From the NCBI GenBank assembly GCA_964561035.1, contig CAZLNR010000001.1, positions 40,577 to 104,576 on the forward strand: DNA of 64,000 nucleotides. The letters run 5' to 3'. The translations under genes were made by a program, and so were the position numbers. The stretch is from an uncultured Gammaproteobacteria bacterium (GTDB lineage Bacteria > Patescibacteriota > Patescibacteriia > Magasanikbacterales > GWA2-37-8). Below, piece after piece: positions 1-64,000 of the stretch; positions within the stretch are counted from its first letter, which is position 1; each line of letters starts with the position of its first letter. The notes beneath the pieces were generated by a model. It saw only the letters and a list, made by a program, of their open reading frames with translations, made no database searches and was not told the origin of the DNA.

Positions 1-588
1 CGCGATTTGCGTCCTGATGATTTTACACAATCGCGTCATATATTTAACATACCCGAACAGGCGCCGGTAATCTTGGCTATGGGCGGCGGCACAGGTTCTG
101 CTACAATTAATAAGCTGGTGGTTGAGGCGTTGCCGGCGTGGCCTCGCAATTGGCATATCATACATTTGGTTGGTAGAGAGCGTCCAAAAGATTTGCAGGA
201 AAACGCAACTAAGGTTTTTCCTAATTATCATGTGTATCCATTTTTGAAATCCGAAATGAAAGATGCGTATGCTATTGCGGATGTGGTTATAACTCGAGCT
301 GGATTTGGAAGTTTGACGGAACTTGCTTCACTTGGTAAAGCGGCTATTGTTTTGCCGATGGCAGGAACACACCAGGAAGTAAATGCGCACTTACTTGCTC
401 AGCAAAAAGCAGTGATTGTTATGGATGAGCGTATGGATAGCGGGTTAAAATTAGCTCGTTTAGTGGCAGATTTGATTGATATGTCAGAAACTAGAAATTA
501 TTTGGGAGATCGATTGCATACTGTTTTACCCCCTGCAGAGCCAAAACAGATTATGGAAATTATTGACAAATTGGCTAATGTTAGATAA
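1..588 (+). CDS. murG: UDP-N-acetylglucosamine--N-acetylmuramyl-(pentapeptide) pyrophosphoryl-undecaprenol GlcNAc transferase, C-terminal domain (5' end outside window)
   Basis: The frame is open from base 1. The C-terminal GT-B half carries a GGGTGS-type glycine loop. Similarity to MurG was recognised by eye. Confidence 0.75.
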   Translation, partial: RDLRPDDFTQSRHIFNIPEQAPVILAMGGGTGSATINKLVVEALPAWPRNWHIIHLVGRERPKDLQENATKVFPNYHVYPFLKSEMKDAYAIADVVITRAGFGSLTELASLGKAAIVLPMAGTHQEVNAHLLAQQKAVIVMDERMDSGLKLARLVADLIDMSETRNYLGDRLHTVLPPAEPKQIMEIIDKLANVR

Positions 589-696
589 AATTATGTATAT
601 ACGCATAATTACCCACAGAAAAAAATAATACACAATACAATGGGGTTGATTATTTTTTAGAATTAGTATAGAATTAAGTCCGTATAGTTCACACTT

Positions 697-772
<76 letters not shown>

Positions 773-791
773 AGAGTAAAATAAGTATGTT

Positions 792-865
792 GGGCGTTTA
801 GCTCAGTTGGTTAGAGCGCCTCGTTTACACCGAGGAGGTCTAGGGTTCGAATCCCTAAGCGCCTA
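792..865 (+). tRNA. tRNA-Val (anticodon UAC)
   Basis: 74-nt cloverleaf: acceptor GGGCGTT/AGCGCCT with two G-U pairs, anticodon stem CCTCG/CGAGG, loop TTTACAC, T-arm TAGGG-TTCGAAT-CCCTA. No CCA is encoded. Confidence 0.8.
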
Positions 866-986
866 CAAGTCAAGCGAGCAAAAAGTTTTGCTCGCGATAG
901 GGATGAGAACGCCGGAGCCATGTCCGCTCGCGCGGACGGCGAGGCGGTGGCTAACCCGAGTTGGCCGAGCCAACGAGAGGTGAAGC

Positions 987-1007
987 CGAATCCCTAAGCG
1001 CCTACAA
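987..1007 (+). repeat. 21-bp direct repeat duplicating the tRNA-Val 3' end (first copy at 848..868)
   Basis: The string cgaatccctaagcgcctacaa is present at 848..868 (T-arm and acceptor 3' side of tRNA-Val) and again at 987..1007. The 118-bp spacer between the copies is GC-rich. Confidence 0.85.
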
Positions 1008-1019
1008 ATTAAATTAAAA

Positions 1020-1048
1020 AACCACATTGTATTTCAATGTGGTTTTTT
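1020..1048 (+). terminator. Rho-independent terminator after the tRNA pair
   Basis: Hairpin ccacattg-tatttc-caatgtgg followed by a T6 run. Confidence 0.6.
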
Positions 1049-1058
1049 AATATTTATT

Positions 1059-1130
1059 TTTTCTCGTCCCGGTGCCTATGGTTTTATCATGATAAGTTTT
1101 TAGATAAAACTATAGGCACTACACAGGGAC
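1059..1130. repeat. Imperfect ~23-bp inverted repeat flanking an AT-rich core at the edge of the GC-rich patch
   Basis: Left arm ctcgtcccggtgcctatggtttt, right arm aaaactataggcactacacagggacgag, core atcatgataagtttttagat. It lies immediately 3' of the minus-strand lipoprotein gene. Confidence 0.5.
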
Positions 1131-1149
1131 GAGCGATTGGCCCGCGTCG

Positions 1150-1656
1150 TCAGTTGTTGGCGACCGTCAACGTTGACTCTTCGATCGTCACGATCCTCTT
1201 CCCGTGGAACGTTCCGCGGGGCAGGAAGGTGATCTCGCGATCACCATCGAAGACGCGGAACGAGTCCGCGCTGTCATCGCCTTCGATGTAGAAGACGATG
1301 TGTCGCATGCCTGGCGGCAATGCGATCCAATACTCTCGTCCCGTCTTGTCGACGGGCGTGAGCACTTGCTCAACGTATTTGGCGTCATCGTCACCGCCGG
1401 TCTCGTTGTTCTTCTTGATGATCTGGGTCACCGTCGCCGTCGTGGCGCCACCCGGTTCGAGCACCAGTCGGTACTCGAACCGGGTGGTGTTCGTGCCGGC
1501 GAACTCGGTCGCCGGCTTGGTTGCTGCCGGTTCGTTCGGTGGCAGCGACGCCGTCGTCGTGACCGCCACGGTGTAGTGACGGTTGTTGGCACCGCCGCAA
1601 GCGATGGTGCCGATGATGGTGAAGAACAACAGGAGCACGAAGAATGCGTTGCGCAT
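1150..1656 (-). CDS. Lipoprotein of unknown function encoded in a GC-rich (~60%) patch
   Basis: 168-aa ORF with signal peptide MRNAFFVLLLFFTIIGTIAC carrying a lipobox (TIAC). A G-rich SD-like stretch (ggggggaa) lies upstream. Codons are GC3-rich, unlike the rest of the window. The overlapping antisense ORFs (1204..1770+, 1188..1394-, 1391..1600-) are treated as spurious. Confidence 0.55.
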   Translation of the reverse strand: MRNAFFVLLLFFTIIGTIACGGANNRHYTVAVTTTASLPPNEPAATKPATEFAGTNTTRFEYRLVLEPGGATTATVTQIIKKNNETGGDDDAKYVEQVLTPVDKTGREYWIALPPGMRHIVFYIEGDDSADSFRVFDGDREITFLPRGTFHGKRIVTIEESTLTVANN

Positions 1657-1956
1657 GGCGGGTTCCCCCCTAGAGACTACCTTTTACACCCGGGATCCTG
1701 GGTGCGAGGAGCTAGGCAGAAACTGCCGAGCATTCTAGGTACAAATATACCCACAATGCTCAGCAGTTAGCGATTTTAAAGAGCTTTTTAGTTATTTTTT
1801 ATCTTTACTTTATAATTTCTTTATATGTATCTTAGCCATATTTTTTTCATTTTGTCAAGTATGCACGTGCGATTTACTATATATGTAGCATAATAATTTC
1901 TAGCAATCCTTTCAAGTTAATGATGCTTAAAAATTTGTGGTATAATTATATATGCT

Positions 1957-3135
1957 ATGACAAAACAACCTGAAGAGCAAAAAATTATTTTACATCAGGG
2001 TATTTATAAGCGACCTGTTTCCATTGCGGATGCCGTATTTATGATTACGGGCATGACTATTGGCGCCGGAGTGTTGGGTATTCCATACGTGGTGGCGCAG
2101 ACAGGGTTAATTATTGGCATCTCCTATATCTTGGTATTGGGTTTGATAATGCTTAGTTTAAATTTGCTGTTAGGCGAAATTGCAATACGCGCCAATGAAT
2201 CATTGCAGATTCCTGGTTTGGTGGGGAAATATTTGGGCAAATGGCCGAAAATTTTAATCAATATCATGATAGTTTTCGGTTCATTTGGCGCGCTGTTGGC
2301 ATATATTATTGGTGAAGGCCAGTCATTATCCGCATTGTTTGGAGGAGATCCAGTGGTTTGGAGTGTTATTTTTTGGAGTATTGCCAGTGTGGTGGTCTGG
2401 AAAGGGCTGCAGGCCGTAAAAACAGTAGAGAAATTGCTTAGCGTTATGGTTATGTCCATTATTGTTGGTATTTCTTTTTATATTTTAAAAGATTTTGACA
2501 CTGCGCATTGGGCCTATACAAATGTGAGTAAATTTTTCGTGCCATACGGTGTAATTTTGTTTGCTTTAAATGGTACGCCGGCCATTATTGAAGCGCACGC
2601 ATTGTTGCCAAAAGATAATCGCAGTTTTAAAAAAGCTCTTATTATAGGCTCTATTATTCCAATTATAATTTATATATTATTTGCTATAGCCGTGGTTGGT
2701 GCCACTGGTCTCAGTACGACCGAGGTAGCAACTATTGGTTTGGGTCAAAAGTTCGGTACAGGAGTATTGGTATTTGGCAATATTTTTGCGATTCTAGCCA
2801 TGAGTGCTGGGTTTATAGGCTCAGGCACAGCCTTGAAACAAAATTTTGTCTGGGATAATAAAATGAACCCATTTTTGGCAGAGCTTGCCGTTGTTTCTAT
2901 TCCGCTGCTACTGTTTATATTAGGAGTACGTCAATTTATTTCTATCCTCAGTGTGGCAGGCGGCTTGGTGATTGGCACAGAAGCGTTGTTATTGGTTTTG
3001 GTATGCTGGCAAGCGAGAAAAAAAAGCGTAATAAAAACAGAAGGATACTCGTTGCATCATTTCTGGTTATTGGCAGTGCCAATTTTTTTGATATTTACTT
3101 TGTTTACTCTTAGAACTATTTTGGCAATCGTCTAA
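1957..3135 (+). CDS. Amino acid permease / transporter (APC superfamily-like, about 11 TM)
   Basis: 392-aa polytopic membrane protein. The N-terminal motif IGAGVLGIPY and overall hydrophobic pattern are typical of amino-acid/aromatic amino-acid permeases. A promoter-like TTGTCA-17-TACTAT lies at 1854..1882. Confidence 0.7.
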   Translation: MTKQPEEQKIILHQGIYKRPVSIADAVFMITGMTIGAGVLGIPYVVAQTGLIIGISYILVLGLIMLSLNLLLGEIAIRANESLQIPGLVGKYLGKWPKILINIMIVFGSFGALLAYIIGEGQSLSALFGGDPVVWSVIFWSIASVVVWKGLQAVKTVEKLLSVMVMSIIVGISFYILKDFDTAHWAYTNVSKFFVPYGVILFALNGTPAIIEAHALLPKDNRSFKKALIIGSIIPIIIYILFAIAVVGATGLSTTEVATIGLGQKFGTGVLVFGNIFAILAMSAGFIGSGTALKQNFVWDNKMNPFLAELAVVSIPLLLFILGVRQFISILSVAGGLVIGTEALLLVLVCWQARKKSVIKTEGYSLHHFWLLAVPIFLIFTLFTLRTILAIV

Positions 3136-3143
3136 CCATGGTT

Positions 3144-4934
3144 TTATGGCTTAACTATAGAGCCAGATCGCGATCCAGCATCGTTGGTATTGAGATTGTT
3201 TGAGATAGGCAGGTGGGAGATGTTTAAATTCTTTTTTACAATGCTGTCAGTGGCAGATAGAGAAATGGTATTTGTAAGACGTAGATTTTTGCCAACTTGG
3301 TTGCTGGTTGGGGTTACGGCTACTTCAAAATACAGACCTGTTTGACTGTTGGCCGGCAGTGAATAGTAGTCCCATGATACTGATCGGTTGGCTGAATTAA
3401 ATGCTAGAGCAGGGCCAATGGTTGTGCTTTGTTTTCCTGTAAATTCAACTCCTTCTGGCAAGGATGTTTCCAGGTTAACATTTTCTATAGCATTTGTAGT
3501 GTTAGCAATAGTGATAAAGACCCAATATTTGGTTGTTTTGCCTACTTGTGGAGGCAGTGAACCGCGGCCAAGCTGATCGCCTTCGGCTGTATAGTAGCGA
3601 GCTTCGGTACCAACAAAAGAAACTTCGGTAGCTAGGATTGTGGAAATTCCTGTGCCGCGTTGATTTATTGTCTGATCAGATATGCCCGCAATCTTTGCTT
3701 CAATGGTTGGAAAAATTTCCAAATGAGCGTTTTCAGTATTGGAAATATTAAGCGTTGGTTTAAGATAGATATTTATAACAAACGAATCGCTATTGCCTGG
3801 TTTTCCGTCAGCCAGGCTGGTTCGATTTGACCTGCTAAAGTAGATGCCTTTTTCTTCTAGCTGTGCATGAGCTTCAGCCGCAGTTTTTTTCCAATCAATT
3901 GAGTTTGGAAAATTTGAACTAATATGCAAGTTTGCGTCTGTGATGGCCATAGATCCTTTATTTTCCCAGGAAATACGAACAGGGATAGTCTGTCCCGGCT
4001 CTACAAAAGTAATATTATTAACAAGATCTACCCGGGCTTCAATTTGAGGTACGATGTTGTTTATGTTTTGTATGGAAGGCGCTTGGGAAATAGGGTGATT
4101 GTTTATGGTTATTATTGGTGCGATTGTTTTTTGGTAGTTACCCGGTGCGGACATGCTGGCAAAGGTGCCGGTAAAACTTCTATTACTATGCGCGGGTATA
4201 GTAATGTTTTTAGAGTCTTTTTCTGATATTGCTTGTCCGAAATTATGTTGCAATGAAATGTTTTCTAGTGTTTGGTCGCTCGTGTTGTGGAGGGTGTAAG
4301 TAAACTTAACAGGGCTGTTTGCGAATGTGGTGGTAGGAGAGGATAGCTCGCCCCAAAGTACGCTCTCTGATAGTTGTGAAATAAGCGAGGCAAGTTTTTG
4401 GTCGCGATTCTTTTTTGTATCGGGCCGATAAGATAAGTTGGCGATAAATTTTGATTCTTGAGAAGGATTGGACCAAAATCGGCCGTTAATTTCAAGTTGT
4501 TTGGATGCGCCCGGTTTAATTTCGGTGATTGCGGGAAAGATATATTGGTCTGAAAATATTTCTTTTGGTGTTTTGTTGCGGTCAATAATAAACCCTTCTG
4601 GAAGTTTAATGCCTAAAGAAACCTCCGATAAAGTATATTTACTATGGTTCGTATACTCCAAAGTTAGCCGCACATAATCACCGCTTTTAACGCGTGTTTC
4701 ACCCAAAGATAAAGACAGATCGATAAGTCCGGCGATGCTTGGTTTCCAGAAAAAAAGAAAAAGGCTGCCTGTCATCATAATGACTGCTGTAGCCAGAAGC
4801 ATGAGATCAAAGACAAATAATTTTTTTGCATGCTGGTAGATGCCGTGATAGTGTGTGTGATAATGATGTTTAAGAAAGCGAATCATATAAAAAATTGTAT
4901 AATTTATTATATCCTTTTTAGGGTCTTTATACAA
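3144..4934 (-). CDS. Membrane-anchored cell-surface protein with repeated beta-sandwich (DUF11/CARDB-like) modules
   Basis: 596-aa ORF with an N-terminal His-rich segment and one TM helix (LMLLATAVIMMTGSLFLFFW), followed by Ser/Thr/Asn-rich repeats. The start could be internal (MIRF at ~4886). Operonic with the HTH gene upstream. Confidence 0.55.
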   Translation of the reverse strand: MYKDPKKDIINYTIFYMIRFLKHHYHTHYHGIYQHAKKLFVFDLMLLATAVIMMTGSLFLFFWKPSIAGLIDLSLSLGETRVKSGDYVRLTLEYTNHSKYTLSEVSLGIKLPEGFIIDRNKTPKEIFSDQYIFPAITEIKPGASKQLEINGRFWSNPSQESKFIANLSYRPDTKKNRDQKLASLISQLSESVLWGELSSPTTTFANSPVKFTYTLHNTSDQTLENISLQHNFGQAISEKDSKNITIPAHSNRSFTGTFASMSAPGNYQKTIAPIITINNHPISQAPSIQNINNIVPQIEARVDLVNNITFVEPGQTIPVRISWENKGSMAITDANLHISSNFPNSIDWKKTAAEAHAQLEEKGIYFSRSNRTSLADGKPGNSDSFVINIYLKPTLNISNTENAHLEIFPTIEAKIAGISDQTINQRGTGISTILATEVSFVGTEARYYTAEGDQLGRGSLPPQVGKTTKYWVFITIANTTNAIENVNLETSLPEGVEFTGKQSTTIGPALAFNSANRSVSWDYYSLPANSQTGLYFEVAVTPTSNQVGKNLRLTNTISLSATDSIVKKNLNISHLPISNNLNTNDAGSRSGSIVKP

Positions 4935-4996
4935 ATAGAGTGCAATAAAAAACTCCTTAAGAAGTAAGGAGTTTTTTAGTTTGAGATTGTCAGTTA

Positions 4997-5362
4997 TTAT
5001 TGGTTGGAGGTTGTGGGGTTTTCTGGAAGCTTGGTTGCTTCTGCTGTTGGTTGAGTGGGTAAAGGTTTGCGGTAAGCAGGGGAGTAAAGCGGGTTTTTGA
5101 TTTTCCAGTTTCCTACAAATTGTCCAATACCTTTATTTTCCAATTTGTTTTTAATAGTAGTGTGCCGCTGAGACCATTTTACCAAGCTTTCAAAGTTAAG
5201 CTTGTATCGTCCTGCAACGACTATATATACGATTTCCTTAGCAGCGATTGCGCGTCTAATTGTCTGTGAATTTACACCAAAAAGCTTGGCTGCCTCAGAG
5301 ATTGATACTCTGATAACTTCCTTTGGCTTGTCCATATCAGAGGTCTGTATTGGTTTATCCAT
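4997..5362 (-). CDS. Helix-turn-helix DNA-binding protein (excisionase/Xis-like HTH_17 family)
   Basis: The HTH segment ISEAAKLFGVNSQTIRRAIAAKEIVYIVVAGRYKL matches the MerR/Xis-type HTH. The ORF track starts at 5398, but a palindrome occupies 5368..5389, so the ATG at 5362 (MDKPIQ...) is preferred. Confidence 0.65.
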   Translation of the reverse strand: MDKPIQTSDMDKPKEVIRVSISEAAKLFGVNSQTIRRAIAAKEIVYIVVAGRYKLNFESLVKWSQRHTTIKNKLENKGIGQFVGNWKIKNPLYSPAYRKPLPTQPTAEATKLPENPTTSNQ

Positions 5363-5367
5363 AGAAA

Positions 5368-5389
5368 TTGTATAGATTAATCTATACAA
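5368..5389. promoter_or_regulatory. Operator-like palindrome P1: TTGTATAGAT-TA-ATCTATACAA
   Basis: Perfect 10-bp arms with a 2-bp spacer, immediately upstream of the HTH gene start. Confidence 0.55.
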
Positions 5390-5441
5390 ATATAGCATAA
5401 TTTCAGCTTTTTGTCAAGTATCTGTGGTAGTGTAGGGGCTC

Positions 5442-5493
5442 GCAGAATACATGAATTTGTATACACTTGTGTATACAAATTCATGTATTCTGC
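5442..5493. promoter_or_regulatory. Operator-like palindrome P2: 52-bp perfect inverted repeat (25-bp arms) with core TTGTATACAC-TT-GTGTATACAA
   Basis: gcagaatacatgaatttgtatacac / tt / gtgtatacaaattcatgtattctgc; the reverse complement matches exactly. Confidence 0.6.
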
Positions 5494-5525
5494 CTATAGA
5501 GTATGGTATATGTGATGGTGTTTTA

Positions 5526-5547
5526 TTTGTATACGCTTGTGTATACA
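5526..5547. promoter_or_regulatory. Operator-like palindrome P3: TTGTATACGC-TT-GTGTATACAA, plus a half-site TTGTATAAT at 5552..5560
   Basis: One mismatch relative to the P2 core. The three centres are spaced 89 and 69 bp apart in the divergent HTH / ECF-sigma intergenic region. Confidence 0.55.
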
Positions 5548-5739
5548 AAATTTGTATAATCAAAGTAGGCTATAATCAATAAAATTTTATAATGTTTTTT
5601 TCTTTAAAATAAAGATGTATCTAAGACGTATCTAATTTGACGAAATAGCGATTTTTTGCTATGGTATGTACCACTTTTATTGTATGTTTAGGCAAACAAA
5701 TAGAAGTGTAACATTTTTATTACTCGTACGTCTTCTTTA

Positions 5740-6321
5740 ATGCCTAGTAACAAAATATCAGAAAAAATAATTCTGTTTAAGCTTCGCGTAAATCAAGATC
5801 CGGAAGAGTTTGCGAAGTTATACGATATGTATGCTGGGCAAATCTACAGCTTTGTTTTTTTTAAAGTGTCAAACAGAGAAGAGGCTGAAGATATTGCATC
5901 AGAGGTATTTCTGAAAGCCTGGAGATATGTAAGCGAAAAAAAACCTATTGAAAGCTTTAGTGGATTATTATACAAACTGGCGCGCAACGCAATTGTAGAT
6001 CTGTATCGAAAAAAATCGCACCATAAAGAAATTTCTTTAGTAAAAAAGAATGAAGAGAATGAGCTGGAGGACGGTCTTGAAACAAAAGAGGTTTGGAGTG
6101 TAGGAATGGAAGAACAAATAGGAGAGAAGATAGAAATAGAAAAAATTATTAAAGCATTAAAAAAACTAAAACAAGAATATAGGGAAGTTATTACTCTGAG
6201 ATATGTTGATGAAATGGATATAAGTGAAATTGCCGAAATTACCGGCAAGGGCGCAATCGCGGTAAGGGTAACGCTTCATAGAGGTTTAAAAAAATTAAAA
6301 AATTTATTGGATAGAAAATAA
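5740..6321 (+). CDS. RNA polymerase sigma factor, ECF (sigma-70 regions 2 and 4)
   Basis: Region 2-like segment YSFVFFKV..EDIASEVFLKAW and region 4 HTH VITLRYVDEMDISEIAEITGKGAIAVRVTLHRGLKKL. Confidence 0.85.
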   Translation: MPSNKISEKIILFKLRVNQDPEEFAKLYDMYAGQIYSFVFFKVSNREEAEDIASEVFLKAWRYVSEKKPIESFSGLLYKLARNAIVDLYRKKSHHKEISLVKKNEENELEDGLETKEVWSVGMEEQIGEKIEIEKIIKALKKLKQEYREVITLRYVDEMDISEIAEITGKGAIAVRVTLHRGLKKLKNLLDRK

Positions 6322-6331
6322 AGGTCAAAGT

Positions 6332-7687
6332 ATGTCAAAAATTCTAATTAGACAATTAAAAACTTTGCGGCATAAAGAAGTTAAGCCGAATGAAGTGTGG
6401 TTAAAAAATAACCGCGATCTTTTATTGTCTCAGATTAGAAACACAGTTTCCGTACAGCCTGCCCGTAAAATGACTTTTGATAACTTTGTAGAATTTTTTG
6501 CAATCTTTTTGCCCCAATCATTTGTACATCGCGTAGTGCGACCAATGGTTGCGTTTATCTTGGTGTTGGCTATGGGCGTAGGTAGTTGGGTTGCCACAGT
6601 GAGTGCTTCGTACCAAGCTTTGCCTGGAGATTTTCTGTATTCCGCTAAGCGCGCTACTGAAACTATCCAAGTTAGGGGAGCCGAAGCTGTTGGTAATACC
6701 AATAACGCGGCAAAATTACATCTTGAATTTGCAAAGCGCCGAGCCGCTGAAACCAAAACAATCGTTTCTCAAAACAATCCAGAAAAGATAAATCTCGCAG
6801 CGCAAACAGTTGGTGATCTTAAAAATGAAATTCAAAATATCAACTCTAAATTAGAAGAGATTAAAACTTCAGACGATTCAGCAGGGGAATTGGTAAAAGA
6901 TATCAATAAAAATACTCAAGAAATAAACGGCGTATTAAAAGAAGTAAAAGTCAATTTACTAATTAGTACTGATAAAGAAAATTCTGCCGATCTTGCTACC
7001 CAGGTTTCAGAAGTAAAAAGCATCGTAAAAGACACGGCTGTCAAAGCTGTAGAGGTTATGGTTGTGAAGCATTTGCAAGGAGATGAATCTGTTTCTAAAG
7101 ACGATGTAAAAGAGGCGATTGCCACTCAGCTCCAAAGCGCAGCTAAAGATGTAGTTGAATCTAAAGATAGTATTACTGAAGTAAACAAAGCTATAAATGT
7201 TGTTAAAACGGAAGTAACAAATGCTATAGCAAAAGAAACTAAATATACTTCGCTGACAACTACAGCTGAGAATGCACAGTTATCAGAAAAAATTGAAGCA
7301 ACTTCAAAACAAACTCAGGAAGCTGTAACCAATTTTCAAAAAGTAAGCACTGAAACTGACAAAACAGTAAGCGAAGGAAAAGAGTTGTTGTCTCAAGACA
7401 ATCTTTCTTCCGCAATTGATAAGATTAAAGCGGTTAATGCGGCAACAGCAGAGGTGGAAAAAATTACCGACGCTACGTTAAAAGCCGTTCAAGAAATATT
7501 GCCGGTTGTTAGCGCGGTGGCAGATGCGGTGAATATACCAAGCAGTACAAGTGTTGCGGTTACTACTACGCCAAATTCAAGTACGTTTGGTATAGTGCTG
7601 AGTCAGTCTAGTACTATTAAGTTTGTCACGACTACCACGTCAACAGTGTCTTTAAAAACAACCACTACTCCAGCCGCAAAACCATAA
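6332..7687 (+). CDS. Putative anti-sigma factor, single-pass membrane protein (DUF5667-like) with long coiled-coil ectodomain
   Basis: Lies immediately downstream of the ECF sigma gene. One TM helix (RPMVAFILVLAMGVGSWVATV), followed by a K/E/T-rich helical region and a Thr-rich C-terminus. The family assignment is from memory of CPR anti-sigma arrangements. Confidence 0.55.
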   Translation: MSKILIRQLKTLRHKEVKPNEVWLKNNRDLLLSQIRNTVSVQPARKMTFDNFVEFFAIFLPQSFVHRVVRPMVAFILVLAMGVGSWVATVSASYQALPGDFLYSAKRATETIQVRGAEAVGNTNNAAKLHLEFAKRRAAETKTIVSQNNPEKINLAAQTVGDLKNEIQNINSKLEEIKTSDDSAGELVKDINKNTQEINGVLKEVKVNLLISTDKENSADLATQVSEVKSIVKDTAVKAVEVMVVKHLQGDESVSKDDVKEAIATQLQSAAKDVVESKDSITEVNKAINVVKTEVTNAIAKETKYTSLTTTAENAQLSEKIEATSKQTQEAVTNFQKVSTETDKTVSEGKELLSQDNLSSAIDKIKAVNAATAEVEKITDATLKAVQEILPVVSAVADAVNIPSSTSVAVTTTPNSSTFGIVLSQSSTIKFVTTTTSTVSLKTTTTPAAKP

Positions 7688-7696
7688 ACATAAAAA

Positions 7697-7730
7697 GGAT
7701 TTCTCAAAAATTTTTGAGAATTTCCTTTCT
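7697..7730 (+). terminator. Terminator-like hairpin after the anti-sigma gene
   Basis: ttctcaaaaa/tttttgagaa perfect 10-bp stem followed by a T-rich tract. Confidence 0.5.
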
Positions 7731-7957
7731 GTGATAAAATGTTTTATCCCAGAAAGGAGAGAGAGTTTCAATGTTTAGCAGGCCTTTGGCTGAAAGAACG
7801 TTGAAATAAAAGAGTTTAAATAGTGGCTATTGCAACAGGTCGAGGGCTGGTAACAGCTCGCAAAGCTTTTGTATCCCCACACGGGGAAAGCTTTGACCCA
7901 ACGGCGATTCGTTTTACGAAGCGATGAAGGGTCAGAGGATAATTATTTTATAAAATT

Positions 7958-10900
7958 ATGACCGATGTATTAAAATCCGTAAAAAAAATCTTTACGGTTT
8001 CCGTTGTCGGCGCCACCATGTTGTGGTCCGTCGGCGTATCGGCTTTGTTGCCATCTGCTGCTAACGCTGCAGTTTGCCCAACACTTGCCGCTGGTGACAT
8101 GATCAAGGTATCTGGTAAAGCAGCTATCTATTCTGTTAACAAAGACTTAAAAGTTCTCTATTTCCCTTCAGGAGATGAGTTCAAGAGTTGGAATGAAAAC
8201 AATTCCTACGGTGGTTACGTAACAGTAACTCAGGAATGTTTTGATTCCTTACCTGTTCCTAGTGCATACCCAGGCGCTGTTAACTACCGCCCAGGTTCAT
8301 ACGTTGTGAAGAGACCTTCTTCAGATCAATTGTATGTTGTTTTGCCAGGAAATTCCTTAGCAAAAATTAGTACTACCGATGCTGCCGCTTTATATGGCGC
8401 TAGCTACAAAGTAATGACTGTTGCCGATGCATTCTGGCCTCACTATGTAAATAGAGGAGCCGATGTTGCTGGTACCGTTCATGAAGGTATGCTCGTCAGC
8501 AAAGATGGTAAGACTTGGTATGTAGCCGCTGGTAAAGTATTAAGAGAAGTAACATCAACCGGCATGACCGCTAACAGATTTAAATCTGCTTTCGTTCACG
8601 CTGTTCCTGCTGCTTACTTAACTGGTACTACAGTTGGTTCTCCACTTGCTGCCTTGGAGTCTGCTTTAACTAACAGAACTCAAGATGGAGCTATCGCTTC
8701 AACTCCTGTAACTGGAGGCAATCTCAGTGTTACTTTAGCTGCTGATAATCCAGCCGCTGGAAACATTGCAGACGGTTCCGCTTACAACAAAGTTTTGAAG
8801 CTTAACTTAAGCGCTTCTGCCGCTACTCAAGTTACTGGTATTACTCTTACTAAAACTGGTCTGATTGCTAACAGCAATGTTACCGGTGTTAGTGTTTGGG
8901 ATGCTGCTGGTAACCGTCACGGTGATGTGATGACTTCCTTGACTTCAGACAACAAAATTACTGTAAGTTTTGGATCTTACCCAATCCTCGTAGGCGCTGG
9001 CGCTTCTGAATCTTTAACCGTAGCCGTAAACATTGCACCTGCTGCAAATTCCGGCTTGGTAGGCTTTAGTGTTGCTGCTGCAACTGATGTTGCAAGCAAT
9101 GGTACAGTAGGTGGTTCATTCCCAATCGTTGGTAACCAAATGGCTATCATTGATGGTAATGCTTCTCTTGCTTCTACCACAATTTCCGGTCTTTCAGTTG
9201 GTGGTTCTTCCTCTCAACCTGCAAGTACCGCATCTGGTAACTTACAAATCGGCGATGTTCAAAAAGAAGTTGCTAAATTCAGATTTACCGAACAAAGCGG
9301 TAATGAAGATGTTGCAGTTTCAAAATTGACTTTCTATGTAGCTGGTACTATTCAAGATGCTGATCTCGCTAACTGGAGTGTTTACGCTCCAAGTGGAGAC
9401 AAGCTTGGTATGACTGCTGCAATGAGTAACCGTTATGTAACTGTTAACTTCACATCTCCTTACGTTGTACCTAAGAGTACAAGTCGTGATTTCACTGTTA
9501 AGGTTGACGTAGTTAACGGATCAACCCGTAACTTCCAAGTTCAATTACAGAGTGATTACGATGTAATGATGAGAGGTGTTACAACCGGATTCTATGTATT
9601 ACCAGCTAACTTCACCACAGCTGTGGCAAGTACAAATGGTTGGTTCAATATGGGTTCTGGTACATTGACCGTTAATAAAGCTCCTACTTCTCCATCTGGC
9701 AACGTTTCTGCTGGCGCACAAAATATTGTGTTAGCTAAATTTGACGTAAAAGCTGCTGGCGAAGGCATGGAATTACGTAAAATGGGCTTGGGAGTTGACC
9801 GCTCTGGATCAACTGGTGCAAGCAAGACTTTAACTGGTAACGTTGTTGTTCGTGATGCTACCGACGGTACTGTCTACTTAACTGTAGCCGGCACTGCTTC
9901 TGCATTGTATGCAGGTGGCGCTCAATACACATTGTCCAGTTACTTAAACTTGACTGCTGGTCAAACCAAGAGCTTAGAAGTTGTTGGTAGTATTGATGCT
10001 ACTGCTACTTCCGGACACAAATATCAAGTTCAAATCGGTAACTTCTATGGCAAGAGACTTTCTACCTTAGATTTTGCTGACAACTTACCAACTTCTGGCA
10101 ACACCAGTACTGCTGCTAACCAATTGACAGTTAACGCTACTTCATTGTCTTGCTATAAAGACACTTCAATGGGTAACGAAACTCGCGCAACTGGTTCAAC
10201 AGCTGTAATTGGTAAATATATTTGTACAGCTGGCACATCTGAAGATGTACGTTTGAGCGGACTTACCTTCGCTTTCAACGGAACTTCCGGTCAAGCTGCA
10301 AATAGCTTCCAGAATATGGCTTTGTGGGATGCAACTTCCGCTACTGAAGTACAGTTGGGAACAACCGTATCTACAGTTGCAAGTTCATCAAACAGCTACA
10401 CCTTTGATTTGACCGTTCCTAAGAGTCAAACTAAAGTATTGAAATTGAAAGCTTATGTTGTTCCTGGTTATACTGGAACAATGTCTTCCTCAATCTCAAG
10501 CGGTAGTTACGTAGGTAAAGACAGTAACAACACCGGTAGTATCTCTACCGCTGTTACCGGTCAAACCATTACTATCGGCTCCGGCACCTTAAACATCACA
10601 AGTGTTACAGATGCAACAACCATTTCTAAAGTATACGGACCTGAACAAACAGGCGTACAACTTGGTAAATGGAAATTCGCTGCTAATAATGATGATGTTG
10701 CTTTGAGCAAATTGACATTGCAAGCTGTGTACGCAAACGGAAGTGGCGCTGCTACAACCTTGGGTACATTTGGTTCATTGGCATTGTACGAAGATGGTGG
10801 AAGTACAGCTTTGGCTACTGCCAGCTTTGTAAACGGTGATGTTGTATTCAATAATTTCTCCTCAAACATTGCTATCAACAGCTATAAAGTATACGTATTG

Positions 10901-11677
10901 AAAGGTGATACCAACGCTTCCGGCGTTATTACTAATAACACAACTACACAATTTGTAGTAAAGAGTGATAGTAATACCGACATGGAAGCAAGAGCTGCTT
11001 CAGGCTCATTGCTTGGTACCGCTGAAATCAATTACAATCAATCAATTACAAGTGGTGTTGCAGAAAGCAATTTTGCTACTTCAACTGCCTACTTGTTCCA
11101 CGATGCTTACCCAACAGTAGCTAGTGAATCTTTGGGAACTGCCTTGTTTGTACCAGGAGCACAGACCCAAATTTTCAAATTCTCTGTTACCAACTCTGGT
11201 AAGACAGATTTAAGACTTGCGTCTACAACTGTAAGTGTAACTGTTACTGGTTTGGTAAGTAACGATTCAGTAAGCGACTTTAGATTGTATAGTGATAATG
11301 GTGGTAGTTTGGGCGATTTGCTTGCTCAAAACTCCGGATTTGTTACTTCTACTACTTCTACCTCAAACCCATTATCAGTAAACTTCAACACTGGCAATGA
11401 CCAGAATAGTTTGCTTGATAATTTGGTAGTTGCTCCAGGAACAAAGAGAACATTTATCGTAACCGCTAATACCTTGTCTGCAACTGTAAACAAGACCAGC
11501 GGTAAGATTTATATCTCTTCTAAGATTACTGGTTCAACTGGTTGGAGTGGAACAACCTGGAATACAGGTAATTTGTTCTACTTCTACACCCCAACTAACG
11601 GTAGTGAACAGGGTGCTTACTCTGCTTCAAACTCTTACGAAGTGCTCGGTCCTTCATTGGAATATAGCGCATCTTAA
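7958..11677 (+). CDS. Large secreted cell-surface protein (S-layer/major envelope protein candidate), 1239 aa
   Basis: Signal peptide MTDVLKSVKKIFTVSVVGATMLWSVGVSALLPSAANA-AV. Composition is dominated by T/S/A/G/V/N with very few charged residues. Codon usage differs from neighbours (aac, tac, ttc, ggt, gct, gtt, act preferred) as in highly expressed genes. A strong terminator follows. Confidence 0.7.
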   Translation: MTDVLKSVKKIFTVSVVGATMLWSVGVSALLPSAANAAVCPTLAAGDMIKVSGKAAIYSVNKDLKVLYFPSGDEFKSWNENNSYGGYVTVTQECFDSLPVPSAYPGAVNYRPGSYVVKRPSSDQLYVVLPGNSLAKISTTDAAALYGASYKVMTVADAFWPHYVNRGADVAGTVHEGMLVSKDGKTWYVAAGKVLREVTSTGMTANRFKSAFVHAVPAAYLTGTTVGSPLAALESALTNRTQDGAIASTPVTGGNLSVTLAADNPAAGNIADGSAYNKVLKLNLSASAATQVTGITLTKTGLIANSNVTGVSVWDAAGNRHGDVMTSLTSDNKITVSFGSYPILVGAGASESLTVAVNIAPAANSGLVGFSVAAATDVASNGTVGGSFPIVGNQMAIIDGNASLASTTISGLSVGGSSSQPASTASGNLQIGDVQKEVAKFRFTEQSGNEDVAVSKLTFYVAGTIQDADLANWSVYAPSGDKLGMTAAMSNRYVTVNFTSPYVVPKSTSRDFTVKVDVVNGSTRNFQVQLQSDYDVMMRGVTTGFYVLPANFTTAVASTNGWFNMGSGTLTVNKAPTSPSGNVSAGAQNIVLAKFDVKAAGEGMELRKMGLGVDRSGSTGASKTLTGNVVVRDATDGTVYLTVAGTASALYAGGAQYTLSSYLNLTAGQTKSLEVVGSIDATATSGHKYQVQIGNFYGKRLSTLDFADNLPTSGNTSTAANQLTVNATSLSCYKDTSMGNETRATGSTAVIGKYICTAGTSEDVRLSGLTFAFNGTSGQAANSFQNMALWDATSATEVQLGTTVSTVASSSNSYTFDLTVPKSQTKVLKLKAYVVPGYTGTMSSSISSGSYVGKDSNNTGSISTAVTGQTITIGSGTLNITSVTDATTISKVYGPEQTGVQLGKWKFAANNDDVALSKLTLQAVYANGSGAATTLGTFGSLALYEDGGSTALATASFVNGDVVFNNFSSNIAINSYKVYVLKGDTNASGVITNNTTTQFVVKSDSNTDMEARAASGSLLGTAEINYNQSITSGVAESNFATSTAYLFHDAYPTVASESLGTALFVPGAQTQIFKFSVTNSGKTDLRLASTTVSVTVTGLVSNDSVSDFRLYSDNGGSLGDLLAQNSGFVTSTTSTSNPLSVNFNTGNDQNSLLDNLVVAPGTKRTFIVTANTLSATVNKTSGKIYISSKITGSTGWSGTTWNTGNLFYFYTPTNGSEQGAYSASNSYEVLGPSLEYSAS

Positions 11678-11730
11678 TGAGTTAAAGCATTCCTAGTAAA
11701 TAAAGACCTGTCTTTATCGAACAGAAACGC

Positions 11731-11765
11731 AAAACCCGCCCGCAAGGGCGGGTTTTGTTGTTTTG
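11731..11765 (+). terminator. Rho-independent terminator
   Basis: aaaacccgccc-gcaa-gggcgggtttt followed by a T-run. Confidence 0.85.
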
Positions 11766-11825
11766 GAGATTGACAGATAGGGAATTTTTAGGTATGATTG
11801 GTATCTATTAGAAATTATTTTATTT

Positions 11826-13634
11826 ATGTCTCATATCCGAAATATTGCTATTATTGCTCACGTTGACCATGGTAAAACCACGCTGGTTGATGCTTTGCTG
11901 CGCCAGTCTCAAACAAAACTATCTAAAGAAATGGTCAATCAAGAAGCGATCATGGATAGTAACGATTTAGAGCGAGAGCGCGGTATTACTATTTTTTCAA
12001 AAAATGCTTCTGTGCAGTGGGGAGATACCAAAATAAACATTATTGACACTCCAGGCCATGCGGATTTTGGTGGTGAAGTTGAACGCGTGTTAAAGCTTGC
12101 TGATGGCTGTTTATTGTTGGTTGATGCCAAAGAAGGTCCGATGCCACAAACCCGATTTGTGCTTAAAAAAGCTTTGCAGATGGGGCATAAGGTAATTGTG
12201 GTTATAAACAAGATTGACAAACCAGGCGCCAGACCAGCTTGGGTGTTAGACAAAACCTTTGATTTGTTTGTAGAGTTGGGTGCCAGCGATGAGGCGGCAG
12301 ATTTTCCAGTTATTTATGCCTCGGCAAAACAAGGTAAGGCTGGTTTAGAACCAGATTTGGAAAAAATGACTGACATTAATCCGATTTTTGAAACTGTTTT
12401 AAAATTTATTCCTGAGCCAAAAGCCGATGTAAACGCGCCGCTTCAGATTTTGGTTACCACCATTGGCGGTGATAACTTCAAAGGCAGAATTGCAACTGGT
12501 AGAATTTATAACGGTATTGTTAAATCTGGCCAAGATATAATGCATATAAATAGAGACGGACAAATGAAAAAATGCCGGGTGATGGCACTAATGACATTTG
12601 CCGGTTTAGAGAGAATAGAAGTAAAAGAAGCTGGCGCTGGAGATATAGTGGCAATAGCCGGTATTACTGATATCAATATTGGTGAAACTATTGCAGATGT
12701 AAATAATCCAATTGCCTTGCCGCTTTTAACAATTGAAGAACCTACGGTAAAAATGACATTTAGTGTCAACAATTCTCCGTTTGCTGGCAAAGAAGGCGAG
12801 TTTACCACCTCTAGACAAATTCGCGAGCGTTTATATAAAGAACTAGAAACAGATATGGCGCTTAAGGTTGCAGATACGCAAGATGGTAACTGGGTTGTGT
12901 CTGGGCGCGGTGAATTGCATTTAGCAATCTTAATTGAGCGTTTGCGCCGAGAAGGTTATGAGTTCCAGGTGTCTCGTCCGCAGGTAATTATTAAAGAAGT
13001 TGATGGCCAGAAGATGACTCCGTACGAACAGGTCTTTATTGAGTCTCCAGAAGCGTATTCGGGAGCAATTATCCAGAAATTAGGTAGTCGTCATGGCGAA
13101 CTTCGTGAGATGCGCACTGAAAATGGCATTGTATTTTTAGAGTTTATTATTCCAACCCGCGGTCTGTTTGGGTACCGTACAGAATTTTTAACAGACACAA
13201 AAGGTTTGGGTATTATCAATACAATTTTCTATCAGTATTTGCCAGATCCTGCCAACTGGCGCGAGCGTGATCAAGGCTCTTTGGTTGCGCATGAAACCGG
13301 AGCCAGTAATTTATACGGCTTGCTCAATGTGCAAGATAGAGGTGTTCTGTTTATCGGTCCTGGTGTAGAGGTTTATAAGGGTCAGGTTGTTGGCCAGAAT
13401 TCTCGCAGTGAAGATATACGAGTTAATGTTTGCAAAGAAAAACAATTATCCAATATGCGCTCCAAAGGCGATGGTGTGAGCGAACACTTTAATGCGCCAA
13501 AAGTTATGGATTTGGAAGATGCTTTGGAATATATCGGAGATGATGAGCTGGTGGAAATTACTCCAAAAAATATTCGTATCAGAAAAGTAATTTTGGATGA
13601 AGCGGAAGCAAGAAAGAAAGCGCGCGGCATGTAA
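11826..13634 (+). CDS. typA: Translational GTPase TypA/BipA
   Basis: N-terminal IRNIAIIAHVDHGKTTLVDALL, DTPGHADFGGEVER, NKIDKPGAR; 602 aa; EF-G-like domain order. Confidence 0.9.
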   Translation: MSHIRNIAIIAHVDHGKTTLVDALLRQSQTKLSKEMVNQEAIMDSNDLERERGITIFSKNASVQWGDTKINIIDTPGHADFGGEVERVLKLADGCLLLVDAKEGPMPQTRFVLKKALQMGHKVIVVINKIDKPGARPAWVLDKTFDLFVELGASDEAADFPVIYASAKQGKAGLEPDLEKMTDINPIFETVLKFIPEPKADVNAPLQILVTTIGGDNFKGRIATGRIYNGIVKSGQDIMHINRDGQMKKCRVMALMTFAGLERIEVKEAGAGDIVAIAGITDINIGETIADVNNPIALPLLTIEEPTVKMTFSVNNSPFAGKEGEFTTSRQIRERLYKELETDMALKVADTQDGNWVVSGRGELHLAILIERLRREGYEFQVSRPQVIIKEVDGQKMTPYEQVFIESPEAYSGAIIQKLGSRHGELREMRTENGIVFLEFIIPTRGLFGYRTEFLTDTKGLGIINTIFYQYLPDPANWRERDQGSLVAHETGASNLYGLLNVQDRGVLFIGPGVEVYKGQVVGQNSRSEDIRVNVCKEKQLSNMRSKGDGVSEHFNAPKVMDLEDALEYIGDDELVEITPKNIRIRKVILDEAEARKKARGM

Positions 13635-13699
13635 CTAACTGCACGTAAAAAATATTGCCTGTACGGTTTGTTTTTGGTATTATTGTCGTGGCAGGTAAC

Positions 13700-13771
13700 G
13701 GCCTCATCGTCTAGTGGCTAGGACACATGATTCTCAATCATGTAACACGGGTTCGATCCCCGTTGGGGCTA
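13700..13771 (+). tRNA. tRNA-Glu (anticodon CUC as read; UUC not excluded)
   Basis: 72-nt cloverleaf: acceptor GGCCTCA/TGGGGCT with two G-U pairs, anticodon stem ACATGA/TCATGT, loop TTCTCAA, T-arm ACGGG-TTCGATC-CCCGT. Confidence 0.7.
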
Positions 13772-13802
13772 CAAAATCCGCGATTAGCGGATTTTATCAT
13801 AT

Positions 13803-14777
13803 ATGCAAACCGGTTTTTGGAAACAACTTAAAAAACCCATTTTTGTTCTGGCGCCCATGGCCAATGTTACGGATGCGGCTTTTCGGCGTATTATTGCCAA
13901 ATACGGCAAGCCTGATGTGACTTGGACTGAGTTTGTTTCATGCGACGGTTTAATGTCTCCAGGGCGGGAAAAATTACTTATAGATTTTAAATACAGCGAA
14001 TCAGAACGTCCAATTGTGGCTCAAATTTTTGGTTCCAAACCAGAGAATTTTTATAAAACCGCGCAGTTGGTGCAAGAGCTTGGTTTTGATGGAATTGATA
14101 TAAATATGGGATGCCCGGATAAAAATGTAGAAAAGCAAGGTGCCGGCGCATGTCTGATTAAAAATCCGCTATTAGCACAAGAGATTATTAAAGAAACTAA
14201 GCGTGGTGCTGGTGCGTTGCCGGTATCCGTTAAAACACGTATTGGGTATAACAAAAATACATTATCGGAGTGGTTGCCATATTTACTTGAAACAGAGCCG
14301 GCGGCTATTACTATTCATGCTCGCACGCGAAAAGAGATGTCGCTCGTGCCGGCGCATTGGGAAGTGTTGGCAGATGCCGTAGCTATTCGAGATAAACATG
14401 ACAGTTCAGAAAATAAAACATTAATTTTAGGAAATGGCGATGTAAAAAGTTTGGCCGAAGCGCATGAGCGCGTGCGGCAGACGGGCGCGGATGGTGCGAT
14501 GATCGGACGGGGGATTTTTGGCAATCCTTGGCTATTTAATAAAAGTATTGACCAATCCGAGGTGCCGCTTGAAGAAAGATTGCGGGTTATGATTGAGCAC
14601 ACCTATCTATTTGAGCAGCTGCTCGGTGCAGATAAAAATTTTGACATCATGAAAAAACATTACAAAGCCTATGTTAACGGTTTTGATGGCGCTAAAGAGT
14701 TGAGAATAAAGCTTATGGAAGGTGCCAAGACCGCTGCGGATGTAGAGCGGATTGTTATGGATCATCTTGGAAAATAG
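13803..14777 (+). CDS. dus: tRNA-dihydrouridine synthase
   Basis: LAPMANVTDAAFR, IDINMGCP, IGYNK, IHARTR motifs of the Dus TIM-barrel family. Confidence 0.85.
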   Translation: MQTGFWKQLKKPIFVLAPMANVTDAAFRRIIAKYGKPDVTWTEFVSCDGLMSPGREKLLIDFKYSESERPIVAQIFGSKPENFYKTAQLVQELGFDGIDINMGCPDKNVEKQGAGACLIKNPLLAQEIIKETKRGAGALPVSVKTRIGYNKNTLSEWLPYLLETEPAAITIHARTRKEMSLVPAHWEVLADAVAIRDKHDSSENKTLILGNGDVKSLAEAHERVRQTGADGAMIGRGIFGNPWLFNKSIDQSEVPLEERLRVMIEHTYLFEQLLGADKNFDIMKKHYKAYVNGFDGAKELRIKLMEGAKTAADVERIVMDHLGK

Positions 14778-14843
14778 TTGATTTTTTTCTTTGGTACGCC
14801 TACTATAGAAGTAGGTAAATTTTTATTTACCACATTACTGTAT

Positions 14844-15947
14844 ATGGAGTTTAGTTATAAGTTTTACACCACTACTTCTTCGGCATGGGAAGGCATGAAA
14901 GAGGCGATCGTTTCCGCTCAGAAATCAATTTACTGGGAAATCTTTACGTTTGTTGACGATCTTGCAGGGCAGCCTTTTGTGGATTTGCTCTGCGCGAAAG
15001 CGCAGGCGGGTTTGGATGTAAAAATAATCGCGGATGCTTTTGGCAGTTTTGCGCTTTCTAAAGAATCAATTTTCCGACTTAAAGCTTCGGGTGTTACTTT
15101 TTTACTGTTCAATAATTTTGCACCGGAATTTTCAATACGGCATTGGATGCGCCGAATTTGGCATCGCACCCATCGAAAAGTTTTGATTGTAGACAGAGAA
15201 ATTGTATTTATTGGCGGAGTTAACGTCGCGCAGTTTTCAGCGTCGTGGCATGATTTGCATGTCCGCATTACCGGTAGAATAGTTCTGCCCATTTTAGCGG
15301 GGTTTGCTCGTGTATATATACGTGCCGGCGGAGCAAAAAAGGATGTTGGCGACATGTTGCGCCCGCAGGTATTGCCGCCGCTTCATTTGGTGCGGGAAAA
15401 AATACAATTCATTCTTCATTCGCCAATTCAGTATACGCTTAAGTCTCCATTTAAGACGTTTTATAAACAAGCCTTAAACAACGCCAAAGAAAAATTTAAT
15501 TTGCTGACACCCTATTATGTACCGGATAAGAATTTTCTACATTTAGTTGCCAAAGCAAAAAACAGGGGCGTGAATATTAATATTATTATGCCATGGCGGA
15601 CGGATGAAAAAATTATGCGATATTTTGCATCCATGTTTTATGGTATTTCGGCCAAAGCCGGCGCGGTTTTTTATTTTTTAAAAAAAATGAATCATGGCAA
15701 GGCTGTAAGCGTAGATAATACGCTAGGCATGATTGGTAGCGCCAATTTAACCCCGCGCAGTTTTTATATCAACCATGAGGCGGGAATTGTATTCTCTGAA
15801 GAGCAGATGGTGGACGATCTTAATGCTATTCTTGATGAATGGAAATCCGAAGCGGTGCCGTTATCTGAGCTTGGTTTATACAATAAAAAAAGCTGGTCAA
15901 AAAAGTTTAAAGATTGGTGGATGAACAAGTTTAAAGACTATGTCTAA
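14844..15947 (+). CDS. Phospholipase D family protein (cardiolipin synthase-like)
   Basis: Two HKD motifs: HRKVLIVD and HGKAVSVDNTLGMIGSANL. The ORF track begins at a TTG at 14778, but the ATG at 14844 (MEFSYK) is preferred. Confidence 0.75.
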   Translation: MEFSYKFYTTTSSAWEGMKEAIVSAQKSIYWEIFTFVDDLAGQPFVDLLCAKAQAGLDVKIIADAFGSFALSKESIFRLKASGVTFLLFNNFAPEFSIRHWMRRIWHRTHRKVLIVDREIVFIGGVNVAQFSASWHDLHVRITGRIVLPILAGFARVYIRAGGAKKDVGDMLRPQVLPPLHLVREKIQFILHSPIQYTLKSPFKTFYKQALNNAKEKFNLLTPYYVPDKNFLHLVAKAKNRGVNINIIMPWRTDEKIMRYFASMFYGISAKAGAVFYFLKKMNHGKAVSVDNTLGMIGSANLTPRSFYINHEAGIVFSEEQMVDDLNAILDEWKSEAVPLSELGLYNKKSWSKKFKDWWMNKFKDYV

Positions 15948-17184
15948 TCATGATACGGTTTTAAATATCCCTCTGGCAGAGCGAATGCGTCCGGTGCAGT
16001 TTGATGAATTTATTGGCCAAGTGGATATTGTGGGTCAGGGAAAATTATTGCGGCGGCTGATAGAAAATGATCAGTTATCCTCGGTAATTTTTTGGGGTCC
16101 TCCCGGAGTTGGCAAAACAACCTTGGCGCATATTATTGCCGCGCATACAAAATCGCGGTTTGTTACGCTATCTGCCGTATCAAGCGGCAAAGAAGCATTA
16201 GTTGCAATTATCAAAGAAGCAAAAAAAACTTTGGCTGAAAATAGCCAGAAAACAATTTTATTTATAGATGAAATTCATCGTTGGAATAAGGCTCAGCAAG
16301 ATGCTCTGCTTCCAGTAGTGGAAGCAGGAACTATTATTGTAATTGGAGCTACTACGGAAAATCCTTCTTTTGAAATTATCGGCGCGCTGTTATCTCGATC
16401 GCGAGTATTTATCTTAAAGCATCTGGACGACGCAGATGTTGTGTCAATTATCCAGCGCGCTTTGCGTGACACAAAAAAAGGGTTAGGAGATTTGCAAATT
16501 AAAATTGATAAAAAAACAATCGTATTGTTGGCGCAACTATCGGGCGGAGATGCGCGCGCTGCCCTTAATGGGTTGGATATGGCTGTGAAAGCTCAGATGC
16601 GGCAAGGCAAGGAAATAAAAATTACAGATGCCGATATTAAGGAAGCGCTGCAGCGTACGCATTTGGTATTTGATAAAAACGGTGAGGAATTTTACAATCT
16701 TATTTCCGCCCTGCATAAATCCATGCGCGGTTCAGATGCTAATGCGGCGTTATACTGGCTAGCTCGCATGCTTGAGGGTGGGGCAGATCCGTTGTATGTT
16801 GCTCGCCGAGTTGTGCGGTTTGCCAGCGAAGATATTGGTATGGCAAACAGTGAAGCGCTCATACAGGCTAATGCTGCTTTTGAAGCGTGTCACAGGTTAG
16901 GAATGCCCGAATGCAGCGTGCATTTGGCGCAAGCTGTGGTATATTGCGCTAAATCAACTAAATCAAATGTATTGTACCGCGCCTATGGTGAGGCAGCGCG
17001 CGACGCTCGAGAGACCTCGCATTTGGGTGTGCCGGTTCATTTGCGCAACGCGCCAACTAAATTTATGAAAGATATAGGTTATGGCAAAGATTATAAATAT
17101 TCACCGGATTTTGATTATAAAGAAGATCAAGAGTATTTGCCGCCAGAGCTGAAAGGCAAGAAATATTTGGCTAAAAATAGCTAA
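15940..17184 (+). CDS. rarA: Replication-associated recombination protein A (AAA+ ATPase RarA/MgsA)
   Basis: Walker A GPPGVGKTTLA, Walker B ILFIDEIHR, C-terminal MgsA helical domain. Overlaps the previous stop by 8 nt. Confidence 0.85.
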   Translation: MSNHDTVLNIPLAERMRPVQFDEFIGQVDIVGQGKLLRRLIENDQLSSVIFWGPPGVGKTTLAHIIAAHTKSRFVTLSAVSSGKEALVAIIKEAKKTLAENSQKTILFIDEIHRWNKAQQDALLPVVEAGTIIVIGATTENPSFEIIGALLSRSRVFILKHLDDADVVSIIQRALRDTKKGLGDLQIKIDKKTIVLLAQLSGGDARAALNGLDMAVKAQMRQGKEIKITDADIKEALQRTHLVFDKNGEEFYNLISALHKSMRGSDANAALYWLARMLEGGADPLYVARRVVRFASEDIGMANSEALIQANAAFEACHRLGMPECSVHLAQAVVYCAKSTKSNVLYRAYGEAARDARETSHLGVPVHLRNAPTKFMKDIGYGKDYKYSPDFDYKEDQEYLPPELKGKKYLAKNS

Positions 17185-17256
17185 AACACAAGGTGTTATA
17201 GACAGTGTTTAACGCCTTATGATAGCATACAATATCATTCATTCTTTTATTATTTT

Positions 17257-18492
17257 ATGTCTTTAAACGACCCGTTCCTCGGCGCTCTTAAACAGCTTGA
17301 AAAAGTGAAAACTCTGGTGAAGCTTGATGAAAACATTTACGCCCAGATGCAATCCCCGCAAAAGTTTTTGGAAATTTCCATTCCAGTAAAAATGGACAAT
17401 GGCAGTGTAAAAGTGTTTAAAGGATACAGATCTCAATATAGCAATGCTCGCGGTCCGTATAAAGGCGGTATTCGGTTTCATCCGCAAGTAAACGAAGCTG
17501 AGGTGAAAGCGCTTAGTATGTGGATGGCTCTTAAAACCGCGGTGGTCGGTATTCCCTTGGGAGGTGGCAAGGGCGGGGTAATTGTTAACCCAAAAGAATT
17601 GTCTGCCGGAGAATTAGAAAAATTATCTCGCGGATATATTAATGGTATATATAAGTTACTTGGCCCCGAAGTGGATGTGCCTGCGCCAGATGTGTATACG
17701 GATCCGCGCATTATGGGCTGGATGTTAGATGAATATGAAAAATTAGCTGGCCGTGGTGCGCCAGGAGTAATTACCGGTAAGCCGTTAAGCATTGGCGGTT
17801 CAGCGGCACGGAGCTACTCTACGGCTCAGGGCGGCTTTTATGTTTTGCAGAAAGCAATTGAAAAATTAAATATAAACAAACCGACTATCGCCATTGAAGG
17901 GTTTGGTAATGCCGGTGCTACGATGGCAAAAATATTATTTGACCATGGTTTTAAAGTTGTGGCGGCCAGCGATTCAAAGGGCGGTGTAGTAAATGATGCT
18001 GGTCTCGATATATCGGCACTGGCAACGCATAAAGAAAAAACAGGTTCGGTGGCTAGTTTTTCAGGAGGCAGCAATTTAACAGAAAGCATTATTTCGCATA
18101 GCGCGGATATTTTGGTGTTGGCAGCTTTAGAAAATAGCGTGACAGCTGAAAATGCTGGAAGTATAAAAGCAAAAGTAATTATTGAGCTGGCCAATGGCCC
18201 GGTAACTAAAGAAGCGACCGAAATATTAACCGACAAGAATGTTGTTATTGTGCCGGATATTTTAGCAAATGCTGGAGGCGTAGCAGTAAGCTATTTTGAA
18301 CAAGTGCAAAATGCATATAATTATTATTGGGAAGAAAAAGACGTGCTAGAAAAATTAGAAAAAATAATGAATGTTGCGTTTGAAGAAGTGTGGGCTCGCA
18401 AAGAAAATTATACAACAGATATGCGAACCGGTGCTTATATTTTGGCCGTAGAGCGCATTGCGCAGGCGATGAAAGATAGGGGATGGATGTAG
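17257..18492 (+). CDS. gdhA: Glutamate dehydrogenase (Glu/Leu/Phe/Val dehydrogenase family)
   Basis: GPYKGGIRFHP, GGGKGG, Rossmann GFGNAG motifs. Confidence 0.85.
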   Translation: MSLNDPFLGALKQLEKVKTLVKLDENIYAQMQSPQKFLEISIPVKMDNGSVKVFKGYRSQYSNARGPYKGGIRFHPQVNEAEVKALSMWMALKTAVVGIPLGGGKGGVIVNPKELSAGELEKLSRGYINGIYKLLGPEVDVPAPDVYTDPRIMGWMLDEYEKLAGRGAPGVITGKPLSIGGSAARSYSTAQGGFYVLQKAIEKLNINKPTIAIEGFGNAGATMAKILFDHGFKVVAASDSKGGVVNDAGLDISALATHKEKTGSVASFSGGSNLTESIISHSADILVLAALENSVTAENAGSIKAKVIIELANGPVTKEATEILTDKNVVIVPDILANAGGVAVSYFEQVQNAYNYYWEEKDVLEKLEKIMNVAFEEVWARKENYTTDMRTGAYILAVERIAQAMKDRGWM

Positions 18493-18531
18493 TTTGTTGT
18501 ATGTAAGAAGGCATGGTATAATAATAGCCGT

Positions 18532-19251
18532 ATGTTAAGTTATTTTTGGGCAACGTATCTCTATCAGCCGTTATTTAACGCGCTTATTTGGATTTATCTA
18601 AATATTGCGGAAAGAAATATGGGGTGGGCTGTTGTTTGGCTCACTATTTTTTTACGTATTATTTTATTGCCGCTTACATTTATTTCTGAGCGTGATGCAA
18701 TTCGCGAAAAAGAAGTGCAGGAACAGGCAAAACAAGCTGCTCGAGCATTTAAAAATGATGTTATAGCGCAAAAAGAAGAAATCAGGCGTGTGATGAAAAA
18801 ACACCATGTGTCACCGTGGGCAAAAGTAGTGTTACTTGGCTTCCAGATACTGGTGTTTGTACTTTTGTATCAGGTGTTTATTCGCGGTATTACCGGAGAT
18901 CGCATAATTAAATTGTTGTATTACTGGATAGATTTTCCAGGCAAGATTAATACGGATTTTTACGGTACTAATATCGGCGTGCACCATAACGTATTTTGGT
19001 CGGGTGTTGTGGCAATCTATTTATTTTTTTCAATTTATCTTAACGAGTTTTCTCAAAGTAAAAAGGATAGCGCCAAAATGACATTTTTGTTTTTATTTCC
19101 GCTATTTACGTTTTCCATTTTATGGTATTTGCCAATGGTTAAATCGTTATTTATTTTGACAACCATGATTTTTTCTGATACTATTACATTCATCAGAAAA
19201 ACGTTATTTTCAGAAAAAAAATCAAAACCGAAAGCCGCCGGCCATCATTAA
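18532..19251 (+). CDS. yidC: Membrane protein insertase YidC/Oxa1 family (short form)
   Basis: QPLFNALIWIY..GWAVVWLTIFLRIILLPLT is characteristic of the YidC core; multiple TM helices. Confidence 0.65.
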   Translation: MLSYFWATYLYQPLFNALIWIYLNIAERNMGWAVVWLTIFLRIILLPLTFISERDAIREKEVQEQAKQAARAFKNDVIAQKEEIRRVMKKHHVSPWAKVVLLGFQILVFVLLYQVFIRGITGDRIIKLLYYWIDFPGKINTDFYGTNIGVHHNVFWSGVVAIYLFFSIYLNEFSQSKKDSAKMTFLFLFPLFTFSILWYLPMVKSLFILTTMIFSDTITFIRKTLFSEKKSKPKAAGHH

Positions 19252-19266
19252 TATTTTAATTTCAAT

Positions 19267-19833
19267 ATGTCAGGAGACTCTTTAGATAAATTAATGTATT
19301 CGTTTGTCATGGATGATGTTTTGAAAGGGTTGTTTATCAATGTGCCTCCGGGATATGTGGCTTGCGTGTATGATTTAGGCAGGGGTGTGTTAAAAAAAGT
19401 GTTGACCCCGGGCTTGCATCTCAAAATCCCATTTTGGCAAAAAGCAAAATTATTTAATACACAAACTTTGGAATATAGTATTTCTCGGCAGTTTAACCCT
19501 GAAAATGAACGTGCTATGGGCGATATTCCAATTGCCGCAGGTAGTAAAGACGGTCAGCGTCTTGGAGTAGAAGGAACCATTTTATTGCGTTTGGACGTGC
19601 ATCAGGTACCATCAATTTGGCAGACAATCGGTGAAGATTTTGTGGCAAAGATTGTTCGACCAACCATTCGCAGCCGCATTCGCATGGTGTTTAGCAAGTT
19701 TGATTACCAAGAAATTGTGGGCAGTAAGCGCGACGCTGTAGAGATGGAATTAAAGAATGAACTAGAGCGTATTTTCTATGCCAGAGGCATATATGTGGAA
19801 AACGTGCTATTAAGCGAAATTGGTAAGATATAA
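19267..19833 (+). CDS. SPFH/Band-7 domain protein (short)
   Basis: The core resembles a prohibitin/HflC-like SPFH fold (..VENVLLSEI..). No N-terminal TM helix is seen, so it may be truncated or atypical. Confidence 0.5.
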   Translation: MSGDSLDKLMYSFVMDDVLKGLFINVPPGYVACVYDLGRGVLKKVLTPGLHLKIPFWQKAKLFNTQTLEYSISRQFNPENERAMGDIPIAAGSKDGQRLGVEGTILLRLDVHQVPSIWQTIGEDFVAKIVRPTIRSRIRMVFSKFDYQEIVGSKRDAVEMELKNELERIFYARGIYVENVLLSEIGKI

Positions 19834-19850
19834 GCTGTAAAATAAGGCAA

Positions 19851-19877
19851 CAAAACCCTCTTGACGAGGGTTTTTTG
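19851..19877 (+). terminator. Rho-independent terminator
   Basis: aaaaccctc-ttgac-gagggtttttt. Confidence 0.75.
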
Positions 19878-19887
19878 GTATGATATA

Positions 19888-19914
19888 TTATCACTCATGA
19901 GAGTTGAGTGATAA
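19888..19914. promoter_or_regulatory. CIRCE-like HrcA operator: TTATCACTC-N9-GAGTGATAA
   Basis: Matches the CIRCE consensus TTAGCACTC-N9-GAGTGCTAA with one symmetric substitution per arm. It lies 49 bp upstream of hrcA. Confidence 0.75.
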
Positions 19915-19962
19915 TATATTCAGAACCGATTTACCCAAGTAAAATTATCTATCTCTGTTTAT

Positions 19963-20643
19963 ATGGATAATCGCAAACATCAGCTGCTTACCATGGTAAT
20001 AGAACATTATATCAAAAATGCAGAACCTGTCGGTTCCAAATTTTTGGTTTCCATTGGCGGTCTTGATTTTGGTGAAGCTACGGTGCGAAATGAGTTGCGC
20101 GAACTTGAAGAGGAAGGTTTTTTAACGCATCCGCATACATCGGCTGGCAGAATACCAACTGAAAAAGGATATAGATATTATGTCGATCAGCTAAATTTTG
20201 AAAACAGCAATATCCCTAAAAATGATTTTCAGTCCTTGGTTAATGCGGTGGCAGCGATTGAAGATTATGAGTTGGCTAGAAAAAAATTGGCCAAAGCTGC
20301 TAAGGATCTTTCTAACGAAACAGTGGTAATCGCTTTTTCGCCAGAAAAAATATACTATACAGGCTTATCAAATCTATTTAATAAATCAGAGTTTGCCGAT
20401 GCGAATAGTGTAGCTAATGTTTCTCAAATATTTGATCATTTTGAAGATTATTTAGAAGATTTTTTTGATAAAGTAGAAGATTCGCCGCGTTATTTTATTG
20501 GCAGCGAAAATCCGTTTGATGAAACGCTAAGCGTAGTGTCGGCACGGTTTGGCAAAGAGGGTATAGTGGCTCTATTGGGACCAAAGCGAATGGATTATAA
20601 ATATAATTTTAGTTTAATTAAAAAATTATTGGAGATTATTTAA
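19963..20643 (+). CDS. hrcA: Heat-inducible transcription repressor HrcA (short form)
   Basis: N-terminal winged HTH ..YIKNAEPVGSKFL..EATVRNELRELEEEGFL..HTSAGRIPT. Position is ahead of grpE-dnaK-dnaJ. Confidence 0.85.
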   Translation: MDNRKHQLLTMVIEHYIKNAEPVGSKFLVSIGGLDFGEATVRNELRELEEEGFLTHPHTSAGRIPTEKGYRYYVDQLNFENSNIPKNDFQSLVNAVAAIEDYELARKKLAKAAKDLSNETVVIAFSPEKIYYTGLSNLFNKSEFADANSVANVSQIFDHFEDYLEDFFDKVEDSPRYFIGSENPFDETLSVVSARFGKEGIVALLGPKRMDYKYNFSLIKKLLEII

Positions 20644-20658
20644 ATAGCTTTTACTAAT

Positions 20659-21180
20659 ATGACTGATGAGCAAATTTTACCGGATGAGTCAGCTTTGCCA
20701 GAAAATGCAGGTGCTGCGGCTTGTGAAAATTGTGAAAAATGCAAAGCCGAAATGGAAGAATATAAATCAGGTTGGCAGCGTGCCTTGGCAGACTATAAGA
20801 ATTTACAAAAAGAAACAGCTGATATGCGCGGTGTTTGGGCCAAAGCCAGCGAGGAATATATTTTAGAAGAATTTATTCCAGTATATGAAAACTTTAAAAA
20901 AGCCTTTGCCCATAAAGACAGTATGCCTTCGGAAAATGGCTGGCAGCAATGGGCGGACGGTATCGGATATATCAAAAAACAGTTTGGAGATATTTTAAAA
21001 AGCTATCAGGTTGAAGAAATAAAAACAGTTGGTGAAAAATTTGATCCGCGCCTGCATGAAGCTATTGGCGAAGAAGAATCTGGCGAAGCACAGTCGGGAG
21101 TAGTCCTGAAAGAGGTAGAAGGCGGATACAAGCGAGGAGATAAAATCATTAAACCGGCACGAGTTATTATTAATAAATAA
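20659..21180 (+). CDS. grpE: Nucleotide exchange factor GrpE
   Basis: C-terminal GrpE signature ..FDPRLHEAIG..GYKRGDKIIKPARVIINK. Confidence 0.85.
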   Translation: MTDEQILPDESALPENAGAAACENCEKCKAEMEEYKSGWQRALADYKNLQKETADMRGVWAKASEEYILEEFIPVYENFKKAFAHKDSMPSENGWQQWADGIGYIKKQFGDILKSYQVEEIKTVGEKFDPRLHEAIGEEESGEAQSGVVLKEVEGGYKRGDKIIKPARVIINK

Positions 21181-21184
21181 TTAT

Positions 21185-22192
21185 ATGAGCGAGCGCAGGC
21201 CGTTATCAGGTGAATTGCCTGATGAACATGATATTGAAGAAGCATTTGAGCGTTTACAATCCCCGGAAGGTCCCGGGCAGGTTAGTAGAGATATTGCATT
21301 TGATTCTGAAGATGGACGCACTACTGTAGTGGTTGATGAGGATCTGGTTGGGCCTGAATCATCGAGTGATAGTGCTGGTAATGTAGAATTAAGTTTTGGT
21401 TTTCCAAGTGTTCAGCGCACTTTAGGCGGTGATGGCGCTGGTTTGACAGCAAGTGATTTTGCTTCATCTGTAGACGATTTGCACCCAACATATGACAAGG
21501 TTCTCAATGATGTTAATGCCATTGTGAAAGATACGACCGCAAAAGATTTGGTTGCGTTAGTTGGAGGCAGGATGGAAAAAACTCGTTCTGCTGACACTCA
21601 GGGTGTTATCAATTATACAGTTTTGCTCCGTTTGCTGGAAAGATATGCGCAAAATAAGGGGTATAAGAATAATCCTAATTTTTTCAAAATAGTTGAAGTT
21701 CTTAGAGCGATAGATAAGTTAGACTATAATTTAAGCGAACATATTTCTCTTAATAATGATTCGCCTCGCTCATACTATGTGTTGAGAAAAATTGCTTACA
21801 TTTTAAATTCAAAATCGCCAAAAGATATTTTGAAAATGGTTAGAAGCGGTGGAATAAATCCATATTTAATTGCGGAAGTTGGCAAACGATATCAGACAAG
21901 TAAAACTATCTCTCAAGATTTGAAAAATAAAGTGCAAGTTGTTCTTGATGAGCAAAGAGTATATGAACCATTCTATGATGTGGAAGATATGATAGACGAA
22001 AGTTTGGAAGATCAAAAACCGCTGCTTTCGTTATTGAAGGAAAAACATGTGAGCTTAGACACAGTCCGGGGTTTGTTAGAAGATTACAAATCTGGAGCTA
22101 GAAGACAAGAGCGTAAAATGCATAATTATAAAACAGCTCTTGAAACTATGTTAAGAGATCCACAGTCAATTATTTTATTGGAGGGTGTGTAA
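21185..22192 (+). CDS. Hypothetical protein inserted between grpE and dnaK (acidic disordered N-terminus plus helical C-domain)
   Basis: 335-aa ORF sitting 4 nt after the grpE stop and 55 nt before dnaK. No recognisable motif. Confidence 0.6.
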   Translation: MSERRPLSGELPDEHDIEEAFERLQSPEGPGQVSRDIAFDSEDGRTTVVVDEDLVGPESSSDSAGNVELSFGFPSVQRTLGGDGAGLTASDFASSVDDLHPTYDKVLNDVNAIVKDTTAKDLVALVGGRMEKTRSADTQGVINYTVLLRLLERYAQNKGYKNNPNFFKIVEVLRAIDKLDYNLSEHISLNNDSPRSYYVLRKIAYILNSKSPKDILKMVRSGGINPYLIAEVGKRYQTSKTISQDLKNKVQVVLDEQRVYEPFYDVEDMIDESLEDQKPLLSLLKEKHVSLDTVRGLLEDYKSGARRQERKMHNYKTALETMLRDPQSIILLEGV

Positions 22193-22247
22193 TTATTTAT
22201 AAACAATCTTGTTAATTTTTAAATAAATCTAATTTCAATATATTCAT

Positions 22248-24149
22248 ATGTCCAAAGTTCTCGGAATTGATCTTGGTACCACCAACAGCTGTGTTGCAGT
22301 CATTGAAGGTGGGCAGCCAAAAGTGTTAGAAAATAAAGAAGGTAATCGCACCACGCCATCTATTGTGGCTATGTCTAAAACCGGAGAGCGGTTGGTTGGT
22401 CAGTTGGCTAAGCGCCAGGCCGTAACTAACCCGCAAAATACTTTGTATTCAGTGAAGCGCCTTATTGGCCGCCGTTTTGAAGATGCTGAAGTGCAACGCG
22501 ATTTGTCGTTATTGCCGTTTAAAATTGTTAAAAGCGATGACAAGGTAAAAATTGAAATGCAGGGCAAAGAATATACCCCTCAAGAAATTTCTGCCATGGT
22601 ATTGCAAAAGTTAAAAAGCGATGCGGAAGAAAAATTGGGAGAAAAAATTACCGAAGCCGTTATTACCGTACCGGCATATTTTGACGACTCGCAAAGACAA
22701 GCTACTAAAGACGCGGGCACTATCGCAGGCTTAAATGTGTTGCGTATTATTAATGAACCAACCGCAGCCGCATTGGCATATGGTTTTGATAAGAAAAAAG
22801 ATCAAAAAATTGCAGTCTACGATTTGGGTGGCGGCACTTTTGATATCTCTATTTTGGAAGTGAGTGCCGACACAGTGCAGGTATTATCTACCAATGGCGA
22901 CACTCACTTGGGCGGCGATGATTTTGATCAAAAAATAATCTCATGGATTTTGGAAGAATTTAAAAAAGACCAAGGTATCGATTTGAGCAAAGATCCATTG
23001 GCCTTGCAGCGCATTAAAGAGGCTGCGGAAAAAGCCAAGATTGAGCTCTCTACAGCCCAAGAAACCGAAGTTAATCAGCCGTTTATTACTTCTGATTCTT
23101 CCGGACCAAAACATTTGGTAATGAAATTAACTCGCGCTAAATTGGAAGAGCTGGTTGGAGATTTGGTTGAAAAAACCTTAGTGCCAGTTCGCAAGGCATT
23201 GGAAGATGCAAAATTATCAGCTAACGATTTGCACGAAGTGGTGATGGTTGGTGGTATGACTCGCATGCCGCTCGTATTGCAAACTGTAGAAAAGTTTTTC
23301 AATAAAAAACCAAATATTAGTGTAAACCCAGATGAAGTGGTTGCTATCGGCGCAGCTGTTCAAGCTGGCGTGTTAAAAGGCGAAGTGCATGATGTGTTAT
23401 TGCTTGATGTTATTCCTCTATCATTTGGTTTAGAGACCATGGGCGGAGTAATGACTAAGCTTATCGAACGCAACACCACTATTCCGACATCAAAGAGCCA
23501 AGTATTTTCTACAGCAGCGGACAATCAGCCAGCGGTAGAAATTAATGTGTTGCAAGGTGAGCGCTCTATGGCAGCTGACAATAAAACACTTGGCCGATTT
23601 ATTTTGGATGGTATTCCACCGGCTCCACGCGGCGTACCGCAAGTAGAAGTAACTTTTGATATTGACGCTAATGGTATTTTAAATGTAAAGGCTAAAGATA
23701 AGGCTACCAACAAAGAACAGTCAATTCGCATTGAAGCTTCCACTGGCTTGTCCAAAGAAGAAGTGGAAAAAATGAAACAAGATGCTGAAGTGCATGCCGC
23801 TGAAGATAAAAAGAAGCAGGAGCTTATTGAGGCGCGCAACATTGCCGATACCATGGTGTATACTACCGAAAAAATGATGAAAGAAGTAGAAGAGAAAAAA
23901 GTGGCGGTGACTGATGATGAGAAAAATAAAATTAATGATGCATTAAAAGCCGTAAAAGAAGTTAAAGATAAAGATGATGTAGAGGCAATTAAAAAAACAT
24001 CAGAGGAGCTATCGAAAGTTGCTCAAGCGGTTGGTGCTAAAATGTATCAAGCCGGACAGGCTGGCCAGCCAGGCGCTGATGCTGCGGCTTCGGGCGGAGA
24101 AGAAAAGAAAGATGAACAGGGTCCGATTGAAGGTGAAGTGGTAAAATAA
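22248..24149 (+). CDS. dnaK: Chaperone DnaK (Hsp70)
   Basis: [31 protein letters not shown]; 633 aa with a C-terminal acidic tail. Confidence 0.95.
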
Positions 24150-24209
24150 TTATCATATTATTTTGTCTGCAACAAGGCGGTGGTATTTATATATAATTAA
24201 AATTATAAT

Positions 24210-24686
24210 ATGTCTGAGCATCAAGAGTCGGTCGGTTCTTTGGAAGCATTTAGATCGGAAATTCAGCGAATAGTTGACCGGCTTCGTCATGTAGATGGTA
24301 CGCTACAAAAAATTACCGACGTGAAAGAGTTGGATAATGACGCCTTAGCTATTTGGAATAATCTTAAAAATATTATACGTGATATTAGCCAGTTGGATGT
24401 AAACATGAACAATAAGGAGGTTCAAAAAAACTTTGATTATTTGTTAGAGAGAAGTCGTAAATTAGCCAATGATACAAAAAATTTGGCTGAAAGTAATGCG
24501 GCGCAATCAAAGAACTCGGCATGTGAATTTTATGCTTGGATTAATAATCGTATTCCTATAGGGCAAATTCAACTTGCGCTTGAGACTCTTGTGGACAGTG
24601 GTTCTGCTAAAAGTGCTGTAGAAGATTTGCAAGATTTGTCTAAAACTTCTATAGATTTATTAGCTGGGAAAGATGCGGCGGCATAA
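24210..24686 (+). CDS. Hypothetical helical protein inserted between dnaK and dnaJ
   Basis: 158-aa ORF, 60 nt after dnaK and 6 nt before dnaJ. No recognisable motif. Confidence 0.55.
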   Translation: MSEHQESVGSLEAFRSEIQRIVDRLRHVDGTLQKITDVKELDNDALAIWNNLKNIIRDISQLDVNMNNKEVQKNFDYLLERSRKLANDTKNLAESNAAQSKNSACEFYAWINNRIPIGQIQLALETLVDSGSAKSAVEDLQDLSKTSIDLLAGKDAAA

Positions 24687-24692
24687 AAGAAT

Positions 24693-25763
24693 ATGGCCAA
24701 CAAAGATTATTACAAAATTCTCGGCGTAGAAAAAAATGCTTCGGCTGATGAGATAAAAAAAGCATTTAAAAAAGCAGCTATGCAGCATCATCCAGACCGA
24801 CCAGGCGGAGATGAGGCAAAGTTTAAAGAAGTAAACGAAGCCTATCAGGTTTTAAGCGATACTGAAAAACGCCAGCGCTACGACCAATTCGGCTCTGATT
24901 TTGAACAGCAGGGCGGTTTTGGCAATGGGGCTGGGTGGGAAGATGTTATGAGTGCGTTCAGAGGCGGTGGTTTTTCCGGAGGGGATTTCGGCGATATTTT
25001 TGGCGACTTATTTGGCAGTAGGGGAGGCCAGCGTCAAAATCGCGGACAAGATATTCAGGTTGATGTAGAGATAGATTTCAAAGAAGCTGCGTTTGGTGCA
25101 GAAAAAGAAATTACTTTGCGCAAACAAAATGCTTGTGATATTTGCCGCGGCTCTGGAGCAGAGCCAGGGTCAAAAATGGAAAAATGTTCTACGTGCAATG
25201 GTCGCGGCCAGGTAACCAAAATACAACATACTTTTTTAGGCACGATGCAAGCAGCGGCTCCTTGTGATGCGTGTCAGGGCAGGGGAGAAAAACCTGCGAA
25301 AAAATGCAAGCATTGCCATGGGTCTGGGGTTGCGCAAAGCAATTCTAATATTAAAATTAAAATACCTGGAGGCATAGAAAGCGGGCAGTCTATTCGTTTA
25401 GATGGCTATGGTGAGGCTGCTTCATTTGGCGGTGTGCCGGGCAGTCTATATGTGCGTGTGCGCGTAAAACCGTTAGCCGGTTTTTCACGAGACGGTTCAG
25501 ATGTATACACAGAGCAAGAAATTAGTTTTGTGCAGGCGGTGCTGGGAGACAAAATTCAAGTGCAAACCCTTGATGAAATGGTAACGCTTGTCGTGCCAGA
25601 AGGTGTTGAGTCAGGGCAATTGATTCGTATTAAACACAAAGGCATGAACAAACTGGGGGGTGGTAATCGTGGAGACCACTATGTTAAAATAAAAATCAGG
25701 GTTCCTAAAAAGATTAGCAAAGACACAAAAAAACGTCTTGAAGAGTTGCGAGCGGAGCTTTAG
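24693..25763 (+). CDS. dnaJ: Co-chaperone DnaJ
   Basis: J-domain [12 protein letters not shown], Gly/Phe-rich linker, four CxxCxGxG zinc-finger repeats. Confidence 0.9.
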
Positions 25764-25772
25764 CCCGTATTC

Positions 25773-26282
25773 ATGTCTAATAAGCATACAAAACAAGCTT
25801 TTGAGCGGTTTTATCTCGATCATATAGACAAGGTGTATCGCTTTGTTTTTTTTCGTGTTAATTGTGATAAGGATTTGGCGCAGGATTTGGTCTCGGAAAT
25901 TTTTATGAAGGCGCTCAAAAATTTTGCAGATTACGACGAATCGATTAGTAGATCCGCCTGGCTGATGACGATTGCTAAAAACCATATTATTAATTATTAT
26001 CGCGACACTAAGCCTATCGCGGAACTACCCCAGGACGAAGACGGTGAAATCCTTGACTCTTTTTGGCTAATTTCTGCTAAAAATGTATTTAAAAAGAACG
26101 AAAATGCCCGTTTTGTACAGGAGTTTTTGAGTGAATTAGACGAGGTCAGCCGAGAGATTGTAGCTTTTCATTATATTTATGGGTATAGTTATGCAGAGAT
26201 AGCTGAAATGAAGAAAATGACTGAAACAGCAGTAAAAGTGGCAGCTCATCGCGCTATCAAAAAAATGTCATCTCACATATGA
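25773..26282 (+). CDS. RNA polymerase sigma factor, ECF family (second copy)
   Basis: Region 2 (..DLVSEIFMKAL..) and region 4 HTH (YSYAEIAEMKKMTETAVKVAAHRAIKKM). Starts 10 nt after the dnaJ stop. Confidence 0.8.
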   Translation: MSNKHTKQAFERFYLDHIDKVYRFVFFRVNCDKDLAQDLVSEIFMKALKNFADYDESISRSAWLMTIAKNHIINYYRDTKPIAELPQDEDGEILDSFWLISAKNVFKKNENARFVQEFLSELDEVSREIVAFHYIYGYSYAEIAEMKKMTETAVKVAAHRAIKKMSSHI

Positions 26283-26998
26283 GTTTTAAAATAAAATACA
26301 ACCTATCTAAACTAAAAGGGTCTGCTAAGCCAGACGCTGTGTTTAAGAAACAGTTACATACAGATTTAATGTCTGCTTGGAATGGTTCTTTTGGCAAAAC
26401 ACCGTGGTACCATGGTGTGCTCGCTCATCGCATAGCGGCTAGCGCTCTCTTGATAATTATTTTGGCTACTAGCAGTGGCGCATATGCCTATGCAAGCCCA
26501 GAAGTTACCGAAGGAAGCGTGCTGTTTCCAGTTAAAGAAGCTATGGAGCGCGTAGAAGAAGTTACTAAATTTACCCCCGAATCTAAGGCCGCGTTCTATT
26601 TAAAGCAAATTGAACGTCGAGAAAAAGAACGATTAGTCTTGCAGACAAAGAAACCTGCAGCGTTAAAAGAAAAATATGAAACTGTTCAAATAGCCACAAC
26701 CACAGATGCTGATGAAAAAACAGCCAGCTTGCCGCAGCCTGATACAGGCACAGTTGGCAAAAAGGCTCGCGCTACAGATGGTAGTGATGAAGGCGAACAA
26801 GTAAAAAAAATTAATCGCAGTATTGATAACACCGAAAAAAAATTAGAAAAAGCAAAAGAGTTAATGGAAAAGCTTGCTGAAAAAAATACTGAACGTCAGA
26901 AAGAAATTAGAGCCAAAATTGAAAAACGGCTTGAAGAAAGAAAAAAACGCCTAGAAAAATTAGAAGAAAAGCAGTTGGAGCATGCGTTTGAAGACTAA
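26279..26998 (+). CDS. Putative anti-sigma factor (single TM, DUF5667-like ectodomain, coiled-coil C-terminus)
   Basis: ATGA overlap with the sigma gene. TM helix AASALLIIILATSSGAYAYA, then a LFPVKEAMERV segment resembling the first anti-sigma (FLYSAKRATETI). Confidence 0.5.
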   Translation: MSFKIKYNLSKLKGSAKPDAVFKKQLHTDLMSAWNGSFGKTPWYHGVLAHRIAASALLIIILATSSGAYAYASPEVTEGSVLFPVKEAMERVEEVTKFTPESKAAFYLKQIERREKERLVLQTKKPAALKEKYETVQIATTTDADEKTASLPQPDTGTVGKKARATDGSDEGEQVKKINRSIDNTEKKLEKAKELMEKLAEKNTERQKEIRAKIEKRLEERKKRLEKLEEKQLEHAFED

Positions 26999-27102
26999 TA
27001 TATCAAATTGCTGTTTAGATCTCGAATATTTTTTCGAGCAAAGAGGGTCGATAAACAGTGTTATTAATATTAATTAATTCATTAAAGTTAAATATTAAAT
27101 AT

Positions 27103-27858
27103 ATGAAAAAATACGTAATCTTAACACTGGTGGCCGTTATGGCATTTGGTTCTTTTGCTCCGGCATTTGCCAGAGAAGAGGAAAATAGAGGTAGAGAAGC
27201 AGCCGAAGTTAAAAAAGAATTGCGCGAAGAACGTCGTGATGAAGCTAAGGAAAAATTAGAGCGAGCTTTAAAAATTGCTCCTCGCGCCTTTACCGTTGCT
27301 GGTACGGTGGCTGCGGTAGATTTAACCACCACTACATCTTCAACTGGAAAATTAACTATACATGTAACTAAAGTTTTGCCAGGCACTCCAAAGCATTGGC
27401 CAACCTCTACAGTTGCATATCCAGAAAAAGAAAAAGACTTGGTAGTTACACTTACGGTAAAAACAACCTTATTGCGAGCTTATGGCGGCAAGATGAAAGC
27501 TTCCGAGATGGCAGTTGGCGATGAAGTTCGCGTAGTAGCAAAATACACAAAAGAAGGCGTAATTGAAGCAAAAGTTGTAAAAGATAACTCATTACATGTT
27601 ATTCTAAATAAAAAAGGCACTGTTGAAAGCATTGATGCTGCCAACGGAACATTTGTTTTGAAACAGGAGAAGAGAACCTTAACTGTTAAAACAAACAGCA
27701 ACACCAAATTTACCTTAAAAGGCACAGGCGCTGTTTCGTTTTCAAACCTGGTGGCAGGTGATGTGGTGCGCGTGGAAGGTGTTGTAAATTTAAACTCTAA
27801 AACTGTTGATACTCGCGCAGTGGTAATTGCCAAAAGAGCAGTTGCGCAAGCGCAGTAA
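27103..27858 (+). CDS. Secreted protein of unknown function (DUF5666-like, assignment tentative)
   Basis: Signal peptide MKKYVILTLVAVMAFGSFAPAFA, then a charged helical stretch and a beta-rich C-terminal part. Third gene of the sigma/anti-sigma module. Confidence 0.5.
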   Translation: MKKYVILTLVAVMAFGSFAPAFAREEENRGREAAEVKKELREERRDEAKEKLERALKIAPRAFTVAGTVAAVDLTTTTSSTGKLTIHVTKVLPGTPKHWPTSTVAYPEKEKDLVVTLTVKTTLLRAYGGKMKASEMAVGDEVRVVAKYTKEGVIEAKVVKDNSLHVILNKKGTVESIDAANGTFVLKQEKRTLTVKTNSNTKFTLKGTGAVSFSNLVAGDVVRVEGVVNLNSKTVDTRAVVIAKRAVAQAQ

Positions 27859-27875
27859 AATCATTATCTTAAATA

Positions 27876-27907
27876 TAAAACCGCCCCTTATCGTAAGGGC
27901 GGTTTTA
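27876..27907. terminator. Bidirectional terminator between convergent genes
   Basis: aaaaccgcccctta-tcg-taagggcggtttt with A/T runs on both sides. Confidence 0.8.
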
Positions 27908-27910
27908 TAT

Positions 27911-28312
27911 TTAAAGTTGTTTGTCTAGCGCATCGTTTACCCAGGCATCAGCTTCTTTGTTGTTAGCTCGCAACGTATGCGTAAATGTTACTTTTTTAAA
28001 CTGTTGAGCCGCGTTGTATGCCTTAATAAATAGTTTTTGTAGGCCAGGATCTCTGACCTTGTACTGCCGGTTCATTTGTTTGGTTACCAGCTCACTATCC
28101 AAAATACAATGCACTTCCGTTGCGCCAAGTTCTTTGGCTTTCTCCAGAGCGGAAATTAAAGCCGAGTATTCGGCAAAATTATTTGTCTGCTCACCCAGAT
28201 AAATACCGTATCCGGCAACCGTGGCTCCAGTTTCATTTTTAATGACTACGCCTAATGCGGCAGGTCCTGGATTGCCTCGCGCGCCGCCATCAGTATAGGT
28301 GGTTAGTTTCAT
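27911..28312 (-). CDS. rnhA: Ribonuclease HI
   Basis: TDGGARGNPGPAALGVV.., ..NNFAEYSALISAL.., C-terminal ..NKEADAWVN.. The start at MKLTTY is preferred over the longer ORF. Confidence 0.85.
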   Translation of the reverse strand: MKLTTYTDGGARGNPGPAALGVVIKNETGATVAGYGIYLGEQTNNFAEYSALISALEKAKELGATEVHCILDSELVTKQMNRQYKVRDPGLQKLFIKAYNAAQQFKKVTFTHTLRANNKEADAWVNDALDKQL

Positions 28313-28323
28313 AATAATTTTCT

Positions 28324-29676
28324 TTAATAATTGGTCTTCCAAATACCATCCTTGGTTTTGCTTATAAAGTATAATATTTTATTTTTGGTATCTGCCTGCG
28401 CTGTATGTATTTGTTCGGCTATAAGCTCATGGCTGACCAGATAGTATGGAAATAAAATCGTGCTGCGCTGGTTCCATATAAGGGCGAGTGTGTTATATTG
28501 ATCAAGCGGCAAAACAGTATGCAGTTGTTCACCCGATCTGCTTAGCAGCTGAGGCTCTTCGCCGTCGCTATATGTCCATAATTCCCATTGCGACCATAAT
28601 AGCCACCAGTTATTATATGGCGAAACAAAGAAGTTTGTCGTGTCAATTGGATGTAGCCCGTTTTGGTTGGCGAGTATGGCTTTTTTTCCATATAAATTGC
28701 CGATGAGTGCTGTATTTCCTTTGACTTTTAAAAGAGCCGGTTTGTTGCTATTTGGCTGGTCGTTGGTTGTAAAATAAGTTTTATTAACAGTTTGAACAAT
28801 AGTAGGGAAACCTAAAATATCTTTGGTTATTATATAGGCATCGGTATTGGTTGCGAATTGCAAAGCCCATAGTTCGTTTGCTTCCACAGACCAATCTAAA
28901 TATGTATTTGCGGTAACCAGCTGTGATTTATTGGTAGTCGGAGTGTATAAAAAAATCTGATTTTTTGTACTGTAATATACTTGAGGTTCGCTGGTTTGGT
29001 TCCAGATAAATTTTGTAATTGGCGTACCGGAGCCTATAGTAAATAATTTTTTAGTTTCCGCGTTTAATATGTATATCTGCGCAAACGGCTGTTCTGTCGG
29101 AGCGATGACGGCCAGGTTATTTTTTTCATCCCATGTATATTGGAAACGCAGGTCGCTGTCTAATCCGGTAATCTGGGTTTTTTCTTGAGTGCGCACATTC
29201 CATAGCCAAGTAAAAAAACCTTTATCAGTTTGAGTTGTAAATAGTATGTATGCGCCATCGGCTGATACAGAAAAGTCATTTATCGTGCCGCTTATCGCCA
29301 GTTCCAGTTTTGGTTTTTTTATTAAGCGTATTTCTTTAATATAATTTGTTTGTTTGTTTTTTACCTCTATTTCTTTGGACCAATCAATATACCCTTCGGC
29401 GCTTAGGCGGGTGTTATAAGTTGCGGGCGTGATGTTATTAAGGCGAATAGGCAATGTTTTCTGCAGTTTGATATTATTAAGGTAGGCAACCGATTCTTGC
29501 GGCTCTATATCAATACTGATTGATCCAGTTTCTTTGAGTAGGCCGTTATGCCAGTCATAGCGATAGCCGGCAGTATACATGATTAAAAGAGGGGATATGA
29601 TAAAAAAAGCGCTGATAAAAAAAATAAACATGAACTGTCTGATCGGCTTAGTGAATTTTGTTCCTGGATATTCCAT
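28324..29676 (-). CDS. Membrane-anchored beta-propeller (TolB/WD40-like) protein, unknown function
   Basis: N-terminal TM helix, then repeated W/Y-rich beta-strand blocks (..YILFTTQTDKGFFTWLWNV.., ..WNQTSEPQVYYS..). Confidence 0.5.
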   Translation of the reverse strand: MEYPGTKFTKPIRQFMFIFFISAFFIISPLLIMYTAGYRYDWHNGLLKETGSISIDIEPQESVAYLNNIKLQKTLPIRLNNITPATYNTRLSAEGYIDWSKEIEVKNKQTNYIKEIRLIKKPKLELAISGTINDFSVSADGAYILFTTQTDKGFFTWLWNVRTQEKTQITGLDSDLRFQYTWDEKNNLAVIAPTEQPFAQIYILNAETKKLFTIGSGTPITKFIWNQTSEPQVYYSTKNQIFLYTPTTNKSQLVTANTYLDWSVEANELWALQFATNTDAYIITKDILGFPTIVQTVNKTYFTTNDQPNSNKPALLKVKGNTALIGNLYGKKAILANQNGLHPIDTTNFFVSPYNNWWLLWSQWELWTYSDGEEPQLLSRSGEQLHTVLPLDQYNTLALIWNQRSTILFPYYLVSHELIAEQIHTAQADTKNKILYFISKTKDGIWKTNY

Positions 29677-29778
29677 GTTTTTGACGCTAACTTATTTTTG
29701 TAATATACTTAATACTAACGTAAAAATGAGGTTTAGCCAATACCTGAGCGGTTTTTATTCTAATTTAAGCCAATTTAC

Positions 29779-31074
29779 ATGTCATATCTTATTATTAATG
29801 GGGGTAAAAAACTTAAGGGAGAGATTGTTAACCAATCTTCCAAGAATTCAGCTGTGGCGCTTCTGTGCGCATCTCTTTTAGTTCGCGGTAAAACCACTCT
29901 TACAGAAGTGCCTGATATTGAAGAGGTGAATCGTATTTTAGAATTACTTGCCAGTATGAGGGTTGTTATAGAAAAACCATCTCCTGGTACCTTGGTTGTT
30001 GATACGTCCGCAGGCATATCTTTAAAGTCAATTGATAAACATGCTTCCGAAGTAACCAGATCTTCTTTGTTGCTATTAGGCGCTCTAGCCTCTTTTCGTG
30101 CCAGTTATAAGTTATATAAATCTGGCGGCTGTCGTTTGGGCGAGCGCACTGTGCGTCCCCATTTATACGCGTTAGAAAAATTTGGAGTGAGCGTTGTTTC
30201 AAAACAGTCTTTTTATGAAGTGAAAAATAACGGCTTGCGTTCTGCCGAATTGGTTATGTATGAATCTGGTGACACGCCAACAGAAAACGCTATTATGGCC
30301 GCGGTCTTGGCACCCGGTAAAACTACCATTCGTATGGCTTCGGCAAATTATATGGTGCAAGACCTATGTTATTTCTTGCAAGAAGCCGGCGCACGCATTG
30401 AAGGTATTGGCACCACAACACTTGTTATAGATGGTGTGAAAGAATTGAAAAAAAGCGTACGTTATTCTGTAATGCCCGATCCGATTGCGGCTATGACATT
30501 TTTATCCGCAGCCATTGTAACCGGGTCCCACTTAACAATCAAAAATTGTCCGATGGATTTTTTGGATTTAGAATTATGTAAATTAGAAAAAATGGGTCAG
30601 AAGTTTACGGTTGTTTCACAGCCTCATGATCGGTATCGCATGGCAAGTATTGAAGTTTTTCCGTCAAAATTAAAAGCTTTGCCGGATAAAATTTATGGCC
30701 GGCCATTTCCTGGGTTAAATATAGATAACCTGCCTCTCTTCGCGCCTATTCTGGCTGTTGCTAAAGGACGCACATTGGTTCATGATTGGGCATATGAAAA
30801 TCGATCTGTATATTATCTCGAAATGCAAAAGCTGGGCGCTAAAGTAAATTTGCTTGATTTACACCGTGCCTGGATAGAAGGACCAACCACGTTTAAGGCA
30901 AACGAAGTTGTCTGTCCTCCGGCGTTACGCCCAGCAGTTAATATTCTTATCTGCATGATGGCTGCTAAAGGAAAGTCGGTGCTCCGTAATATCTATGTGA
31001 TAGATAGAGGCTACGAACATATTTACGAAGTATTTAATAAAGTTGGCGCCAGCATTACTCTGGTAAAAGAATAA
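29779..31074 (+). CDS. murA: UDP-N-acetylglucosamine 1-carboxyvinyltransferase
   Basis: EPT fold. The SKNSAVALLCASLL segment and the active-site Cys context SGGCRLGERTVRPH match MurA. Confidence 0.9.
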   Translation: MSYLIINGGKKLKGEIVNQSSKNSAVALLCASLLVRGKTTLTEVPDIEEVNRILELLASMRVVIEKPSPGTLVVDTSAGISLKSIDKHASEVTRSSLLLLGALASFRASYKLYKSGGCRLGERTVRPHLYALEKFGVSVVSKQSFYEVKNNGLRSAELVMYESGDTPTENAIMAAVLAPGKTTIRMASANYMVQDLCYFLQEAGARIEGIGTTTLVIDGVKELKKSVRYSVMPDPIAAMTFLSAAIVTGSHLTIKNCPMDFLDLELCKLEKMGQKFTVVSQPHDRYRMASIEVFPSKLKALPDKIYGRPFPGLNIDNLPLFAPILAVAKGRTLVHDWAYENRSVYYLEMQKLGAKVNLLDLHRAWIEGPTTFKANEVVCPPALRPAVNILICMMAAKGKSVLRNIYVIDRGYEHIYEVFNKVGASITLVKE

Positions 31075-31085
31075 TTTTTATTTTT

Positions 31086-32348
31086 ATGTCGGATCTTTCT
31101 CCTGTTAAAATGCGTGCGTCAAAATACGCAAGCGTATATTTATCTTTGATATTTTTTATCATTTCTTTTGGCATGGGCGTACTGGTTGGAAAAACTTGGT
31201 ATGTGCGCCAGAGTATTACCAGCGCCAACGGCGCGGTAGAGATAGAAAAAGTTTTAAATCTGAATCGTTCTGTTAATAAAAGCTCAGTAGACTTCAATCA
31301 GTTTTGGCAGGTGTGGGACAAAGTGCGTTCATCATATGTAAAACAGCCGATTAAAGAAACCGATATGCTCTATGGCGCTATCGGAGGCTTAGTTGGTTCT
31401 TTAGGCGACCCGTATTCATTGTATTTTCCGCCACAACAAGCAGAAGAATTTGCTAAAGATTTGTCGGGAGAGCTAGAAGGTATTGGTGCTGAAATTGGCA
31501 TTAAAAATGACCAGTTAATGGTAATTTCACCATTGCCAGATTCGCCAGCAGAAAAAGCAGGTTTGCGCCCTGGAGATAAGATTATCGCGATTGATAAAGA
31601 AAGTACTGTTGGGTTGGATGTTGGCACGGCCGTGGGCAAAATTCGAGGTAAAGCCAATACGCAAGTGGTGCTTACAATTATACGTGAAAATAATACGAAA
31701 TCCGAAGATGTCTCAATCACTCGTTCAAAGATTAATGTTCCATCTGTATTGTTTTCAGTAAAAGAAAATAATATTGCATATTTGCGTGTAATGCAATTTA
31801 ATGAAGACACTATACCTCAGCTTAATAAATATATTAAACAAATTAAATCAATGTCGGCTAGCGCTATTATTTTAGATTTACGCAATAATCCAGGCGGATA
31901 CTTAGATGCAGCTATTGAAATGGGAAGCCAATGGATTACTAAAGGCGTGGTGGTGAGTGAAAAAGGGCGAGATGGGCTGAATAAAGAACATGAGACCTTT
32001 GGCTCACATCCACTTTCGGGAATAAAAACAGTGGTGCTGGTAAACAAAGGTTCTGCCTCTGCTTCGGAAATTGTGGCCGGCGCGCTACAAGATACAAAAA
32101 AAGCCGTTTTGATTGGTGAGCAAACCTTTGGTAAAGGGTCGGTACAGGATTTTCAAATGTTTCCTGACGGCTCTGCCTTGAAGCTTACAATTGCCGAATG
32201 GTTTACGCCAAATGGTAAAAATATAAACAAAGAAGGTGTGAAACCAGATATTGAAGTTAAAGAAGATTGGGAAAATGAAAAAATCGGAGAAGATTCAGTG
32301 GTAGACGCTGCGTTGCAGTTGTTTGCGTCTTCTACTTTTAGATGGTAA
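31086..32348 (+). CDS. ctpA: Carboxy-terminal processing protease (S41 peptidase with PDZ domain)
   Basis: N-terminal TM helix, PDZ (GLRPGDKIIAID), S41 catalytic segment ..GSASASEIVAGALQD.. and TFGKGSVQ. Confidence 0.85.
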   Translation: MSDLSPVKMRASKYASVYLSLIFFIISFGMGVLVGKTWYVRQSITSANGAVEIEKVLNLNRSVNKSSVDFNQFWQVWDKVRSSYVKQPIKETDMLYGAIGGLVGSLGDPYSLYFPPQQAEEFAKDLSGELEGIGAEIGIKNDQLMVISPLPDSPAEKAGLRPGDKIIAIDKESTVGLDVGTAVGKIRGKANTQVVLTIIRENNTKSEDVSITRSKINVPSVLFSVKENNIAYLRVMQFNEDTIPQLNKYIKQIKSMSASAIILDLRNNPGGYLDAAIEMGSQWITKGVVVSEKGRDGLNKEHETFGSHPLSGIKTVVLVNKGSASASEIVAGALQDTKKAVLIGEQTFGKGSVQDFQMFPDGSALKLTIAEWFTPNGKNINKEGVKPDIEVKEDWENEKIGEDSVVDAALQLFASSTFRW

Positions 32349-32367
32349 TTAGTGCGTTATATTAAAT

Positions 32368-32402
32368 AAAAAATAGCCTTACTTGTTGTAAGGCTATTTT
32401 TT
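32368..32402. terminator. Bidirectional terminator between convergent genes
   Basis: aaaaaatagcctt-acttgttgt-aaggctatttttt. Confidence 0.8.
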
Positions 32403-32404
32403 AT

Positions 32405-33256
32405 TTAAATTTTTTCTTCCCAGCGGCGGTCGGTTTCTACTTCTAGTTCTAGAAAAACTTTTTTATTTAAAGCTGCTTCCAATTCTTTGCGGGCTGCAAT
32501 GCCAATTTCTTTAATAGATCGTCCGCCAGCTCCGATAATCATTTTCTTGTATCGACTGTCGTATGTATATACAATTGCTTTGATGACAAACATTTCAGGT
32601 TTTTCCTCAATATCTTGTACTTCCACATGTGTTGTATATGGCACTTCTTGGCGCAGGGCTTTGAAGATTTTTTCGCGAATCAATTCGGCAGTCCAGAATT
32701 TTCTGTCAATGTTAGTGATTTGATCATTTGGATATACTGGTTCGCCTTCCGGAAGCAGTTCAAATACCTTATCTTTGAGCGGTTGGATATGCCTATTTTC
32801 TTGAGCTGACAGTTCAAATACAGCAGTGAATTGGTCGCTCAGCGCCAGATAATCTTCTAGATATGTTTTTTCATGTTTAGGCAGGTCGGATTTGTTGATT
32901 ACGAGCAGCTTAGGAATATCTATATTTCTTACCATGGCCAATGTCGCTCGTTCTTCTGCGCCAAGCGATTTGGTCGGGTCTACAACATAGATGATAATGT
33001 CTATGCCTTGAATCGCTTCATGGGCTCGTTGGGTAAGCTTGCCGGAAAGAGGATTTCCTTTATCTTTAAATATACCGGGTGTGTCCACAAAAACAGCCTG
33101 CCCTTGCGCGGTATTTAGAACTCCGTGTATAATGTCTCTGGTAGTTTGTGGCTTATCGGTAACTGCGGCCAGCTTCGTTCCGACGAGGGTGTTAAGCAGT
33201 GCTGATTTACCCACATTGGAACGGCCTACAAGAGTAATAAAGCCGGATTTAAACAT
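32405..33256 (-). CDS. era: GTPase Era
   Basis: G1 GRSNVGKS, G3 DTPG, G4 NKSD, C-terminal KH domain. The start at MFKSGF is preferred over the longer ORF beginning at 33277. Confidence 0.9.
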   Translation of the reverse strand: MFKSGFITLVGRSNVGKSALLNTLVGTKLAAVTDKPQTTRDIIHGVLNTAQGQAVFVDTPGIFKDKGNPLSGKLTQRAHEAIQGIDIIIYVVDPTKSLGAEERATLAMVRNIDIPKLLVINKSDLPKHEKTYLEDYLALSDQFTAVFELSAQENRHIQPLKDKVFELLPEGEPVYPNDQITNIDRKFWTAELIREKIFKALRQEVPYTTHVEVQDIEEKPEMFVIKAIVYTYDSRYKKMIIGAGGRSIKEIGIAARKELEAALNKKVFLELEVETDRRWEEKI

Positions 33257-33330
33257 AGTTAAAGTATTAAGTAACAAGTCTATATTGCTGCAGTATAGCG
33301 GAAAATGCGTGAAAAATCAAGTGTTCTAGT

Positions 33331-33771
33331 ATGAAAGTGATTTTAATACAATCTGTTCCTGGTCTGGGCCAAATAGATGACATAAAAGAGGTGTCCGAAG
33401 GATATGGTCGTAATTTTTTATTTGCAAAAAATTTGGCAGTACCGGCGACAGAGAAATCAATCAAAGAAATTCAGTTTCGCCGCAATAAGATGGCCCATCA
33501 CAAGGAGGAAGAGCTAAAACATCAGCAAGAATTGGCAGGCAGATTGGATAGCTGGGAAATTTCGTTGCGAGAAAAAGCTGGAGCGGCCGGGGCTTTATAT
33601 GCGGCTATCGGTCCGCAAAAAATAGTTGAAGCACTGGCAAAATCTGGTTTTAAGCTTGATAAAAATCAGATTATCATGAAGCCGATAAAAGAAGCGGGAG
33701 AATATACTGTTACTGTTGCGTTACGGTACGGTTTGGAGGCGCGGGTGCATGTTATTGTTTCTACTTTATAA
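33331..33771 (+). CDS. rplI: 50S ribosomal protein L9
   Basis: MKVILIQSVPGLGQIDDIKEVSEGYGRNFL matches the L9 N-domain. Confidence 0.9.
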   Translation: MKVILIQSVPGLGQIDDIKEVSEGYGRNFLFAKNLAVPATEKSIKEIQFRRNKMAHHKEEELKHQQELAGRLDSWEISLREKAGAAGALYAAIGPQKIVEALAKSGFKLDKNQIIMKPIKEAGEYTVTVALRYGLEARVHVIVSTL

Positions 33772-33803
33772 AAATAAAACGTCTTTATATAATTTGAAAC
33801 CGT

Positions 33804-35429
33804 ATGCAAACAAAATATATTTTTGTTATTGGCGGAGTGTTGAGCGGGGTAGGCAAGGGTGTAACCACGGCTTCGATTGGCCGTATTTTTAAAAATCGCG
33901 GCTTTGCTGTTTCAGCTATTAAAATAGATCCGTATATTAATGTCGATGCTGGTACGATGAATCCGGTTGAGCACGGAGAAGTATTTGTAACTGAAGATGG
34001 AGATGAAACCGATCAAGACTTAGGGAATTATGAGCGTTTCTTGGAAACAGATATATATTCATATAATTACATGACTACCGGTCGTGTATATTTGAGTGTA
34101 ATAGAAAAAGAGCGCAGCATGTACTATAAAGGCAAATGTGTGGAAGTCGTACCGCATATTCCTATGGAAGTTATTGGTCGTATTAAAAACGCTGCTGCCA
34201 AAACCAAAGCGGATGTTATGGTTATTGAAATTGGAGGTACGGCTGGAGAATATCAAAATATTTTATTTTTAGAAGCGGCTCGCATGATGAAGCTTGAGAG
34301 CCCGGAGCATGTGGCCTTTGTTTTGGTGAGTTATTTGCCAGTACCCGGTCATTTGGGTGAAATGAAAACGAAGCCAACGCAGTATGCCTCTCGCACGTTA
34401 AACGCGAGTGGTATTCAGGCCGACTTCATTATTGCGCGCGGTCCAGACGAGCTTGATAAGCCGCGTCGTGAAAAATTAGCATTGTTGTGCGGTTTGCGCA
34501 GCGAAGATGATGTGATTGCGGCGCCGGATGTGAAAAGTATCTATGAAATTCCGTTAGTGCTGGAAAGACAAAAATTTGCTGAATTGCTGATGAAACGCCT
34601 GCATATGAAAAATCGCAAGCCGATAAAAAAAGAATGGGATGATTTTGTTGCGGCCATTGGACGTATTAAAAAAACAGTGAAAATCGCCGTAGTTGGTAAA
34701 TATTTTGCCACTGGTGATTATACCTTATCTGATTCCTATATTTCCGTAATTAACGCTATTAAACATGCGGCATGGCATAGCGGCGCGCACGCCGAGCTTA
34801 CTTGGTTGGATGCTGAAGAGTACGAAAAATATCCGGAAAAAGTAAAAGAATTAAGCGGTTATAACGCCCTAATTGTGCCGGGTGGTTTTGGCACCCGTGG
34901 TATAGAAGGTATTATTACTTCTATTAAATATGCCCGAGAACACAACCTGCCATATTTGGGTTTATGCTATGGTATGCAGCTTGCTACAATAGAGTTTGCT
35001 AGAAATGTGATGGGATATAAAGACGCGCACACTTTAGAATGTAATCCAAAAAGTAAAAATTTGATTATTAACATTAATTTAACTCAAGCGGAAAATGTTA
35101 AGAAACAGCGCTATGGCGGTACGATGCGTTTAGGCGCGTATGATTGTGTTTTAAAGCCAGGCAGTATTGCGCGAAATATGTACGGATCGGAAAAAATCAG
35201 CGAACGACACCGTCATCGATATGAGTTTGATAATAAGTACCGTGAAGACATGGAAAAACAGGGGATGATAGTAACTGGTGTTAATCCGCAATCTGATTTG
35301 GTGGAAATTGTAGAATTAAAAAAGCACCCGTATTTTGTCGGGGTGCAATTTCATCCGGAATTTAAATCAAGATTTTTACACCCGCATCCCTTATTTGTTG
35401 GTTTGGTAAAAGCTGCAATGAAGAAATAA
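33804..35429 (+). CDS. pyrG: CTP synthase
   Basis: N-terminal synthetase domain (KYIFVIGGVLSGVGKG) and C-terminal glutamine amidotransferase (LGLCYGMQ, HPEF). Confidence 0.95.
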   Translation: MQTKYIFVIGGVLSGVGKGVTTASIGRIFKNRGFAVSAIKIDPYINVDAGTMNPVEHGEVFVTEDGDETDQDLGNYERFLETDIYSYNYMTTGRVYLSVIEKERSMYYKGKCVEVVPHIPMEVIGRIKNAAAKTKADVMVIEIGGTAGEYQNILFLEAARMMKLESPEHVAFVLVSYLPVPGHLGEMKTKPTQYASRTLNASGIQADFIIARGPDELDKPRREKLALLCGLRSEDDVIAAPDVKSIYEIPLVLERQKFAELLMKRLHMKNRKPIKKEWDDFVAAIGRIKKTVKIAVVGKYFATGDYTLSDSYISVINAIKHAAWHSGAHAELTWLDAEEYEKYPEKVKELSGYNALIVPGGFGTRGIEGIITSIKYAREHNLPYLGLCYGMQLATIEFARNVMGYKDAHTLECNPKSKNLIININLTQAENVKKQRYGGTMRLGAYDCVLKPGSIARNMYGSEKISERHRHRYEFDNKYREDMEKQGMIVTGVNPQSDLVEIVELKKHPYFVGVQFHPEFKSRFLHPHPLFVGLVKAAMKK

Positions 35430-36815
35430 TTATCGTCCTGCCATGCGAAGAATGGTGCTAATGGTGCGCAGCAGGATTGAAACGTCTAAAGTAAAATTTC
35501 TGTTTTTAATATAAAACAGATCGTATTCAAGTTTTTGTAAGTTTTCTTCAATAGTGCCGTAGTACGATTTTTGTACTTGAGCCCAACCTGTCAGTCCTGG
35601 TTTGATTAAGTGCCGTAAAGAATAAAACGGCATTTTTTCTGTGAGCTGTGCGACAAACTCCGGTCGTTCAGGTCGAGGGCCGATAAAAGACATTTCTCCT
35701 TTTAAGATATTGATAAATTGAGGTGTCTCATCTAGGCGAGTTAAGCGTAAAAATTTGCCTACAGATGTAATGCGCATATCTGCGGTGGCAGCATACTGAG
35801 GCCCGTTAGTTTCAGCACTACCGTCGGTAGACAAACTTTTCATAGTGCGGAATTTATACACTTTAAAAATTGCGCCTCCGCGACCAACTCTATTTTGCGT
35901 AAAGAATATTTTGCCTTTCGAGTTTAGTTTTATGGCCAGAGCGATAAACGGTAGGGTGGCAGTACACAACAGGCCAAGACAAGCGCCTAAAAAATAATCG
36001 CTTAAAATACGAATTCGGTCATATATTTTTTTCTGCTGTTCTTGTAAATGGGCTATAAACCAGCCTTCAGAAAAAGTAAATGGAGGAATGCGATGCATAA
36101 CAGACTCGTAAAAATCTGAAAGCTCAACAATGCTTATGCCTTGGAACAAGCTTTGATACAAGGTTTGCAAAAGAGATGTGTTAGCTGCCATGACAGGGGA
36201 TAAGACAACGATATTTATCTGGCTTAAATTATCACGCAGACTTGTGCTGGTGTACACAGAAATATTATGGCTCTGCGCGTATGCTGCGGATTGAGTATAG
36301 GACGAGTCTTTCTCGTATAGTAATATGCCGGCAATTTGGTAACCCAGTTGCGGTTCTTTTTTGATTTGTTCAATAAGTTCTTTTACATCGTCGGTTAAGC
36401 CGGCAAAAAGAACTTTATATGTAAGTTTTATGGTAATAAATTTATTGTAGATAAATCTCCATATTGCGATGAGGCCAAATCCAGTTATGGTTGTAAGTAA
36501 TAAGATTGTTTTTGGTGCAATATTTTGTTCCGGATTAACATAGAAATAGGCGATACCCGCCAGCATCCAAACCGCAGCACTTAGTGGTATTTTTTGAAAA
36601 AAGAGCCAGGTGTTTTTGGTTTTGTTTGCATCGTAGAGGCCAGAAATAAACATGATGGTAGCTGCTAATAAAAAAAGAGCAGTCATCGGGGAGAGCAGTT
36701 CAAGAAATTGATTATCTGCAGGATGTAAATATCTAAGGAAGGTGCCGGCATATAAGCCAGCATAGAGACAAATGAGATCGCCCGTAAAAAGAGTGAATTG
36801 TTTTAAGCGATACAT
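35430..36815 (-). CDS. Undecaprenyl-phosphate sugar phosphotransferase (WbaP/exopolysaccharide priming transferase family)
   Basis: Four to five N-terminal TM helices, then the bacterial sugar transferase C-domain (..FKVYKFRTM.., ..GPRPERPEF.., ..KPGLTGWAQV..). Confidence 0.8.
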   Translation of the reverse strand: MYRLKQFTLFTGDLICLYAGLYAGTFLRYLHPADNQFLELLSPMTALFLLAATIMFISGLYDANKTKNTWLFFQKIPLSAAVWMLAGIAYFYVNPEQNIAPKTILLLTTITGFGLIAIWRFIYNKFITIKLTYKVLFAGLTDDVKELIEQIKKEPQLGYQIAGILLYEKDSSYTQSAAYAQSHNISVYTSTSLRDNLSQINIVVLSPVMAANTSLLQTLYQSLFQGISIVELSDFYESVMHRIPPFTFSEGWFIAHLQEQQKKIYDRIRILSDYFLGACLGLLCTATLPFIALAIKLNSKGKIFFTQNRVGRGGAIFKVYKFRTMKSLSTDGSAETNGPQYAATADMRITSVGKFLRLTRLDETPQFINILKGEMSFIGPRPERPEFVAQLTEKMPFYSLRHLIKPGLTGWAQVQKSYYGTIEENLQKLEYDLFYIKNRNFTLDVSILLRTISTILRMAGR

Positions 36816-36836
36816 ATAGTATGATATAATGCGTAC

Positions 36837-38351
36837 ATGAAAGAATTTTACCTTATTTTAAGCAAAAAATCAATAGTTAGCGGTTTGTTGGCGGTTGGTA
36901 CTGTGCTCTGTATGTGTGCGCCAGTTTTTGCTTATACTCCAAGTGATCCGTATTATCGCTGGCAGAAAGACGTATATAATCAAATTCATGCGCCGGAAGC
37001 CTGGGACTATACAGTTGGCAGTAGTACGGTGGTGGTAGCAGTTATAGATACTGGAGTAGATATTTTAAATTCAGATTTGGCTGATAATATTTGGGTTAAT
37101 ACCGATGAAGTGCCTAATAACGGTTTAGATGATGATAATAATGGGTATGTTGATGATGTGCATGGATGGAATATTGTGGAAAATAATAATGATGTAAGTA
37201 TCGCTAATATTACAGAGGCAGACGACGCTGGAGCGGTTAATCATGGCACTTTGCTGGCTGGTTTAATTGGCGCCTCGGGAGATAATGAGGTGCTAGGGGC
37301 GGGTTTAAATTGGCATGTGTCAATTATGCCGCTGCGAGCCGTAAACAATAGCGGCGGTGGTGATTTGGTTGATATTGCGCGCGCGGTAAATTATGCGGTT
37401 GATAATGGTGCTAGTATTATCAATTTAAGCTTTGTTGGCTTTACTACCGAACCTGCGCTTACGGCTGCTTTGTATCGCGCTTACCAAAAAGGGGTGTTAG
37501 TGGTAGCGGCTGCAGGAAATAGCCGCAATGACAGTAGTGGCAATGAAAATTTGACCAAAGTTAAGCAGTATCCAATTTGCCTCGACTATGATTATGCGCA
37601 AAATTGGGTTTTGGGAGTTGCTTCCGTCAGCGCATCCGATACGTTGAGTTATTTTGGCGATTATGGGAGCTGTATTGATATTTCGGCGCCTGGAGAAAAA
37701 ATCTATAGTACACAGAAAGTAAGCGAACAGCCTGGTTTTGAAAAAGATTTTGATGGTGGCTGGTATGGCACATCTTTTGCCGCCCCATTGGTGGCGGGTA
37801 CGGCTGCCCTGATAAAATCCATTCGTCCAGAATGGGCGGCTAAAGAAATTATAGAAACGCTTCTTAAAAGCGCTGATGATATAGATTATCTCAATCCGGG
37901 ATTTGCCGGTCAGTTAGGTTATGGCCGTCTCAATGCCGGTAAAGCGGTGCGTTTGGCAGCAGAGTCAAAAGTAAAGCCTGTTGAAGGGGTGTATCGCGGT
38001 GCGCTAGTTAATGTAAAAAAACAGTATTATGTAGATGTGTTTGAAGGGGCAAAAAAAGCGCATCGTTTTCCACTAGAAAATTTTTCAGAAAAATCATCCC
38101 GCTGGCTGGTTGCAGACAATATGTTTGTATATGTGTATCAGCGTAATGGTAGCTTGGTGGCGCAAGCTTGGGATTTTGCCGGTAAAAAAATTATGACAAA
38201 TTTAACATTGCCGGGCTTTGTTGCAATTATTCAACTGGATAAAGGATATGTGTGGGGTGAAAACGAAAATATTATCATTACAGCCAAAAAAAATAATAAT
38301 CTAAAAAAGATTATTATTGATGTGCCGTCGCAGAGTTGGAAAACCGAGTAG
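36837..38351 (+). CDS. Subtilisin-like serine protease (S8), secreted
   Basis: Signal peptide. Catalytic triad contexts VIDTGVD (Asp), HGTLLAG (His), GTSFAAPLVAG (Ser). Confidence 0.85.
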   Translation: MKEFYLILSKKSIVSGLLAVGTVLCMCAPVFAYTPSDPYYRWQKDVYNQIHAPEAWDYTVGSSTVVVAVIDTGVDILNSDLADNIWVNTDEVPNNGLDDDNNGYVDDVHGWNIVENNNDVSIANITEADDAGAVNHGTLLAGLIGASGDNEVLGAGLNWHVSIMPLRAVNNSGGGDLVDIARAVNYAVDNGASIINLSFVGFTTEPALTAALYRAYQKGVLVVAAAGNSRNDSSGNENLTKVKQYPICLDYDYAQNWVLGVASVSASDTLSYFGDYGSCIDISAPGEKIYSTQKVSEQPGFEKDFDGGWYGTSFAAPLVAGTAALIKSIRPEWAAKEIIETLLKSADDIDYLNPGFAGQLGYGRLNAGKAVRLAAESKVKPVEGVYRGALVNVKKQYYVDVFEGAKKAHRFPLENFSEKSSRWLVADNMFVYVYQRNGSLVAQAWDFAGKKIMTNLTLPGFVAIIQLDKGYVWGENENIIITAKKNNNLKKIIIDVPSQSWKTE

Positions 38352-38620
38352 TAAATTGTTGTAAGTCATTTTAAAATGGTGGAATAGCTAAAGAGAGCAG
38401 GCGCCCTGTGGTTCGTGGTTAGCAAACCGTTCTGTGCAGTTTTGCCATACTCTTACTTTCTATGCTTGTGGCAAAGAACATATTCCGATTTACCATCGGA
38501 TCTCTAGCCTCCCCACGGTAACGGTACACGTTTTTTCTGATATTGTAAATATTAGCCTCCAATGCTATAATTTTGATATAAATATGATGCGTGCTAAGCG
38601 CTATATTTTAATGGTAACAT

Positions 38621-39649
38621 ATGGATACTCCTATTTTTGAGAAAAAAAATGTTTTAGTAACGGGCGGTGCTGGGTTTATTGGCTCGCATCTGTGTGAGCG
38701 GCTTCTTAAGGAGGCAAAAGTGATCTGTCTAGATGATTTTTCCAACTCTTCACCTGCTAACATTAATCACTTGCTGCAGTACCCTGATTTTGAATTTATT
38801 AAATATGATGTTAATCAGCCAATAGATCTTAATAGTTTTGAAGAATTGGATAAGTTTAAAATTAAATTTCAAGGTATTCAAGAAATTTATCATTTAGCGT
38901 GCCCAACCAGTCCAAATGATTTTGAAAAGCTAAAAATGAAATCTTTGTGGGCAAACTCATCTTCCATGATCAGTACTTTGGATCTGGCGGTAAAATACAA
39001 AGCTAAATATGTATTTACTTCCAGTTCTGTTGTGTATGGCAATGCCACTGATCAAAAGTATTCTTTTAAAGAAATGGACCAGGGAGTTGTTGATCACTTA
39101 TCTCCGCGCGCCTGCTATGACGAAGGAAAGCGCTTCGCCGAAACTTGTGTGGCTACATATCGCCAGGTATATGGCATAGATGCAAAAATTGCCCGGGTTT
39201 TCACCACGTACGGTCCTCATATGAAAATCTTTGAGGGTCAGATGATCCCAGATTTTATCATTAGCGCTTTAAATGGTAAAAATTTGATTATTAATGGCGA
39301 CGAGGCTTTTTCTACATCGCTGTGTTATGTTACCGATATGGTAGACGGGTTGGTGCGATTGATGGCAAGTTCGCCGGAGGTACAAATTGTGAATTTAGGC
39401 GATGATGCGATTGTGAAAGTGATAGATGTAGCGAAAAGTGTAATTGCAGCCACCAATTCATCATCCGAAATTTCTTTTGAAAAACCGTTGTTATTTCTTA
39501 CTAGAAAGGGCGTGCCTGACTTGGCTTATGCTAAAGATGTCTTAGGTTGGATGCCGCTTGTACGATTGCAGGATGGTTTGGAAAAAACAATTGATTATAC
39601 TATTGCTAATAAAGAAGCGCTGTTGTTTAACCATGGTTACGAAAAGTAG
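38621..39649 (+). CDS. NAD-dependent epimerase/dehydratase (UDP-glucuronate decarboxylase/UXS-like SDR)
   Basis: GGAGFIGSHL Rossmann motif and catalytic YDEGKR. Confidence 0.8.
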   Translation: MDTPIFEKKNVLVTGGAGFIGSHLCERLLKEAKVICLDDFSNSSPANINHLLQYPDFEFIKYDVNQPIDLNSFEELDKFKIKFQGIQEIYHLACPTSPNDFEKLKMKSLWANSSSMISTLDLAVKYKAKYVFTSSSVVYGNATDQKYSFKEMDQGVVDHLSPRACYDEGKRFAETCVATYRQVYGIDAKIARVFTTYGPHMKIFEGQMIPDFIISALNGKNLIINGDEAFSTSLCYVTDMVDGLVRLMASSPEVQIVNLGDDAIVKVIDVAKSVIAATNSSSEISFEKPLLFLTRKGVPDLAYAKDVLGWMPLVRLQDGLEKTIDYTIANKEALLFNHGYEK

Positions 39650-39652
39650 TGT

Positions 39653-40315
39653 ATGATTTTTGTAATAGTTCCTGCTTATAACGAAGAAGAAAGAATTGGC
39701 CGCGTTGTTCGTGGCCTTTTTGAACATGGATTTGAGCAGGTTGTAGTTGTGGATGACGGATCTGCTGATAATACTGCCAGCGAAGCGGCGCGATTTGGCG
39801 CAACTGTAATTCGCCATGCTTTAAATCGCGGCCAAGGGGCGGCGCTTCAAACGGGTAATGAATTTGCACTTAAAAATGGGGCAAAGTTTTTAGTGCATTT
39901 TGATGGAGATGGTCAGTTTAATCCAGCTGATATTATGCCTGCTATTCGCGCCATGGAAGAAAAAAAAGCGGACGCTATGCTTGGGTCGCGTTTTTTAGAC
40001 AGTCGTTCTCGCATGCCATGGACTAAAAAATATATTGTGTTGCCAATTAGTCGTTTCATAAACCGTATTATGACCGGTATGCGTTTAACCGACGCGCATA
40101 ATGGTTTTCGAGTTTTGTCTAGAAAAGCGGCACAAAATTTATATATATCACAAGACGGCATGGCTCATAATTCGGAAATTGTTCAACAGTTGCGCAAAGG
40201 AAACTATATTATTGCAGAGCATCCAGTTGAAGTTTTGTATTATGAATATGGGCAGGGAATAGATGGCGGTATGCGCATTGTGGGCGATATTATTAAAGCT
40301 AAATTATTAAAATAG
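39653..40315 (+). CDS. Family 2 glycosyltransferase (polyprenol-phosphate sugar synthase-like)
   Basis: IVPAYNEE, VVVDDGSAD, DGD motifs of GT2/DPM-synthase-like enzymes. Confidence 0.8.
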   Translation: MIFVIVPAYNEEERIGRVVRGLFEHGFEQVVVVDDGSADNTASEAARFGATVIRHALNRGQGAALQTGNEFALKNGAKFLVHFDGDGQFNPADIMPAIRAMEEKKADAMLGSRFLDSRSRMPWTKKYIVLPISRFINRIMTGMRLTDAHNGFRVLSRKAAQNLYISQDGMAHNSEIVQQLRKGNYIIAEHPVEVLYYEYGQGIDGGMRIVGDIIKAKLLK

Positions 40316-40318
40316 CAT

Positions 40319-40669
40319 ATGTTGTTTGCGATTCAAATTATTCTAATTGTTTTCTTTGGCTTTGCTTTGGTTAAGGTGGTAGGGAGGTATCGCGCTGGAG
40401 AGCTCAGAAAAAAAGACGCTATAATCTGGGTTTGTTTTTGGCTGCTGGCCAGTGCGGTTGTACTCGCGCCAAACTCAACTGCTTTGGCGGCTAAATTGTT
40501 TGGTATCGGCCGAGGTGCTGATCTGGTGATATATGTGGCTTTAGCGGGAATATTCTTTGTGATTTTTAGGCTCATGGTTTCTATTGAGCGGCTGCATACA
40601 CAAATTACAGTTTTGACACGCAAAATTTCTTTGCAGGATGCGCTTAAAAAACCAGATGATCAGATATAA
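40319..40669 (+). CDS. Small membrane protein (DUF2304-like, commonly partnered with GT2)
   Basis: 116 aa, four predicted TM helices, starts 4 nt after the GT2 stop. The family call is from memory of this gene pairing. Confidence 0.45.
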   Translation: MLFAIQIILIVFFGFALVKVVGRYRAGELRKKDAIIWVCFWLLASAVVLAPNSTALAAKLFGIGRGADLVIYVALAGIFFVIFRLMVSIERLHTQITVLTRKISLQDALKKPDDQI

Positions 40670-40677
40670 TTATTTAT

Positions 40678-41772
40678 ATGCGCATTGCTCATCTTGTTTC
40701 AACTTTTCCACCGCAGCTGGGTGGTATGGGCAGTGTATGTGCCCAAGAAGCGGGCGGTATGGCAGCGCGCGGGCATGATGTTACGGTATTTACCATGCAA
40801 TATGATGAGCGTGATTATACAGAGCATGACAAGCAATTTTCTTTTAAGATTGTTCGGTTAAAACCCTGGCTGCGCTATGGCGATGCGGGTTTGATACCGC
40901 AGGTTGTTTGGCGAATCCGAAATTTTGATATGATCCACCTGCATTATCCTTTTTTTGGAGGAGCGGAATGGTTATTTTTTTTAAGAATGCCAACCGTGAT
41001 TACTTGGCATATGGAAGCGCAGTTATTGGGATTAAAAAAACTCATCGGAGGCATATATAATACAGTTTGGCCTCGTTTGTTATTAGCAAAAGCAAAAAAA
41101 ATTATTACAGTTGATATCGCTGACTTTTCACGCGTCAAATGGTCAAAGATAGTTGCGGCAAATAAATTAATTGAATTGAATAATGGTATTGATACACATA
41201 TATTTACCCCAAAACCAAACAGTGCCCAAAAGGAAGTTAAAACCATTTTATTTGTTGGGAATGTGCTTCCGGTGAAACGGCTTGATTTGCTTATACAGGC
41301 CATGCCTTTGTTGGGTAGCGCAAATGTAAGGCTGATAGTGGTTGGTAACGGTCCGGAAATGTCTCGCTGCCGTCATTTGGTGCATCAGCTACGCCTGGAA
41401 TCAAAGGTGGTGTTTGCCGGTATGCAAGCCAGTAAAGAGAGCATGGCTGCGTATTATGCCAACGCTTCTTGTGTGGTTGTGCCGTCAGATTATGAATCTT
41501 TTTCTTTGGTTGCTATAGAAGCTATGGCTTGCGGCGTGCCGATGGTGCTAAGCAGCGCTTCGGGGTTGTCGCGCAGAAACGCTCAGGCGATTTTTTTTGA
41601 AAAAGGCTCTGCCGAAAGTTTGGCTCAAGCGATTGATAAAGCATTATCTTTATCCGATCAAGAAAGAAAAGATATTGCTTATCGACAAATAGATGAAGTG
41701 AGATCGAAATACAGTTTAGAGCGCCACCTTGATGCGTTGGAGAAAATATATGCAAGCGTGTTAGTAAAATAA
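40678..41772 (+). CDS. Family 4 glycosyltransferase (GT-B)
   Basis: N-terminal ..STFPPQLGGMGSV.. and C-terminal EXFXXXXXE-like segment (..YESFSLVAIEAMACGVPMV..). Confidence 0.8.
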   Translation: MRIAHLVSTFPPQLGGMGSVCAQEAGGMAARGHDVTVFTMQYDERDYTEHDKQFSFKIVRLKPWLRYGDAGLIPQVVWRIRNFDMIHLHYPFFGGAEWLFFLRMPTVITWHMEAQLLGLKKLIGGIYNTVWPRLLLAKAKKIITVDIADFSRVKWSKIVAANKLIELNNGIDTHIFTPKPNSAQKEVKTILFVGNVLPVKRLDLLIQAMPLLGSANVRLIVVGNGPEMSRCRHLVHQLRLESKVVFAGMQASKESMAAYYANASCVVVPSDYESFSLVAIEAMACGVPMVLSSASGLSRRNAQAIFFEKGSAESLAQAIDKALSLSDQERKDIAYRQIDEVRSKYSLERHLDALEKIYASVLVK

Positions 41773-41780
41773 TTTTTTAT

Positions 41781-42608
41781 ATGACAGAAACTCAATTTGA
41801 TTATGAACAATCGGTATGGGGAAATGGAGTGGCGAATCGTGCTATAACATCACCAACCAGTTTTCGTTTGAGACAGAGCGTTCATGCTTTGCGCGATTTG
41901 GCGCCTGGAGCACGAGTAATGGAACTTGGATGCGGCGCAGGTCAATTCATCCGTGCGGTTGCAGCTATTCGCCCCGACCTCAAATGTTATGGATCTGATA
42001 TTAGTGATAGTGCTTTAGCGATAGCCAAACAAGCTCACGATGGGGTTGTTTATGATTTAAGCGGGGAAAAAAGACTGCCATATGAAGATGGGTTTTTTGA
42101 CGCAATTGTTTTGTATGATGTGTTAGAGCATGTGCCTGATCCGGATGCGATCTTGTCTGAAGTGGCCAGAACCTTAAAAGAGGGCGGTGTGTTCTTTGCA
42201 TTTGTTCCGTGCGAAGGAGATGTATTGTCTATCTGGAACGCATTGCGTCATATTGGCGTGGGTGTGGAACTTACTCGTATGTATGCTGGCCATATCAATC
42301 GATTTTCTCGAAATCAACTATTTCGCATGATTGAATCTCATGGTTTGGCGGTGCGAGCCAGAGTGTATAGCGAGCATATTATTGGCCAGCTGCTTGGTAT
42401 TGCTGCTTTTTTTTCCATGAATCGTTTTGCTAAAAAACATAAGCTTTCGCAAGTTAATAATGAGCAGTATTTTGATAATTTGCATGCGCGCGGCGGGGGA
42501 GTGCTGCGCTGGATTAAAAATTTAGTAAATGCAGTCGTATTTATAGAATCGGCGGTTTTTTCGCGGCTGCCTTCTCCCAACGTCCATGTGACGGCTGTTA
42601 AAAAATAA
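41781..42608 (+). CDS. Class I SAM-dependent methyltransferase
   Basis: Motif I VMELGCGAGQF and post-I acidic residue (YGSDISD). Confidence 0.75.
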   Translation: MTETQFDYEQSVWGNGVANRAITSPTSFRLRQSVHALRDLAPGARVMELGCGAGQFIRAVAAIRPDLKCYGSDISDSALAIAKQAHDGVVYDLSGEKRLPYEDGFFDAIVLYDVLEHVPDPDAILSEVARTLKEGGVFFAFVPCEGDVLSIWNALRHIGVGVELTRMYAGHINRFSRNQLFRMIESHGLAVRARVYSEHIIGQLLGIAAFFSMNRFAKKHKLSQVNNEQYFDNLHARGGGVLRWIKNLVNAVVFIESAVFSRLPSPNVHVTAVKK

Positions 42609-42611
42609 TTT

Positions 42612-43214
42612 ATGCGTGTTACTCATATTGTGCCGGCGGCGTTTGATTATTTCGAAGATATTCGATCTGCGGCATTTCAGCTGGCCGGAGGGCTTCAAAA
42701 TATTGGCATTGAGGCTGAGTTATTTACGTTGCAGTATGAGAGTGTAAATAAAAAAATGAAAACAGAAGCGCAAGAAGCATCAAAAAATACGCATGCGTAT
42801 ATAGGGAGCATGAATGGCCGCGATCTTATAGAAGATTTGAATGGATCTAATTTGGTTCATATGCATTGCCCGTTTTTGGGCGCGGCTCGTTTAGTTTTAC
42901 AATGGCAGCAGCATAACCCGCAGGTGCCTTTTTTAGTCAGCTACTATCGCGATGTGCCTGTGCCTGATGTTTTTGCGGGCTATATATGGCTGTATAATCG
43001 TGTCTATATGCCAAAAATATTTAGAGCCGCCAATGCGATTATATGTCAAAGCAGAGAAACCATCGGCGTTTTTTCTGGTATGCGTTCCATACCGGAAGAT
43101 AAAAAAGTATTTTTTCTAGATCAGATACCAGTTGATAAAAAAATAAAGACTCAGCCGTTTGAAATGCAGCTTGCCGTTAAAACGGCTATGGTGTATAATA
43201 ATTTTATCGCTTAA
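42612..43214 (+). CDS. Glycosyltransferase family 4 N-terminal domain only (truncated GT or gene fragment)
   Basis: 200 aa resembling only the acceptor-binding N-domain of a GT-B enzyme. No EX7E catalytic C-domain follows before the next gene. Confidence 0.4.
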   Translation: MRVTHIVPAAFDYFEDIRSAAFQLAGGLQNIGIEAELFTLQYESVNKKMKTEAQEASKNTHAYIGSMNGRDLIEDLNGSNLVHMHCPFLGAARLVLQWQQHNPQVPFLVSYYRDVPVPDVFAGYIWLYNRVYMPKIFRAANAIICQSRETIGVFSGMRSIPEDKKVFFLDQIPVDKKIKTQPFEMQLAVKTAMVYNNFIA

Positions 43215-43232
43215 TCATAACGTATATCTACT

Positions 43233-43544
43233 ATGGGCAGATTTAAAAAAGGGCTTTTTTTAGGCGGATTACTTGGGGCAGCGCTCATGTGGCTTAACGC
43301 AACACCCAAAGGAAAAGAAATGCGAGAAAAACTCACGATGCAGGCAAATGATTTATTTGGCCAATTGAAAGAAAGCCTTATGAAGCTAGAAGGGCCGACT
43401 AAAGAAATGTATGATGCGCTGGTAGAGCGTGCGGTAGAAGAATACGCGCTCAAAAAAGAAATGGCTGTAGAAATGAAAAATCAACTGATTCGAGAGTTGA
43501 AAAAAAGATGGTCAGATTTGGAAAAAGAAATAAAAACAAAATAG
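43233..43544 (+). CDS. YtxH-like (DUF948) small membrane-associated protein
   Basis: N-terminal GLFLGGLLGAALMWL..PKGKEMREKL followed by a coiled coil. Confidence 0.5.
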   Translation: MGRFKKGLFLGGLLGAALMWLNATPKGKEMREKLTMQANDLFGQLKESLMKLEGPTKEMYDALVERAVEEYALKKEMAVEMKNQLIRELKKRWSDLEKEIKTK

Positions 43545-43548
43545 TTTA

Positions 43549-43586
43549 AAAAATATCCAATAGTATGTCTATTGGATATTTTTTTT
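43549..43586. terminator. Bidirectional terminator between convergent genes
   Basis: aaaaaatatccaatag-tatgt-ctattggatatttttttt. Confidence 0.8.
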
Positions 43587-45350
43587 CAAATCTTCCACAG
43601 TCATTTGAAGTTCGCGATTGCCGTTCCATTCATTAACACTGATTGAAAATACCATATCAACCTTATCTCCAGGCTTTAAATTTTCTTTCCAGTTTTCTTC
43701 GTATTTTTTTACATCGCCCAATCCAAAACCAATAGTCTTTTTTACAATATGCGAATTATGTTTGACGGTCATGCGCAGGTGTTTGCCGTCTTGTCCAACC
43801 GGCTCAATGCCAACAATGGTTGCGCCTCTGGCTATGTATGTTGGTTCTTCGTTAGCTTGTCCAAATGGTTCAAATTTTTCTAACAAATCATACAATTTCC
43901 AATTTACTTCATCCATATCAATTTCGGCATCAATAATAATTTGCGGTGTTAGATCAACTTCGGTAGTAGCGCTTTTTGCTTTTTCAGTAATTTTAGATTT
44001 AAATTCATCTACAACTGTTTTGTCGCGCAGAGTAAAACCGCAGGCTTGAGGGTGCCCGCCAAATTTGGCAAATACTTCTGGCATTTCTTGTAGAGTTCTA
44101 ATCAGATTAAATTCTTTAATGCTCCGTCCCGATCCGGTAATCTCTTTTTCAGTCTCGGACATCACGATTGACGGTTTGTGGTATTCGTCTTTTATTTTTC
44201 CAGAAATAAGACCTAGGATGCCCGTTGGCCAGCCTTTACCCAGCACAAATAAAACAGGACTATGTTGTTGATCGCTTTCTTTTATTTGTCGTCTTGCTTC
44301 GGCTACGTACTGTTCAGTTATCTTCTGTCTATCAGTGTTATTTTTATTAAGCTGAGCTGCCAGATCTGCCGCCTCTGTTTCATCTGCAGCCATAAGTAAA
44401 GCAAAAGCTGCATTTGCATGATCCATTCGTCCTGCTGCGTTGATGCGAGGAATAACTTGAAAGCTGAGGTTGTAGGCAGTGTATGCGCCTCGTTTTGAGT
44501 TGCCGTTTTCATCAGCTAAGCCAGATACGGTTAAAAGTTTTTTGAGGCCGATATTTTTTGTTTTATTTATTACGGTAAGTCCATAGCGAGTCAGAGTTCT
44601 TGATTCTCCCAGCAATGGCACCATATCGCCAATAGAGGCGATTGCAACTAAATCTAACATCCATTTTTCAAAGCCTTCAAACGTTTGTCCGTCAGGCAGG
44701 GTTTCATTGCTGCGAGCATATTTTTTTAATAAGGCCTGGATGAGTTTAAAAGCCACGCCTGCGCCGCACAGCCCCTTGTCAGGATACGGCTCTTGCGGAA
44801 CCAGCGGATGAATGATTGCGTCAGCGCGCGGAATTTTGTTTGGCACTGTGTGGTGGTCGGTGATAATAACTTTTATATTTTTTTCTTTTGCCAGTTCAAC
44901 CTCGGCATAATTGCTAATACCGCAATCGCACGTAATAATAAGATCTGTTTTTTGTTCGGCGAGCAGTTCTACGGTTCTGGTGTTTAAACCATATCCATCA
45001 GTTTCGCGATGAGGAATAAAGACATGAGTATTGGCAGACCCAAGTTTTCTTAGGCAGGTAATTATGATGGCAGCGGCACATACGCCGTCCGCATCATAAT
45101 CGCCATGCACCACAATACGTTCCTGGTTTTTGATGGATTCCAAGATAATGTCAGTGGCCGTTTCCATATTTTGAAACAAAAATGGGTCAAGCACATCTTG
45201 TGAATAGTCCGGGTTTAGAAATTCGTCAATCTGTTTTTGAGTGCGTATATTTCGGTTCCATAACAGGCGAGAAATAATAGTTGGTAATTCGGGGTGGGAG
45301 TTTATAAATTCTTCAGGAGGCGGGGGAAGGGTAATCCATTTTTTTTGCAT
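43569..45350 (-). CDS. recJ: Single-stranded-DNA-specific exonuclease RecJ
   Basis: DHH motifs (..VHGDYDADGV.., ..ITCDCG.., ..ITDHH..) and DHHA1 (GGHxxAxG: FGGHPQACGF). Confidence 0.9.
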   Translation of the reverse strand: MQKKWITLPPPPEEFINSHPELPTIISRLLWNRNIRTQKQIDEFLNPDYSQDVLDPFLFQNMETATDIILESIKNQERIVVHGDYDADGVCAAAIIITCLRKLGSANTHVFIPHRETDGYGLNTRTVELLAEQKTDLIITCDCGISNYAEVELAKEKNIKVIITDHHTVPNKIPRADAIIHPLVPQEPYPDKGLCGAGVAFKLIQALLKKYARSNETLPDGQTFEGFEKWMLDLVAIASIGDMVPLLGESRTLTRYGLTVINKTKNIGLKKLLTVSGLADENGNSKRGAYTAYNLSFQVIPRINAAGRMDHANAAFALLMAADETEAADLAAQLNKNNTDRQKITEQYVAEARRQIKESDQQHSPVLFVLGKGWPTGILGLISGKIKDEYHKPSIVMSETEKEITGSGRSIKEFNLIRTLQEMPEVFAKFGGHPQACGFTLRDKTVVDEFKSKITEKAKSATTEVDLTPQIIIDAEIDMDEVNWKLYDLLEKFEPFGQANEEPTYIARGATIVGIEPVGQDGKHLRMTVKHNSHIVKKTIGFGLGDVKKYEENWKENLKPGDKVDMVFSISVNEWNGNRELQMTVEDLKKNIQ

Positions 45351-45351
45351 A

Positions 45352-45750
45352 TTAAACTTGTTTAGCGAATAAGCGTTTCAGACTGATTTTTTTAAAATCC
45401 CAATATGAATCTGCTAGAAGCACCGTAAAAATTGCAAAGAACAGATATATGCTGGCATATTCAGTAACCGGGATTGAATATGTGGAACCAAGAAATAAGG
45501 TTGCGCCAAGACTTAACCAATAACAAAGTGTTTTACTTGTGAGGGCGCGGCGTTGGGATAATTGTATGCTTGCGCGCTTTTTCCAGATGCGCCAGATATA
45601 AAAAACCAGTATTGGCGCGGCTGCATACCACTCAAATACGTGCGCATCAACACCGGTTTCTTCTAGAATAAACAAAGCAATTCCTAAAAAAGTTAGCAGC
45701 GCAAAATACAGAAAAATGATATCAAGTTGATATGCGCGCAAAATCTTCAT
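45352..45750 (-). CDS. Hypothetical membrane protein
   Basis: 132 aa, about 4 TM helices, no motif recognised. Confidence 0.45.
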   Translation of the reverse strand: MKILRAYQLDIIFLYFALLTFLGIALFILEETGVDAHVFEWYAAAPILVFYIWRIWKKRASIQLSQRRALTSKTLCYWLSLGATLFLGSTYSIPVTEYASIYLFFAIFTVLLADSYWDFKKISLKRLFAKQV

Positions 45751-45857
45751 AGAAAATATTATTGGAGCGCTGGTAAAAAACTAAATACAATCATTGCCAG
45801 GATGGCTACCAGGGAAATAGCGACCCAGATTTTTCTTGCTACTTTATGTTTCATAAA

Positions 45858-47669
45858 TTATCGTTTAAGAACGGATAAATATGTTTCTGATGGAATGTCT
45901 ATTTTGCCATGTGCAAGCAAACGCTGCTTGCCTTTCTTTTGTTTCTGCAATAATTTCATTTTACGGGTATAGTCGCCGCCGCTCATTTTTGCCAAAACAT
46001 CTTTGCGTAAAGCGGATAGGCGATCGGCGGCGATAACTTTGCCGCCCACAGATGCTTGTATTTTTAAGACAAATTGTTGTTTTGGCAGAGATTCTTTAAG
46101 CGACTCTACAATTTTTTTGCCGATTTTATATGCTTGATCGCGCCAAACGAGTGTTGCTAAAGCCTCTACTTGGTCTTCAGCGACCATAATATCTAGCCGT
46201 ACCACGTCTGTTTCTTCGTAATTTTTAAACTCATAATTCATAGATGCGTAGCCGGAAGTAACGGTCTTTAGTTTATCATAAAAATCGGTAATGAGCGATG
46301 CTAGAGGAATATCGTAATGAAGCATGGCGCGCTGATCGGTGCCGGTGCTTAAATATTCGGTGTTGAGGTATTTTCCTTTTCGTTCGGAAACTAATCCCAT
46401 GATGTTGCCGACAAAATCTTTGGGTGTAATAACGTCAAGTTTCATCCATGGTTCAAGAATGCGTTCGATATGCGTTGGGTCTGGCATTTCTTGGGGGCTG
46501 TGTATAATTTTTTCTTGTCCGGTTTTGTTCATGATGCGATAGGCAACACTCGGAACGGTAATAATAATTTCCAAATTATGTTCGCGGCTTAAGCGTTCTT
46601 GGAAAATATCCAAGTGAAGCAGCCCCAAAAATCCACAGCGAAAACCAAAGCCAAGCGCTAGCGAATGCTCTGGTTCATAAAATAGGGAAGCGTCATTGAG
46701 TTTTAATTTATCAATTGCGTCGCGCAGTTCTTGGTAGTCGTCTCCTTCTTTTGGAAAGATGCCGGCATACACCATTGGCTTTACTTCTTTATATCCTGGC
46801 AAAGCTTGTGGGTATAGGTCCGATTCATCTTCGCCGCGATATGTGGTAATGGTGTCACCGACACGACAATCTTTAAGATCTTTTAAGCCGGTAATGCAAT
46901 AGCCGATTTCTCCATTTTGAATCTGTTCGGCTGGCTGAAATTTTGGTTTATAATATCCGACCTCAAGCACTTCAGCCGGAGTGCTGGTGCCGAGCAAGAA
47001 AATTTTGTCACCTTTTTTTAGTTTTCCATCTACCATTCTAATCGAAGCAATAACACCTTTATAGTCATTATAGACAGAGTCGAAAATAAGGGCGCGCGGC
47101 GGTTGGGTAGTGTTATCAGCTGGTGGCGGTACGCGGTCAATAATTGCTTTAAGTATTTCTTCAACTCCTTGTCCTGTTTTGCCTGATGCTAAAATTATTT
47201 CTTCCGGTTTGCAGCCGAGAAGATGTATCAGTTCGGCTTTGGTTTTTTCTATATTGGCATTGGGCATGTCAATTTTATTGATAACCGGAATAATAGTTAA
47301 ATTTTGTTCAATTGCTAAATATAAATTACCGATAGTTTGCGCCTGCACACCTTGGCTGGCATCAACCAAAAGCACTGCGCCTTCAACAGCGGCCAGTGAT
47401 CGGGATACTTCGTAGTTAAAATCCACATGCCCAGGAGTATCTATAAGGTTAATAGTATATGTCTGGTCCGGGCGAGTGTAGGTCATGCGCACCGGTGTCA
47501 ATTTGATGGTGATGCCTCGTTCGCGCTCCAGCTCCATGGAGTCAAGCAGCTGTTCCTTCATATCGCGCCGGGAAACTGTGCCGGTAAACTCTAAAAGACG
47601 ATCGGCGAGCGTGCTTTTGCCGTGGTCAATGTGGGCGATGATGCAAAAATTACGAATATTATTAGTCAT
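45858..47669 (-). CDS. lepA: Elongation factor 4
   Basis: [34 protein letters not shown]; a LepA-specific C-terminal domain is present; 603 aa. Confidence 0.95.
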
Positions 47670-47672
47670 ATC

Positions 47673-49289
47673 TTAGGCGCTAGCTTCTATAGACTCTTCG
47701 GTCGGTAATGCCTTCTGTTTAAAGAGACGGTTGCCAACAGCTTGTTTAATTTGAATAAGTTCAGGGACTTTCAAAAGGTAACATATTACCAAATAAATTG
47801 CCAGACCCGCGATTGCAGCTGTTACTCCTTGTCCTAAAATGCCCAAAAAATAATTTTGGTTAAAAATTGCAGCTAAAGGTTCTTTGATAAGCTGTACAGT
47901 TACCCCCATACAAAGTGCTGCAATTGCCATGCGATACAGGGAGGAAAAAATTCGTTCGCCATCTATAGTTTTAGTTATATGTTTTAAAGAAATAAACAAT
48001 AAAATCATATTTAAAAACGAACCTACGGAAAAAGCCAGGGCTAAACCGGCGACACCGAATGGTTTCATAAGCAAGAGCGCCGCAATGATGGTGGTGAGTT
48101 CGGAAATAATACCGATTACAAATGGTGTTTTTGTGTCGGCTAGAGCGTAAAAGGCGCGCGCCAGAATTGGTATCAGGGCTTGGGCGCATAAACTTAAAGC
48201 AAAAAACGCCAGAGTGTCGGCGGTGGTGATGGTTGCGTTCCAGTCAAACTTTCCTGTGCCATAAATAATGCGTACAGTCTGCGCTCTTAGTAGTAAAATA
48301 ATTATGGATGATGGAATGATTAAAAATAATGTTTGTCGGATAGTGGAAGAGAGGTGTTTGATAAATTCCTCTTCGTTATTATTTGCAGCCGCAGCGGAAA
48401 GCAGGGGAAATACCGCCAAGGCAAACGGGATGCCGATAATTCCGATTGGCACAGCTTGAAGATTGTTGGCAAAATTAAAAACAGTGACACTGCCAACAGG
48501 CAAAAGTGATGCGAGTATGGTGATAATTACCAGGTTGAGCTGGCTGATAGCCAAGCCAAGCGTGCGAGGAATCATTAATCTGCCAACCGTGCGTGTGTAT
48601 CTGTCTTGTATGTTGATATACCAGTGCCATCTAAATCCATTTTTGTATGCGCTGTATGTTTGTAAAGAAACATGCAAAAAAGCGCCCAGTACTACGCCCC
48701 AAGCCAGCCCAGTAGTGCCAAAAAGAGGTACAAATATGACAGCTCCGGCAATAATGCCTAGGTTATAAAAAATAGGTGCTAGCGAGTATAAGAAAAAAGC
48801 CCGCAGTGATTGCAGGATGCCTCCAATTACCATGGAAATACCAAGCAATACGGTTGAACCAAACATAATCCGCGTCATTTGCGCCACTAGCTGTTGTGAA
48901 TCGGCGCTAAAGCCAGGAGCGATTATAGGGGCAAAAAAACCGGCAAAAGCGATGCAGATAATACTTAAAATAATAAGCGAAGCAGCAGTTATATTAAGAA
49001 CATTATTGGCAAGTTTCCATGCTTCAGTTTTGTCTTCGTTTTGATTGAATAATTTTGTAAAGGTAGGAATAAAACCGGCGCTTAAAGCCCCGATAATAAG
49101 CAGGTTATAAATTAGGTCTGGAATTTTAAAAGCCGCGTAATAGGCATCCATAGTAGGGCCGGCGCTAAAGTAGTGCGCAAAAATTCTGTCCCGAACCAAA
49201 CCGGTAATACGGCTTATGAGAGTGGCGACAGAGATAATGAGTGCGGCACCGGTTACAGATTTTGAACGGCTGTTAAAAAGTTTTATCAT
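47673..49289 (-). CDS. murJ: Lipid II flippase MurJ (MviN family)
   Basis: N-terminal ..[35 protein letters not shown].. and about 14 TM helices. Confidence 0.85.
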
Positions 49290-49295
49290 AATTAT

Positions 49296-49994
49296 TTATG
49301 GTGTTTTGCCTGTTTCTGGTGTGGAGGTTACCGACACGGGTAAGTTGAGGGTAAGAACTGCATATTCGGCTCCTTGCCCTGGTTTTCCTTGCACATATAC
49401 GGAGCCGCTCGCGTCATTTTTGCGGAAAGAAAATTGCATTACATTTTCTCCTTCACTTTCTACTTCTATAGTGTAAGATTTTTTCTTAAGCTCTGTTTTG
49501 TAGTAGCCGATAATAAAATATGGTTCAGCATCAAGCTTGCTCCATTCAATTTGCACCGTATCGCGATGATCGCTGACAGGCGCGCTGATCATTTTCCATA
49601 AACTGGTAACTGAAGTTATTTTATCTGTAGAGTTATCAGCGGCCGTATCTTTGTTCATGCTCAGCAGCAGCGGTGATAAAATTATTTTTGGGAAAATAGC
49701 TGCAATTTCTATGCCTCTGTTTTTATATTTTCCGGAAATGAAAGTGATTTTTTCAATACTGTCGGGGTCGTATACGGGGATATCAGCAGGAAAATTATCT
49801 GGCACGTGAGAGAGGGTGGAAGGGCCGCTGCCCATGGCTATGCGGATAAAAATTATAATGCCGATAATAAGCAAAAACAAACAGCCGCACCCGGTGAGAC
49901 AGGCGCGTTTAATGGCGGAAAATGCCGAATATTTTCTGGTTAATTCGCCAATTGGCGGCTCTACTATTTCTACATTTTCTAAATCGCGTCGCAT
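49296..49994 (-). CDS. Hypothetical membrane-anchored protein
   Basis: 232 aa, one N-terminal TM helix, no recognisable domain. Confidence 0.45.
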   Translation of the reverse strand: MRRDLENVEIVEPPIGELTRKYSAFSAIKRACLTGCGCLFLLIIGIIIFIRIAMGSGPSTLSHVPDNFPADIPVYDPDSIEKITFISGKYKNRGIEIAAIFPKIILSPLLLSMNKDTAADNSTDKITSVTSLWKMISAPVSDHRDTVQIEWSKLDAEPYFIIGYYKTELKKKSYTIEVESEGENVMQFSFRKNDASGSVYVQGKPGQGAEYAVLTLNLPVSVTSTPETGKTP

Positions 49995-50107
49995 ACATTT
50001 TTAGTAAATGTATTGTATCAGAAAATTATTTTTTTGGGTAGAGCTTTATTTGTTTGCTTTGATTCTTTTTGTTATACTGTTTTTATGTTTTCTAACTGCA
50101 ATATCGT

Positions 50108-51457
50108 ATGAATATTTCTTTTTATGGGGGAGCGGGAGAAGTAACAGGGTCATGCACTATGTTTACAACGGCCGGGCGGCATTTTTTAGTTGATTGCGGC
50201 ATGTATCAGGGTGGTCGTGAGAAGGAATCAAAAAATAAAGAGCCTTTGAAGTTTAACCCGGCGCAATTGCAGGCAGTGCTTATCACACACGCTCACTTAG
50301 ATCATGTGGGCAGGTTGCCGGTTTTGGTAAAGCAAGGTTATCAAGGTAAATTTTTTGCCACAGCTCCAACCATTGAATTGCTGGAACTTATTTTAGAAGA
50401 CGCAGCGCAAATTATGGCTCATAACCACCGATATGAAGGTGCTGAGATTTTGTATGATTCAGCCGATATCGCAGCGGTTATGGAACGATGTGTAGCAGTG
50501 GAATATAACACCTCTGTAGAAATAGCCTCGGATGTTTCCGCGGTTTTTCATGACGCTGGCCATATTTTTGGTTCATCATTTATAGAAATTCGCGCCGAAG
50601 GAAAAAAAGTTGTATTTTCCGGAGATGTGGGAAATGTGCGCGTGCCAATTTTACAAGACACGGAAGCATTGCCCTCTGGTATTGATGTATTGGTATGCGA
50701 ATCAACATATGGCAATCGCATGCACGAAGAAATGAAGAACCGCGAAGAAACACTTACCGCTTTAATTTCCACGGCCATTTCTACCGGGGGCGTGCTCATG
50801 ATCCCGTCTTTTTCTTTGGAGCGAACCCAAGAGCTGATTTATGAACTAAACACAATCGTTGACCGCAAACATTTGTTGCCGCGTATACCGATTTTTATAG
50901 ATAGTCCGCTGGCCATCAGAGCCACTCGCGTTTATCTTAAATATACAAAGTATTATGATGCTGAGGCTGCCGGTTTTGTAAAAAATGGTGATGACCTGTT
51001 TGATTTTCCGGGGCTCGTTATGACCGAAACAAAAGAAGAGTCTAAAAAAATAAATAGTACGCCTGGACCAAAAATTATTATCGCTGGCGCGGGCATGATG
51101 ACTGGAGGAAGAATTTTGCATCATGCCATGCGATATTTATCCGATGAAAGAAATACGCTTTTAATTGTTGGATATCAATCCGAAGGAACATTAGGAAGAA
51201 AAATTTTAGAAGGACATTCGCCGGTGGAAATTATGGGAGAAAGAATTCCAGTGCGCTGCCATGTAAAAGCGATTGGCGCGTTGTCGGCTCATGCGGATCA
51301 GGAGAAATTGCTGGCATGGATTGGCGCAGGCAAACCGAAAAGAGTTATTTTAAATCATGGTGAAGAAAATGTAGCTGGTGTGTTTGCTGGTAAATTACAA
51401 AATGAATTAGGGTCTGAAGCAGTGGTTGCGGAAATGAGGAAAGAAATTGAGGTATAA
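50108..51457 (+). CDS. MBL-fold beta-CASP ribonuclease (RNase J/CPSF-like)
   Basis: HAHLDH metallo-beta-lactamase motif, followed by beta-CASP and an RNA-metabolising metallo-beta-lactamase C-terminal region. Confidence 0.8.
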   Translation: MNISFYGGAGEVTGSCTMFTTAGRHFLVDCGMYQGGREKESKNKEPLKFNPAQLQAVLITHAHLDHVGRLPVLVKQGYQGKFFATAPTIELLELILEDAAQIMAHNHRYEGAEILYDSADIAAVMERCVAVEYNTSVEIASDVSAVFHDAGHIFGSSFIEIRAEGKKVVFSGDVGNVRVPILQDTEALPSGIDVLVCESTYGNRMHEEMKNREETLTALISTAISTGGVLMIPSFSLERTQELIYELNTIVDRKHLLPRIPIFIDSPLAIRATRVYLKYTKYYDAEAAGFVKNGDDLFDFPGLVMTETKEESKKINSTPGPKIIIAGAGMMTGGRILHHAMRYLSDERNTLLIVGYQSEGTLGRKILEGHSPVEIMGERIPVRCHVKAIGALSAHADQEKLLAWIGAGKPKRVILNHGEENVAGVFAGKLQNELGSEAVVAEMRKEIEV

Positions 51458-51489
51458 TTGGAAGTTGTTAGTATTTTTGATTTTTAAAT

Positions 51490-51963
51490 ATGAGAATTAT
51501 ATATATATTAATTAGTTTAGCAATTTTCTTTTTAGAAATGGTTGTTTATGAATGGAGTTATCGACTAGGTGAATTTTGGCATGCGCACAAAGCAAGCTAT
51601 GGAAGCCGGGGAGATCTTTGCGAGAATGTAGATTCTATTGGTAATTGCCTTGATTTCCCTTGGCACGCGCTTGTTAGTGGAATAGGCCTATTTGCAGTAA
51701 AAATAATTGTGCTCATTATATTTTTAATGGTTCTTCTTAAAAAGAAAAAGATGAGTACGGCGCTGCTTATTGCTTTACCGTATATATTATTAATACTCAG
51801 TTTTCATTTTGATTTGCTTCCAATCAAAAGATTGGAGAATTTGTCCGACTGGCTAGAGATGGCAAATTTAGGTGGAATTTTGTCAGCGGGCATTTTATTG
51901 TTAATTATTTTATTCACTTCAGTCATTTACTTTTATGAGAATAATAATACTAATATAAGATAA
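51490..51963 (+). CDS. Hypothetical membrane protein
   Basis: 157 aa, about 4 TM helices. Confidence 0.45.
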   Translation: MRIIYILISLAIFFLEMVVYEWSYRLGEFWHAHKASYGSRGDLCENVDSIGNCLDFPWHALVSGIGLFAVKIIVLIIFLMVLLKKKKMSTALLIALPYILLILSFHFDLLPIKRLENLSDWLEMANLGGILSAGILLLIILFTSVIYFYENNNTNIR

Positions 51964-52100
51964 GCACCTAATTTTGCTGCGCATTACTAGTTATCAAAGT
52001 TTAGATAGCCGACGATCGTTGGCTATTTTTTTTGCTAACTTTAGATGTTAAATAGATGTAATTAATAGATTCTTCTGTGGATAAATATGGTATATAAGTG

Positions 52101-52153
52101 TTGACTACTGCAGATAAGTGGTATAAAATGGATTGTAGTGGAGTGAAGTGGGG
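52101..52153 (+). promoter_or_regulatory. Candidate dcw-cluster promoter (TTGACT-17-TATAAA) with three GTGG(N) direct repeats at 10/20-bp phasing (MraZ-box-like)
   Basis: ttgactactgcagataagtggtataaaatgg, then GTGG at 52118, 52138 and GTGGGG at 52148, immediately upstream of mraZ. Confidence 0.4.
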
Positions 52154-52198
52154 AAAATGCTTGTCTCTCTAATTTCACAAAACTATTTTCTATCTATG

Positions 52199-52627
52199 TT
52201 CATTGGCGAATATAGCCACAATTTAGACGATAAGGGCCGTATGGCTGTTCCGGCAAAATTTCGCCGTGATTTAAGCAAAGGGGCGGTTGTTACCCGAGGT
52301 TTGGATAATTGTTTGTTTTTATACACCAAAACCGAATGGGAAAAGCTTGCTGAGAAACTGGCAAACTTGCCAATCAGCCAATCCAACACCAGAGCGTTTT
52401 CACGCTTAATGTTGGCCGGAGCTATGGATGTGGAAATGGATAAGCAGGGTAGAGTAATCTTGCCTGAGTACTTACGCAGTTTTGCGGGTATTAAGAAAAA
52501 TTTGGTGATCGCAGGTTTGTATAATCGGTTAGAAATTTGGGATCAGGAATTGTGGAATACATATAAAAAACAAACTGAAGTTGAAAGTGGAGCAATAGCT
52601 GAGAAAATGGGGGAATTGGGAGTTTAA
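52199..52627 (+). CDS. mraZ: Transcriptional regulator MraZ
   Basis: MFIGEYSHNLDDKGRMAVPAKFR.. and a second DxxxR repeat (..QGRVILPEYLR..). The start at MFIGEY is preferred over the longer ORF. Confidence 0.85.
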   Translation, partial: FIGEYSHNLDDKGRMAVPAKFRRDLSKGAVVTRGLDNCLFLYTKTEWEKLAEKLANLPISQSNTRAFSRLMLAGAMDVEMDKQGRVILPEYLRSFAGIKKNLVIAGLYNRLEIWDQELWNTYKKQTEVESGAIAEKMGELGV

Positions 52628-52642
52628 TTATAGATTTACACT

Positions 52643-53545
52643 ATGAAACACGTACCGGTTTTATTAGATGAAACGATCAGTTCTTTACAATTAGCGCCAG
52701 GAATGCGAGTTATTGATTGTACTCTCGGAGATGCGGGGCATAGCGAGGCTATGCTGGAAAAAATTTCTCCAAACGGCATGTTGCTTGGCATTGATGCAGA
52801 CCCGGAAGCGGTTTTGCGCGCCAAACGATTTTTATATCGCTTTGAAGATCGGGCTGTGCTGGTTCGAGAAAATTTTGCGCATATTGCTTCGATTGCTGCT
52901 GCGCATAATTTTACAGAAGTGCAGGGCGTACTTATGGATTTTGGCTGGTCCACGCCGCAGTTTGAAGAACGGGGAAGAGGGTTTAGTTTTCTAACCAATG
53001 AGCCGCTTGATATGCGTTATAGTGCTGGTGAAGGCCAAACCGCTGCGGAGATAGTCAACACTTACTCAGAACATGATCTGTATTTGATTTTTAAAATGTT
53101 GGGAGAAGAGCAGTTAAGCGCGGAAATTGCCGCCGCCATAGTGTTTTATAGAAAAAATAAACAAATTGAAACAACGGGCGAATTAACCGAGATCATTTTA
53201 TCCCAATATAGAAAGAAATTAAAAACAGATAAAGAAGTGCCATGGGTGGGCGGTATTCATCCAGCCACGAAAGTATTCCAAGCGCTGCGCATAGAGGCCA
53301 ATCAAGAATTGGAAAGCATTAAAAAAGTTTTGCCCGAAGCGCTGGAGCTATTGGCGCCGCATGGAAGATTGGCTGTTATCACATTTCATTCTTTGGAAGA
53401 CAGGATTGTAAAACAATATTTTAAATCACAAGAAAACAAAAAAATACGATTGGTAAATAAAAAACCGATTGTGGCCGGCGAAGAGGAGTTAAAAAATAAT
53501 CCTCGCGCCCGCAGTGCCAAATTACGAGTTGTAGAAAAAATATAA
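52643..53545 (+). CDS. rsmH: 16S rRNA (cytosine1402-N4)-methyltransferase
   Basis: HVPVLLDE, DCTLGDAGHS, FHSLEDRIVK. Confidence 0.9.
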   Translation: MKHVPVLLDETISSLQLAPGMRVIDCTLGDAGHSEAMLEKISPNGMLLGIDADPEAVLRAKRFLYRFEDRAVLVRENFAHIASIAAAHNFTEVQGVLMDFGWSTPQFEERGRGFSFLTNEPLDMRYSAGEGQTAAEIVNTYSEHDLYLIFKMLGEEQLSAEIAAAIVFYRKNKQIETTGELTEIILSQYRKKLKTDKEVPWVGGIHPATKVFQALRIEANQELESIKKVLPEALELLAPHGRLAVITFHSLEDRIVKQYFKSQENKKIRLVNKKPIVAGEEELKNNPRARSAKLRVVEKI

Positions 53546-53554
53546 TTTATACAT

Positions 53555-53914
53555 ATGTCTATCAAACGCCAGATTTCACACAAATTACGAACCGTTGCTG
53601 TAGCATTTCAGTCTGATTTGCTGCCCGCTTGGATATTTTCGCCAGTGATGCGCCTGGGCTTATGTGCCATTATAGTATCTTTCGGTGCTGCCTATGTGGT
53701 AAATATCACCGCTTCAGCTACAAGCGGATATCAAATGCGTTTGTTGGAAAAACAAGCCAGCGCTTTGGAGTTGGATGTGCGCAAGCTGGAGGTTGAAATT
53801 GCGGACAATACCTCAATGTCCAGTATTGCTTCGCGCGTGCAAAAAACTCAAATGACTGAAGTTGCTGATGTTAAATTTTTGGCAGGCACAAACGGCACGG
53901 TGGCAAAAAAATAA
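53555..53914 (+). CDS. FtsL-like cell-division protein (single TM plus coiled coil)
   Basis: Position directly after rsmH; TM helix followed by a heptad-repeat segment (..LLEKQASALELDVRKLEVEIAD..). Confidence 0.5.
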   Translation: MSIKRQISHKLRTVAVAFQSDLLPAWIFSPVMRLGLCAIIVSFGAAYVVNITASATSGYQMRLLEKQASALELDVRKLEVEIADNTSMSSIASRVQKTQMTEVADVKFLAGTNGTVAKK

Positions 53915-53934
53915 TTTTCCATATTATCTTACTT

Positions 53935-53961
53935 AAAAAATCCTCAATATGAGGATTTTTT
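53935..53961 (+). terminator. Terminator-like hairpin
   Basis: aaaaaatcctcaatatgaggatttttt. Confidence 0.65.
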
Positions 53962-54349
53962 GTTGCGCGCTTATATGGTATACTATATATATCGTTATAT
54001 GATGATTCTTATTTTAGAAAAATTATTTTTGGAAGCAATACTTGATGTTTTTTATTTTCCGATTTGGTGGTATACCGCCGGTGCGGTTCGTGCCGGCAAA
54101 CGATGCTTGTTGTGGTTGGCGCGCGGCAACGAAACTTTGGCTCCAGGCATATGGTTGACGCATATTTTTGTGCCAATGTTTGGGCAATATGATTGGCAGG
54201 GCAGAATCGTTAGTTTTTTTATGCGCTTGGTTCAGATTATTTTTCGCACTGCCGCTTTAGCAGTTTGGCTGGCTTGCTGTTTTTTATTTTTTATGTTGTG
54301 GCTGGCACTGCCTTTGTTAGTATTTTACGGAATTTTATATGGAGTTTAA
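53960..54349 (+). CDS. Hypothetical small membrane protein, translationally coupled to the Clp-like gene
   Basis: 129 aa (start may be internal), 3 to 4 TM helices; its end overlaps the next ORF start by 11 nt. Confidence 0.4.
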   Translation: MLRAYMVYYIYRYMMILILEKLFLEAILDVFYFPIWWYTAGAVRAGKRCLLWLARGNETLAPGIWLTHIFVPMFGQYDWQGRIVSFFMRLVQIIFRTAALAVWLACCFLFFMLWLALPLLVFYGILYGV

Positions 54350-57104
54350 GAAAAATCAACCTTTACCGCTTCTTGTTTGCGACGTTTGCAGCGGCGTGGG
54401 CAGGCGTGGTTTTAAAAAATGCGCGCAGTGCCATGGTATGGCTGCAGGGTTAAGTTTGCGAGGCAGCTGGCTATATTGGGGTTTTCCGCTTGATACGTAT
54501 AATCTCAGGCTGCAGGCAGGAAGGCGAGCACTCAATATAATTAGGTTTATTACCGTGCTGGTGCTGTGGCTCAATGCCTGGATATGGACGGCGCTGTTTG
54601 TATACAAACAAGGCGTGTTTGCAGTATTAAGACATCCAAAACAATGGACGGCATTTGTTGCTTCATTGGATAAATGGTCTGTTTTCTTATTTTGGTTTGG
54701 AGTAGTAGCGATGCTGTATTTGTGGTATCGCATATTGCGCCAGAAAGAACCTTTTGATAAAACGGTTGGATTATTTACTTTTTACAATAATCCATCAAAA
54801 GAACAAGATCTCACAATTGGTTCCTGGTCCGAAGCTGCACGCGTCTCAAGAAAAAAGAAAAAAAATATCGCGATTGGATTTACTCCCGAAGCTCTGGCTT
54901 CGCTCGGAAAAGCATATCTATATGCCAATAAAATGCGTTCACCGGCCATGGAGTCTGCTCATATATTTTATGCGCTGCTTTCTTGCAATCGTATTAGTAA
55001 TATTTTTATCAGACTCGGCATACCGTCAAGTGTTCTCTTAAAAGAAGCCGAAGCCTTATGTGTAAATAATACGCCAACTCATGCTGGAGTGTCGCCGCGA
55101 CTTTCCGATGATGTTCTGCAAATCATTTTTCAATCATATGAAAATGCGTTTGCGGCCAAGCAGCCATACGTTAGTGTAACCGAATTGCTGATGTTCGCAA
55201 TCGCAGCCAACCCGGCAATTCAAAATATTTTATTTAATTATGATATTTCCGAAAGACAGTTAGCCAATGTGGTTGCATGGGCGCGTATGAAAGAAAAAAT
55301 GCATCGGGATTACCTTGTTTTTAAAAAAGCCGTAAAACATCATTCAAAGTATGGTATGGATAGAGCTATGACTGCTTTGGCTACGCCATATTTAAATAGT
55401 TTTAGCACTGATGTGACCGCGTTGGCGCATTATGGTCAGTTAGAGTCATGTGTGGCGCGTGGTAATGAGTTAGATGAAATATTTCAAATGGTTGAAGCTG
55501 GAGAAAAAGGCATATTGATGGTTGGAGAAACTGGTGTGGGAAAAAATACCATCGTTGAAGGCATAGCTCAGCGTATGGTTGCAGGAGAGGTGCCCGAGCT
55601 GTTAAAAGATAAGCGTTTAGTGCGTTTGAGTATTTCAGCGCTCTTGGCAGGTGCAAGTCCTGAAGGGGTAGCCGAGCGAGTGCAGCGTATTATGGAAGAA
55701 ACCGCGCGAGCGCGAAATGTTATTTTGTATATTAGCGGTATTGACGAGTTGATAGGTATAACGGTGGGTCAAGAGGGCGGCTTGGATATGGCAGATACAT
55801 TGCGTGAATTTTTAGGCGATAAAAATATAATCGTATTTGCCACCACAACCCGAGAACGATATGCGCAGCATGTGCTTGGTTCTTCGCTGAAAAGTATATT
55901 TACTATGGTTGAAATAGGCGAGATGAACGAAGATCAGGCTATACAGGTTTTAGAATCTCGGGCTGGATTTTTGGAGTATAAACATTCGGTATTTTTTTCA
56001 TATGCCGCTATAGAGACATGCGTAGAGTTTGCCAAAAAGTTTTTCCACGATGCTCCTTTGCCGGTTAGCGCGCTTGAACTTTTGACAGAATCAGCCAGCT
56101 ACACTAAAAATAAAAAAGGTTCTCATGCAATTATTACCAAGGAAGAGGTTGCTTTGGTGGTTACCGCAAAAACTAAAATTCCGGTGGCTGCAATTTCTGG
56201 CAATGAATCTGAAAAGCTGATGCGTTTAGAAGAAGAAATGCGCAAGCGAGTGGTGGGGCAAGAAGAAGCGGTGCAGGCGGTGGCCGGAGCTTTGCGCCGA
56301 GCGCGCGCTGATTTGCATGCGCGCAAGCGACCGATGGCAAGCTTTTTATTTTTAGGTCCAACCGGTGTCGGTAAAACCGAGCTTGCTAAAACCATCGCCG
56401 ATATTTATTTTGGCGGAGAAAATCGCATGATTCGGCTGGATATGAGTGAGTATCAGGATAAAACCAGTCTTTATCGCCTTATTGGCATGCCGGGCTCTCA
56501 AGGCACGGGTATCTTAACCGAAGCTGTACATAAAGCGCCGTTTTCTTTGGTGTTGCTTGATGAAATTGAAAAAGCAGATCCGGATATTTTAAATTTATTT
56601 TTACAGGTAATGGATGATGGCAGGCTCACGGATAGCGCTGGTCGCGTTTTTGATTTCACTAATGTTATTATCATTGCAACCTCAAATGCCGGCACATTGT
56701 TTGTCCGCGAGCAGGCGCGAGCGGGCATGTCGCATGACGAGTTGTTAAATCAGTTGCTACATGAAGAATTGCATCATTATTTCCGCCCAGAGTTTTTAAA
56801 TCGGTTTGATGGTATTGTACTGTTCAATTCTCTTGAACGAGATGCGATTAAGCAGGTGGCGCGGCTTATGTTTGACAGTATTGCCAAAGATATGGAAAAT
56901 AAAGGGGTTCATATTTCGGCCACAGAGGAGGCGCTTGATTTTTTGGCCGATGCCGGATTTGATCCTGAGTTTGGCGCTCGTCCGATGCGTCGCGCTTTGC
57001 AGGAAAAAGTTGAAAATAAAATGGCAGAACTATTTTTGCAAGGCAAATTAAAACGAGGCAGCAGCGTTACAATTGGCGCGCAAGGAGCTTTGTTTATTGA
57101 TTAG
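54339..57104 (+). CDS. Membrane-anchored Clp/Hsp100-family AAA+ ATPase with N-terminal CxxC..CxxC zinc ribbon and two TM helices
   Basis: Zinc ribbon CDVC..CAQC (aa 14-31). TM helices IIRFITVLVLWLNAWIWTALFVY and VFLFWFGVVAMLYLWYRIL. Two Clp_N-like repeats. NBD1 has an atypical Walker A, GETGVGKNT. NBD2 is canonical (GPTGVGKTE, LLDEIEKA, sensor-2 GARPMRRAL). No M-domain and no IGF/LGF ClpP loop were seen. Confidence 0.8.
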   Translation: MEFKKNQPLPLLVCDVCSGVGRRGFKKCAQCHGMAAGLSLRGSWLYWGFPLDTYNLRLQAGRRALNIIRFITVLVLWLNAWIWTALFVYKQGVFAVLRHPKQWTAFVASLDKWSVFLFWFGVVAMLYLWYRILRQKEPFDKTVGLFTFYNNPSKEQDLTIGSWSEAARVSRKKKKNIAIGFTPEALASLGKAYLYANKMRSPAMESAHIFYALLSCNRISNIFIRLGIPSSVLLKEAEALCVNNTPTHAGVSPRLSDDVLQIIFQSYENAFAAKQPYVSVTELLMFAIAANPAIQNILFNYDISERQLANVVAWARMKEKMHRDYLVFKKAVKHHSKYGMDRAMTALATPYLNSFSTDVTALAHYGQLESCVARGNELDEIFQMVEAGEKGILMVGETGVGKNTIVEGIAQRMVAGEVPELLKDKRLVRLSISALLAGASPEGVAERVQRIMEETARARNVILYISGIDELIGITVGQEGGLDMADTLREFLGDKNIIVFATTTRERYAQHVLGSSLKSIFTMVEIGEMNEDQAIQVLESRAGFLEYKHSVFFSYAAIETCVEFAKKFFHDAPLPVSALELLTESASYTKNKKGSHAIITKEEVALVVTAKTKIPVAAISGNESEKLMRLEEEMRKRVVGQEEAVQAVAGALRRARADLHARKRPMASFLFLGPTGVGKTELAKTIADIYFGGENRMIRLDMSEYQDKTSLYRLIGMPGSQGTGILTEAVHKAPFSLVLLDEIEKADPDILNLFLQVMDDGRLTDSAGRVFDFTNVIIIATSNAGTLFVREQARAGMSHDELLNQLLHEELHHYFRPEFLNRFDGIVLFNSLERDAIKQVARLMFDSIAKDMENKGVHISATEEALDFLADAGFDPEFGARPMRRALQEKVENKMAELFLQGKLKRGSSVTIGAQGALFID

Positions 57105-57110
57105 AGTAGT

Positions 57111-58130
57111 ATGATGTTGTATTTTTTTATATCTTTTGTTATTTCGGTTTTTTTAACCTTTTTAATAAAAAAATTTGCGTATGGCGCTGGGGTAGTGGAT
57201 ACGCCAGATGCCAGCCGCCATTTGCATGCCAAGCCAACTCCGTTGTTGGGTGGGTTGGCAATTTTTTTGTCTTTTTGGGTTACAGTCTGCACTGTAATGG
57301 TATATTTTCCGGTATATGGCATAGAGAAAATCATAGACCCCCTTATGGTTGCTCTGGTCGGATCTCTCATTATTATGCTTGTAGGTATTGCAGATGACCT
57401 TCATCCATTTTCAGCTACAATACGTTTGCCTCTGGTGATGGTGGCAATACTCATTGTAACATTGTTTTTTCCTTGGCTAACAAAGATTACTAATCCGTTG
57501 GGTGGGTATCTTTTTTTAGCAAATGCTGCCGGCAGTGTGTTGGTATTTTGCTGGTTTTTGGGCATGACATATACCACAAAAATTTTAGATGGTTTAGATG
57601 GTTTGGCAACGGGGGTTGTTTCCATAGGCGCGTTTATTATTGTTTTGCTAACCGCCGTTACAAAGTTTTACCAGCCTAATGTTAGCTTGGTAGCTCTTAT
57701 ATTTCTTGGGTCTTGTCTCGGTTTTTTGTTGTTTAATTTTCATCCTGCTCAAATATTTTTAGGGGAAAGCGGCAGCATGTTTGTCGGGTTTATGCTGGCA
57801 GTTTTAGCAGTAATCGGCGGAGGTAAGCTGGCCACTGCGTTGTTGGTTATGGCTATACCGGTCTTGGATGTTTTGCGGGTTATGTATATCAGAATACGCA
57901 AAAAACAAAGCATTTTTTCCGGAGATAGAGAGCATTTGCATTTTAGAATGGTAGATGCAGGGTTTACCCAAAAACAATCTGTATTATTTTTATACGCAAT
58001 TTCTTTTTTCTTTGGCATAGCTACGCTGTTTTTGCAGAGTTTGCAAAAAGTATATGCGCTGGCAGTGTTAATTATTATTATGGTTGTGTTAAGCCATGTT
58101 GTTGGCAAAAATAAAAAAACATATGTCTGA
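57111..58130 (+). CDS. Polyprenyl-phosphate N-acetylhexosamine-1-phosphate transferase (MraY/WecA family GT4; MraY favoured by context)
   Basis: KPTPLLGGLAIF, GIADDL, LDGLDGLATG, FLGESGSMFVGF motifs; about 10 TM helices. Confidence 0.75.
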   Translation: MMLYFFISFVISVFLTFLIKKFAYGAGVVDTPDASRHLHAKPTPLLGGLAIFLSFWVTVCTVMVYFPVYGIEKIIDPLMVALVGSLIIMLVGIADDLHPFSATIRLPLVMVAILIVTLFFPWLTKITNPLGGYLFLANAAGSVLVFCWFLGMTYTTKILDGLDGLATGVVSIGAFIIVLLTAVTKFYQPNVSLVALIFLGSCLGFLLFNFHPAQIFLGESGSMFVGFMLAVLAVIGGGKLATALLVMAIPVLDVLRVMYIRIRKKQSIFSGDREHLHFRMVDAGFTQKQSVLFLYAISFFFGIATLFLQSLQKVYALAVLIIIMVVLSHVVGKNKKTYV

Positions 58131-58599
58131 TCAGGTAAAAACATTTAAAAAATGGCATCTGGCAGCTTTTGCGATTATTATAATTTTGGCGTTGGGTAAT
58201 AAAATATATGGATATATATGGCCTAAAACCAATATTTATATTAGCCAGGAAAAAATACGCGTTCTGGTGGCGGATACGGCTGCGCACAGGTTTAAGGGGT
58301 GGAGCGGTCGTGCCGATATGGGGAAGTATGGCGGAATGCTGTTTGTTTTCCCGCAACCCGATCGGCATGCCATGGTAATGCGAGATATGTATTTTGCTCT
58401 TGATATAATTTGGCTAAATCAAGGTAAAATAATAGATATTGCGCCATCTCTGGCTCCACAGGCAGGTGTGGCAGAAGATCAATTGACCGTGTATCGTCCT
58501 CGTGGTGTTGCGGACATGGTTTTAGAAGTTCCGGCCGGTTTTGCGGAGCGGGCGGGTTTAAAAATAGGGGATACGGTTGAAATTGTTGACAAAATTTAG
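58123..58599 (+). CDS. DUF192 domain protein
   Basis: N-terminal TM helix then a DUF192-like core (..VLVADTAAHRFKGWSGRADMGKYGGMLFVFPQ..). The start at MSDQ is preferred; it overlaps the previous gene. Confidence 0.55.
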   Translation: MSDQVKTFKKWHLAAFAIIIILALGNKIYGYIWPKTNIYISQEKIRVLVADTAAHRFKGWSGRADMGKYGGMLFVFPQPDRHAMVMRDMYFALDIIWLNQGKIIDIAPSLAPQAGVAEDQLTVYRPRGVADMVLEVPAGFAERAGLKIGDTVEIVDKI

Positions 58600-58655
58600 T
58601 TTTTATCGTATACTAATAGCGTTATTATTCTAACTCAATTATTCTGACTTATTTT

Positions 58656-58961
58656 ATGTACGCAGTTATTGCTACTGGTGGTAAACAATATTTGGTAAAA
58701 AATGGCGACGTGTTGAAAGTTGAAAAGCTCAAAGCTGAAGAAGGATCAACTGTTGTATTTGATAAAGTATTGTTGACTGCCGATGAAGATGGAAAAAATG
58801 TTAAAATCGGACAGCCGTATTTGGATGGTGTAACTGTTACTGCCACACTTGAAAAACAAGGCAAAGAACGCACCTTGCGCGTAGAAAAATTTAAACGCAA
58901 AGTTCGCTACCACAAAGTACACGGACAAAGACAGAGATTCAGCTTGGTAAAAATCGCTTAA
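58656..58961 (+). CDS. rplU: 50S ribosomal protein L21
   Basis: MYAVIATGGKQYLVKNGDVLKVEKL.. matches L21 throughout. Confidence 0.9.
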   Translation: MYAVIATGGKQYLVKNGDVLKVEKLKAEEGSTVVFDKVLLTADEDGKNVKIGQPYLDGVTVTATLEKQGKERTLRVEKFKRKVRYHKVHGQRQRFSLVKIA

Positions 58962-58973
58962 TACAATTAAATT

Positions 58974-59001
58974 TAAAAACCACCCTATAAAGGTGGTTTT
59001 T
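58974..59001 (+). terminator. Rho-independent terminator after rplU
   Basis: aaaaaccacc-ctataa-aggtggttttt. Confidence 0.8.
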
Positions 59002-59056
59002 AAATTACTCACAGCCAGTCCTTGACAGATATGTTGCAATATGGTAAGGTCTTTTT

Positions 59057-59362
59057 GCCTACGTAAGTAGGCTCTTGTTATCCGGTATATTCTCCCGACC
59101 CCTTAAGTGAAAAAATATTTTTCTTTTAAGGGGTCGAAGGCGAATCCGGATCAGCCTGTCGATCTCCGGCTGGGACATTGTGAGTAGCATACGGGGAGAG
59201 CCCCAAGTTTTCGTCGCAAAGCAAGGAAGAGGTGACGACTTCTTTATAAGCAGACTTCTTCATGAGGAATGCTTAAAACTTGCTGGTGCGCAGGCTCACG
59301 ATGCAGATCCAGTCCGGTCTTGGGGGTGCGGGCCACTCGCGCTCGCACCCCCCTTCTTTTTC
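59057..59362 (+). ncRNA. Candidate structured non-coding RNA (~300 nt), identity unresolved. The strand is inferred from the promoter. RNase P RNA is one hypothesis, from weak P4-like strings.
   Basis: Promoter TTGACA (59022..59027), 17-bp spacer, extended -10 TGgTAAGGT. Multiple stable hairpins follow: gcctac-gtaa-gtaggc, an 11-bp stem cgaccccttaa..ttaaggggtcg, gggg-agag-cccc, and a 9-bp GC stem gggggtgcg..cgcaccccc followed by a T-run. No convincing ORF. It sits between two terminators, in a convergent gap between rplU and recR. Confidence 0.4.
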
Positions 59363-59396
59363 TTTAAAACCTTTTTTAAAGGGTTCTAAAGAAAAC

Positions 59397-59427
59397 AAAA
59401 AATTCCGATAAGTTCGGAATTTTTTGT
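59397..59427. terminator. Terminator hairpin (serves recR on the minus strand)
   Basis: aaaattccgat-aag-ttcggaatttttt. Confidence 0.7.
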
Positions 59428-59437
59428 TTATTATTTT

Positions 59438-60037
59438 TTATTTTCCAGTTCTGTTTTTGATGGCGCTGCCAAGGGTTATTTCATCCGCATATTGCAAGTC
59501 GCTGCCCATAGGCAAGCCTCGCGCCAGCCGTGTTACAGAAATAGCGGGGTTTTTTTCTTTAATTTTTTTCTCAAGAAATAACATGGTTGTCTCTCCGGGC
59601 AAGTCGGGGTTAAAAGCTAAAATTATTTCCTTAAGCCCGGTATTTTTTTCAAGGCGCGCAAATAATTCTTTAATTTTTAATTTATCCATATCATCGCTGC
59701 CTGGCTCTATAACACCGCGCAGCACATGATAGAGGCCGCTAAAAATTCCGGTGCGTTCAATAACATGCATATCTTGCGGTTCGCAGACAATGCAAATTAC
59801 GGATTGATCTCTGTTTTTGTTTGAGCAGATAGCGCACGGATTAGTGTCGCCAAAGTCCCAGCATTGTTCGCAGCTTTTTACATTGTCTATTAACTCTTTG
59901 AGCGCCAGTGTAATTTCCGCAACTTCTTTTTTGCCGGATTTAAGCAAATAAAAAGCAAAGCGCTCGGCGGTTCGCTGTCCGACGCTTGGCAATTTGCGGA
60001 ATGCGCTAATTAAATGTTGAATTGACTTTGAGTACAT
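59438..60037 (-). CDS. recR: Recombination protein RecR
   Basis: HhH (LPSVGQRTAERFAFYLL), C4 zinc finger CEQC..CAICS, Toprim segment. Confidence 0.9.
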   Translation of the reverse strand: MYSKSIQHLISAFRKLPSVGQRTAERFAFYLLKSGKKEVAEITLALKELIDNVKSCEQCWDFGDTNPCAICSNKNRDQSVICIVCEPQDMHVIERTGIFSGLYHVLRGVIEPGSDDMDKLKIKELFARLEKNTGLKEIILAFNPDLPGETTMLFLEKKIKEKNPAISVTRLARGLPMGSDLQYADEITLGSAIKNRTGK

Positions 60038-60055
60038 GAAAATTAGTGGATTTTA

Positions 60056-60358
60056 CTATTGTTTTGGAAACAATCCTTCCAATCCGCCCATTTCCTGCAT
60101 TTTAGTTGCCATGATGCGCTGCATTTTTTTAATTGCATCACTGTGCGCATCTTTAATGGCATTTTGTAATTTTTCTTTTTTATCAACGGTAAGCAAGCTG
60201 TCCTCAATCGCTACGCCTGTAAGCTGGAAATTCCCATCCATTGTAAGGGTAACACCGCCGCTAGAAACAGAAGCGGATTCGGTTGAGAGAGTTTCTTGGA
60301 GCTTTTTTCCTTGTTCGCGCAAATCTTTAAATTGCTTGAGTTTTGAAAATACCGACAT
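60056..60358 (-). CDS. ybaB: Nucleoid-associated protein YbaB/EbfC
   Basis: 100 aa; ..GGVTLTMDGNFQLTGVAIEDSLL.. matches the family core. Confidence 0.85.
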   Translation of the reverse strand: MSVFSKLKQFKDLREQGKKLQETLSTESASVSSGGVTLTMDGNFQLTGVAIEDSLLTVDKKEKLQNAIKDAHSDAIKKMQRIMATKMQEMGGLEGLFPKQ

Positions 60359-60398
60359 AAGATTATTTTAATAATTAATTATATTTATTATTTTAGTT

Positions 60399-61856
60399 TT
60401 ACATAGGTGGGTTTGCCAGGCCTGCTCCGCCGCTAAATGCCGATTTTGGCTTGAGTGCTTGCGGCGCAGGGGCAGAGCTCTCAACTGTGTAGCGAGTGGT
60501 AATGCTGCGGAAAGAAGCGCGCTGTTCGTCAAAGATCATTTTGGCTACGCCGGTTGGACCGTTACGGTGTTTGGCAATATGAATTTCGGCGCTATTTTTT
60601 TCATCCGGCGGTATATCTTCTGGACGGTAGTTTCTGTCGGCGGATTTACGGTAGATAAATAATACCACATCCGCATCTTGTTCAATAGAACCCGATTCGC
60701 GCAAGTGTGACAGCTTTGGGATTGCTGGCTTACTTAATTCTACGGTACGAGACAGCTGCGATAAGGCGAGTACTGGCACATTAAGTTCGCGCGCGATTCC
60801 TTTTAAGCCACGGGTTATTTCAGAAATTTCTTGTACGCGACTTTCGCTGTTGCCGCGAGATTCCATCAACTGCAAGTAGTCAATTACTATAAGTCCCAAT
60901 CCGTGTTCCATTTGCAAACGCCTGGATTTGGTGCGAATCTGCATAATATTATTATTTGGCGCGTCATCAATAAAGATTGGCGCTTCGGATAATACACCCA
61001 TAGCATGACCGATGCGAGGAAAATCATCGTCTTCGGGCCGGTCGCTCAGGCGGCCGGTTCTCATTTTCCATAAATCAACATTTGCTTCCGAGCATAACAG
61101 GCGATCTACCAGCTGTTCTTTACTCATTTCCAATGAAAAAACTCCCACTGGTATTTTTCTTTTTGCACCAATGTAGCGCACAATATCTAGTGCGAACGAT
61201 GTTTTACCCACACTAGGACGCGCGGCCAAGATTACTAAATCTGATTTTTGCAGACCGGCAAGCATGTTATCTAAATCTGGGTAACCAGTTGGCACGCCGC
61301 GCATTTGCCCTTTATTTTTATGCAGCTCATCAATACGATCGAAGGCGTCATTTAAGATGCCGCGAATCGGACTGAATGTTTGTTTCATGTAATTTTGAGA
61401 AACACCAAAGAGTTCTCGTTGTGCCTGATCTAGCAAAGTGTCTAGTTCTTCGTTTTCCTCATAGCCTAATTTGGAAATTTCATACGCAGCCCCCAAAAGA
61501 CGGCGGCGAGTTGCTTTTTTATGAACAATGTTTGCGTAGTTGACCACATGTGCCGCAGTTGGCACGATGTTGGTAAGAGATACCAAGTAACTGTGTCCGC
61601 CTACTTGTTCTAGTTGGTTTTTTTCTGTTAGTCTATTGCTTAACGTTAGAAGGTCAATTGGCTCATTTTTTTGGTATAGATCAATAATAGCCTCAAAAAT
61701 GCGCGCGTGGGCGTTTTTGTAAAAATCTTCTGACTGCACAACGTCAGCGATTTTTAACATCGCGTCTTTATCAAGCAAAATAGAGCCAAGCAGCGACATT
61801 TCCGCCTCTAAACTTTGTGGTGGTATTTTTTCAATTTGGTTTATGTCTTGGCTCAT
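60399..61856 (-). CDS. dnaB: Replicative DNA helicase DnaB
   Basis: N-terminal primase-interaction domain (PPQSLEAEMSLLGSIL), Walker A ARPSVGKTSFAL, Walker B IVIDYLQLM, arginine finger region. About 40-aa C-terminal extension; no intein. Confidence 0.9.
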   Translation of the reverse strand: MSQDINQIEKIPPQSLEAEMSLLGSILLDKDAMLKIADVVQSEDFYKNAHARIFEAIIDLYQKNEPIDLLTLSNRLTEKNQLEQVGGHSYLVSLTNIVPTAAHVVNYANIVHKKATRRRLLGAAYEISKLGYEENEELDTLLDQAQRELFGVSQNYMKQTFSPIRGILNDAFDRIDELHKNKGQMRGVPTGYPDLDNMLAGLQKSDLVILAARPSVGKTSFALDIVRYIGAKRKIPVGVFSLEMSKEQLVDRLLCSEANVDLWKMRTGRLSDRPEDDDFPRIGHAMGVLSEAPIFIDDAPNNNIMQIRTKSRRLQMEHGLGLIVIDYLQLMESRGNSESRVQEISEITRGLKGIARELNVPVLALSQLSRTVELSKPAIPKLSHLRESGSIEQDADVVLFIYRKSADRNYRPEDIPPDEKNSAEIHIAKHRNGPTGVAKMIFDEQRASFRSITTRYTVESSAPAPQALKPKSAFSGGAGLANPPM

Positions 61857-62020
61857 AGAAGTGTCTATAACAATAGTTTGTATATCTTAATCTAAGGCGT
61901 TTTTTTTGGCAAGAAAAATTGTATCTTTTTCTGTGGGTGGGTAGGGGATAAGGTGTGTCTAAATAATTTATTTGACAAATATGAGATAGTCCTCCTTAAT
62001 TATTATTAAGGAGGTGTGCC

Positions 62021-62398
62021 GTGAGCCTAAAACACTCGTTTGCGGTTCGTCTTAAAGACTCTCTTCTTTTTTTCGCAATATGGGACATACTTCCGGGTGA
62101 AACCCTGGACAATGCGATTGAGCGCATTGAATTTTCTCGTCCAGTCTTTGCGAGCGCAGGGCATCTTGATGTGGTGTTAGGAATGTTGCGAAATAGACGG
62201 TTGAAACTCAAAGGTTGGCGTACGCTATTTGGCGTGGGAGAGAAGTGTCGTATGCCGCTTGGTAATGGTGCTTTGGAGGGGGTGTGCGGTCTTGATGTGA
62301 GGGGTAAATCCATCTGGATTTACAGAGGTTCCTGCGTACCGACACGACAGTCTGGCGTGCTCGTGTTCGTAGCCGAACGTCCTGCAACAAAGGTGTAA
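62021..62398 (+). CDS. Small ORF (125 aa, GTG start) inside a GC-elevated patch, unknown function; coding status uncertain
   Basis: Perfect SD (taaggaggtg) 7 nt upstream of the GTG, but the SD is embedded in a perfect 10-bp hairpin cctccttaat-tatt-attaaggagg. GC is about 50-55%, against about 38% in the flanks. Confidence 0.3.
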   Translation: MSLKHSFAVRLKDSLLFFAIWDILPGETLDNAIERIEFSRPVFASAGHLDVVLGMLRNRRLKLKGWRTLFGVGEKCRMPLGNGALEGVCGLDVRGKSIWIYRGSCVPTRQSGVLVFVAERPATKV

Positions 62399-62524
62399 GG
62401 GATGCCTGCTCACAAACACCTCCTTACTCCTGATCTGAACTATAGTTATAAATGTAATAATCAGAAGATTGATTATTGTTTGTTTTTAGTTTCTTCTATA
62501 TACTTAAGATAGTTGCTGTGTTTT

Positions 62525-64000
62525 ATGCTGATAGTTATTTTGTTAATTTATCTCTTTATATTTGGACAGCTCGCCACTCTGCTGCTTAGGCGGTTTTTTG
62601 GTTTTACTAAAAATTTTTCTACTTTAATACTAGGTATGTTTTTGGTAGGTATAACAGCCAGCTGGCTTGGAGGGTTGGCCTTGATTTTTTTCACCTGGCA
62701 GCCGGTTACATTTGCCAGTGTGCTTGTGCTTAATGGGTTGTTGTATGTTCCGGCTTTGCGTTATAAAAAAAATAGTTATAGCCAGGATAGTAGTGTCGCG
62801 CAACCTGATAATGCTATGAGGGTGGATGTATGGACTGTGCTTGGTGTTGTTGTGTTTTTCGCATGTTTAGTTTATGGGTTTATTCTGCTTTCGCAATCTC
62901 GTTCTGGCGATGCAATTTTGACTCCATGGCAAACCATATCGCCGTTTTATATATATGTTTTTTTTGTTGCCACTTTCACTCTTGGGCTGCTTATTTTTTC
63001 CTCGTTAAAAACAAAAACAATTCTGCTATTTTTAATTTTACAAACATTTTTACTGCACAGCTATTTGCCAATGTCGCATAAGTTTATCTATGGTGCAGAT
63101 GGCTGGCGACATATCGCTAACGAGCAAAGATTTTTAGAAGGCAAAAAGTTTTTGCAGCCGCAGCTTGCTGGTGTAAGCGAACACAGTTCGTCGATAATGG
63201 AAAATTTTCAATCAAAAATAGGACAGCTGTCCTATGGAAATTTTTGGGCAGCCAATATTATGTTGGCGCAAATTTTTAAAACCGACTTGATTACGATAAC
63301 TAAATGGTTTTTGCCGGTTCTTTGGTCGCTTGTATTTCCGCTGCTGCTGTTTGAGCTTGGTTTGTTGTTCGGATGGGGTGATAAAAAATCATTGTTTTTT
63401 TCTTGGCTTGGCCTATTGCCATTTGCCTGGCATGCTGCCGGTTCATTTTCACTGCCAGTTAATTTTGGGTTTTTAATATGGTTATTTTTCTTATTGCTTT
63501 TACTCAAGCGATTAACAATTCCAAAATCAGGGCAAATGCTGTTGTTGGTTATAGCGGGTCTAAGTTTTGCGTTTGGATATAGTTTATTCTTTGTATTATT
63601 TGGTTTAGCATTTTTAACAGGGGAGTTTTTGCTTGTTCCGTTCAGGTTATCACAGAGAATCAAAAAAATTATCGCTGCTTGTGTAGTCGCTTTTGCTATT
63701 CCCGGACTAGAATTATTGGCAGGATATAGTCAGGCCACAATTCAAGTTGGCTGGCTTGGTCAGATTAAGCAGTTGATAGGAAATTTGCTTGGCGTATATT
63801 TTGCCAGCGGTCCTCGGCCGCACGACATTTCAACTGGTAATATTATACTAAACCAAACTCCGGCTGCGGCATTTGTCTTCAATATATTTGTGGATTGGCG
63901 CTGGTGGCTGGTTGGTTTCATGCTTTGTTTTTTTGGATTTGTTATATATGGGCAAATTAAAGCTTGGCACCAAGACAGGCTAGCGGTGCAGTGGATGTCG
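62525..64000 (+). CDS. Polytopic membrane protein, 3' end beyond window (putative GT-C-type glycosyltransferase; function uncertain)
   Basis: Hand translation from the ATG at 62525 gives 492 codons with no stop to the window edge and about 12 predicted TM helices. It is absent from the ORF track because no stop lies within the window. The antisense ORF 63232..63663 is treated as spurious. Confidence 0.65.
   Translation, partial: MLIVILLIYLFIFGQLATLLLRRFFGFTKNFSTLILGMFLVGITASWLGGLALIFFTWQPVTFASVLVLNGLLYVPALRYKKNSYSQDSSVAQPDNAMRVDVWTVLGVVVFFACLVYGFILLSQSRSGDAILTPWQTISPFYIYVFFVATFTLGLLIFSSLKTKTILLFLILQTFLLHSYLPMSHKFIYGADGWRHIANEQRFLEGKKFLQPQLAGVSEHSSSIMENFQSKIGQLSYGNFWAANIMLAQIFKTDLITITKWFLPVLWSLVFPLLLFELGLLFGWGDKKSLFFSWLGLLPFAWHAAGSFSLPVNFGFLIWLFFLLLLLKRLTIPKSGQMLLLVIAGLSFAFGYSLFFVLFGLAFLTGEFLLVPFRLSQRIKKIIAACVVAFAIPGLELLAGYSQATIQVGWLGQIKQLIGNLLGVYFASGPRPHDISTGNIILNQTPAAAFVFNIFVDWRWWLVGFMLCFFGFVIYGQIKAWHQDRLAVQWMS

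Follow-up and report, generated by a model that had tools for sequence, protein, structure and literature searches.

The closest described relatives of the ATPase discussed here belong to the Clp/Hsp100 clade and include ClpC (B. subtilis, S. aureus and M. tuberculosis ClpC1), a class I Hsp100 unfoldase composed of Clp_N, D1, D2 and D2-small domains that has MecA/McsB-type adaptors. ClpE carries a C4 zinc ribbon followed by two AAA+ modules, while ClpA lacks a middle domain; both are soluble proteins in which the D1 ring is active, the pore loops are aromatic and IGL/VGF loops serve ClpP. FtsH, which joins a single classic-clade AAA module with aromatic pore loops to an M41 protease, is anchored by two N-terminal transmembrane (TM) helices, with the ATPase on the cytoplasmic side. 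Plant SMAX1/D53 and the torsins, which have degenerate NBDs or no pore-loop aromatics, act as scaffolds or membrane-associated remodellers. The canonical dcw cluster has the order mraZ-rsmH-ftsL-ftsI-murE-murF-mraY-murD-ftsW-murG-murC-ddl-ftsQAZ. Splitting of dcw into sub-clusters or its complete dispersal has already been documented for several phyla (PMC8871954).

The locus studied here lies in a 64-kb stretch of DNA (the window) from an ultra-small bacterium of the Patescibacteria/Magasanikbacteria type, whose division cluster is cut down to its first three genes. According to ORFs and domain matches, the gene order is, from 5′ to 3′, mraZ, rsmH, an ftsL-like gene, a gene for a small membrane protein (sTM), a gene for a 921-aa Clp-like protein, a transferase gene of the Pfam GT4 family, a DUF192 gene and rplU. 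Successive junctions from rsmH through the transferase gene are a 9-nt gap, a 45-nt gap, an 11-nt overlap and a 6-nt gap. Dozens of independent contigs, from metagenomes and from genomes, carry the same arrangement, and it is not a one-off. The features of the locus are as follows:

52101-52129, plus strand: promoter-like site (TTGACT-17-TAAAAT) upstream of mraZ, consensus match only
52137-52151, plus strand: three tandem pentamers (AGTGG AGTGA AGTGG) upstream of mraZ, consensus match only
52196-52627, plus strand: mraZ (PF02381, 141 bits; TIGR00242, 155 bits)
52643-53545, plus strand: rsmH, 16S rRNA m4C1402 methyltransferase (PF01795, 339 bits; TIGR00006, 315 bits)
53555-53914, plus strand: ftsL-like gene, 119 aa, directly 3′ of rsmH; one TM segment and a coiled-coil-like tail
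53934-53962, plus strand: 13-bp hairpin plus a downstream U run, terminator- or attenuator-like, in the spacer between the ftsL-like and sTM genes
53999-54349, plus strand: sTM, 116 aa, start ATG 53999 (mechanical ORF from TTG 53960)
54339-57104, plus strand: Clp/Hsp100-like double-AAA+ protein, 921 aa (PF07724, 174 bits; PF10431, 88 bits), overlapping sTM by 11 nt
57111-58130, plus strand: WecA/TagO-type polyprenyl-phosphate N-acetylhexosamine-1-phosphate transferase (PNPT, Pfam GT4; PF00953, 95 bits)
58096-58599, plus strand: DUF192 protein (PF02643, 91.5 bits) with an N-terminal membrane anchor (hydrophobic segment, aa 16-42)
58586-58614, plus strand: promoter-like site of rplU, consensus match
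58656-58961, plus strand: rplU (L21), from its translation, with syntenic orthologs matching PF00829; a conserved downstream neighbour

As in canonical dcw clusters, the head consists of mraZ, rsmH and an ftsL-like gene in the same order behind a promoter-like site; unlike in those clusters, no further member is present at the locus. The mechanical mraZ ORF opens at GTG 52148, but homology supports ATG 52196, where the alignment with E. coli MraZ begins, and the tandem pentamers in front of mraZ are a possible MraZ operator. The ftsL-like product has its hydrophobic segment at aa 22-56 and is kept in relatives as a 119-121-aa form. Its name reflects sub-threshold profile evidence: it scores 22.7 bits against the NF053549 FtsL_Actino model (cutoff 55), and its orthologs match PF04999/PF19579 below threshold. 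At the other end, the DUF192 gene, which follows the transferase gene in most loci, is the last gene of the conserved module. The housekeeping genes rplU, recR, ybaB and dnaB are conserved neighbours in the block.

The Clp-like protein consists of a zinc ribbon, two TM helices, a Clp_N domain, D1 and D2, encoded as follows:

54372-54476, plus strand: zinc ribbon, aa 12-46 (C14, C17, C28, C31; CxxCxGxG-like)
54528-54737, plus strand: transmembrane hairpin from hydropathy (TM1, aa 64-89; outside loop of ~24 aa; TM2, aa 114-133)
54867-55337, plus strand: Clp_N-like helical domain, aa 177-333 (weak PF02861 match, E 0.013; all-helical in the AF2 model)
55416-56138, plus strand: degenerate D1 AAA+ module, aa 360-600, from residue-level alignment to B. 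subtilis ClpC
56196-57101, plus strand: D2 AAA+ module and ClpB_D2-small, aa 620-921, from motif alignment

ClpC is both its best PDB sequence match and its best fold match (31-38% identity; sequence E 1.5e-124; Foldseek E 1.7e-55), and the two proteins share the Clp_N, D1, D2 and D2-small domains. Nevertheless, the Clp-like protein falls under every NCBIfam ClpA/B/C/V/G/K cutoff. PF02861 is recorded for nearly all of its homologs. In the AF2 model (pLDDT 80.9), helices 53-90 and 112-136 cover the TM hairpin, which is conserved across the family, and the zinc-ribbon region, which also gives a weak DnaJ_CXXCXGXG match, forms beta strands. The four cysteines do not vary among 26 N-terminal sequences, nor in remote members; one protein of the 35-sequence set, P0068, is devoid of the ribbon.

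D1 retains a Walker A motif (GETGVGKN), but its Walker B DE is changed to SG, its KYRGE pore loop to SPEG and its arginine-finger RR to SI. The same changes occur in 35 family members and in remote ones. D2, in contrast, has intact catalytic motifs, with Walker A and B, sensors 1 and 2 and the arginine finger kept as in ClpC, though its pore loop is four residues shorter and has no aromatic residue (PGSQGTG versus PPGYVGY). Family-wide alignment revealed neither an [LIV]G[FL] ClpP loop (VGF in ClpC) nor an M-domain, ClpC residues ~412-470 having no counterpart. At the level of aligned residues, the whole family has lost the acidic pair of the D1 Walker B motif and the arginine fingers of D1, the tyrosines of both pore loops, the M-domain and the tripeptide that binds ClpP. 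What it has in addition to ClpC is the N-terminal zinc ribbon and the two TM helices and, in place of MecA/McsB-type adaptors, a small membrane partner encoded alongside.

Each of the other systems shares part of this architecture. The lack of a middle domain is common to ClpA, whose TIGR02639 model aligns in one stretch (188-912), and the C4 ribbon ahead of two AAA+ modules recalls ClpE (PDB 29hb, E 2.5e-112), but the soluble state, ClpP loops, active D1 ring and aromatic pore loops of these proteins are not found here. The two-helix N-terminal anchor resembles that of FtsH, yet it carries a double module of the Clp/Hsp100 clade and no protease domain. SMAX1/D53 and the torsins likewise have Clp/Hsp100-related folds stripped of threading features, and D1 of a remote family member weakly matches PF23569 NBD_SMAX1, while D2 of the Clp-like protein gives a faint Torsin Pfam match; the resemblance would be one of functional analogy only, since these eukaryotic proteins differ in domain order and partners and have no zinc ribbon or TM hairpin. 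A literature search found no description of this membrane-anchored Clp-like ATPase.

Its partner, sTM, matches no Pfam or NCBIfam model. The family comprises 2174 clusters, none of which bears a name or a Pfam domain, and its named matches all come from the Patescibacteria group except for one mislabelled record; judged by these matches, sTM is a Patescibacteria-specific family. Its invariant residues are P21, W23, W24, G28, W52, F57, P59, M60, G62, Q63, D65, G68, S72, R76, W101 and P105, and an AF2 model (pLDDT 91.8) predicts two long helices.

The remaining cell-wall genes were sought in the window by tblastn with 15 E. coli dcw proteins (E<0.01). The only matches were mraZ, rsmH, the transferase gene (55 bits with MraY) and a murG fragment at positions 7-588; ftsI, murE, murF, murD, ftsW, murC, ddl, ftsQ, ftsA and ftsZ are therefore absent from the 64 kb as far as these E. 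coli queries can detect. Two further genes of the pathway, each standing alone, were recognized from their translations:

29779-31074: MurA
47673-49289, minus strand: MurJ (its ortholog in a related locus, L001, matches PF03023)

In relatives, murG is placed after dnaG-rpoD, whereas ftsW adjoins rpmA on the same contigs as the locus but some 70-215 kb from it, within a cluster of surface-glycan genes and in a block consisting of a 117-aa ORF, ftsW and then glycan genes; murE and a PBP are located elsewhere. These observations support the conclusion that peptidoglycan and division genes are scattered round the chromosome in this clade. They also bear out what was observed in a preliminary description of this DNA, which had placed a small membrane protein, a 921-aa Clp-like AAA+ protein and an MraY/WecA-family transferase, in that order, after an ftsL-like gene, with no ftsI, ftsW or mur ligases in the interval and with murA, murG and murJ elsewhere in the window (murG being only a C-terminal fragment at its edge), and had proposed dispersal as one of two explanations.

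We surveyed synteny in 83 loci, counting over those informative for each gene. The AAA+ gene follows the sTM gene in 81 of 81 loci, so that the two form an invariant pair. The mraZ-rsmH-ftsL head lies just upstream of this pair in 46 of 51 loci; in 45 of the 51, rsmH is found at most 3 kb upstream, and in one more a 6-kb insertion intervenes. The transferase gene is adjacent to the pair in 26 of 40 loci, or in 32 of the 40 if up to 5 kb downstream is counted; it comes next even after a D1-only variant of the AAA+ gene. Close and mid-distance relatives share the same gene order. The most divergent lineages (L015, L018 and L076) keep sTM-AAA+-transferase with no dcw head, the upstream neighbours being an ATP synthase operon, a DHH gene and helicase/kinase genes, respectively; DUF192 follows the transferase gene in L015 and L018 and was not found in L076.

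We consider it probable (roughly 60%) that the locus comprises two conserved units lying side by side, a dcw head and a Patescibacteria-specific envelope module, with the other cell-wall genes scattered. The preliminary description had taken the transferase gene for the mraY-like member of the dcw order. Were it a diverged mraY that still functions, the ATPase would sit between ftsL and mraY as an insertion in a genuine dcw cluster. PNPT is indeed the superfamily, and GT4 the Pfam family, to which MraY belongs, its PDB sequence matches are all MraY structures, and no bona fide mraY was found in ~1 Mb of related loci, an absence that weighs little because those loci sample just part of any genome. 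Direct comparison, however, favours WecA/TagO, the UDP-GlcNAc:undecaprenyl-phosphate GlcNAc-1-phosphate transferases. In four of four orthologs the TIGR02380 WecA model scores higher (104-130 bits) than the TIGR00445 MraY model (60-85 bits, cutoff 192), and BLASTP gives 87 bits over 287 aa (29% identity) with E. coli WecA against 50 bits over 176 aa with MraY. The protein has the DD, DGxDGL and DRxHLHxR cytosolic-loop motifs, the last in place of PxHHHxE, and lacks the MraY-specific loop insertion and extra N-terminal helix; against E. coli it reaches 55-66 bits, where true orthologs of other dcw proteins from the same loci reach 90-200. It is no typical WecA either, with 104 bits against the TIGR02380 cutoff of 326 and the NxxNxxDG asparagines replaced (TTKILDG). 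We reject the identification as mraY: on these scores and motifs the protein is unlikely to be a divergent MraY, and an inserted dcw cluster is highly improbable. With a transferase other than mraY in this place, there is no ftsL…mraY interval that could have been broken, as had been presumed, and nothing has been excised from it. It is likewise improbable that the ATPase is a housekeeping ClpC/ClpB chaperone placed here by an accident of genome compaction, with no link to the envelope. Its 31-38% identity to ClpB as well as ClpC and their common fold agree with such a role, source annotations name it ClpC or ClpA, and small genomes do retain long syntenic blocks of unrelated genes, of which rplU, recR, ybaB and dnaB here are an example. 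But unfoldase, disaggregase or protease-partner work needs the very features that are lost, while the zinc ribbon and membrane hairpin are conserved, the pairing with a conserved membrane protein is invariant (the genes sometimes overlapping), and the link to the transferase persists where all other neighbours differ.

The second proposal of the preliminary description, that the chaperone was recruited into the division locus, is partly upheld. In its full form, the ATPase and sTM would act on the divisome, co-transcribed with the head and functionally replacing the ftsI…murD interval. In about 90% of loci, the head and the pair are co-oriented neighbours separated by only 45-200 nt (45 nt here), and a consensus scan from mraZ to rplU gave no strong terminator. 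In five loci ftsW follows the pair, after a 117-aa ORF in L039, L049, L059 and L064, and together with murG in L062, where the order is mraZ-rsmH-ftsL-[pair]-ftsW-murG; these loci resemble a true dcw context and count against the two-unit reading. The ftsW adjacency nonetheless looks like rearrangement, as the same 117-aa-ftsW-PGI-GT2 block adjoins rpmA in genomes of the GT4 type. The junction itself also speaks for a boundary: the hairpin in the spacer here has a dG of -13.1 kcal/mol (z -3.3), none of 200 shuffles folding equally well, similar hairpins occupy this spacer in 19 of 53 relatives, and unrelated genes are inserted there in L004 (a 2030-aa FG-GAP gene) and L003 (an extra ORF). Because of these hairpins and insertions and of the divergent lineages that have no head, we favour two neighbouring units over one remodelled operon. 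Read-through and functional coupling across the junction are conceivable, but recruitment into a single operon is a doubtful explanation.

Under the two-unit reading, the surviving dcw head (mraZ, rsmH and the ftsL-like gene) would have its own promoter-like site and, here, end at the terminator-like hairpin, and the second unit would be a four-gene envelope module encoding sTM, the ClpC-like double-AAA+ protein, the WecA/TagO-type transferase and the membrane-anchored DUF192 protein. The Clp-like protein is predicted to form a membrane-tethered ring in which D1 serves as a non-catalytic scaffold and D2 hydrolyzes ATP, and may constitute a membrane complex with sTM. It would neither thread substrates into ClpP nor cooperate with DnaK. 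From gene neighbourhood and motif loss we infer a remodeller that is tethered to the membrane, does not thread its substrates and is linked to envelope synthesis. The membrane enzymes that make lipid-linked glycans and the cell wall, among them FtsW or the PNPT encoded next to it, are its putative clients or partners, which it would assemble, regulate or extract.

The window resembles a Patescibacteria (CPR) genome in its G+C content of ca. 41%, strong strand bias and compact genes, and the nearest named relatives of its proteins come from Candidatus Magasanikbacteria MAGs. Several related loci and family proteins (L007, L009-L013, P0011/P0292), whose genes are 55-94% identical to those of the window, are titled 'uncultured Gammaproteobacteria bacterium' or 'Candidatus Udaeobacter sp.'; the MAGs under these two titles are probably mislabelled, the window being Magasanikbacteria-like. 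Between 52.1 and 59.0 kb, every gene from mraZ through rplU lies on the + strand:

52196-52627, + strand, mraZ (TIGR00242, 155 bits)
52643-53545, + strand, rsmH (TIGR00006, 315 bits), adjoining mraZ and co-oriented with it
53555-53914, + strand, ftsL-like gene (119 aa, single-pass membrane protein)
53999-54349, + strand, sTM, small membrane protein (116 aa counted from ATG)
54339-57104, + strand, Clp-like AAA+ protein, here called the ATPase (921 aa)
57111-58130, + strand, GT4 transferase (Pfam Glycos_transf_4)
58096-58599, + strand, DUF192 protein, membrane-anchored
58656-58961, + strand, rplU

The 5′ end of this array, mraZ followed by rsmH, follows the canonical dcw order. The gene directly 3′ of rsmH fits ftsL in size, position and its single transmembrane helix; all its matches to FtsL models are sub-threshold (NF053549, 22.7 bits with a cutoff of 55; PF04999/PF19579 in orthologs). 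The sTM and ATPase genes overlap by 11 nt, as they do in related loci L003 and L018, and a gap of 6 nt separates the ATPase and GT4 genes. The order from lepA/murJ through dnaB is the same on three long contigs at 54-66% identity.

The preliminary description had the cluster closed by an mraY-like gene, the one listed here as GT4. Its product matches PF00953 with 95 bits (cutoff 27), and residues D95, D96, D160, G161, D163, G164 and L165, which include the DD and DGxDGL catalytic motifs, are invariant in the GT4 alignment. Neither of the specific NCBIfam cutoffs was reached: the MraY model TIGR00445 (cutoff 192 bits) gave 59.8 bits for the window protein and 67-85 bits for three orthologs, while the WecA model TIGR02380 (cutoff 326 bits) gave 104-130 bits for the same four proteins, i.e., consistently more than the 60-85 bits of MraY. 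BLASTP likewise aligned the protein better to E. coli WecA (87 bits over 287 residues) than to E. coli MraY (50 bits over 176 residues). In a joint alignment it carries the DRxH(I/L)Hx(R/L) cytosolic-loop motif of WecA, here REHLHFR, and has neither the MraY loop insertion nor the PxHHHxE motif. Genuine orthologs of other dcw proteins, taken from related loci, reach 90-200 bits with their E. coli counterparts. By sequence, the gene is a WecA-like polyprenyl-phosphate sugar-1-phosphate transferase (PNPT) of the WecA/TagO type, short of demonstrated WecA orthology; a divergent MraY is unlikely, since all sequence tests go against it. With no mraY at this position, the notion of an interrupted ftsL-mraY interval no longer applies.

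The absence of ftsI, ftsW and mur ligases from the cluster was correctly noted before. When all fifteen E. coli dcw proteins were used as tblastn queries against the window, matches were obtained only for mraZ, rsmH, MraY (a weak hit of 55 bits to GT4) and a murG fragment in the first 588 bases; ftsI, ftsW, the mur ligases, ddl and ftsQAZ were found nowhere in the 64 kb. Reading of translations places murA (29779-31074) and murJ (47673-49289, − strand) elsewhere in the window, as had been described, and each stands alone; murG, listed with them, is present as an edge fragment only, 53 kb upstream of the locus. In a relative 94% identical to this fragment and in six more relatives, murG directly follows dnaG and rpoD and has no mur or fts neighbours. 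We therefore rejected the possibility that murG marks the end of a mur cluster.

About 1 Mb of related loci, which cover only part of any genome, was searched with E. coli queries for true mraY, ftsI and mur ligases. No mraY was found; the search yielded only murE (in two loci, ca. 8 kb from murG), one class B PBP (upstream of uvrA-uvrC-mraZ) and ftsW/murG. On two long contigs sharing the gene order of the window, ftsW lies ca. 70-215 kb from the mraZ...rplU arrangement. A membrane ORF of 117 aa precedes it, back-to-back with rpmA, and genes for sugar epimerases and a PGI/SIS protein, as well as four GT2 genes, come after it. Thus, peptidoglycan genes are scattered in the clade of the window, the first of the two explanations offered in the preliminary description. 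That dcw can break up into sub-clusters or single genes has already been documented in several phyla (PMC8871954), and dcw remodelling as such is ordinary. The rplU gene of the window has no rpmA behind it (58961-59438); in relatives, rpmA (L103, 9043-9327; L104, 9275-9550) lies on the opposite strand, by the 117-aa ORF, ftsW and surface-glycan genes, and in other genomes the 117-aa-ftsW block adjoins the 3′ side of the Clp-like gene. These placements suggest that the region was rearranged, with a break where the ATPase gene ends.

The ATPase was modelled by AlphaFold2 with 35 homologs (mean pLDDT 80.9). The model contains, from the N-terminus:

aa 12-46, small zinc ribbon, beta
aa 64-89 and 114-133, two long helices, in agreement with the hydrophobic segments
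poorly ordered linker
aa 177-333, helical Clp_N-like domain
two AAA+ modules, D1 and D2

For the ATPase to meet ATP, the two ends of the membrane hairpin have to lie on the cytoplasmic side, so that the zinc ribbon would be cytoplasmic as well. Its four cysteines are invariant in 26 aligned N-terminal sequences; in P0068, one of 35 family members, the ribbon has been lost. Pfam recognizes AAA_2, AAA_lid_9 and ClpB_D2-small, and Clp_N is weak here and recorded in homologs. Foldseek and phmmer both rank ClpC first, followed by ClpB and ClpA, and public records label the protein ClpC/ClpA or "AAA family ATPase". The protein falls short of all NCBIfam Clp equivalog cutoffs (ClpA, ClpB, ClpV, ClpG, ClpK) by a factor of at least 2, the best scores being 521 bits for ClpB (cutoff 1232) and 483 bits for ClpA (cutoff 993). 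Three variants of ca. 600 aa (P0161, P0162, P0181) consist of ribbon, TM hairpin, Clp_N and degenerate D1; lacking D2, they contain no intact ATPase.

A residue-level alignment with B. subtilis ClpC is summarized below; the changes were verified in 35 members of the family and in five remote full-length ones.

Motifs of the ATPase and its family compared with B. subtilis ClpC
D1 Walker A: GKT in ClpC; GKN here; GK[N/R/K/M] in most of the family, canonical in a few
D1 Walker B: DE in ClpC; SG here; [HN]N in most of the family, D[NH] also elsewhere
D1 pore loop: KYRGE in ClpC; SPEG here; [ST]P[AE]G in the family
D1 arginine fingers: RR in ClpC; SI here; lost
M-domain: present in ClpC; absent from the ATPase and its family
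D2 Walker A, Walker B, sensor 1, arginine finger and sensor 2 (GARP): intact in ClpC; intact here; nearly invariant in the family
D2 pore loop: PPGYVGY in ClpC; PGSQGTG here; PG-x-[KQ]-G-[TS]-G in the family, four residues shorter and with no aromatic
ClpP tripeptide: VGF in ClpC (IGL in ClpA); AGM here; [ANTKQ]-[GN]-[VLMIT] in the family, first residue not hydrophobic

In the middle domain, the alignment to ClpC skips residues ca. 445-458 and overlaps on the query, while the ClpA model aligns in one stretch. The ATPase shares tandem AAA+ modules, Clp_N and D2-small with class I Clp/Hsp100 proteins but lacks competent D1 motifs and aromatic pore loops; it differs from ClpB and ClpC in having no coiled-coil middle domain in D1, and from the ClpP partners ClpA/C/E/X in having no [LIV]-G-[FL] loop in D2. 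Failing several features that define ClpA, ClpB, ClpC and ClpE, it is, judged from these motifs, a Clp/Hsp100-family protein outside every named subfamily. The motif losses, the membrane anchor and the sTM partner contradict the view that it is simply a housekeeping ClpC placed here by accident.

The partner itself has no match in Pfam or NCBIfam. A profile built from six members retrieved 2174 clusters (more than 2000 at 90% identity), none of which contains a Pfam domain and whose named members are all hypothetical or uncharacterized. All named records are labelled Patescibacteria, Magasanikbacteria or Parcubacteria except one "Udaeobacter" record, which is probably mislabelled. A fold search with the sTM model returned generic helical hairpins only (phasin, designed bundles).

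Full-length homologs of the AAA+ protein at 48-95% identity were found in more than 120 clusters. A profile of its first 180 residues, searched against 1.8 billion representatives, retrieved 213 clusters; the anchor thus defines about 200 clusters at 50% identity. We then fetched 80 metagenome loci via the sTM gene and scored all loci with the window proteins. The Clp-like gene follows sTM in 81 of 81 informative loci, i.e., the pairing is obligate. Of 51 loci, 45 have rsmH and mraZ, usually with ftsL, within 3 kb upstream of the pair; in another, this dcw head is also upstream, beyond an inserted 6-kb FG-GAP gene. One large clade stably keeps the pair next to mraZ-rsmH-ftsL. Of 40 loci, 26 have GT4 as the gene directly downstream of the pair, and in 32 it lies within 5 kb. 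Five loci carry, behind the pair, a membrane ORF of 117 aa and then a gene for an FtsW/RodA protein (PF01098, 292-329 bits), with MurG also following FtsW in L062, and in other loci an Acyl_transf_3 or VanW gene is interposed. In L016 (1470-3272), which encodes a ca. 600-aa variant without D2, the GT4 gene still follows. The idea that the pair is a mobile or defence element was rejected, its position being fixed among housekeeping genes in about 85 loci.

The dcw head is absent from five loci, which carry the most divergent ATPases (25-47% identity). The module is found behind an ATP synthase operon in L015 and behind a DHH phosphoesterase gene in L018, with sTM-AAA+-GT4 and DUF192 kept in both, and behind a helicase and a nucleoside kinase in L076, with sTM-AAA+-GT4 kept; L073 keeps GT4 and DUF192, and L084 ends within the ATPase gene. 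Since these remote loci keep the pair without the dcw head, the deepest conserved unit is sTM plus the Clp-like gene, usually with GT4 and DUF192.

Signs of a boundary are seen between the ftsL-like gene and sTM. Ahead of mraZ lie a terminator-like hairpin and then a promoter-like site (52101-52129), which frame its start, and the ftsL-like/sTM spacer contains a 13-bp hairpin with a U run behind it (53934-53962; ΔG −13.1 kcal/mol, z = −3.3). A crude scan of this spacer in 53 relatives picked up terminator-like hairpins in 19 of them, and foreign genes are inserted at this junction in L003 and L004. In the latter (3504-9596, the same as L053, on a 963-kb contig), a 2030-aa FG-GAP/PG_binding_1 protein lies between ftsL-like and sTM. 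Tandem pentamers AGTGG AGTGA AGTGG, with one more AGTGG 20 nt upstream, occupy 52117-52151, between a −10-like hexamer and the mraZ start. This AGTGR triplet is reminiscent of MraZ operator repeats and is a candidate only; AGTGR is not enriched across the whole window, being a local triplet before mraZ.

Because of the spacer hairpin, its counterparts in relatives and the insertions at the junction, in contrast to the overlap of the sTM and ATPase genes, these consensus-level features favour two neighbouring units, a dcw head and an envelope module of sTM, ATPase, GT4 and DUF192, with possible read-through between them. To this reading, including the WecA-like assignment, we give a probability of about 0.6. 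The competing view, that the ATPase is a genuine divisome recruit co-transcribed with ftsL, stays in play, for the pair sits beside the dcw head in ca. 90% of loci and in some has ftsW/murG downstream. Recruitment of the chaperone into the division locus had been the second explanation put forward earlier; the adjacency on which it draws is indeed stable in one large clade, while the boundary signs and the loci that have no head speak against it.

A functional reading of the pair starts from the observed architecture of the ATPase, its pattern of lost and retained motifs, the obligate pairing of its gene with sTM and the envelope genes nearby. The ATPase may assemble as a membrane-tethered ring in which D2 would be the sole motor, while D1 would bind nucleotide or serve purely as a structural tier. 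It would not feed ClpP, since the ClpP loop is missing, and would not receive substrates from DnaK, since the M-domain is missing; threading of polypeptides through the axial pore is improbable because the aromatic paddles are missing. D2-driven conformational change, acting together with sTM and the zinc-ribbon and Clp_N surfaces, appears more likely, and its targets could be polytopic membrane enzymes of lipid-linked glycan or wall synthesis that are to be assembled, regulated or extracted, with the neighbouring PNPT as a candidate, joined in some genomes by FtsW. Such a non-threading membrane remodeller of envelope enzymes is a tentative guess that we would sooner doubt than accept. Still more speculative, and in our estimate improbable, is a Patescibacteria-specific membrane machine, made up of sTM and the anchored Clp-like protein and having one active, non-threading AAA+ ring, that would control or assemble enzymes of lipid-linked envelope synthesis and of division (PNPT, FtsW) and replace the organising roles of lost dcw/divisome parts. 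A DnaK system is present in the window, though the Clp-like protein has no DnaK-docking M-domain: reading of translations revealed hrcA-grpE-(335-aa ORF)-dnaK-(158-aa ORF)-dnaJ at 19963-25763, 30 kb upstream.

Two further features of the window were recorded. A GC-rich island at 1100-1750 (0.56-0.66, compared with 0.41 for the genome), between tRNA-Val and a permease gene, contains mechanical ORFs only, on both strands, and gave chance-level matches only in an Rfam scan; it is kept in the exact relatives L005 and L006, where a 188-aa gene without a Pfam match is called. Relatives of the permease gene lie on 6-7-kb contigs only, ending no further upstream than the window. An 89-nt tRNA-Gln predicted by ARAGORN at 28925-29013, within a 450-aa ORF (28324-29676, − strand), had no confirmation by Rfam and is probably a false positive.

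A literature search on CPR/Patescibacteria combined with dcw, FtsL, ClpC and Magasanikbacteria retrieved no description of the family or of the arrangement. A membrane-anchored Clp-like protein devoid of pore loops, with a small partner and a persistent link to envelope genes, is thus apparently undescribed. An annotation trap is also corrected: the transferase beside the dcw head is not mraY, and the ATPase is publicly labelled "ClpC" or "ClpA". The pair is conserved in roughly 85 related loci, flanked nearly always by division or cell-wall genes, and its ATPase is membrane-bound, with a probably dead first ring and without the pore loops characteristic of the Hsp100 mechanism. For AAA+ biology, it offers a natural test of how a Clp ring behaves without threading. 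In ultra-small episymbiotic bacteria, which are largely uncultured and little understood in their division and envelope assembly, the pair is a concrete, testable candidate, and proof that it helps to control the envelope or division would make it considerably more interesting.

Follow-up and report, generated by a model that had tools for sequence, protein, structure and literature searches.

The 64,000-nucleotide stretch of DNA analysed here (the window) encodes, on the + strand at positions 54339..57104, a 921-residue, membrane-anchored paralogue of the Clp/Hsp100 ATPases that represents an uncharacterised form of a familiar chaperone family. Textbooks describe Hsp100/Clp proteins as soluble machines that thread their substrates. 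In this protein the Hsp100 scaffold appears to have been re-purposed: it is predicted to be membrane-integral, only its second nucleotide-binding domain (NBD2) is intact, its pore tyrosines are gone, and it has a small membrane protein as its likely partner. We document the architecture of the protein, the state of its motifs, their conservation, its gene linkage and its paralogy to ClpB. The explanation we favour, to which we give about even chances, is that it remodels clients as a membrane-tethered ATPase driven by NBD2 and independent of ClpP, working together with the small partner, possibly in envelope or division biogenesis. The family raises the question of what role a Clp motor plays without pore loops, and does so among the CPR, ultra-small bacteria in which many canonical components are missing.

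An intact and conserved gene of the Clp/Hsp100 class

The Clp ORF is a single intact gene with an ATG start. We characterized it using the ORF list, Pfam and NCBIfam, phmmer, alignments, an AF2 model and Foldseek. The domain order is a CxxC-x10-CxxC zinc ribbon, two TM helices, a Clp N-domain, NBD1 and NBD2. Pfam identified AAA_2 (E 3.3e-51), ClpB_D2-small (E 3.1e-25) and AAA_lid_9 (E 2.3e-7), and the protein thus has the tandem Clp-type AAA+ modules, AAA_lid_9 and ClpB_D2-small that mark class-1 Clp/Hsp100 AAA+ ATPases. It matched ClpC in phmmer with an E-value of 1.5e-124, and the NCBIfam ClpA model aligned end to end with residues 188-912. The AF2 model, which is of the monomer, had a pLDDT of 82.5 and a pTM of 0.71. 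Its top Foldseek matches were ClpC, ClpB and ClpC1 (E 1e-54), with a target-normalised TM-score of ~0.8 for the D1-D2 body. ClpC was the best match in both PDB and Foldseek comparisons; ClpE structure 29hb was among the PDB matches.

Motif states in NBD1 and NBD2 were read from alignments to B. subtilis ClpC, E. coli ClpA and E. coli ClpB, and the counts given for motifs refer to alignment columns over 91 orthologues. The wider family is widespread in Patescibacteria; collected at E <= 1e-30, it comprised 157 representatives of 50%-identity clusters. Most of these have the zinc ribbon and TM region together with a dead NBD1.

One reading of such an unusual ORF is that a frameshift or assembly error joined a separate N-terminal gene to a Clp gene, or that the whole ORF is a decaying pseudogene. 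The degenerate NBD1 is a superficial hint of decay, and nothing else was found in favour of this reading. However, the degenerate positions are themselves conserved (N467 in 88/91 orthologues, Ser or Thr at residue 404 in 90/91) and NBD2 is invariant, which argues against decay. The same N-terminus heads an uninterrupted Clp ORF of 910-930 residues in 43 species-level genomes, and more than 150 protein clusters show it too. More specifically, 43/43 loci, each of another species, had the N-terminal 150 residues and the Clp body in one ORF, and the zinc-ribbon/TM fusion was found in all 43 Magasanikbacteria species loci. A CxxC...CxxC N-terminus was also present in 52 of the 79 full-length 50%-identity representatives of the wider Patescibacteria family. 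Both outcomes named as refuting in the original prediction, a separate upstream gene and orthologues that uniformly lack the region, were contradicted by these data. On the combined evidence of orthologue loci, N-termini, clusters and column counts, the artefact or pseudogene reading was ruled out; we consider its probability vanishingly small.

The N-terminal membrane module

Residues 11-47 (54369..54479, + strand) form the zinc ribbon, C14xxC17-x10-C28xxC31, which can be read directly in the sequence, as the original prediction had it. Its four cysteines are kept in 90/91 orthologues and in 43/43 N-termini from species-representative genomes. The ribbon's first motif resembles those of DnaJ (CxxCxGxG); a β-hairpin comes next, and AF2 placed strands in residues 12-46. 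Against the Pfam model DnaJ_CXXCXGXG (PF00684) the ribbon scored 16.7 bits (E 0.009), below the cut-off of 32.7. The DnaJ cysteine-rich domain has four CxxCxGxG motifs and two zinc centres; two CxxC motifs only were found here. As judged from sequence, the relationship is one of resemblance only.

Two TM helices follow, at residues 64-90 (54528..54608, + strand) and 113-134 (54675..54740, + strand). The Kyte-Doolittle peaks, 2.02 at residues 70-88 and 1.85 at residues 115-133, agree with AF2 helices at residues 53-90 and 112-136, respectively, and so bear out the two helices that had been predicted. The 22-residue loop between them (residues 91-112) is poorly conserved, with a consensus of 'x' throughout, and is presumably outside the cell. 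An N-in/C-in topology fits because the N-terminal 63 residues are basic, with 10 Lys/Arg versus 3 Asp/Glu.

The Clp N-domain (54885..55340, + strand) consists of two four-helix repeats (residues 183-300) and a long conserved linker helix (residues 305-334). AF2 yielded 2 x 4 helices within residues 183-334, in line with the Clp_N-like repeats of the original prediction. The protein's own match to Pfam Clp_N (PF02861) was sub-threshold, at 18.9 bits versus a cut-off of 20.7; we counted the two repeats as a Clp N-domain on the basis of the PF02861 records of orthologues, the coverage by the ClpA model and the AF2 helices.

A degenerate NBD1 and a catalytically intact NBD2

NBD1 (55386..56138, + strand) was delimited by the alignments and orthologue columns. 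Its P-loop, GETGVGKNT (55524-55550, + strand), retains invariant G396, G399 and G401, and K402 is present in 83/91 orthologues. The Walker A motif reads GKN rather than GK[ST], as had been noted, but the degeneracy goes further than the original prediction described. At the Walker B position, ILYISGIDE (55722-55748, + strand), DE is replaced by SG, and DE occurs in 0/91 orthologues. The Arg fingers, RR in the reference proteins, are S-I (RR in 0/91), and the KYR pore loop has become SP (A-S-P-E), with an aromatic residue in 1/91. The features of the catalytically competent NBD1 of ClpB, ClpA and ClpC are thus lost: as read from its motifs, NBD1 is catalytically dead, the hydrolysis residues being entirely missing, and it may still bind nucleotide. 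The M-domain is absent, as predicted, leaving a gap of ~120 columns in the alignment to E. coli ClpB. Because there is no M-domain, the protein has no DnaK control site.

NBD2 and its D2-small domain (56211..57074, + strand; Pfam AAA_2 and ClpB_D2-small, with column counts) present the opposite picture at the active site. The Lys and Thr of Walker A (56355-56378, + strand), the Asp and Glu of Walker B (56550-56573, + strand), the sensor-1 Asn, the Arg finger R822 and the sensor-2 Arg, within GARPMRR, are each present in 91/91 orthologues. With these catalytic residues all kept, NBD2 would be expected to hydrolyse ATP. The description of NBD2 as canonical with sensor-2 therefore holds for catalysis and fails for the pore loop. 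The GYVG loop is deleted: GAPPGYVGYEEGG is replaced by GMPGSQGTG (56478-56516, + strand), which is 4 residues shorter, and the aromatic occurs in 0/91 orthologues. The aromatic pore loops of ClpB, ClpA and ClpC (KYR in NBD1, GYVG in NBD2) were accordingly not found in the protein. Other residues might replace these aromatics in the present clade.

The predicted absence of a ClpP-binding loop was also borne out. A docking tripeptide of the form [ILVM]-G-[FL] (IGL/VGF) was not found in the last AAA+ module: the turn at that place reads A-G-M in this protein, and other clades have K-G-K, K-G-T or N-T-P there. The AF2 model shows the turn as four residues joining helices 786-794 and 799-813, and conserved G796 lies in it, equivalent to the IGL loop of ClpA.

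Comparison with known Clp proteins and FtsH

Public databases name these proteins 'ATP-dependent Clp protease ATP-binding subunit ClpC/ClpA', and ClpC and ClpB give the strongest sequence matches. Both facts would suit a housekeeping ClpB, ClpC or ClpA orthologue of the lineage, a disaggregase or ClpP partner that has acquired an anchor. However, the NCBIfam scores fall far below the equivalog cut-offs: 520.7 bits versus 1232 for ClpB (TIGR03346), 483.4 versus 993 for ClpA (TIGR02639) and 412.3 versus 885 for ClpV/TssH (TIGR03345). The M-domain, ClpP loop and pore tyrosines are missing and NBD1 is dead. Moreover, a Kerfeldbacteria contig (L057) encodes, two genes downstream, a canonical 857-residue ClpB with KYRG, GYVG, RRF and an M-domain. 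Because the two coexist on one contig, the membrane-anchored Clp is a paralogue, and we regard the housekeeping reading as very unlikely. The public label 'ClpC/ClpA, ATP-dependent Clp protease subunit' is very probably wrong for the family, and the error is therefore carried into genome-based inferences about proteolysis in Patescibacteria.

The protein resembles ClpB/Hsp104 in its N-domain, two AAA+ modules, D2-small domain and lack of a ClpP-docking tripeptide, and NBD2 is ~50% identical in motif regions. It differs from ClpB in lacking the M-domain, an active NBD1 and the KYR/GYVG tyrosines, and in having a membrane anchor and zinc ribbon. Its domain order without a long M-domain, and the end-to-end alignment of the ClpA model, recall ClpA and ClpC. 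By contrast with these, it has no IGL/VGF loop, ClpC M-domain, active NBD1 residues or pore tyrosines, and carries an extra 180-residue membrane module. ClpE of Firmicutes is a soluble, ClpP-binding double-AAA+ Clp with an N-terminal Cys4 zinc module of ClpX-type zinc fingers. The present protein likewise combines double AAA+ modules with an N-terminal Cys4 module, but its zinc motif is DnaJ-like and precedes two TM helices, and there is no ClpP loop; it is not the soluble, ClpP-binding protein that ClpE is.

FtsH has an N-terminal two-TM anchor that holds an AAA+ ring at the cytoplasmic face of the membrane. The anchor predicted for the Clp protein from hydropathy and the AF2 model has this arrangement too. 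In FtsH, however, there is a single AAA module, whose pore loop is aromatic, together with an M41 protease domain, and the periplasmic domain is folded. The Clp protein instead has two modules of the Clp type and lacks a protease, and its outer loop is unconserved and 22 residues long; Pfam gave no Peptidase_M41 match in the protein. The suggestion that the protein acts in FtsH-like quality control as an unfoldase is weakened by the missing protease, ClpP loop and pore aromatics.

More distant AAA+ proteins offer partial analogies. In the type-II AAA+ proteins NSF and Pex1/Pex6, the inactive tier (D2 and D1, respectively) keeps its P-loop but lacks hydrolysis residues, and the other tier is the motor (reviews PMC5447069, PMC6862443). 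By analogy, the Clp protein may likewise combine a ring that has a P-loop and no hydrolysis residues with an active one. NSF and Pex1/Pex6 differ in belonging to the classical AAA+ clade, in retaining the pore loops of the active ring and in not being integral membrane proteins. Torsins are membrane-associated ATPases related to Clp D2; they have no aromatic pore loops and rely on partner proteins in the membrane (review PMC5425593). The Clp protein shares the lack of aromatic pore loops, and is likewise predicted to be membrane-associated, with a membrane protein as its likely partner. Torsins, by contrast, are eukaryotic and ER-lumenal, have a single AAA module and have no Arg finger of their own; NBD2 of the Clp protein has its own R822, together with sensor-2.

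A small membrane protein encoded with the Clp gene

Directly upstream lies a gene for a 116-residue two-helix hairpin protein (53999..54349, + strand). Alignment of homologues favours 53999 over the start at 53960 proposed earlier, and this sequence comparison makes 53999 the most likely start. The protein carries two conserved motifs, FPIWWYT.G and PMFGQYDWQGR, and a C-terminal hydrophobic segment ~30 residues long, and AF2 modelled it with helices at residues 2-44 and 63-112 (pLDDT 93.5). Its 304 homologues are all from Patescibacteria and all annotated 'hypothetical'; neither it nor they matched a Pfam family.

The coupling of the two genes noted in the original prediction was confirmed and is strongly conserved. 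The small gene's stop overlaps the Clp start by 11 nt. In 43/43 loci the small gene immediately precedes the Clp gene, and in 37 of these the two are separated by -14 to +18 nt, counted from stop to start. Eight distant contexts, in Uhrbacteria, Falkowbacteria, Kerfeldbacteria and other Patescibacteria, also have a homologous small gene next to the Clp gene, and both reciprocal look-ups (2/2) confirmed the link. These data suggest that the small protein physically interacts with the Clp protein; such tight adjacency is also compatible with a mere operon mate.

Gene neighbourhood

Upstream of the pair on the + strand are mraZ (52148-52627) and rsmH (52643-53545), both identified from the ORF list and synteny, and an ftsL-like gene (53555-53914). 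The last was recognized by position and architecture only, a single TM helix and a coiled coil; it had no Pfam match. The pair's place after ftsL is where ftsI, murE and murF stand in other bacteria. Between the ftsL-like and small genes, a 13-bp hairpin followed by a U-run (53934..53962, + strand) had an MFE of -18.6 kcal/mol and a z-score of -4.07, with 0/200 shuffles as stable. A consensus terminator scan left it unflagged; it may serve as a terminator or attenuator at the operon's 5' edge.

The Clp stop is followed after 6 nt by a gene for a GT4 polyprenyl-phosphate sugar-1-phosphate transferase of the WecA/MraY superfamily (57111..58130, + strand; Pfam Glycos_transf_4, E 5.8e-27). Its best NCBIfam match was WecA, at 103.9 bits, below every cut-off. 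A gene for a DUF192 protein with an N-terminal hydrophobic segment (58096..58599, + strand; Pfam DUF192, E 3.7e-26, and synteny) overlaps the end of the GT4 gene and is probably the last of the unit. A promoter-like site at 58586-58614 (11/12 matches) precedes rplU, and the genes between the hairpin and this site are tightly spaced, forming a compact unit.

MraZ and Methyltransf_5 genes lie upstream in 35/46 loci, and in L047, L056, L058 and L060; in L049, L050, L054, L055, L057 and L059, the 5-6 kb preceding the Clp gene contain no mraZ. The link to dcw genes is confined to some lineages. The conserved position beside mraZ-rsmH-ftsL and a WecA/MraY-type transferase makes the Clp protein a candidate lineage-specific envelope or division factor. 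T6SS genes were not found in the window or the related loci. In a PADLOC search for defence systems, the Clp protein gave only generic AAA_2-region matches and the small protein none.

A more specific form of the favoured explanation is that the Clp protein regulates the downstream GT4 transferase, or the divisome, by acting on the first membrane step in making wall polymers, whose assembly, turnover or activity it would control. The control of LpxC by FtsH/LapB and of FtsZ and MurA by Clp proteins are analogies, though as general knowledge rather than tests. The 6-nt gap, the GT4 gene's position after the Clp gene in 35 of the 42 loci with downstream DNA and in 6/10 other contexts, and the upstream mraZ-rsmH-ftsL genes are consistent with this idea. 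However, GT4 is missing beside the small partner-Clp pair in L047, L049, L054 and L057, and we consider this specific form, argued by analogy, quite unlikely.

Proposed mechanism

In the remodelling mechanism that we favour, the Clp protein would be a Patescibacteria-specific paralogue of the class-1 Clp/Hsp100 AAA+ ATPases. A helical hairpin of N-in/C-in topology would anchor it in the cytoplasmic membrane and keep the DnaJ-like zinc ribbon and Clp N-domain at the inner membrane face. The protein would form a ring, probably a hexamer. The NBD1 tier of this ring would be structural, binding nucleotide without hydrolysis, and NBD2 would be the sole motor. The ring would neither dock ClpP nor carry an M-domain for DnaK control. 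The co-translated 116-residue hairpin protein would be an obligate partner: an adaptor, regulator or client. The ring's action is most likely ATP-driven remodelling or release of a membrane-proximal client rather than processive threading of polypeptide, a view drawn from the lack of ClpP docking, M-domain and, in the present clade, aromatic pore loops. The ring probably acts in the biogenesis of the cell envelope or in division, since all four products of the unit (small protein, Clp, GT4 and DUF192) appear membrane-associated and the unit follows mraZ-rsmH-ftsL.

A bolder version, which we put forward tentatively and hold to be rather improbable, is that the small protein and Clp constitute a Patescibacteria-specific two-component membrane AAA+ machine that has abandoned threading and switches or disassembles a wall or division complex through NBD2 hydrolysis. 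Such a machine would count as the first Hsp100 integral to the membrane and would parallel, in bacteria, the Torsin-like ATPases that derive from Clp and depend on partners.

The main functional alternative is a genuine threading extractase or unfoldase for membrane-protein quality control, a protease-less analogue of FtsH or Msp1 with the small protein as adaptor or substrate. With its two-TM anchor the protein would turn the entry face formed by the N-domain and NBD1 towards the membrane, as FtsH does, and NBD2 is, by its residues, fully competent for hydrolysis. The Clp protein nevertheless lacks most of the hardware of a threading unfoldase, because it has no protease, ClpP loop, pore aromatics or NBD1 hydrolysis residues. 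The pore-loop aromatic is missing from NBD2 in 91/91 orthologues and from NBD1 in 90/91, the NBD2 loop is shortened and no protease partner motif was found. Repeated losses of the NBD2 loop within the family also argue that the loop is dispensable. We therefore regard an extractase as somewhat unlikely. Favouring it, some family members do keep the loop: 7/78 wider-family representatives retain PGY or PGF in NBD2, and the Uhrbacteria members P0142 and P0034 read 'GAPPGY'. The ancestor probably threaded its substrates.

A conserved Clp/Hsp100 family with an N-terminal zinc ribbon

In the ORF listing of the window, the gene encoding the Clp-like protein is a single ORF of 921 aa (54339..57104, + strand). 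The original prediction described a zinc ribbon and transmembrane (TM) helices fused to an Hsp100 body, and this fusion proved genuine. A search with residues 1–370 recovered orthologues sharing the N-terminus within the same polypeptide, the gene was an uninterrupted ORF of 910–930 aa in 46 species-representative genomes, and CxxC-x10-CxxC was found in all of their complete N-termini (43/43). When 1.84 billion cluster representatives were searched exhaustively with a profile, 157 proteins matched at E ≤ 1e-30, rising to 340 at E ≤ 1e-10. Among the matches listed, 52 of the 79 full-length proteins (at least 850 aa) carried CxxC...CxxC, and all 79 had at least one hydrophobic helix within the first 220 residues. 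Named sources of the family were Magasanikbacteria, Uhrbacteria, Falkowbacteria, Kerfeldbacteria, the 'Parcubacteria group' and the 'Patescibacteria group'. The Clp-like protein is a genuine, conserved protein of unusual structure.

The protein is a member of the Clp/Hsp100 superfamily. Pfam models matched AAA_2 (residues 664–824, E = 3.3e-51), ClpB_D2-small (832–912) and AAA_lid_9 (531–600), and the NCBIfam ClpA model aligned end to end with residues 188–912. Scores against the Clp equivalog models all fell far below their cut-offs (ClpB, 521 vs 1232 bits; ClpA, 483 vs 993; ClpV, 412 vs 885). In a phmmer search of the PDB, ClpC, ClpB and ClpA were matched at E-values of 1e-124 to 1e-99. An AlphaFold2 model calculated with 91 orthologues as input (mean pLDDT 82.5, pTM 0.71) superposes on the ClpC, ClpB and ClpC1 chains. 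In this model, residues 12–46 form a small β module bearing C14xxC17-x10-C28xxC31, helices 53–90 and 112–136 match hydropathy peaks at 70–88 and 115–133, and the eight helices of a Clp N-domain span residues 183–334. The Pfam model Clp_N scored slightly below threshold in the Clp-like protein, yet is recorded for its orthologues. The first 63 residues are strongly basic, which agrees with a topology that places both zinc ribbon and ATPase body in the cytoplasm.

The zinc motif weakly resembles the CxxCxGxG unit of DnaJ (16.7 bits, E = 0.009), and in the wider family the first zinc motif is typically CPxCxGxG. A phmmer search of the PDB with the N-terminal 187 aa returned nothing significant; the best zinc-related match, at E = 1.1 a lead only, was anti-TRAP, a DnaJ-like zinc protein. 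The segment that connects the N-domain to NBD1 (55350–55420, residues 338–360), 'GMDxAMTAxATPxLNxFSxDxT', is nearly invariant in 91 orthologues and extends the usual Clp motif 'TPxLDxFxxDLT'.

Catalytic motifs of NBD1 and NBD2

We read the motifs residue by residue in alignments to Bacillus subtilis ClpC and to Escherichia coli ClpA and ClpB, and counted them over 91 full-length orthologues (alignment A3). In NBD1, the canonical P-loop GEPGVGKTA is replaced by GETGVGKNT, the Walker B motif ILFIDELH by ILYISGID, the arginine-finger segment ALERRFQ by SLKSIFT and the pore loop AGAKYRGEFE by AGASPEGVAE. The zinc cysteines were present in 90/91 orthologues and Lys402 of NBD1 in 83/91. The canonical S/T after Lys402 occurred in 7/91, and an S/T one position later, at residue 404, in 90/91. 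The P-loop (55524–55550, residues 396–404) reads as a conserved 'GK[KR][ST]' across orthologues, a pattern that points to a nucleotide site that is either shifted or Mg-independent. The GKN that had been predicted as an atypical Walker A is indeed present, but this description understates the case: no orthologue retained the Walker B DE (0/91) or the arginine fingers (0/91), and only one had an aromatic residue in the NBD1 pore loop (1/91). On these counts, NBD1 is non-catalytic throughout, and the atypical Walker A is one sign of this. Among 78 representatives of the family, the NBD1 Walker B DE was kept in one, the RR fingers in seven and the KYR pore loop in none, so NBD1 was already dead early in the family.

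In NBD2 of the Clp-like protein, Walker A, Walker B, sensor-1, the arginine finger and sensor-2 are all canonical, and each catalytic residue was conserved in 91/91 orthologues. The pore loop, canonically GAPPGYVGYEEGGYL, reads GMPGSQGTGIL, a four-residue deletion taking out the tyrosine; an aromatic residue was found at this loop in 0/91 orthologues. The description of NBD2 as canonical therefore needs qualifying: it keeps its motor residues intact but has lost the loop that grips substrate. In the 78 representatives, the PGY/PGF loop was kept in seven and shortened or replaced in the others, and the NBD2 Walker B was intact in all. These sequences indicate that the pore loop was lost in many lineages while the hydrolysis residues stayed under strict constraint.

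The principal alternative reading, in line with the FtsH-like quality control of the original prediction, is an FtsH- or Msp1-like extractase. It is a possible one because some relatives retain the NBD2 tyrosine, but it is a poor fit to the clade of the Clp-like protein.

Two further absences bear on function. No ClpP-binding loop was found, as had been predicted; the turn equivalent to the ClpA IGL loop is A-G-M. The possibility that this turn is a ClpP loop in cryptic form was considered and discarded: its first residue is non-hydrophobic, it spans only 4 residues in the model, and other clades have K-G-K or N-T-P at this place. The predicted absence of an M-domain was borne out by the alignments to ClpB and ClpC, in which the ClpB M-domain (∼120 residues) and the shorter one of ClpC are both missing. 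Lacking a ClpP loop, an M-domain and pore tyrosines, the protein is unlikely to act in degradation, in disaggregation with DnaK or in classical polypeptide threading.

Relation to known Clp proteins

The Clp-like protein lacks defining features of ClpB, ClpA, ClpC, ClpE and ClpV, and likewise of FtsH, which lies outside the Clp/Hsp100 superfamily. In a Kerfeldbacteria contig (L057, JACPGK010000032.1), a fully canonical 857-aa ClpB (8333–10906) is encoded two genes after the membrane form, so the two coexist in one genome. This ClpB has the M-domain, KYRG, GYVG and RRF, and each of its two modules carries Walker A and B motifs. The membrane form is a paralogue and not the local ClpB. Public records name the family ClpC or ClpA, and neither the N-terminal module nor the partner protein described below is covered by a curated model in Pfam or NCBIfam. 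We found no description of the family in full-text searches of a collection from which most subscription journals are missing. A defence system was also considered and dropped because PADLOC gave only generic AAA matches; the idea also fits poorly with the core-like synteny.

A conserved two-gene unit

An alignment of 56 homologues (A5) puts the most likely start of the small ORF upstream of the Clp gene at 53999, giving a product of 116 aa. The stop of this ORF is overlapped by the Clp ATG by 11 nt, in agreement with the predicted coupling to a small membrane protein. The small protein had 304 detectable homologues, all 'hypothetical' and all from Patescibacteria; it has no family in Pfam or NCBIfam, and its homologues have none in Pfam. 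Its AlphaFold2 model (pLDDT 93.5) shows two long helices in a hairpin, with an invariant PMFGQ.DWQGR loop connecting them, and hydropathy marks the last ∼30 residues as strongly hydrophobic.

A homologue of the small protein was encoded directly upstream of the Clp gene in 43/43 Magasanikbacteria loci with upstream DNA, with −14 to +18 nt between the small-gene stop and the Clp start in 37 of the 43. In eight distant contexts (L047 of Uhrbacteria; L055 of Falkowbacteria; L057 of Kerfeldbacteria; and L049, L050, L054, L056 and L058), a homologous gene of 120–137 aa immediately preceded the Clp gene (hmmsearch E = 1e-24 to 3e-48). Reciprocal look-ups from small-protein homologues found a Clp gene of ∼925 aa directly downstream in 2/2 cases. 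The small gene and the Clp gene make up a conserved two-gene core.

A GT4 gene followed the pair in 35/42 loci with downstream DNA and in 6/10 other contexts. Upstream, mraZ-rsmH-ftsL was present in 35/46 loci and in L047, L056 and L060, and was not found upstream of the pair in L049, L050, L054, L055, L057 or L059. L058 has rsmH and an ftsL-like gene upstream, its sequence ending before any mraZ. In one distant relative (L054, 3635–4973), the pair directly follows rpmH-rnpA-yidD-yidC, the membrane insertase cluster, rather than mraZ-rsmH-ftsL.

We infer the following model. The protein would form a Clp-type ring anchored by TM hairpins. NBD1, with conserved P-loop glycines and lysine and without acidic or arginine catalytic residues, would bind nucleotide and act as an assembly tier, for which NSF-D2 and Pex1/6-D1 are known parallels. 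NBD2 would be the site of ATP hydrolysis. The favoured activity is ATP-driven remodelling or release at the membrane surface via the zinc ribbon and N-domain, with the small hairpin protein as a putative adaptor, regulator or client and the envelope or division as the presumed field of action.

Gene neighbourhood in the window

Upstream of the small ORF lie mraZ (52148–52627), rsmH (52643–53545) and an ftsL-like gene (53555–53914) whose product, a single TM helix with a coiled coil, has no family in Pfam or NCBIfam. No ftsI, murE, murF, mraY, ftsW or murG follows the ftsL-like gene in the window; the small-protein/Clp/GT4 unit occupies the post-ftsL position, where the dcw-type cluster stops. 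Elsewhere in the window are murJ (47673–49289, minus strand) and a murA-like gene (29779–31074).

A GT4 WecA/MraY-type transferase gene (57111–58130) starts 6 nt past the Clp stop. Its NCBIfam scores were highest for WecA (103.9 bits), followed by an archaeal MraY-like model (90.8) and bacterial MraY (59.8), every one far under its cut-off; many lineages show GT4 in linkage with the Clp pair. A DUF192 gene (58096–58599) follows, then rplU, and then recR on the opposite strand. As listed, the DUF192 ORF overlaps the GT4 end by 35 nt (58096–58130), and its true start may be further downstream.

Between the ftsL-like and small genes, folding identified a 13-bp hairpin with a U-run (53934–53962; MFE −18.6 kcal/mol, z = −4.07), which the consensus terminator scan did not flag. 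This hairpin could act as a terminator or attenuator that sets the Clp unit apart from mraZ-rsmH-ftsL. The top promoter-like site of the region (11/12 matches) directly precedes rplU. Because the small gene, Clp gene, GT4 and DUF192 successively abut or overlap between the hairpin and this site, the arrangement suggests a single unit of four genes, the products of which all seem to be membrane-associated.

Genomic background and source

The remainder of the window has ordinary small-genome content, including hrcA-dnaK-dnaJ, murJ, lepA, recJ, dnaB and yidC. The heat-shock cluster (19963–25763) comprises hrcA (19963–20643), dnaK (22248–24149) and dnaJ (24693–25763). Between hrcA and dnaK, where grpE is expected, are two ORFs (20659–21180 and 21185–22192), the second without a Pfam match. 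A 1239-aa ORF (7958–11677) had no Pfam match at E ≤ 1e-5.

The closest public DNA was a Patescibacteria MAG contig (L001; 93–98% amino-acid identity), and all 46 related loci were from Magasanikbacteria or Patescibacteria MAGs. Many TPA MAG records (L002, L003, L007, L010 and others) are titled 'uncultured Gammaproteobacteria bacterium', and L008 (DATION010000002.1) is titled 'Candidatus Udaeobacter sp.'. The records so titled have the same Patescibacteria synteny and 50–95% identical proteins, and their organism labels look wrong.

Follow-up and report, generated by a model that had tools for sequence, protein, structure and literature searches.

The 64,000-nucleotide stretch of DNA analysed here (hereafter, the window) very probably carries a real accessory structured RNA gene in the gap between rplU and recR. 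As judged from searches and comparisons of sequence, this candidate gene is an orphan, lineage-restricted structured sRNA gene that lies outside every Rfam family and would represent a new one. The explanation that we prefer, and consider somewhat probable as a whole, is that it is an independently transcribed structured-RNA gene, carried as an optional cassette in a hotspot of Magasanikbacteria, which acts in trans via protein binding.

A predicted independent transcription unit between rplU and recR

The relatives of the RecR protein encoded in the window assigned the host clade to Candidatus Magasanikbacteria (Patescibacteria, candidate phyla radiation). The rplU gene (58656-58961, + strand) and recR (59438-60037, - strand) are convergent, as had been noted originally, and this convergent order is kept across Magasanikbacteria. 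The neighbouring genes within about 5 kb encode a ClpB-like AAA+ protein, a family-4 glycosyltransferase (Glycos_transf_4), a DUF192 protein, L21, RecR, YbaB, and DnaB. The RNA unit occupies the gap between the two convergent genes. On its rplU side, a terminator scan found a bidirectional intrinsic terminator (58970-59006) that closes rplU and forms the upstream border of the cassette; its sequence is unlike that of the single terminator found at the empty site of L001, the closest genome.

The predicted promoter of the RNA unit (59022-59050, + strand) is composed of a perfect -35 box, TTGACA (59022-59027), a 17-nt spacer, an extended -10 element, TGg (59042-59044), and the -10 hexamer TAAGGT (59045-59050), which agrees with TATAAT at three of six positions. 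The original prediction, made from the sequence of the window by a reader without database searches, had called this promoter near-consensus; the -35 box and the extended -10 TG deserve this description, whereas the -10 hexamer does not. A generic promoter scan missed the promoter because its -10 hexamer has only three of six matches to TATAAT. The pattern TTGACA-N14-TGnTAnnnT is present in three copies in the 64-kb window, as compared with 0.01 expected by chance. The other two copies, at 5389-5417 (-) and 19156-19184 (+), both adjoin ORF starts and are therefore likely to be strong promoters.

Transcription is likely to start at G59057, which lies 7 nt past the -10 box and opens the first predicted hairpin, H1 (59057-59072, + strand), a 6-bp stem with a GUAA loop. 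In the MFE fold, H1 is followed by H2 (59077-59155, + strand), a long and imperfect hairpin in which about 30 positions are paired and the apical stem has 12+6 bp, and then by a 3′ rod domain of about 160 nt (59161-59319, + strand) containing the helices P3, P4, P5, P6, and P7. P3, with about 19 bp, is the closing stem of the 3′ domain, P4 is a GGGG/CCCC side hairpin (59193-59204), P6 is a side hairpin with the sequence GAGGUG, and P7 is the apical hairpin. The unit ends in an intrinsic terminator (59322-59365, + strand), the stem of which (59322-59352) has 12 bp, including 10 G-C pairs, and is followed by a T-run to 59365. The strong hairpins reported earlier were thus borne out by the MFE helices, except that the stem given as a 9-bp GC stem is this 12-bp one.

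Beyond the first terminator, alignments revealed a conserved tail (59366-59392, + strand), in which a small hairpin, AAAACCUUUUUUAAAGGGUU, is followed by CUAAAGAAAAC. The tail motif UAAAGARAAC is conserved in the window and in L003 and L006, two loci from other species, and the tail belongs to the RNA only upon read-through of the first terminator. The cassette is bounded downstream by a second, bidirectional terminator with a UUCCGA stem (59393-59429), which also serves recR and which all three RNA-bearing lineages possess. From these elements, the predicted RNA would be about 300 nt long (~59057-59365), or about 380 nt with read-through to the second terminator.

Folding and the absence of a conserved reading frame

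The + strand of the RNA unit folds at -136.8 kcal/mol (z = -7.8), and none of 100 shuffled sequences folded as well. The - strand of the unit folds at z = -4.8, and allele B, the second allele of the unit (allele A being that of the window), at z = -7.3. The longest ORF in the unit, of 69 aa with a GTG start, crosses the terminator and is not common to allele B, in agreement with the earlier view that the region has no credible ORF. No ORF common to alleles A and B was found on either strand, so that a conserved small ORF, named in the original prediction among the observations that would speak against an RNA, did not emerge from the comparison of the alleles. The indels among allele B variants have lengths that are not multiples of three. 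The Shine-Dalgarno-like sequence GAGGUG is conserved in both alleles and, in both, is paired inside hairpin P6; the frame that follows it differs in length among the B variants and ends within a few codons in allele A. We rejected a small-ORF or dual-function reading on the grounds that the frames are not conserved, and a type I toxin-antitoxin on the grounds that the alleles have no ORF in common on either strand. These comparisons showed the rplU-recR unit to be non-coding as far as can be read from its alleles, without a conserved reading frame. The proposal of an independent promoter-to-terminator unit for a structured non-coding RNA is thus upheld by the promoter, the terminator, and the fold that this unit has of its own.

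Filled and empty sites within one species complex

Contigs of the same species complex were gathered by exact protein sequence (RecR, L21, YbaB, and DUF192). We found that the rplU-recR gap in this complex has three states, namely, empty, allele A, and allele B. The gap is empty and 56 nt long in L161, whose RecR is identical to that of the window, and equally in L001, L174, L175, and L182, which have RecR proteins 99% identical to it and flanks with about 91% DNA identity (L174 is the same record as L001). L001 is without the sequence corresponding to 58988-59420 of the window, and its 56-nt gap holds one terminator. Allele A, identical to the window, was found in contigs from five samples and, with one mismatch, in one partial contig. 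Allele B, a family of variants in gaps of 484-498 nt, came from about thirteen samples. In L179, allele B stands in a background like that of L001, and L168 is a mosaic of an A-type promoter and a B-type 3′ domain, suggesting that recombination shuffles the RNA unit. The absence of the unit from its locus in conspecific strains speaks strongly against an essential RNA such as that of RNase P or the SRP.

Site-specific insertion was rejected for two reasons: filled and empty sites are dissimilar over the entire intergenic region, and no target-site duplication is seen. In other species, of the elements found in the RNA-bearing L003, its sister L008 retains the rplU-side terminator alone, and L007 retains only the UUCCGA terminator; the flanks AAAACAAAAAA and TTTTTTGTTT are common to the terminators. 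A deletion between the two terminators, or a replacement via the flanking genes, would fit these sequences better than a site-specific insertion.

Several contigs break at the borders of the cassette. L171 and L173 end 6 nt past rplU, L162 breaks 7 nt past recR, and the contig of L165 begins at position 59038 of the window, also at the cassette border. Such breaks of short-read unitigs are expected if filled and empty sites, or alleles A and B, coexist in one sample.

Conservation and compensatory changes in two modules

L003 and L006, which come from two other species and whose RecR proteins are about 79% identical to that of the window, have a promoter, H1, and H2 at the same position. H1 contains one compensatory pair among the window, L003, and L006, and H1 and H2 together contain four pairs changed on both sides across the three lineages. 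The apical sequence of H2 is conserved as CCYUUAAGWGAAWAA ... UUUWAARGG, followed on the 3′ strand by a GGUNG-(A/C)AGG motif, and a search of 193 loci with the H2 pattern returned only window-type loci, L003, and L006. Similarly, a covariance model of the 5′ module (R1) scored 98-109 bits in the three lineages and found nothing else in 753 kb, including the window. Since R1 finds nothing beyond these lineages, the 5′ module is not common to the other types of cargo in the gap.

Alleles A and B show 97-100% identity in the promoter, H1, H2, and the 3′ flank. In the 3′ domain, their identity drops to about 55%, with conserved islands at GCAUACGGGGAGAGCCCCAA, GAGGUG, UAAAAC, and CACG, and both alleles fold as P3-P4-P5-P6-P7. 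A covariance model built from B variants only (R2) matched allele A over its full length (50.2 bits, E = 4.7e-9), with 97.6% of the cells of the R2 alignment paired. Fifteen pairs were changed on both sides, as compared with 3.2 ± 1.5 in shuffles (none of 500 reached this number) and at most one with slid partners, in a set of two deep alleles and five close variants whose alignment was fitted to the model structure and thereby favours pairing. Double-sided changes were found in seven of eight helices. Covariation, which had been suggested as a check on the original prediction, is thus clear, and of the three observations that together would have spoken against that prediction (no Rfam match, no expression, and no covariation), only the first was made. 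In the terminator stem, the B variants also show compensatory changes from G-C to A-U, at columns 289/318 and 294/313.

Model R2 gave no match on the 3′ domains of L003 and L006, which are also closed by long stems and differ in length. Hence, as far as these models reach, only the 5′ module was shown to be common to all three lineages. Taken together, the alignments and models showed a predicted RNA of two modules, a 5′ module (H1 and H2) that is conserved in sequence and a 3′ rod whose putative helices are kept by compensatory changes.

No further homologue of the RNA was found among 80 metagenome loci. With regard to more distant RecR relatives, the gap of P0005 is empty, that of P0048 holds a 270-aa ORF, and the contigs of P0024 do not differ from L006. 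A neighbour-joining tree of DnaB, RecR, YbaB, and L21 shows the three RNA-bearing lineages scattered, and each carrier has an RNA-less sister (window/L001, L003/L008, and L006/L009-L010). The RNA was either ancestral to the genus-level clade and often lost or replaced, or moved between lineages by recombination.

Tests against known RNA families and mobile elements

A search of the whole window with Rfam 15 at gathering scores detected three tRNAs only, with no match on the RNA unit. When the threshold was relaxed to E≤10 over positions 58900-59500, only weak matches on the downstream terminator and microRNA-model noise were obtained. Searches at E≤5 of L172 (allele B) and L232 (L006 type) likewise produced only terminator look-alikes or microRNA-model noise, and 15 related loci, including L003 and L006, had no match at gathering scores. 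The Rfam search that accompanied the original prediction as a proposed check thus gave no match, either at gathering scores or at E≤10, and its RNase P, 6S, and SRP candidates failed even at the latter threshold. RNase P RNA was rejected since neither RNaseP_bact_a nor RNaseP_bact_b matched at gathering scores or at E≤10, 6S RNA since the Rfam 6S models had no match at E≤10, and SRP RNA (4.5S or large bacterial) since there was no Rfam SRP match. ARAGORN detected no tmRNA in the window, nor did Rfam at gathering scores. ARAGORN did report a tRNA-Gln(CUG) of 89 nt at 28925-29013 (+) of the window. This tRNA is probably a false positive, since the Rfam tRNA model was silent there and the sequence falls within a minus-strand ORF of 450 aa (28324-29676).

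The weak RNase P-like strings pointed out earlier do exist, but they are strands of H2 and P3 and do not serve as evidence of RNase P. The CR-I-like AAGGCGAAUCCGG makes up the 3′ side of the H2 base, and the CR-V-like CACGAUGCAGAUCC..CCGG is the 3′ strand of P3. The possibility that CR-I and CR-V form the P4 of an RNase P RNA was rejected, as the look-alike strings pair with local partners in these helices. In allele B, the CR-V-like string reads CACGGCGACUGUCUUGUCUGG and is still paired with its changed partner. The likeness to CR-I and CR-V is coincidental, since the strings are helix strands and the CR-V-like one is altered in allele B. Overall, the profile of a housekeeping sRNA, as which the unit had been described, is contradicted by the lack of an Rfam match and by the absence of the unit at its locus from conspecific strains. 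The fallback offered at the same time, a lineage-specific RNA, proved correct.

As a test for a multi-copy mobile element, we searched the window for a second copy of the RNA and found none by blastn or with model R1. A blastn search against GenBank phages and PLSDB plasmids gave no match, and a scan of viral contigs with the H2-motif pattern gave 27 matches, all of which were A+T-rich and without a hairpin, that is, due to chance. No gene for a reverse transcriptase, Cas protein, TnpB, IscB, recombinase, or toxin was found within about 5 kb of the RNA unit, and no gene for a partner protein of the RNA is encoded within the same distance. A retron/DRT-type template RNA was rejected because a reverse transcriptase gene is absent among the neighbours within about 5 kb. 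An integron attC-like nature of H2 was also rejected, as no RYYYAAC/GTTRRRY core sites were seen and no integrase was called within about 5 kb. A search of the literature on ncRNAs of Patescibacteria or Magasanikbacteria found nothing relevant.

The rplU-recR gap as a site of varied cargo

The length of the gap across Magasanikbacteria is bimodal, with short gaps of 34-150 nt that hold a single bidirectional terminator and long gaps of 230-1300 nt and more that hold varied cargo. The protein cargo includes small membrane or secreted proteins, XRE-type helix-turn-helix proteins, and a PRA-PH/MazG-like protein. Other non-coding, well-folding cargo was found in L014/L020, L016/L019/L034, L041/L043/L055, and L030. 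The bimodal length and the varied protein and non-coding contents suggest that the gap is a hotspot for accessory cargo. Protein cargo in the same gap had z about 0, as compared with -8 to -12 for the RNA described here; the z-scores of the cargo of other loci were calculated with 25 mononucleotide shuffles only. At least four unrelated types of structured RNA occur at the rplU-recR locus.

An unrelated ncRNA candidate of about 320 nt occupies the same gap in L016 (4591-5024), L019 (4588-5040), and L034 (4591-5028) (minus), and also in L095 and L097. The 5′ and 3′ ends of this candidate join in a closing stem of 16 bp that shows compensatory changes (GCUACGGUGAC/GUCACCGUAGC vs. GCUGCGAUGUC/GACAUCGCAGU), and there was no Rfam match. 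Further G+C-rich non-coding cargo is present in L014 (4579-5108), L020 (4579-5478), L041 (4591-5423), L043 (4591-5046), L055 (4591-4912), and L030 (4588-4992). This cargo stands mostly behind a TTGACA-type promoter and, in the four cases folded, mostly folds well (z of about -4 to -9). L041 has two tandem promoter units, and L041 and L043 have a conserved 3′ end in common with interiors that differ.

In L002, L011, and L051, the ORF of the protein cargo is preceded by a TTGACA promoter and then by at least one hairpin, including a long one that is A+U-rich at its tip. This leader resembles H1 and H2, with no match to model R1, and may represent a 5′ leader design common to the clade. We also observed, in 12 loci of other Magasanikbacteria, a palindromic repeat, GUCAUUCCC-N-GGGAAUC, which is often located in or beside the gap and is absent from the window. 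The clearest copies extend over about 80 nt as ..CCAG ... CUGGAUUCCC-N-GGGAAUGAC. The repeat is found in L003 (4604-4675), L085 (743-808), L051 (2624-2702), and L121 (1543-1621), and also in L013, L065, L066, L080, L091, L101, L109, and L137. From its sequence, it looks like a small element of the MITE or REP type.

Discussion

In the model that we propose, the RNA would be produced constitutively from its own promoter, and the 5′ hairpin and the 3′ terminator would shield it from exonucleases, giving a stable RNA. It would then act in trans as a scaffold or sponge for a protein, which would contact the conserved parts of the RNA, namely, the duplex sequence of H2 and the loops around P4 and P6. 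Conservation is concentrated in the H2 duplex and in these loops, and the single-stranded linkers are not conserved. This pattern, in which the duplex and loops are conserved, the stems vary with compensation, and the linkers are not conserved, favours protein binding over seed-based pairing with mRNAs. Reached by exclusion, a trans-acting mechanism via protein binding is a tentative proposal that we regard as possible rather than probable. Since the RNA is dispensable, its role would be an accessory one and not a core one, and its frequent loss suggests a benefit that is weak or conditional.

Several other explanations were weighed against this model. One of these, which we judge unlikely, is that the RNA is a base-pairing trans sRNA, or an antisense regulator of mRNAs elsewhere or of recR by convergent transcription. 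A stand-alone intergenic promoter-terminator unit transcribed towards recR would suit such a role, and the conserved GAGGUG and the tail motif UAAAGARAAC could be pairing sites. However, the presumed single-stranded linkers are conserved neither from allele to allele nor from lineage to lineage, the RNA shows no above-chance complementarity to the rest of the 64-kb window, and it is far bigger and more fully paired than typical seed-based sRNAs; for recR itself, two tandem terminators stand between the RNA and the gene. The way in which the unit varies also bears on the idea that the RNA is part of a system with an unlinked protein, as the template or guide of a reverse transcriptase or nuclease, as an antitoxin, or in anti-phage defence. 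Presence and absence within the species, the replacement of alleles, a site that is a hotspot with diverse accessory cargo, and the modular layout of a conserved handle and a fast-changing domain are all consistent with such a system. Nevertheless, we consider it improbable, since stems that vary with compensation around conserved loops are the opposite of a guide or specificity segment, the 5 kb or so around the unit encode no protein of the kinds searched for (reverse transcriptase, Cas, TnpB, IscB, recombinase, or toxin), and the phage and plasmid collections and viral contigs gave no match.

Frequent loss of the unit, and the protein cargo of L002, L011, and L051 behind a similar promoter and a short and then a long hairpin, could also be taken to mean that the unit is a decaying remnant of a protein-coding cassette or mobile element with a chance fold. 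This is quite improbable in view of the alleles, which at 55% identity keep all the helices with 15 double-sided changes and have their conserved islands in loops, and in which no trace of a common reading frame is left; moreover, the protein cargo folds at z about 0 against -8 to -12 for this RNA. That the unit codes for a small protein, with or without a further function as an RNA, is in our view very improbable. The Shine-Dalgarno-like GAGGUG of both alleles, together with a suitably spaced GUG in some B variants, is what such a reading would build on, but the post-GUG frame varies in length among the B variants and ends within a few codons in allele A, the indels are not multiples of three, GAGGUG itself is paired in P6, and the 69-aa ORF crosses the terminator. 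There is equally little chance that the unit is a divergent housekeeping RNA (RNase P, 6S, SRP, or tmRNA) that escapes the Rfam models in the candidate phyla radiation. Its size, heavy structure, and own strong promoter and terminator would fit, the 3′ rod with internal loops is loosely 6S-like, and short RNase P-like strings are present. Against this stand the lack of an Rfam match in the window and allele B (permissive E) and at the 15 loci (gathering scores), the lack of an ARAGORN tmRNA, and the absence of the unit at its locus from conspecific strains and from most sister species. In addition, the RNase P-like strings form part of covarying helices and are themselves not conserved in allele B, and the predicted RNA, with its ~300 nt and three domains, differs from a single 6S-like rod of ~180 nt.

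The accessory, protein-binding RNA that we favour can be compared with several known systems. Orphan structured ncRNA classes that entered Rfam from comparative genomics include raiA, OLE, HEARO, ROOL, and GOLLD. Like these, the rplU-recR RNA is stand-alone, heavily structured, a few hundred nucleotides long, richer in G+C than its surroundings, supported by covariation, and restricted in lineage. Unlike them, it has no model match, is found in a few species of one genus-level clade, varies among strains of the same species, and is built of modules, the 5′ one conserved and the 3′ rod diverging rapidly. With 6S RNA (RF00013), it has in common that it is non-essential, that it has a promoter of the type of abundant RNAs, and that it has a rod-like domain with internal loops and a long closing stem; the sequestering of a protein, as by 6S RNA, is also the kind of mechanism suggested here for the rplU-recR RNA. 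However, 6S RNA consists of one rod, about 180 nt long and with a bubble at its centre, and the rplU-recR RNA has about 300 nt in three domains. Its 3′ domain of about 160 nt has internal loops that bear side hairpins, no open central bubble is predicted in it, and two extra hairpins stand on its 5′ side. RNase P RNA (RF00010 and RF00011) is similar in size class and in the two short strings resembling CR-I and CR-V, but the rplU-recR RNA has no model match and no P4 pseudoknot elements and is dispensable.

In enterobacteria and firmicutes, strain-variable sRNA genes in intergenic hotspots between core genes are a general phenomenon. The rplU-recR RNA resembles them in its core-gene flanks, its presence and absence among strains, the unrelated cargo that replaces it, and its turnover by recombination in the flanks. 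It is, however, far above typical Hfq-type sRNAs in size and degree of structure, and, unlike those hotspots, the same site holds several different large structured RNAs in this clade. One further possibility, which we put forward as speculative and rather unlikely, is that the gap is an exchange site for "RNA gene cassettes", in which a common expression platform, made up of a strong promoter, a 5′ hairpin, and a long hairpin, would serve different large structured RNAs that strains would swap, lose, and regain in the manner of accessory protein genes.

To our knowledge, almost nothing is known of the non-coding RNAs of the candidate phyla radiation, whose members have tiny genomes. A delimited RNA of about 300 nt with covariation and no Rfam counterpart adds an orphan RNA family, with a distribution that is so far narrow and comprises three species-level lineages. 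The conspecific strains with empty sites are natural knock-outs, and two deeply diverged alleles with one fold provide a ready comparative and experimental design. Other structured RNAs occupy the same gap in related species, which hints that the hotspot may trade RNA as well as protein genes and that RNA genes belong to the flexible gene pool of the clade. If the exchange of RNA cassettes is true, there would be an RNA-only layer of accessory functions, for example in phage or host interaction, in these episymbionts with reduced genomes.
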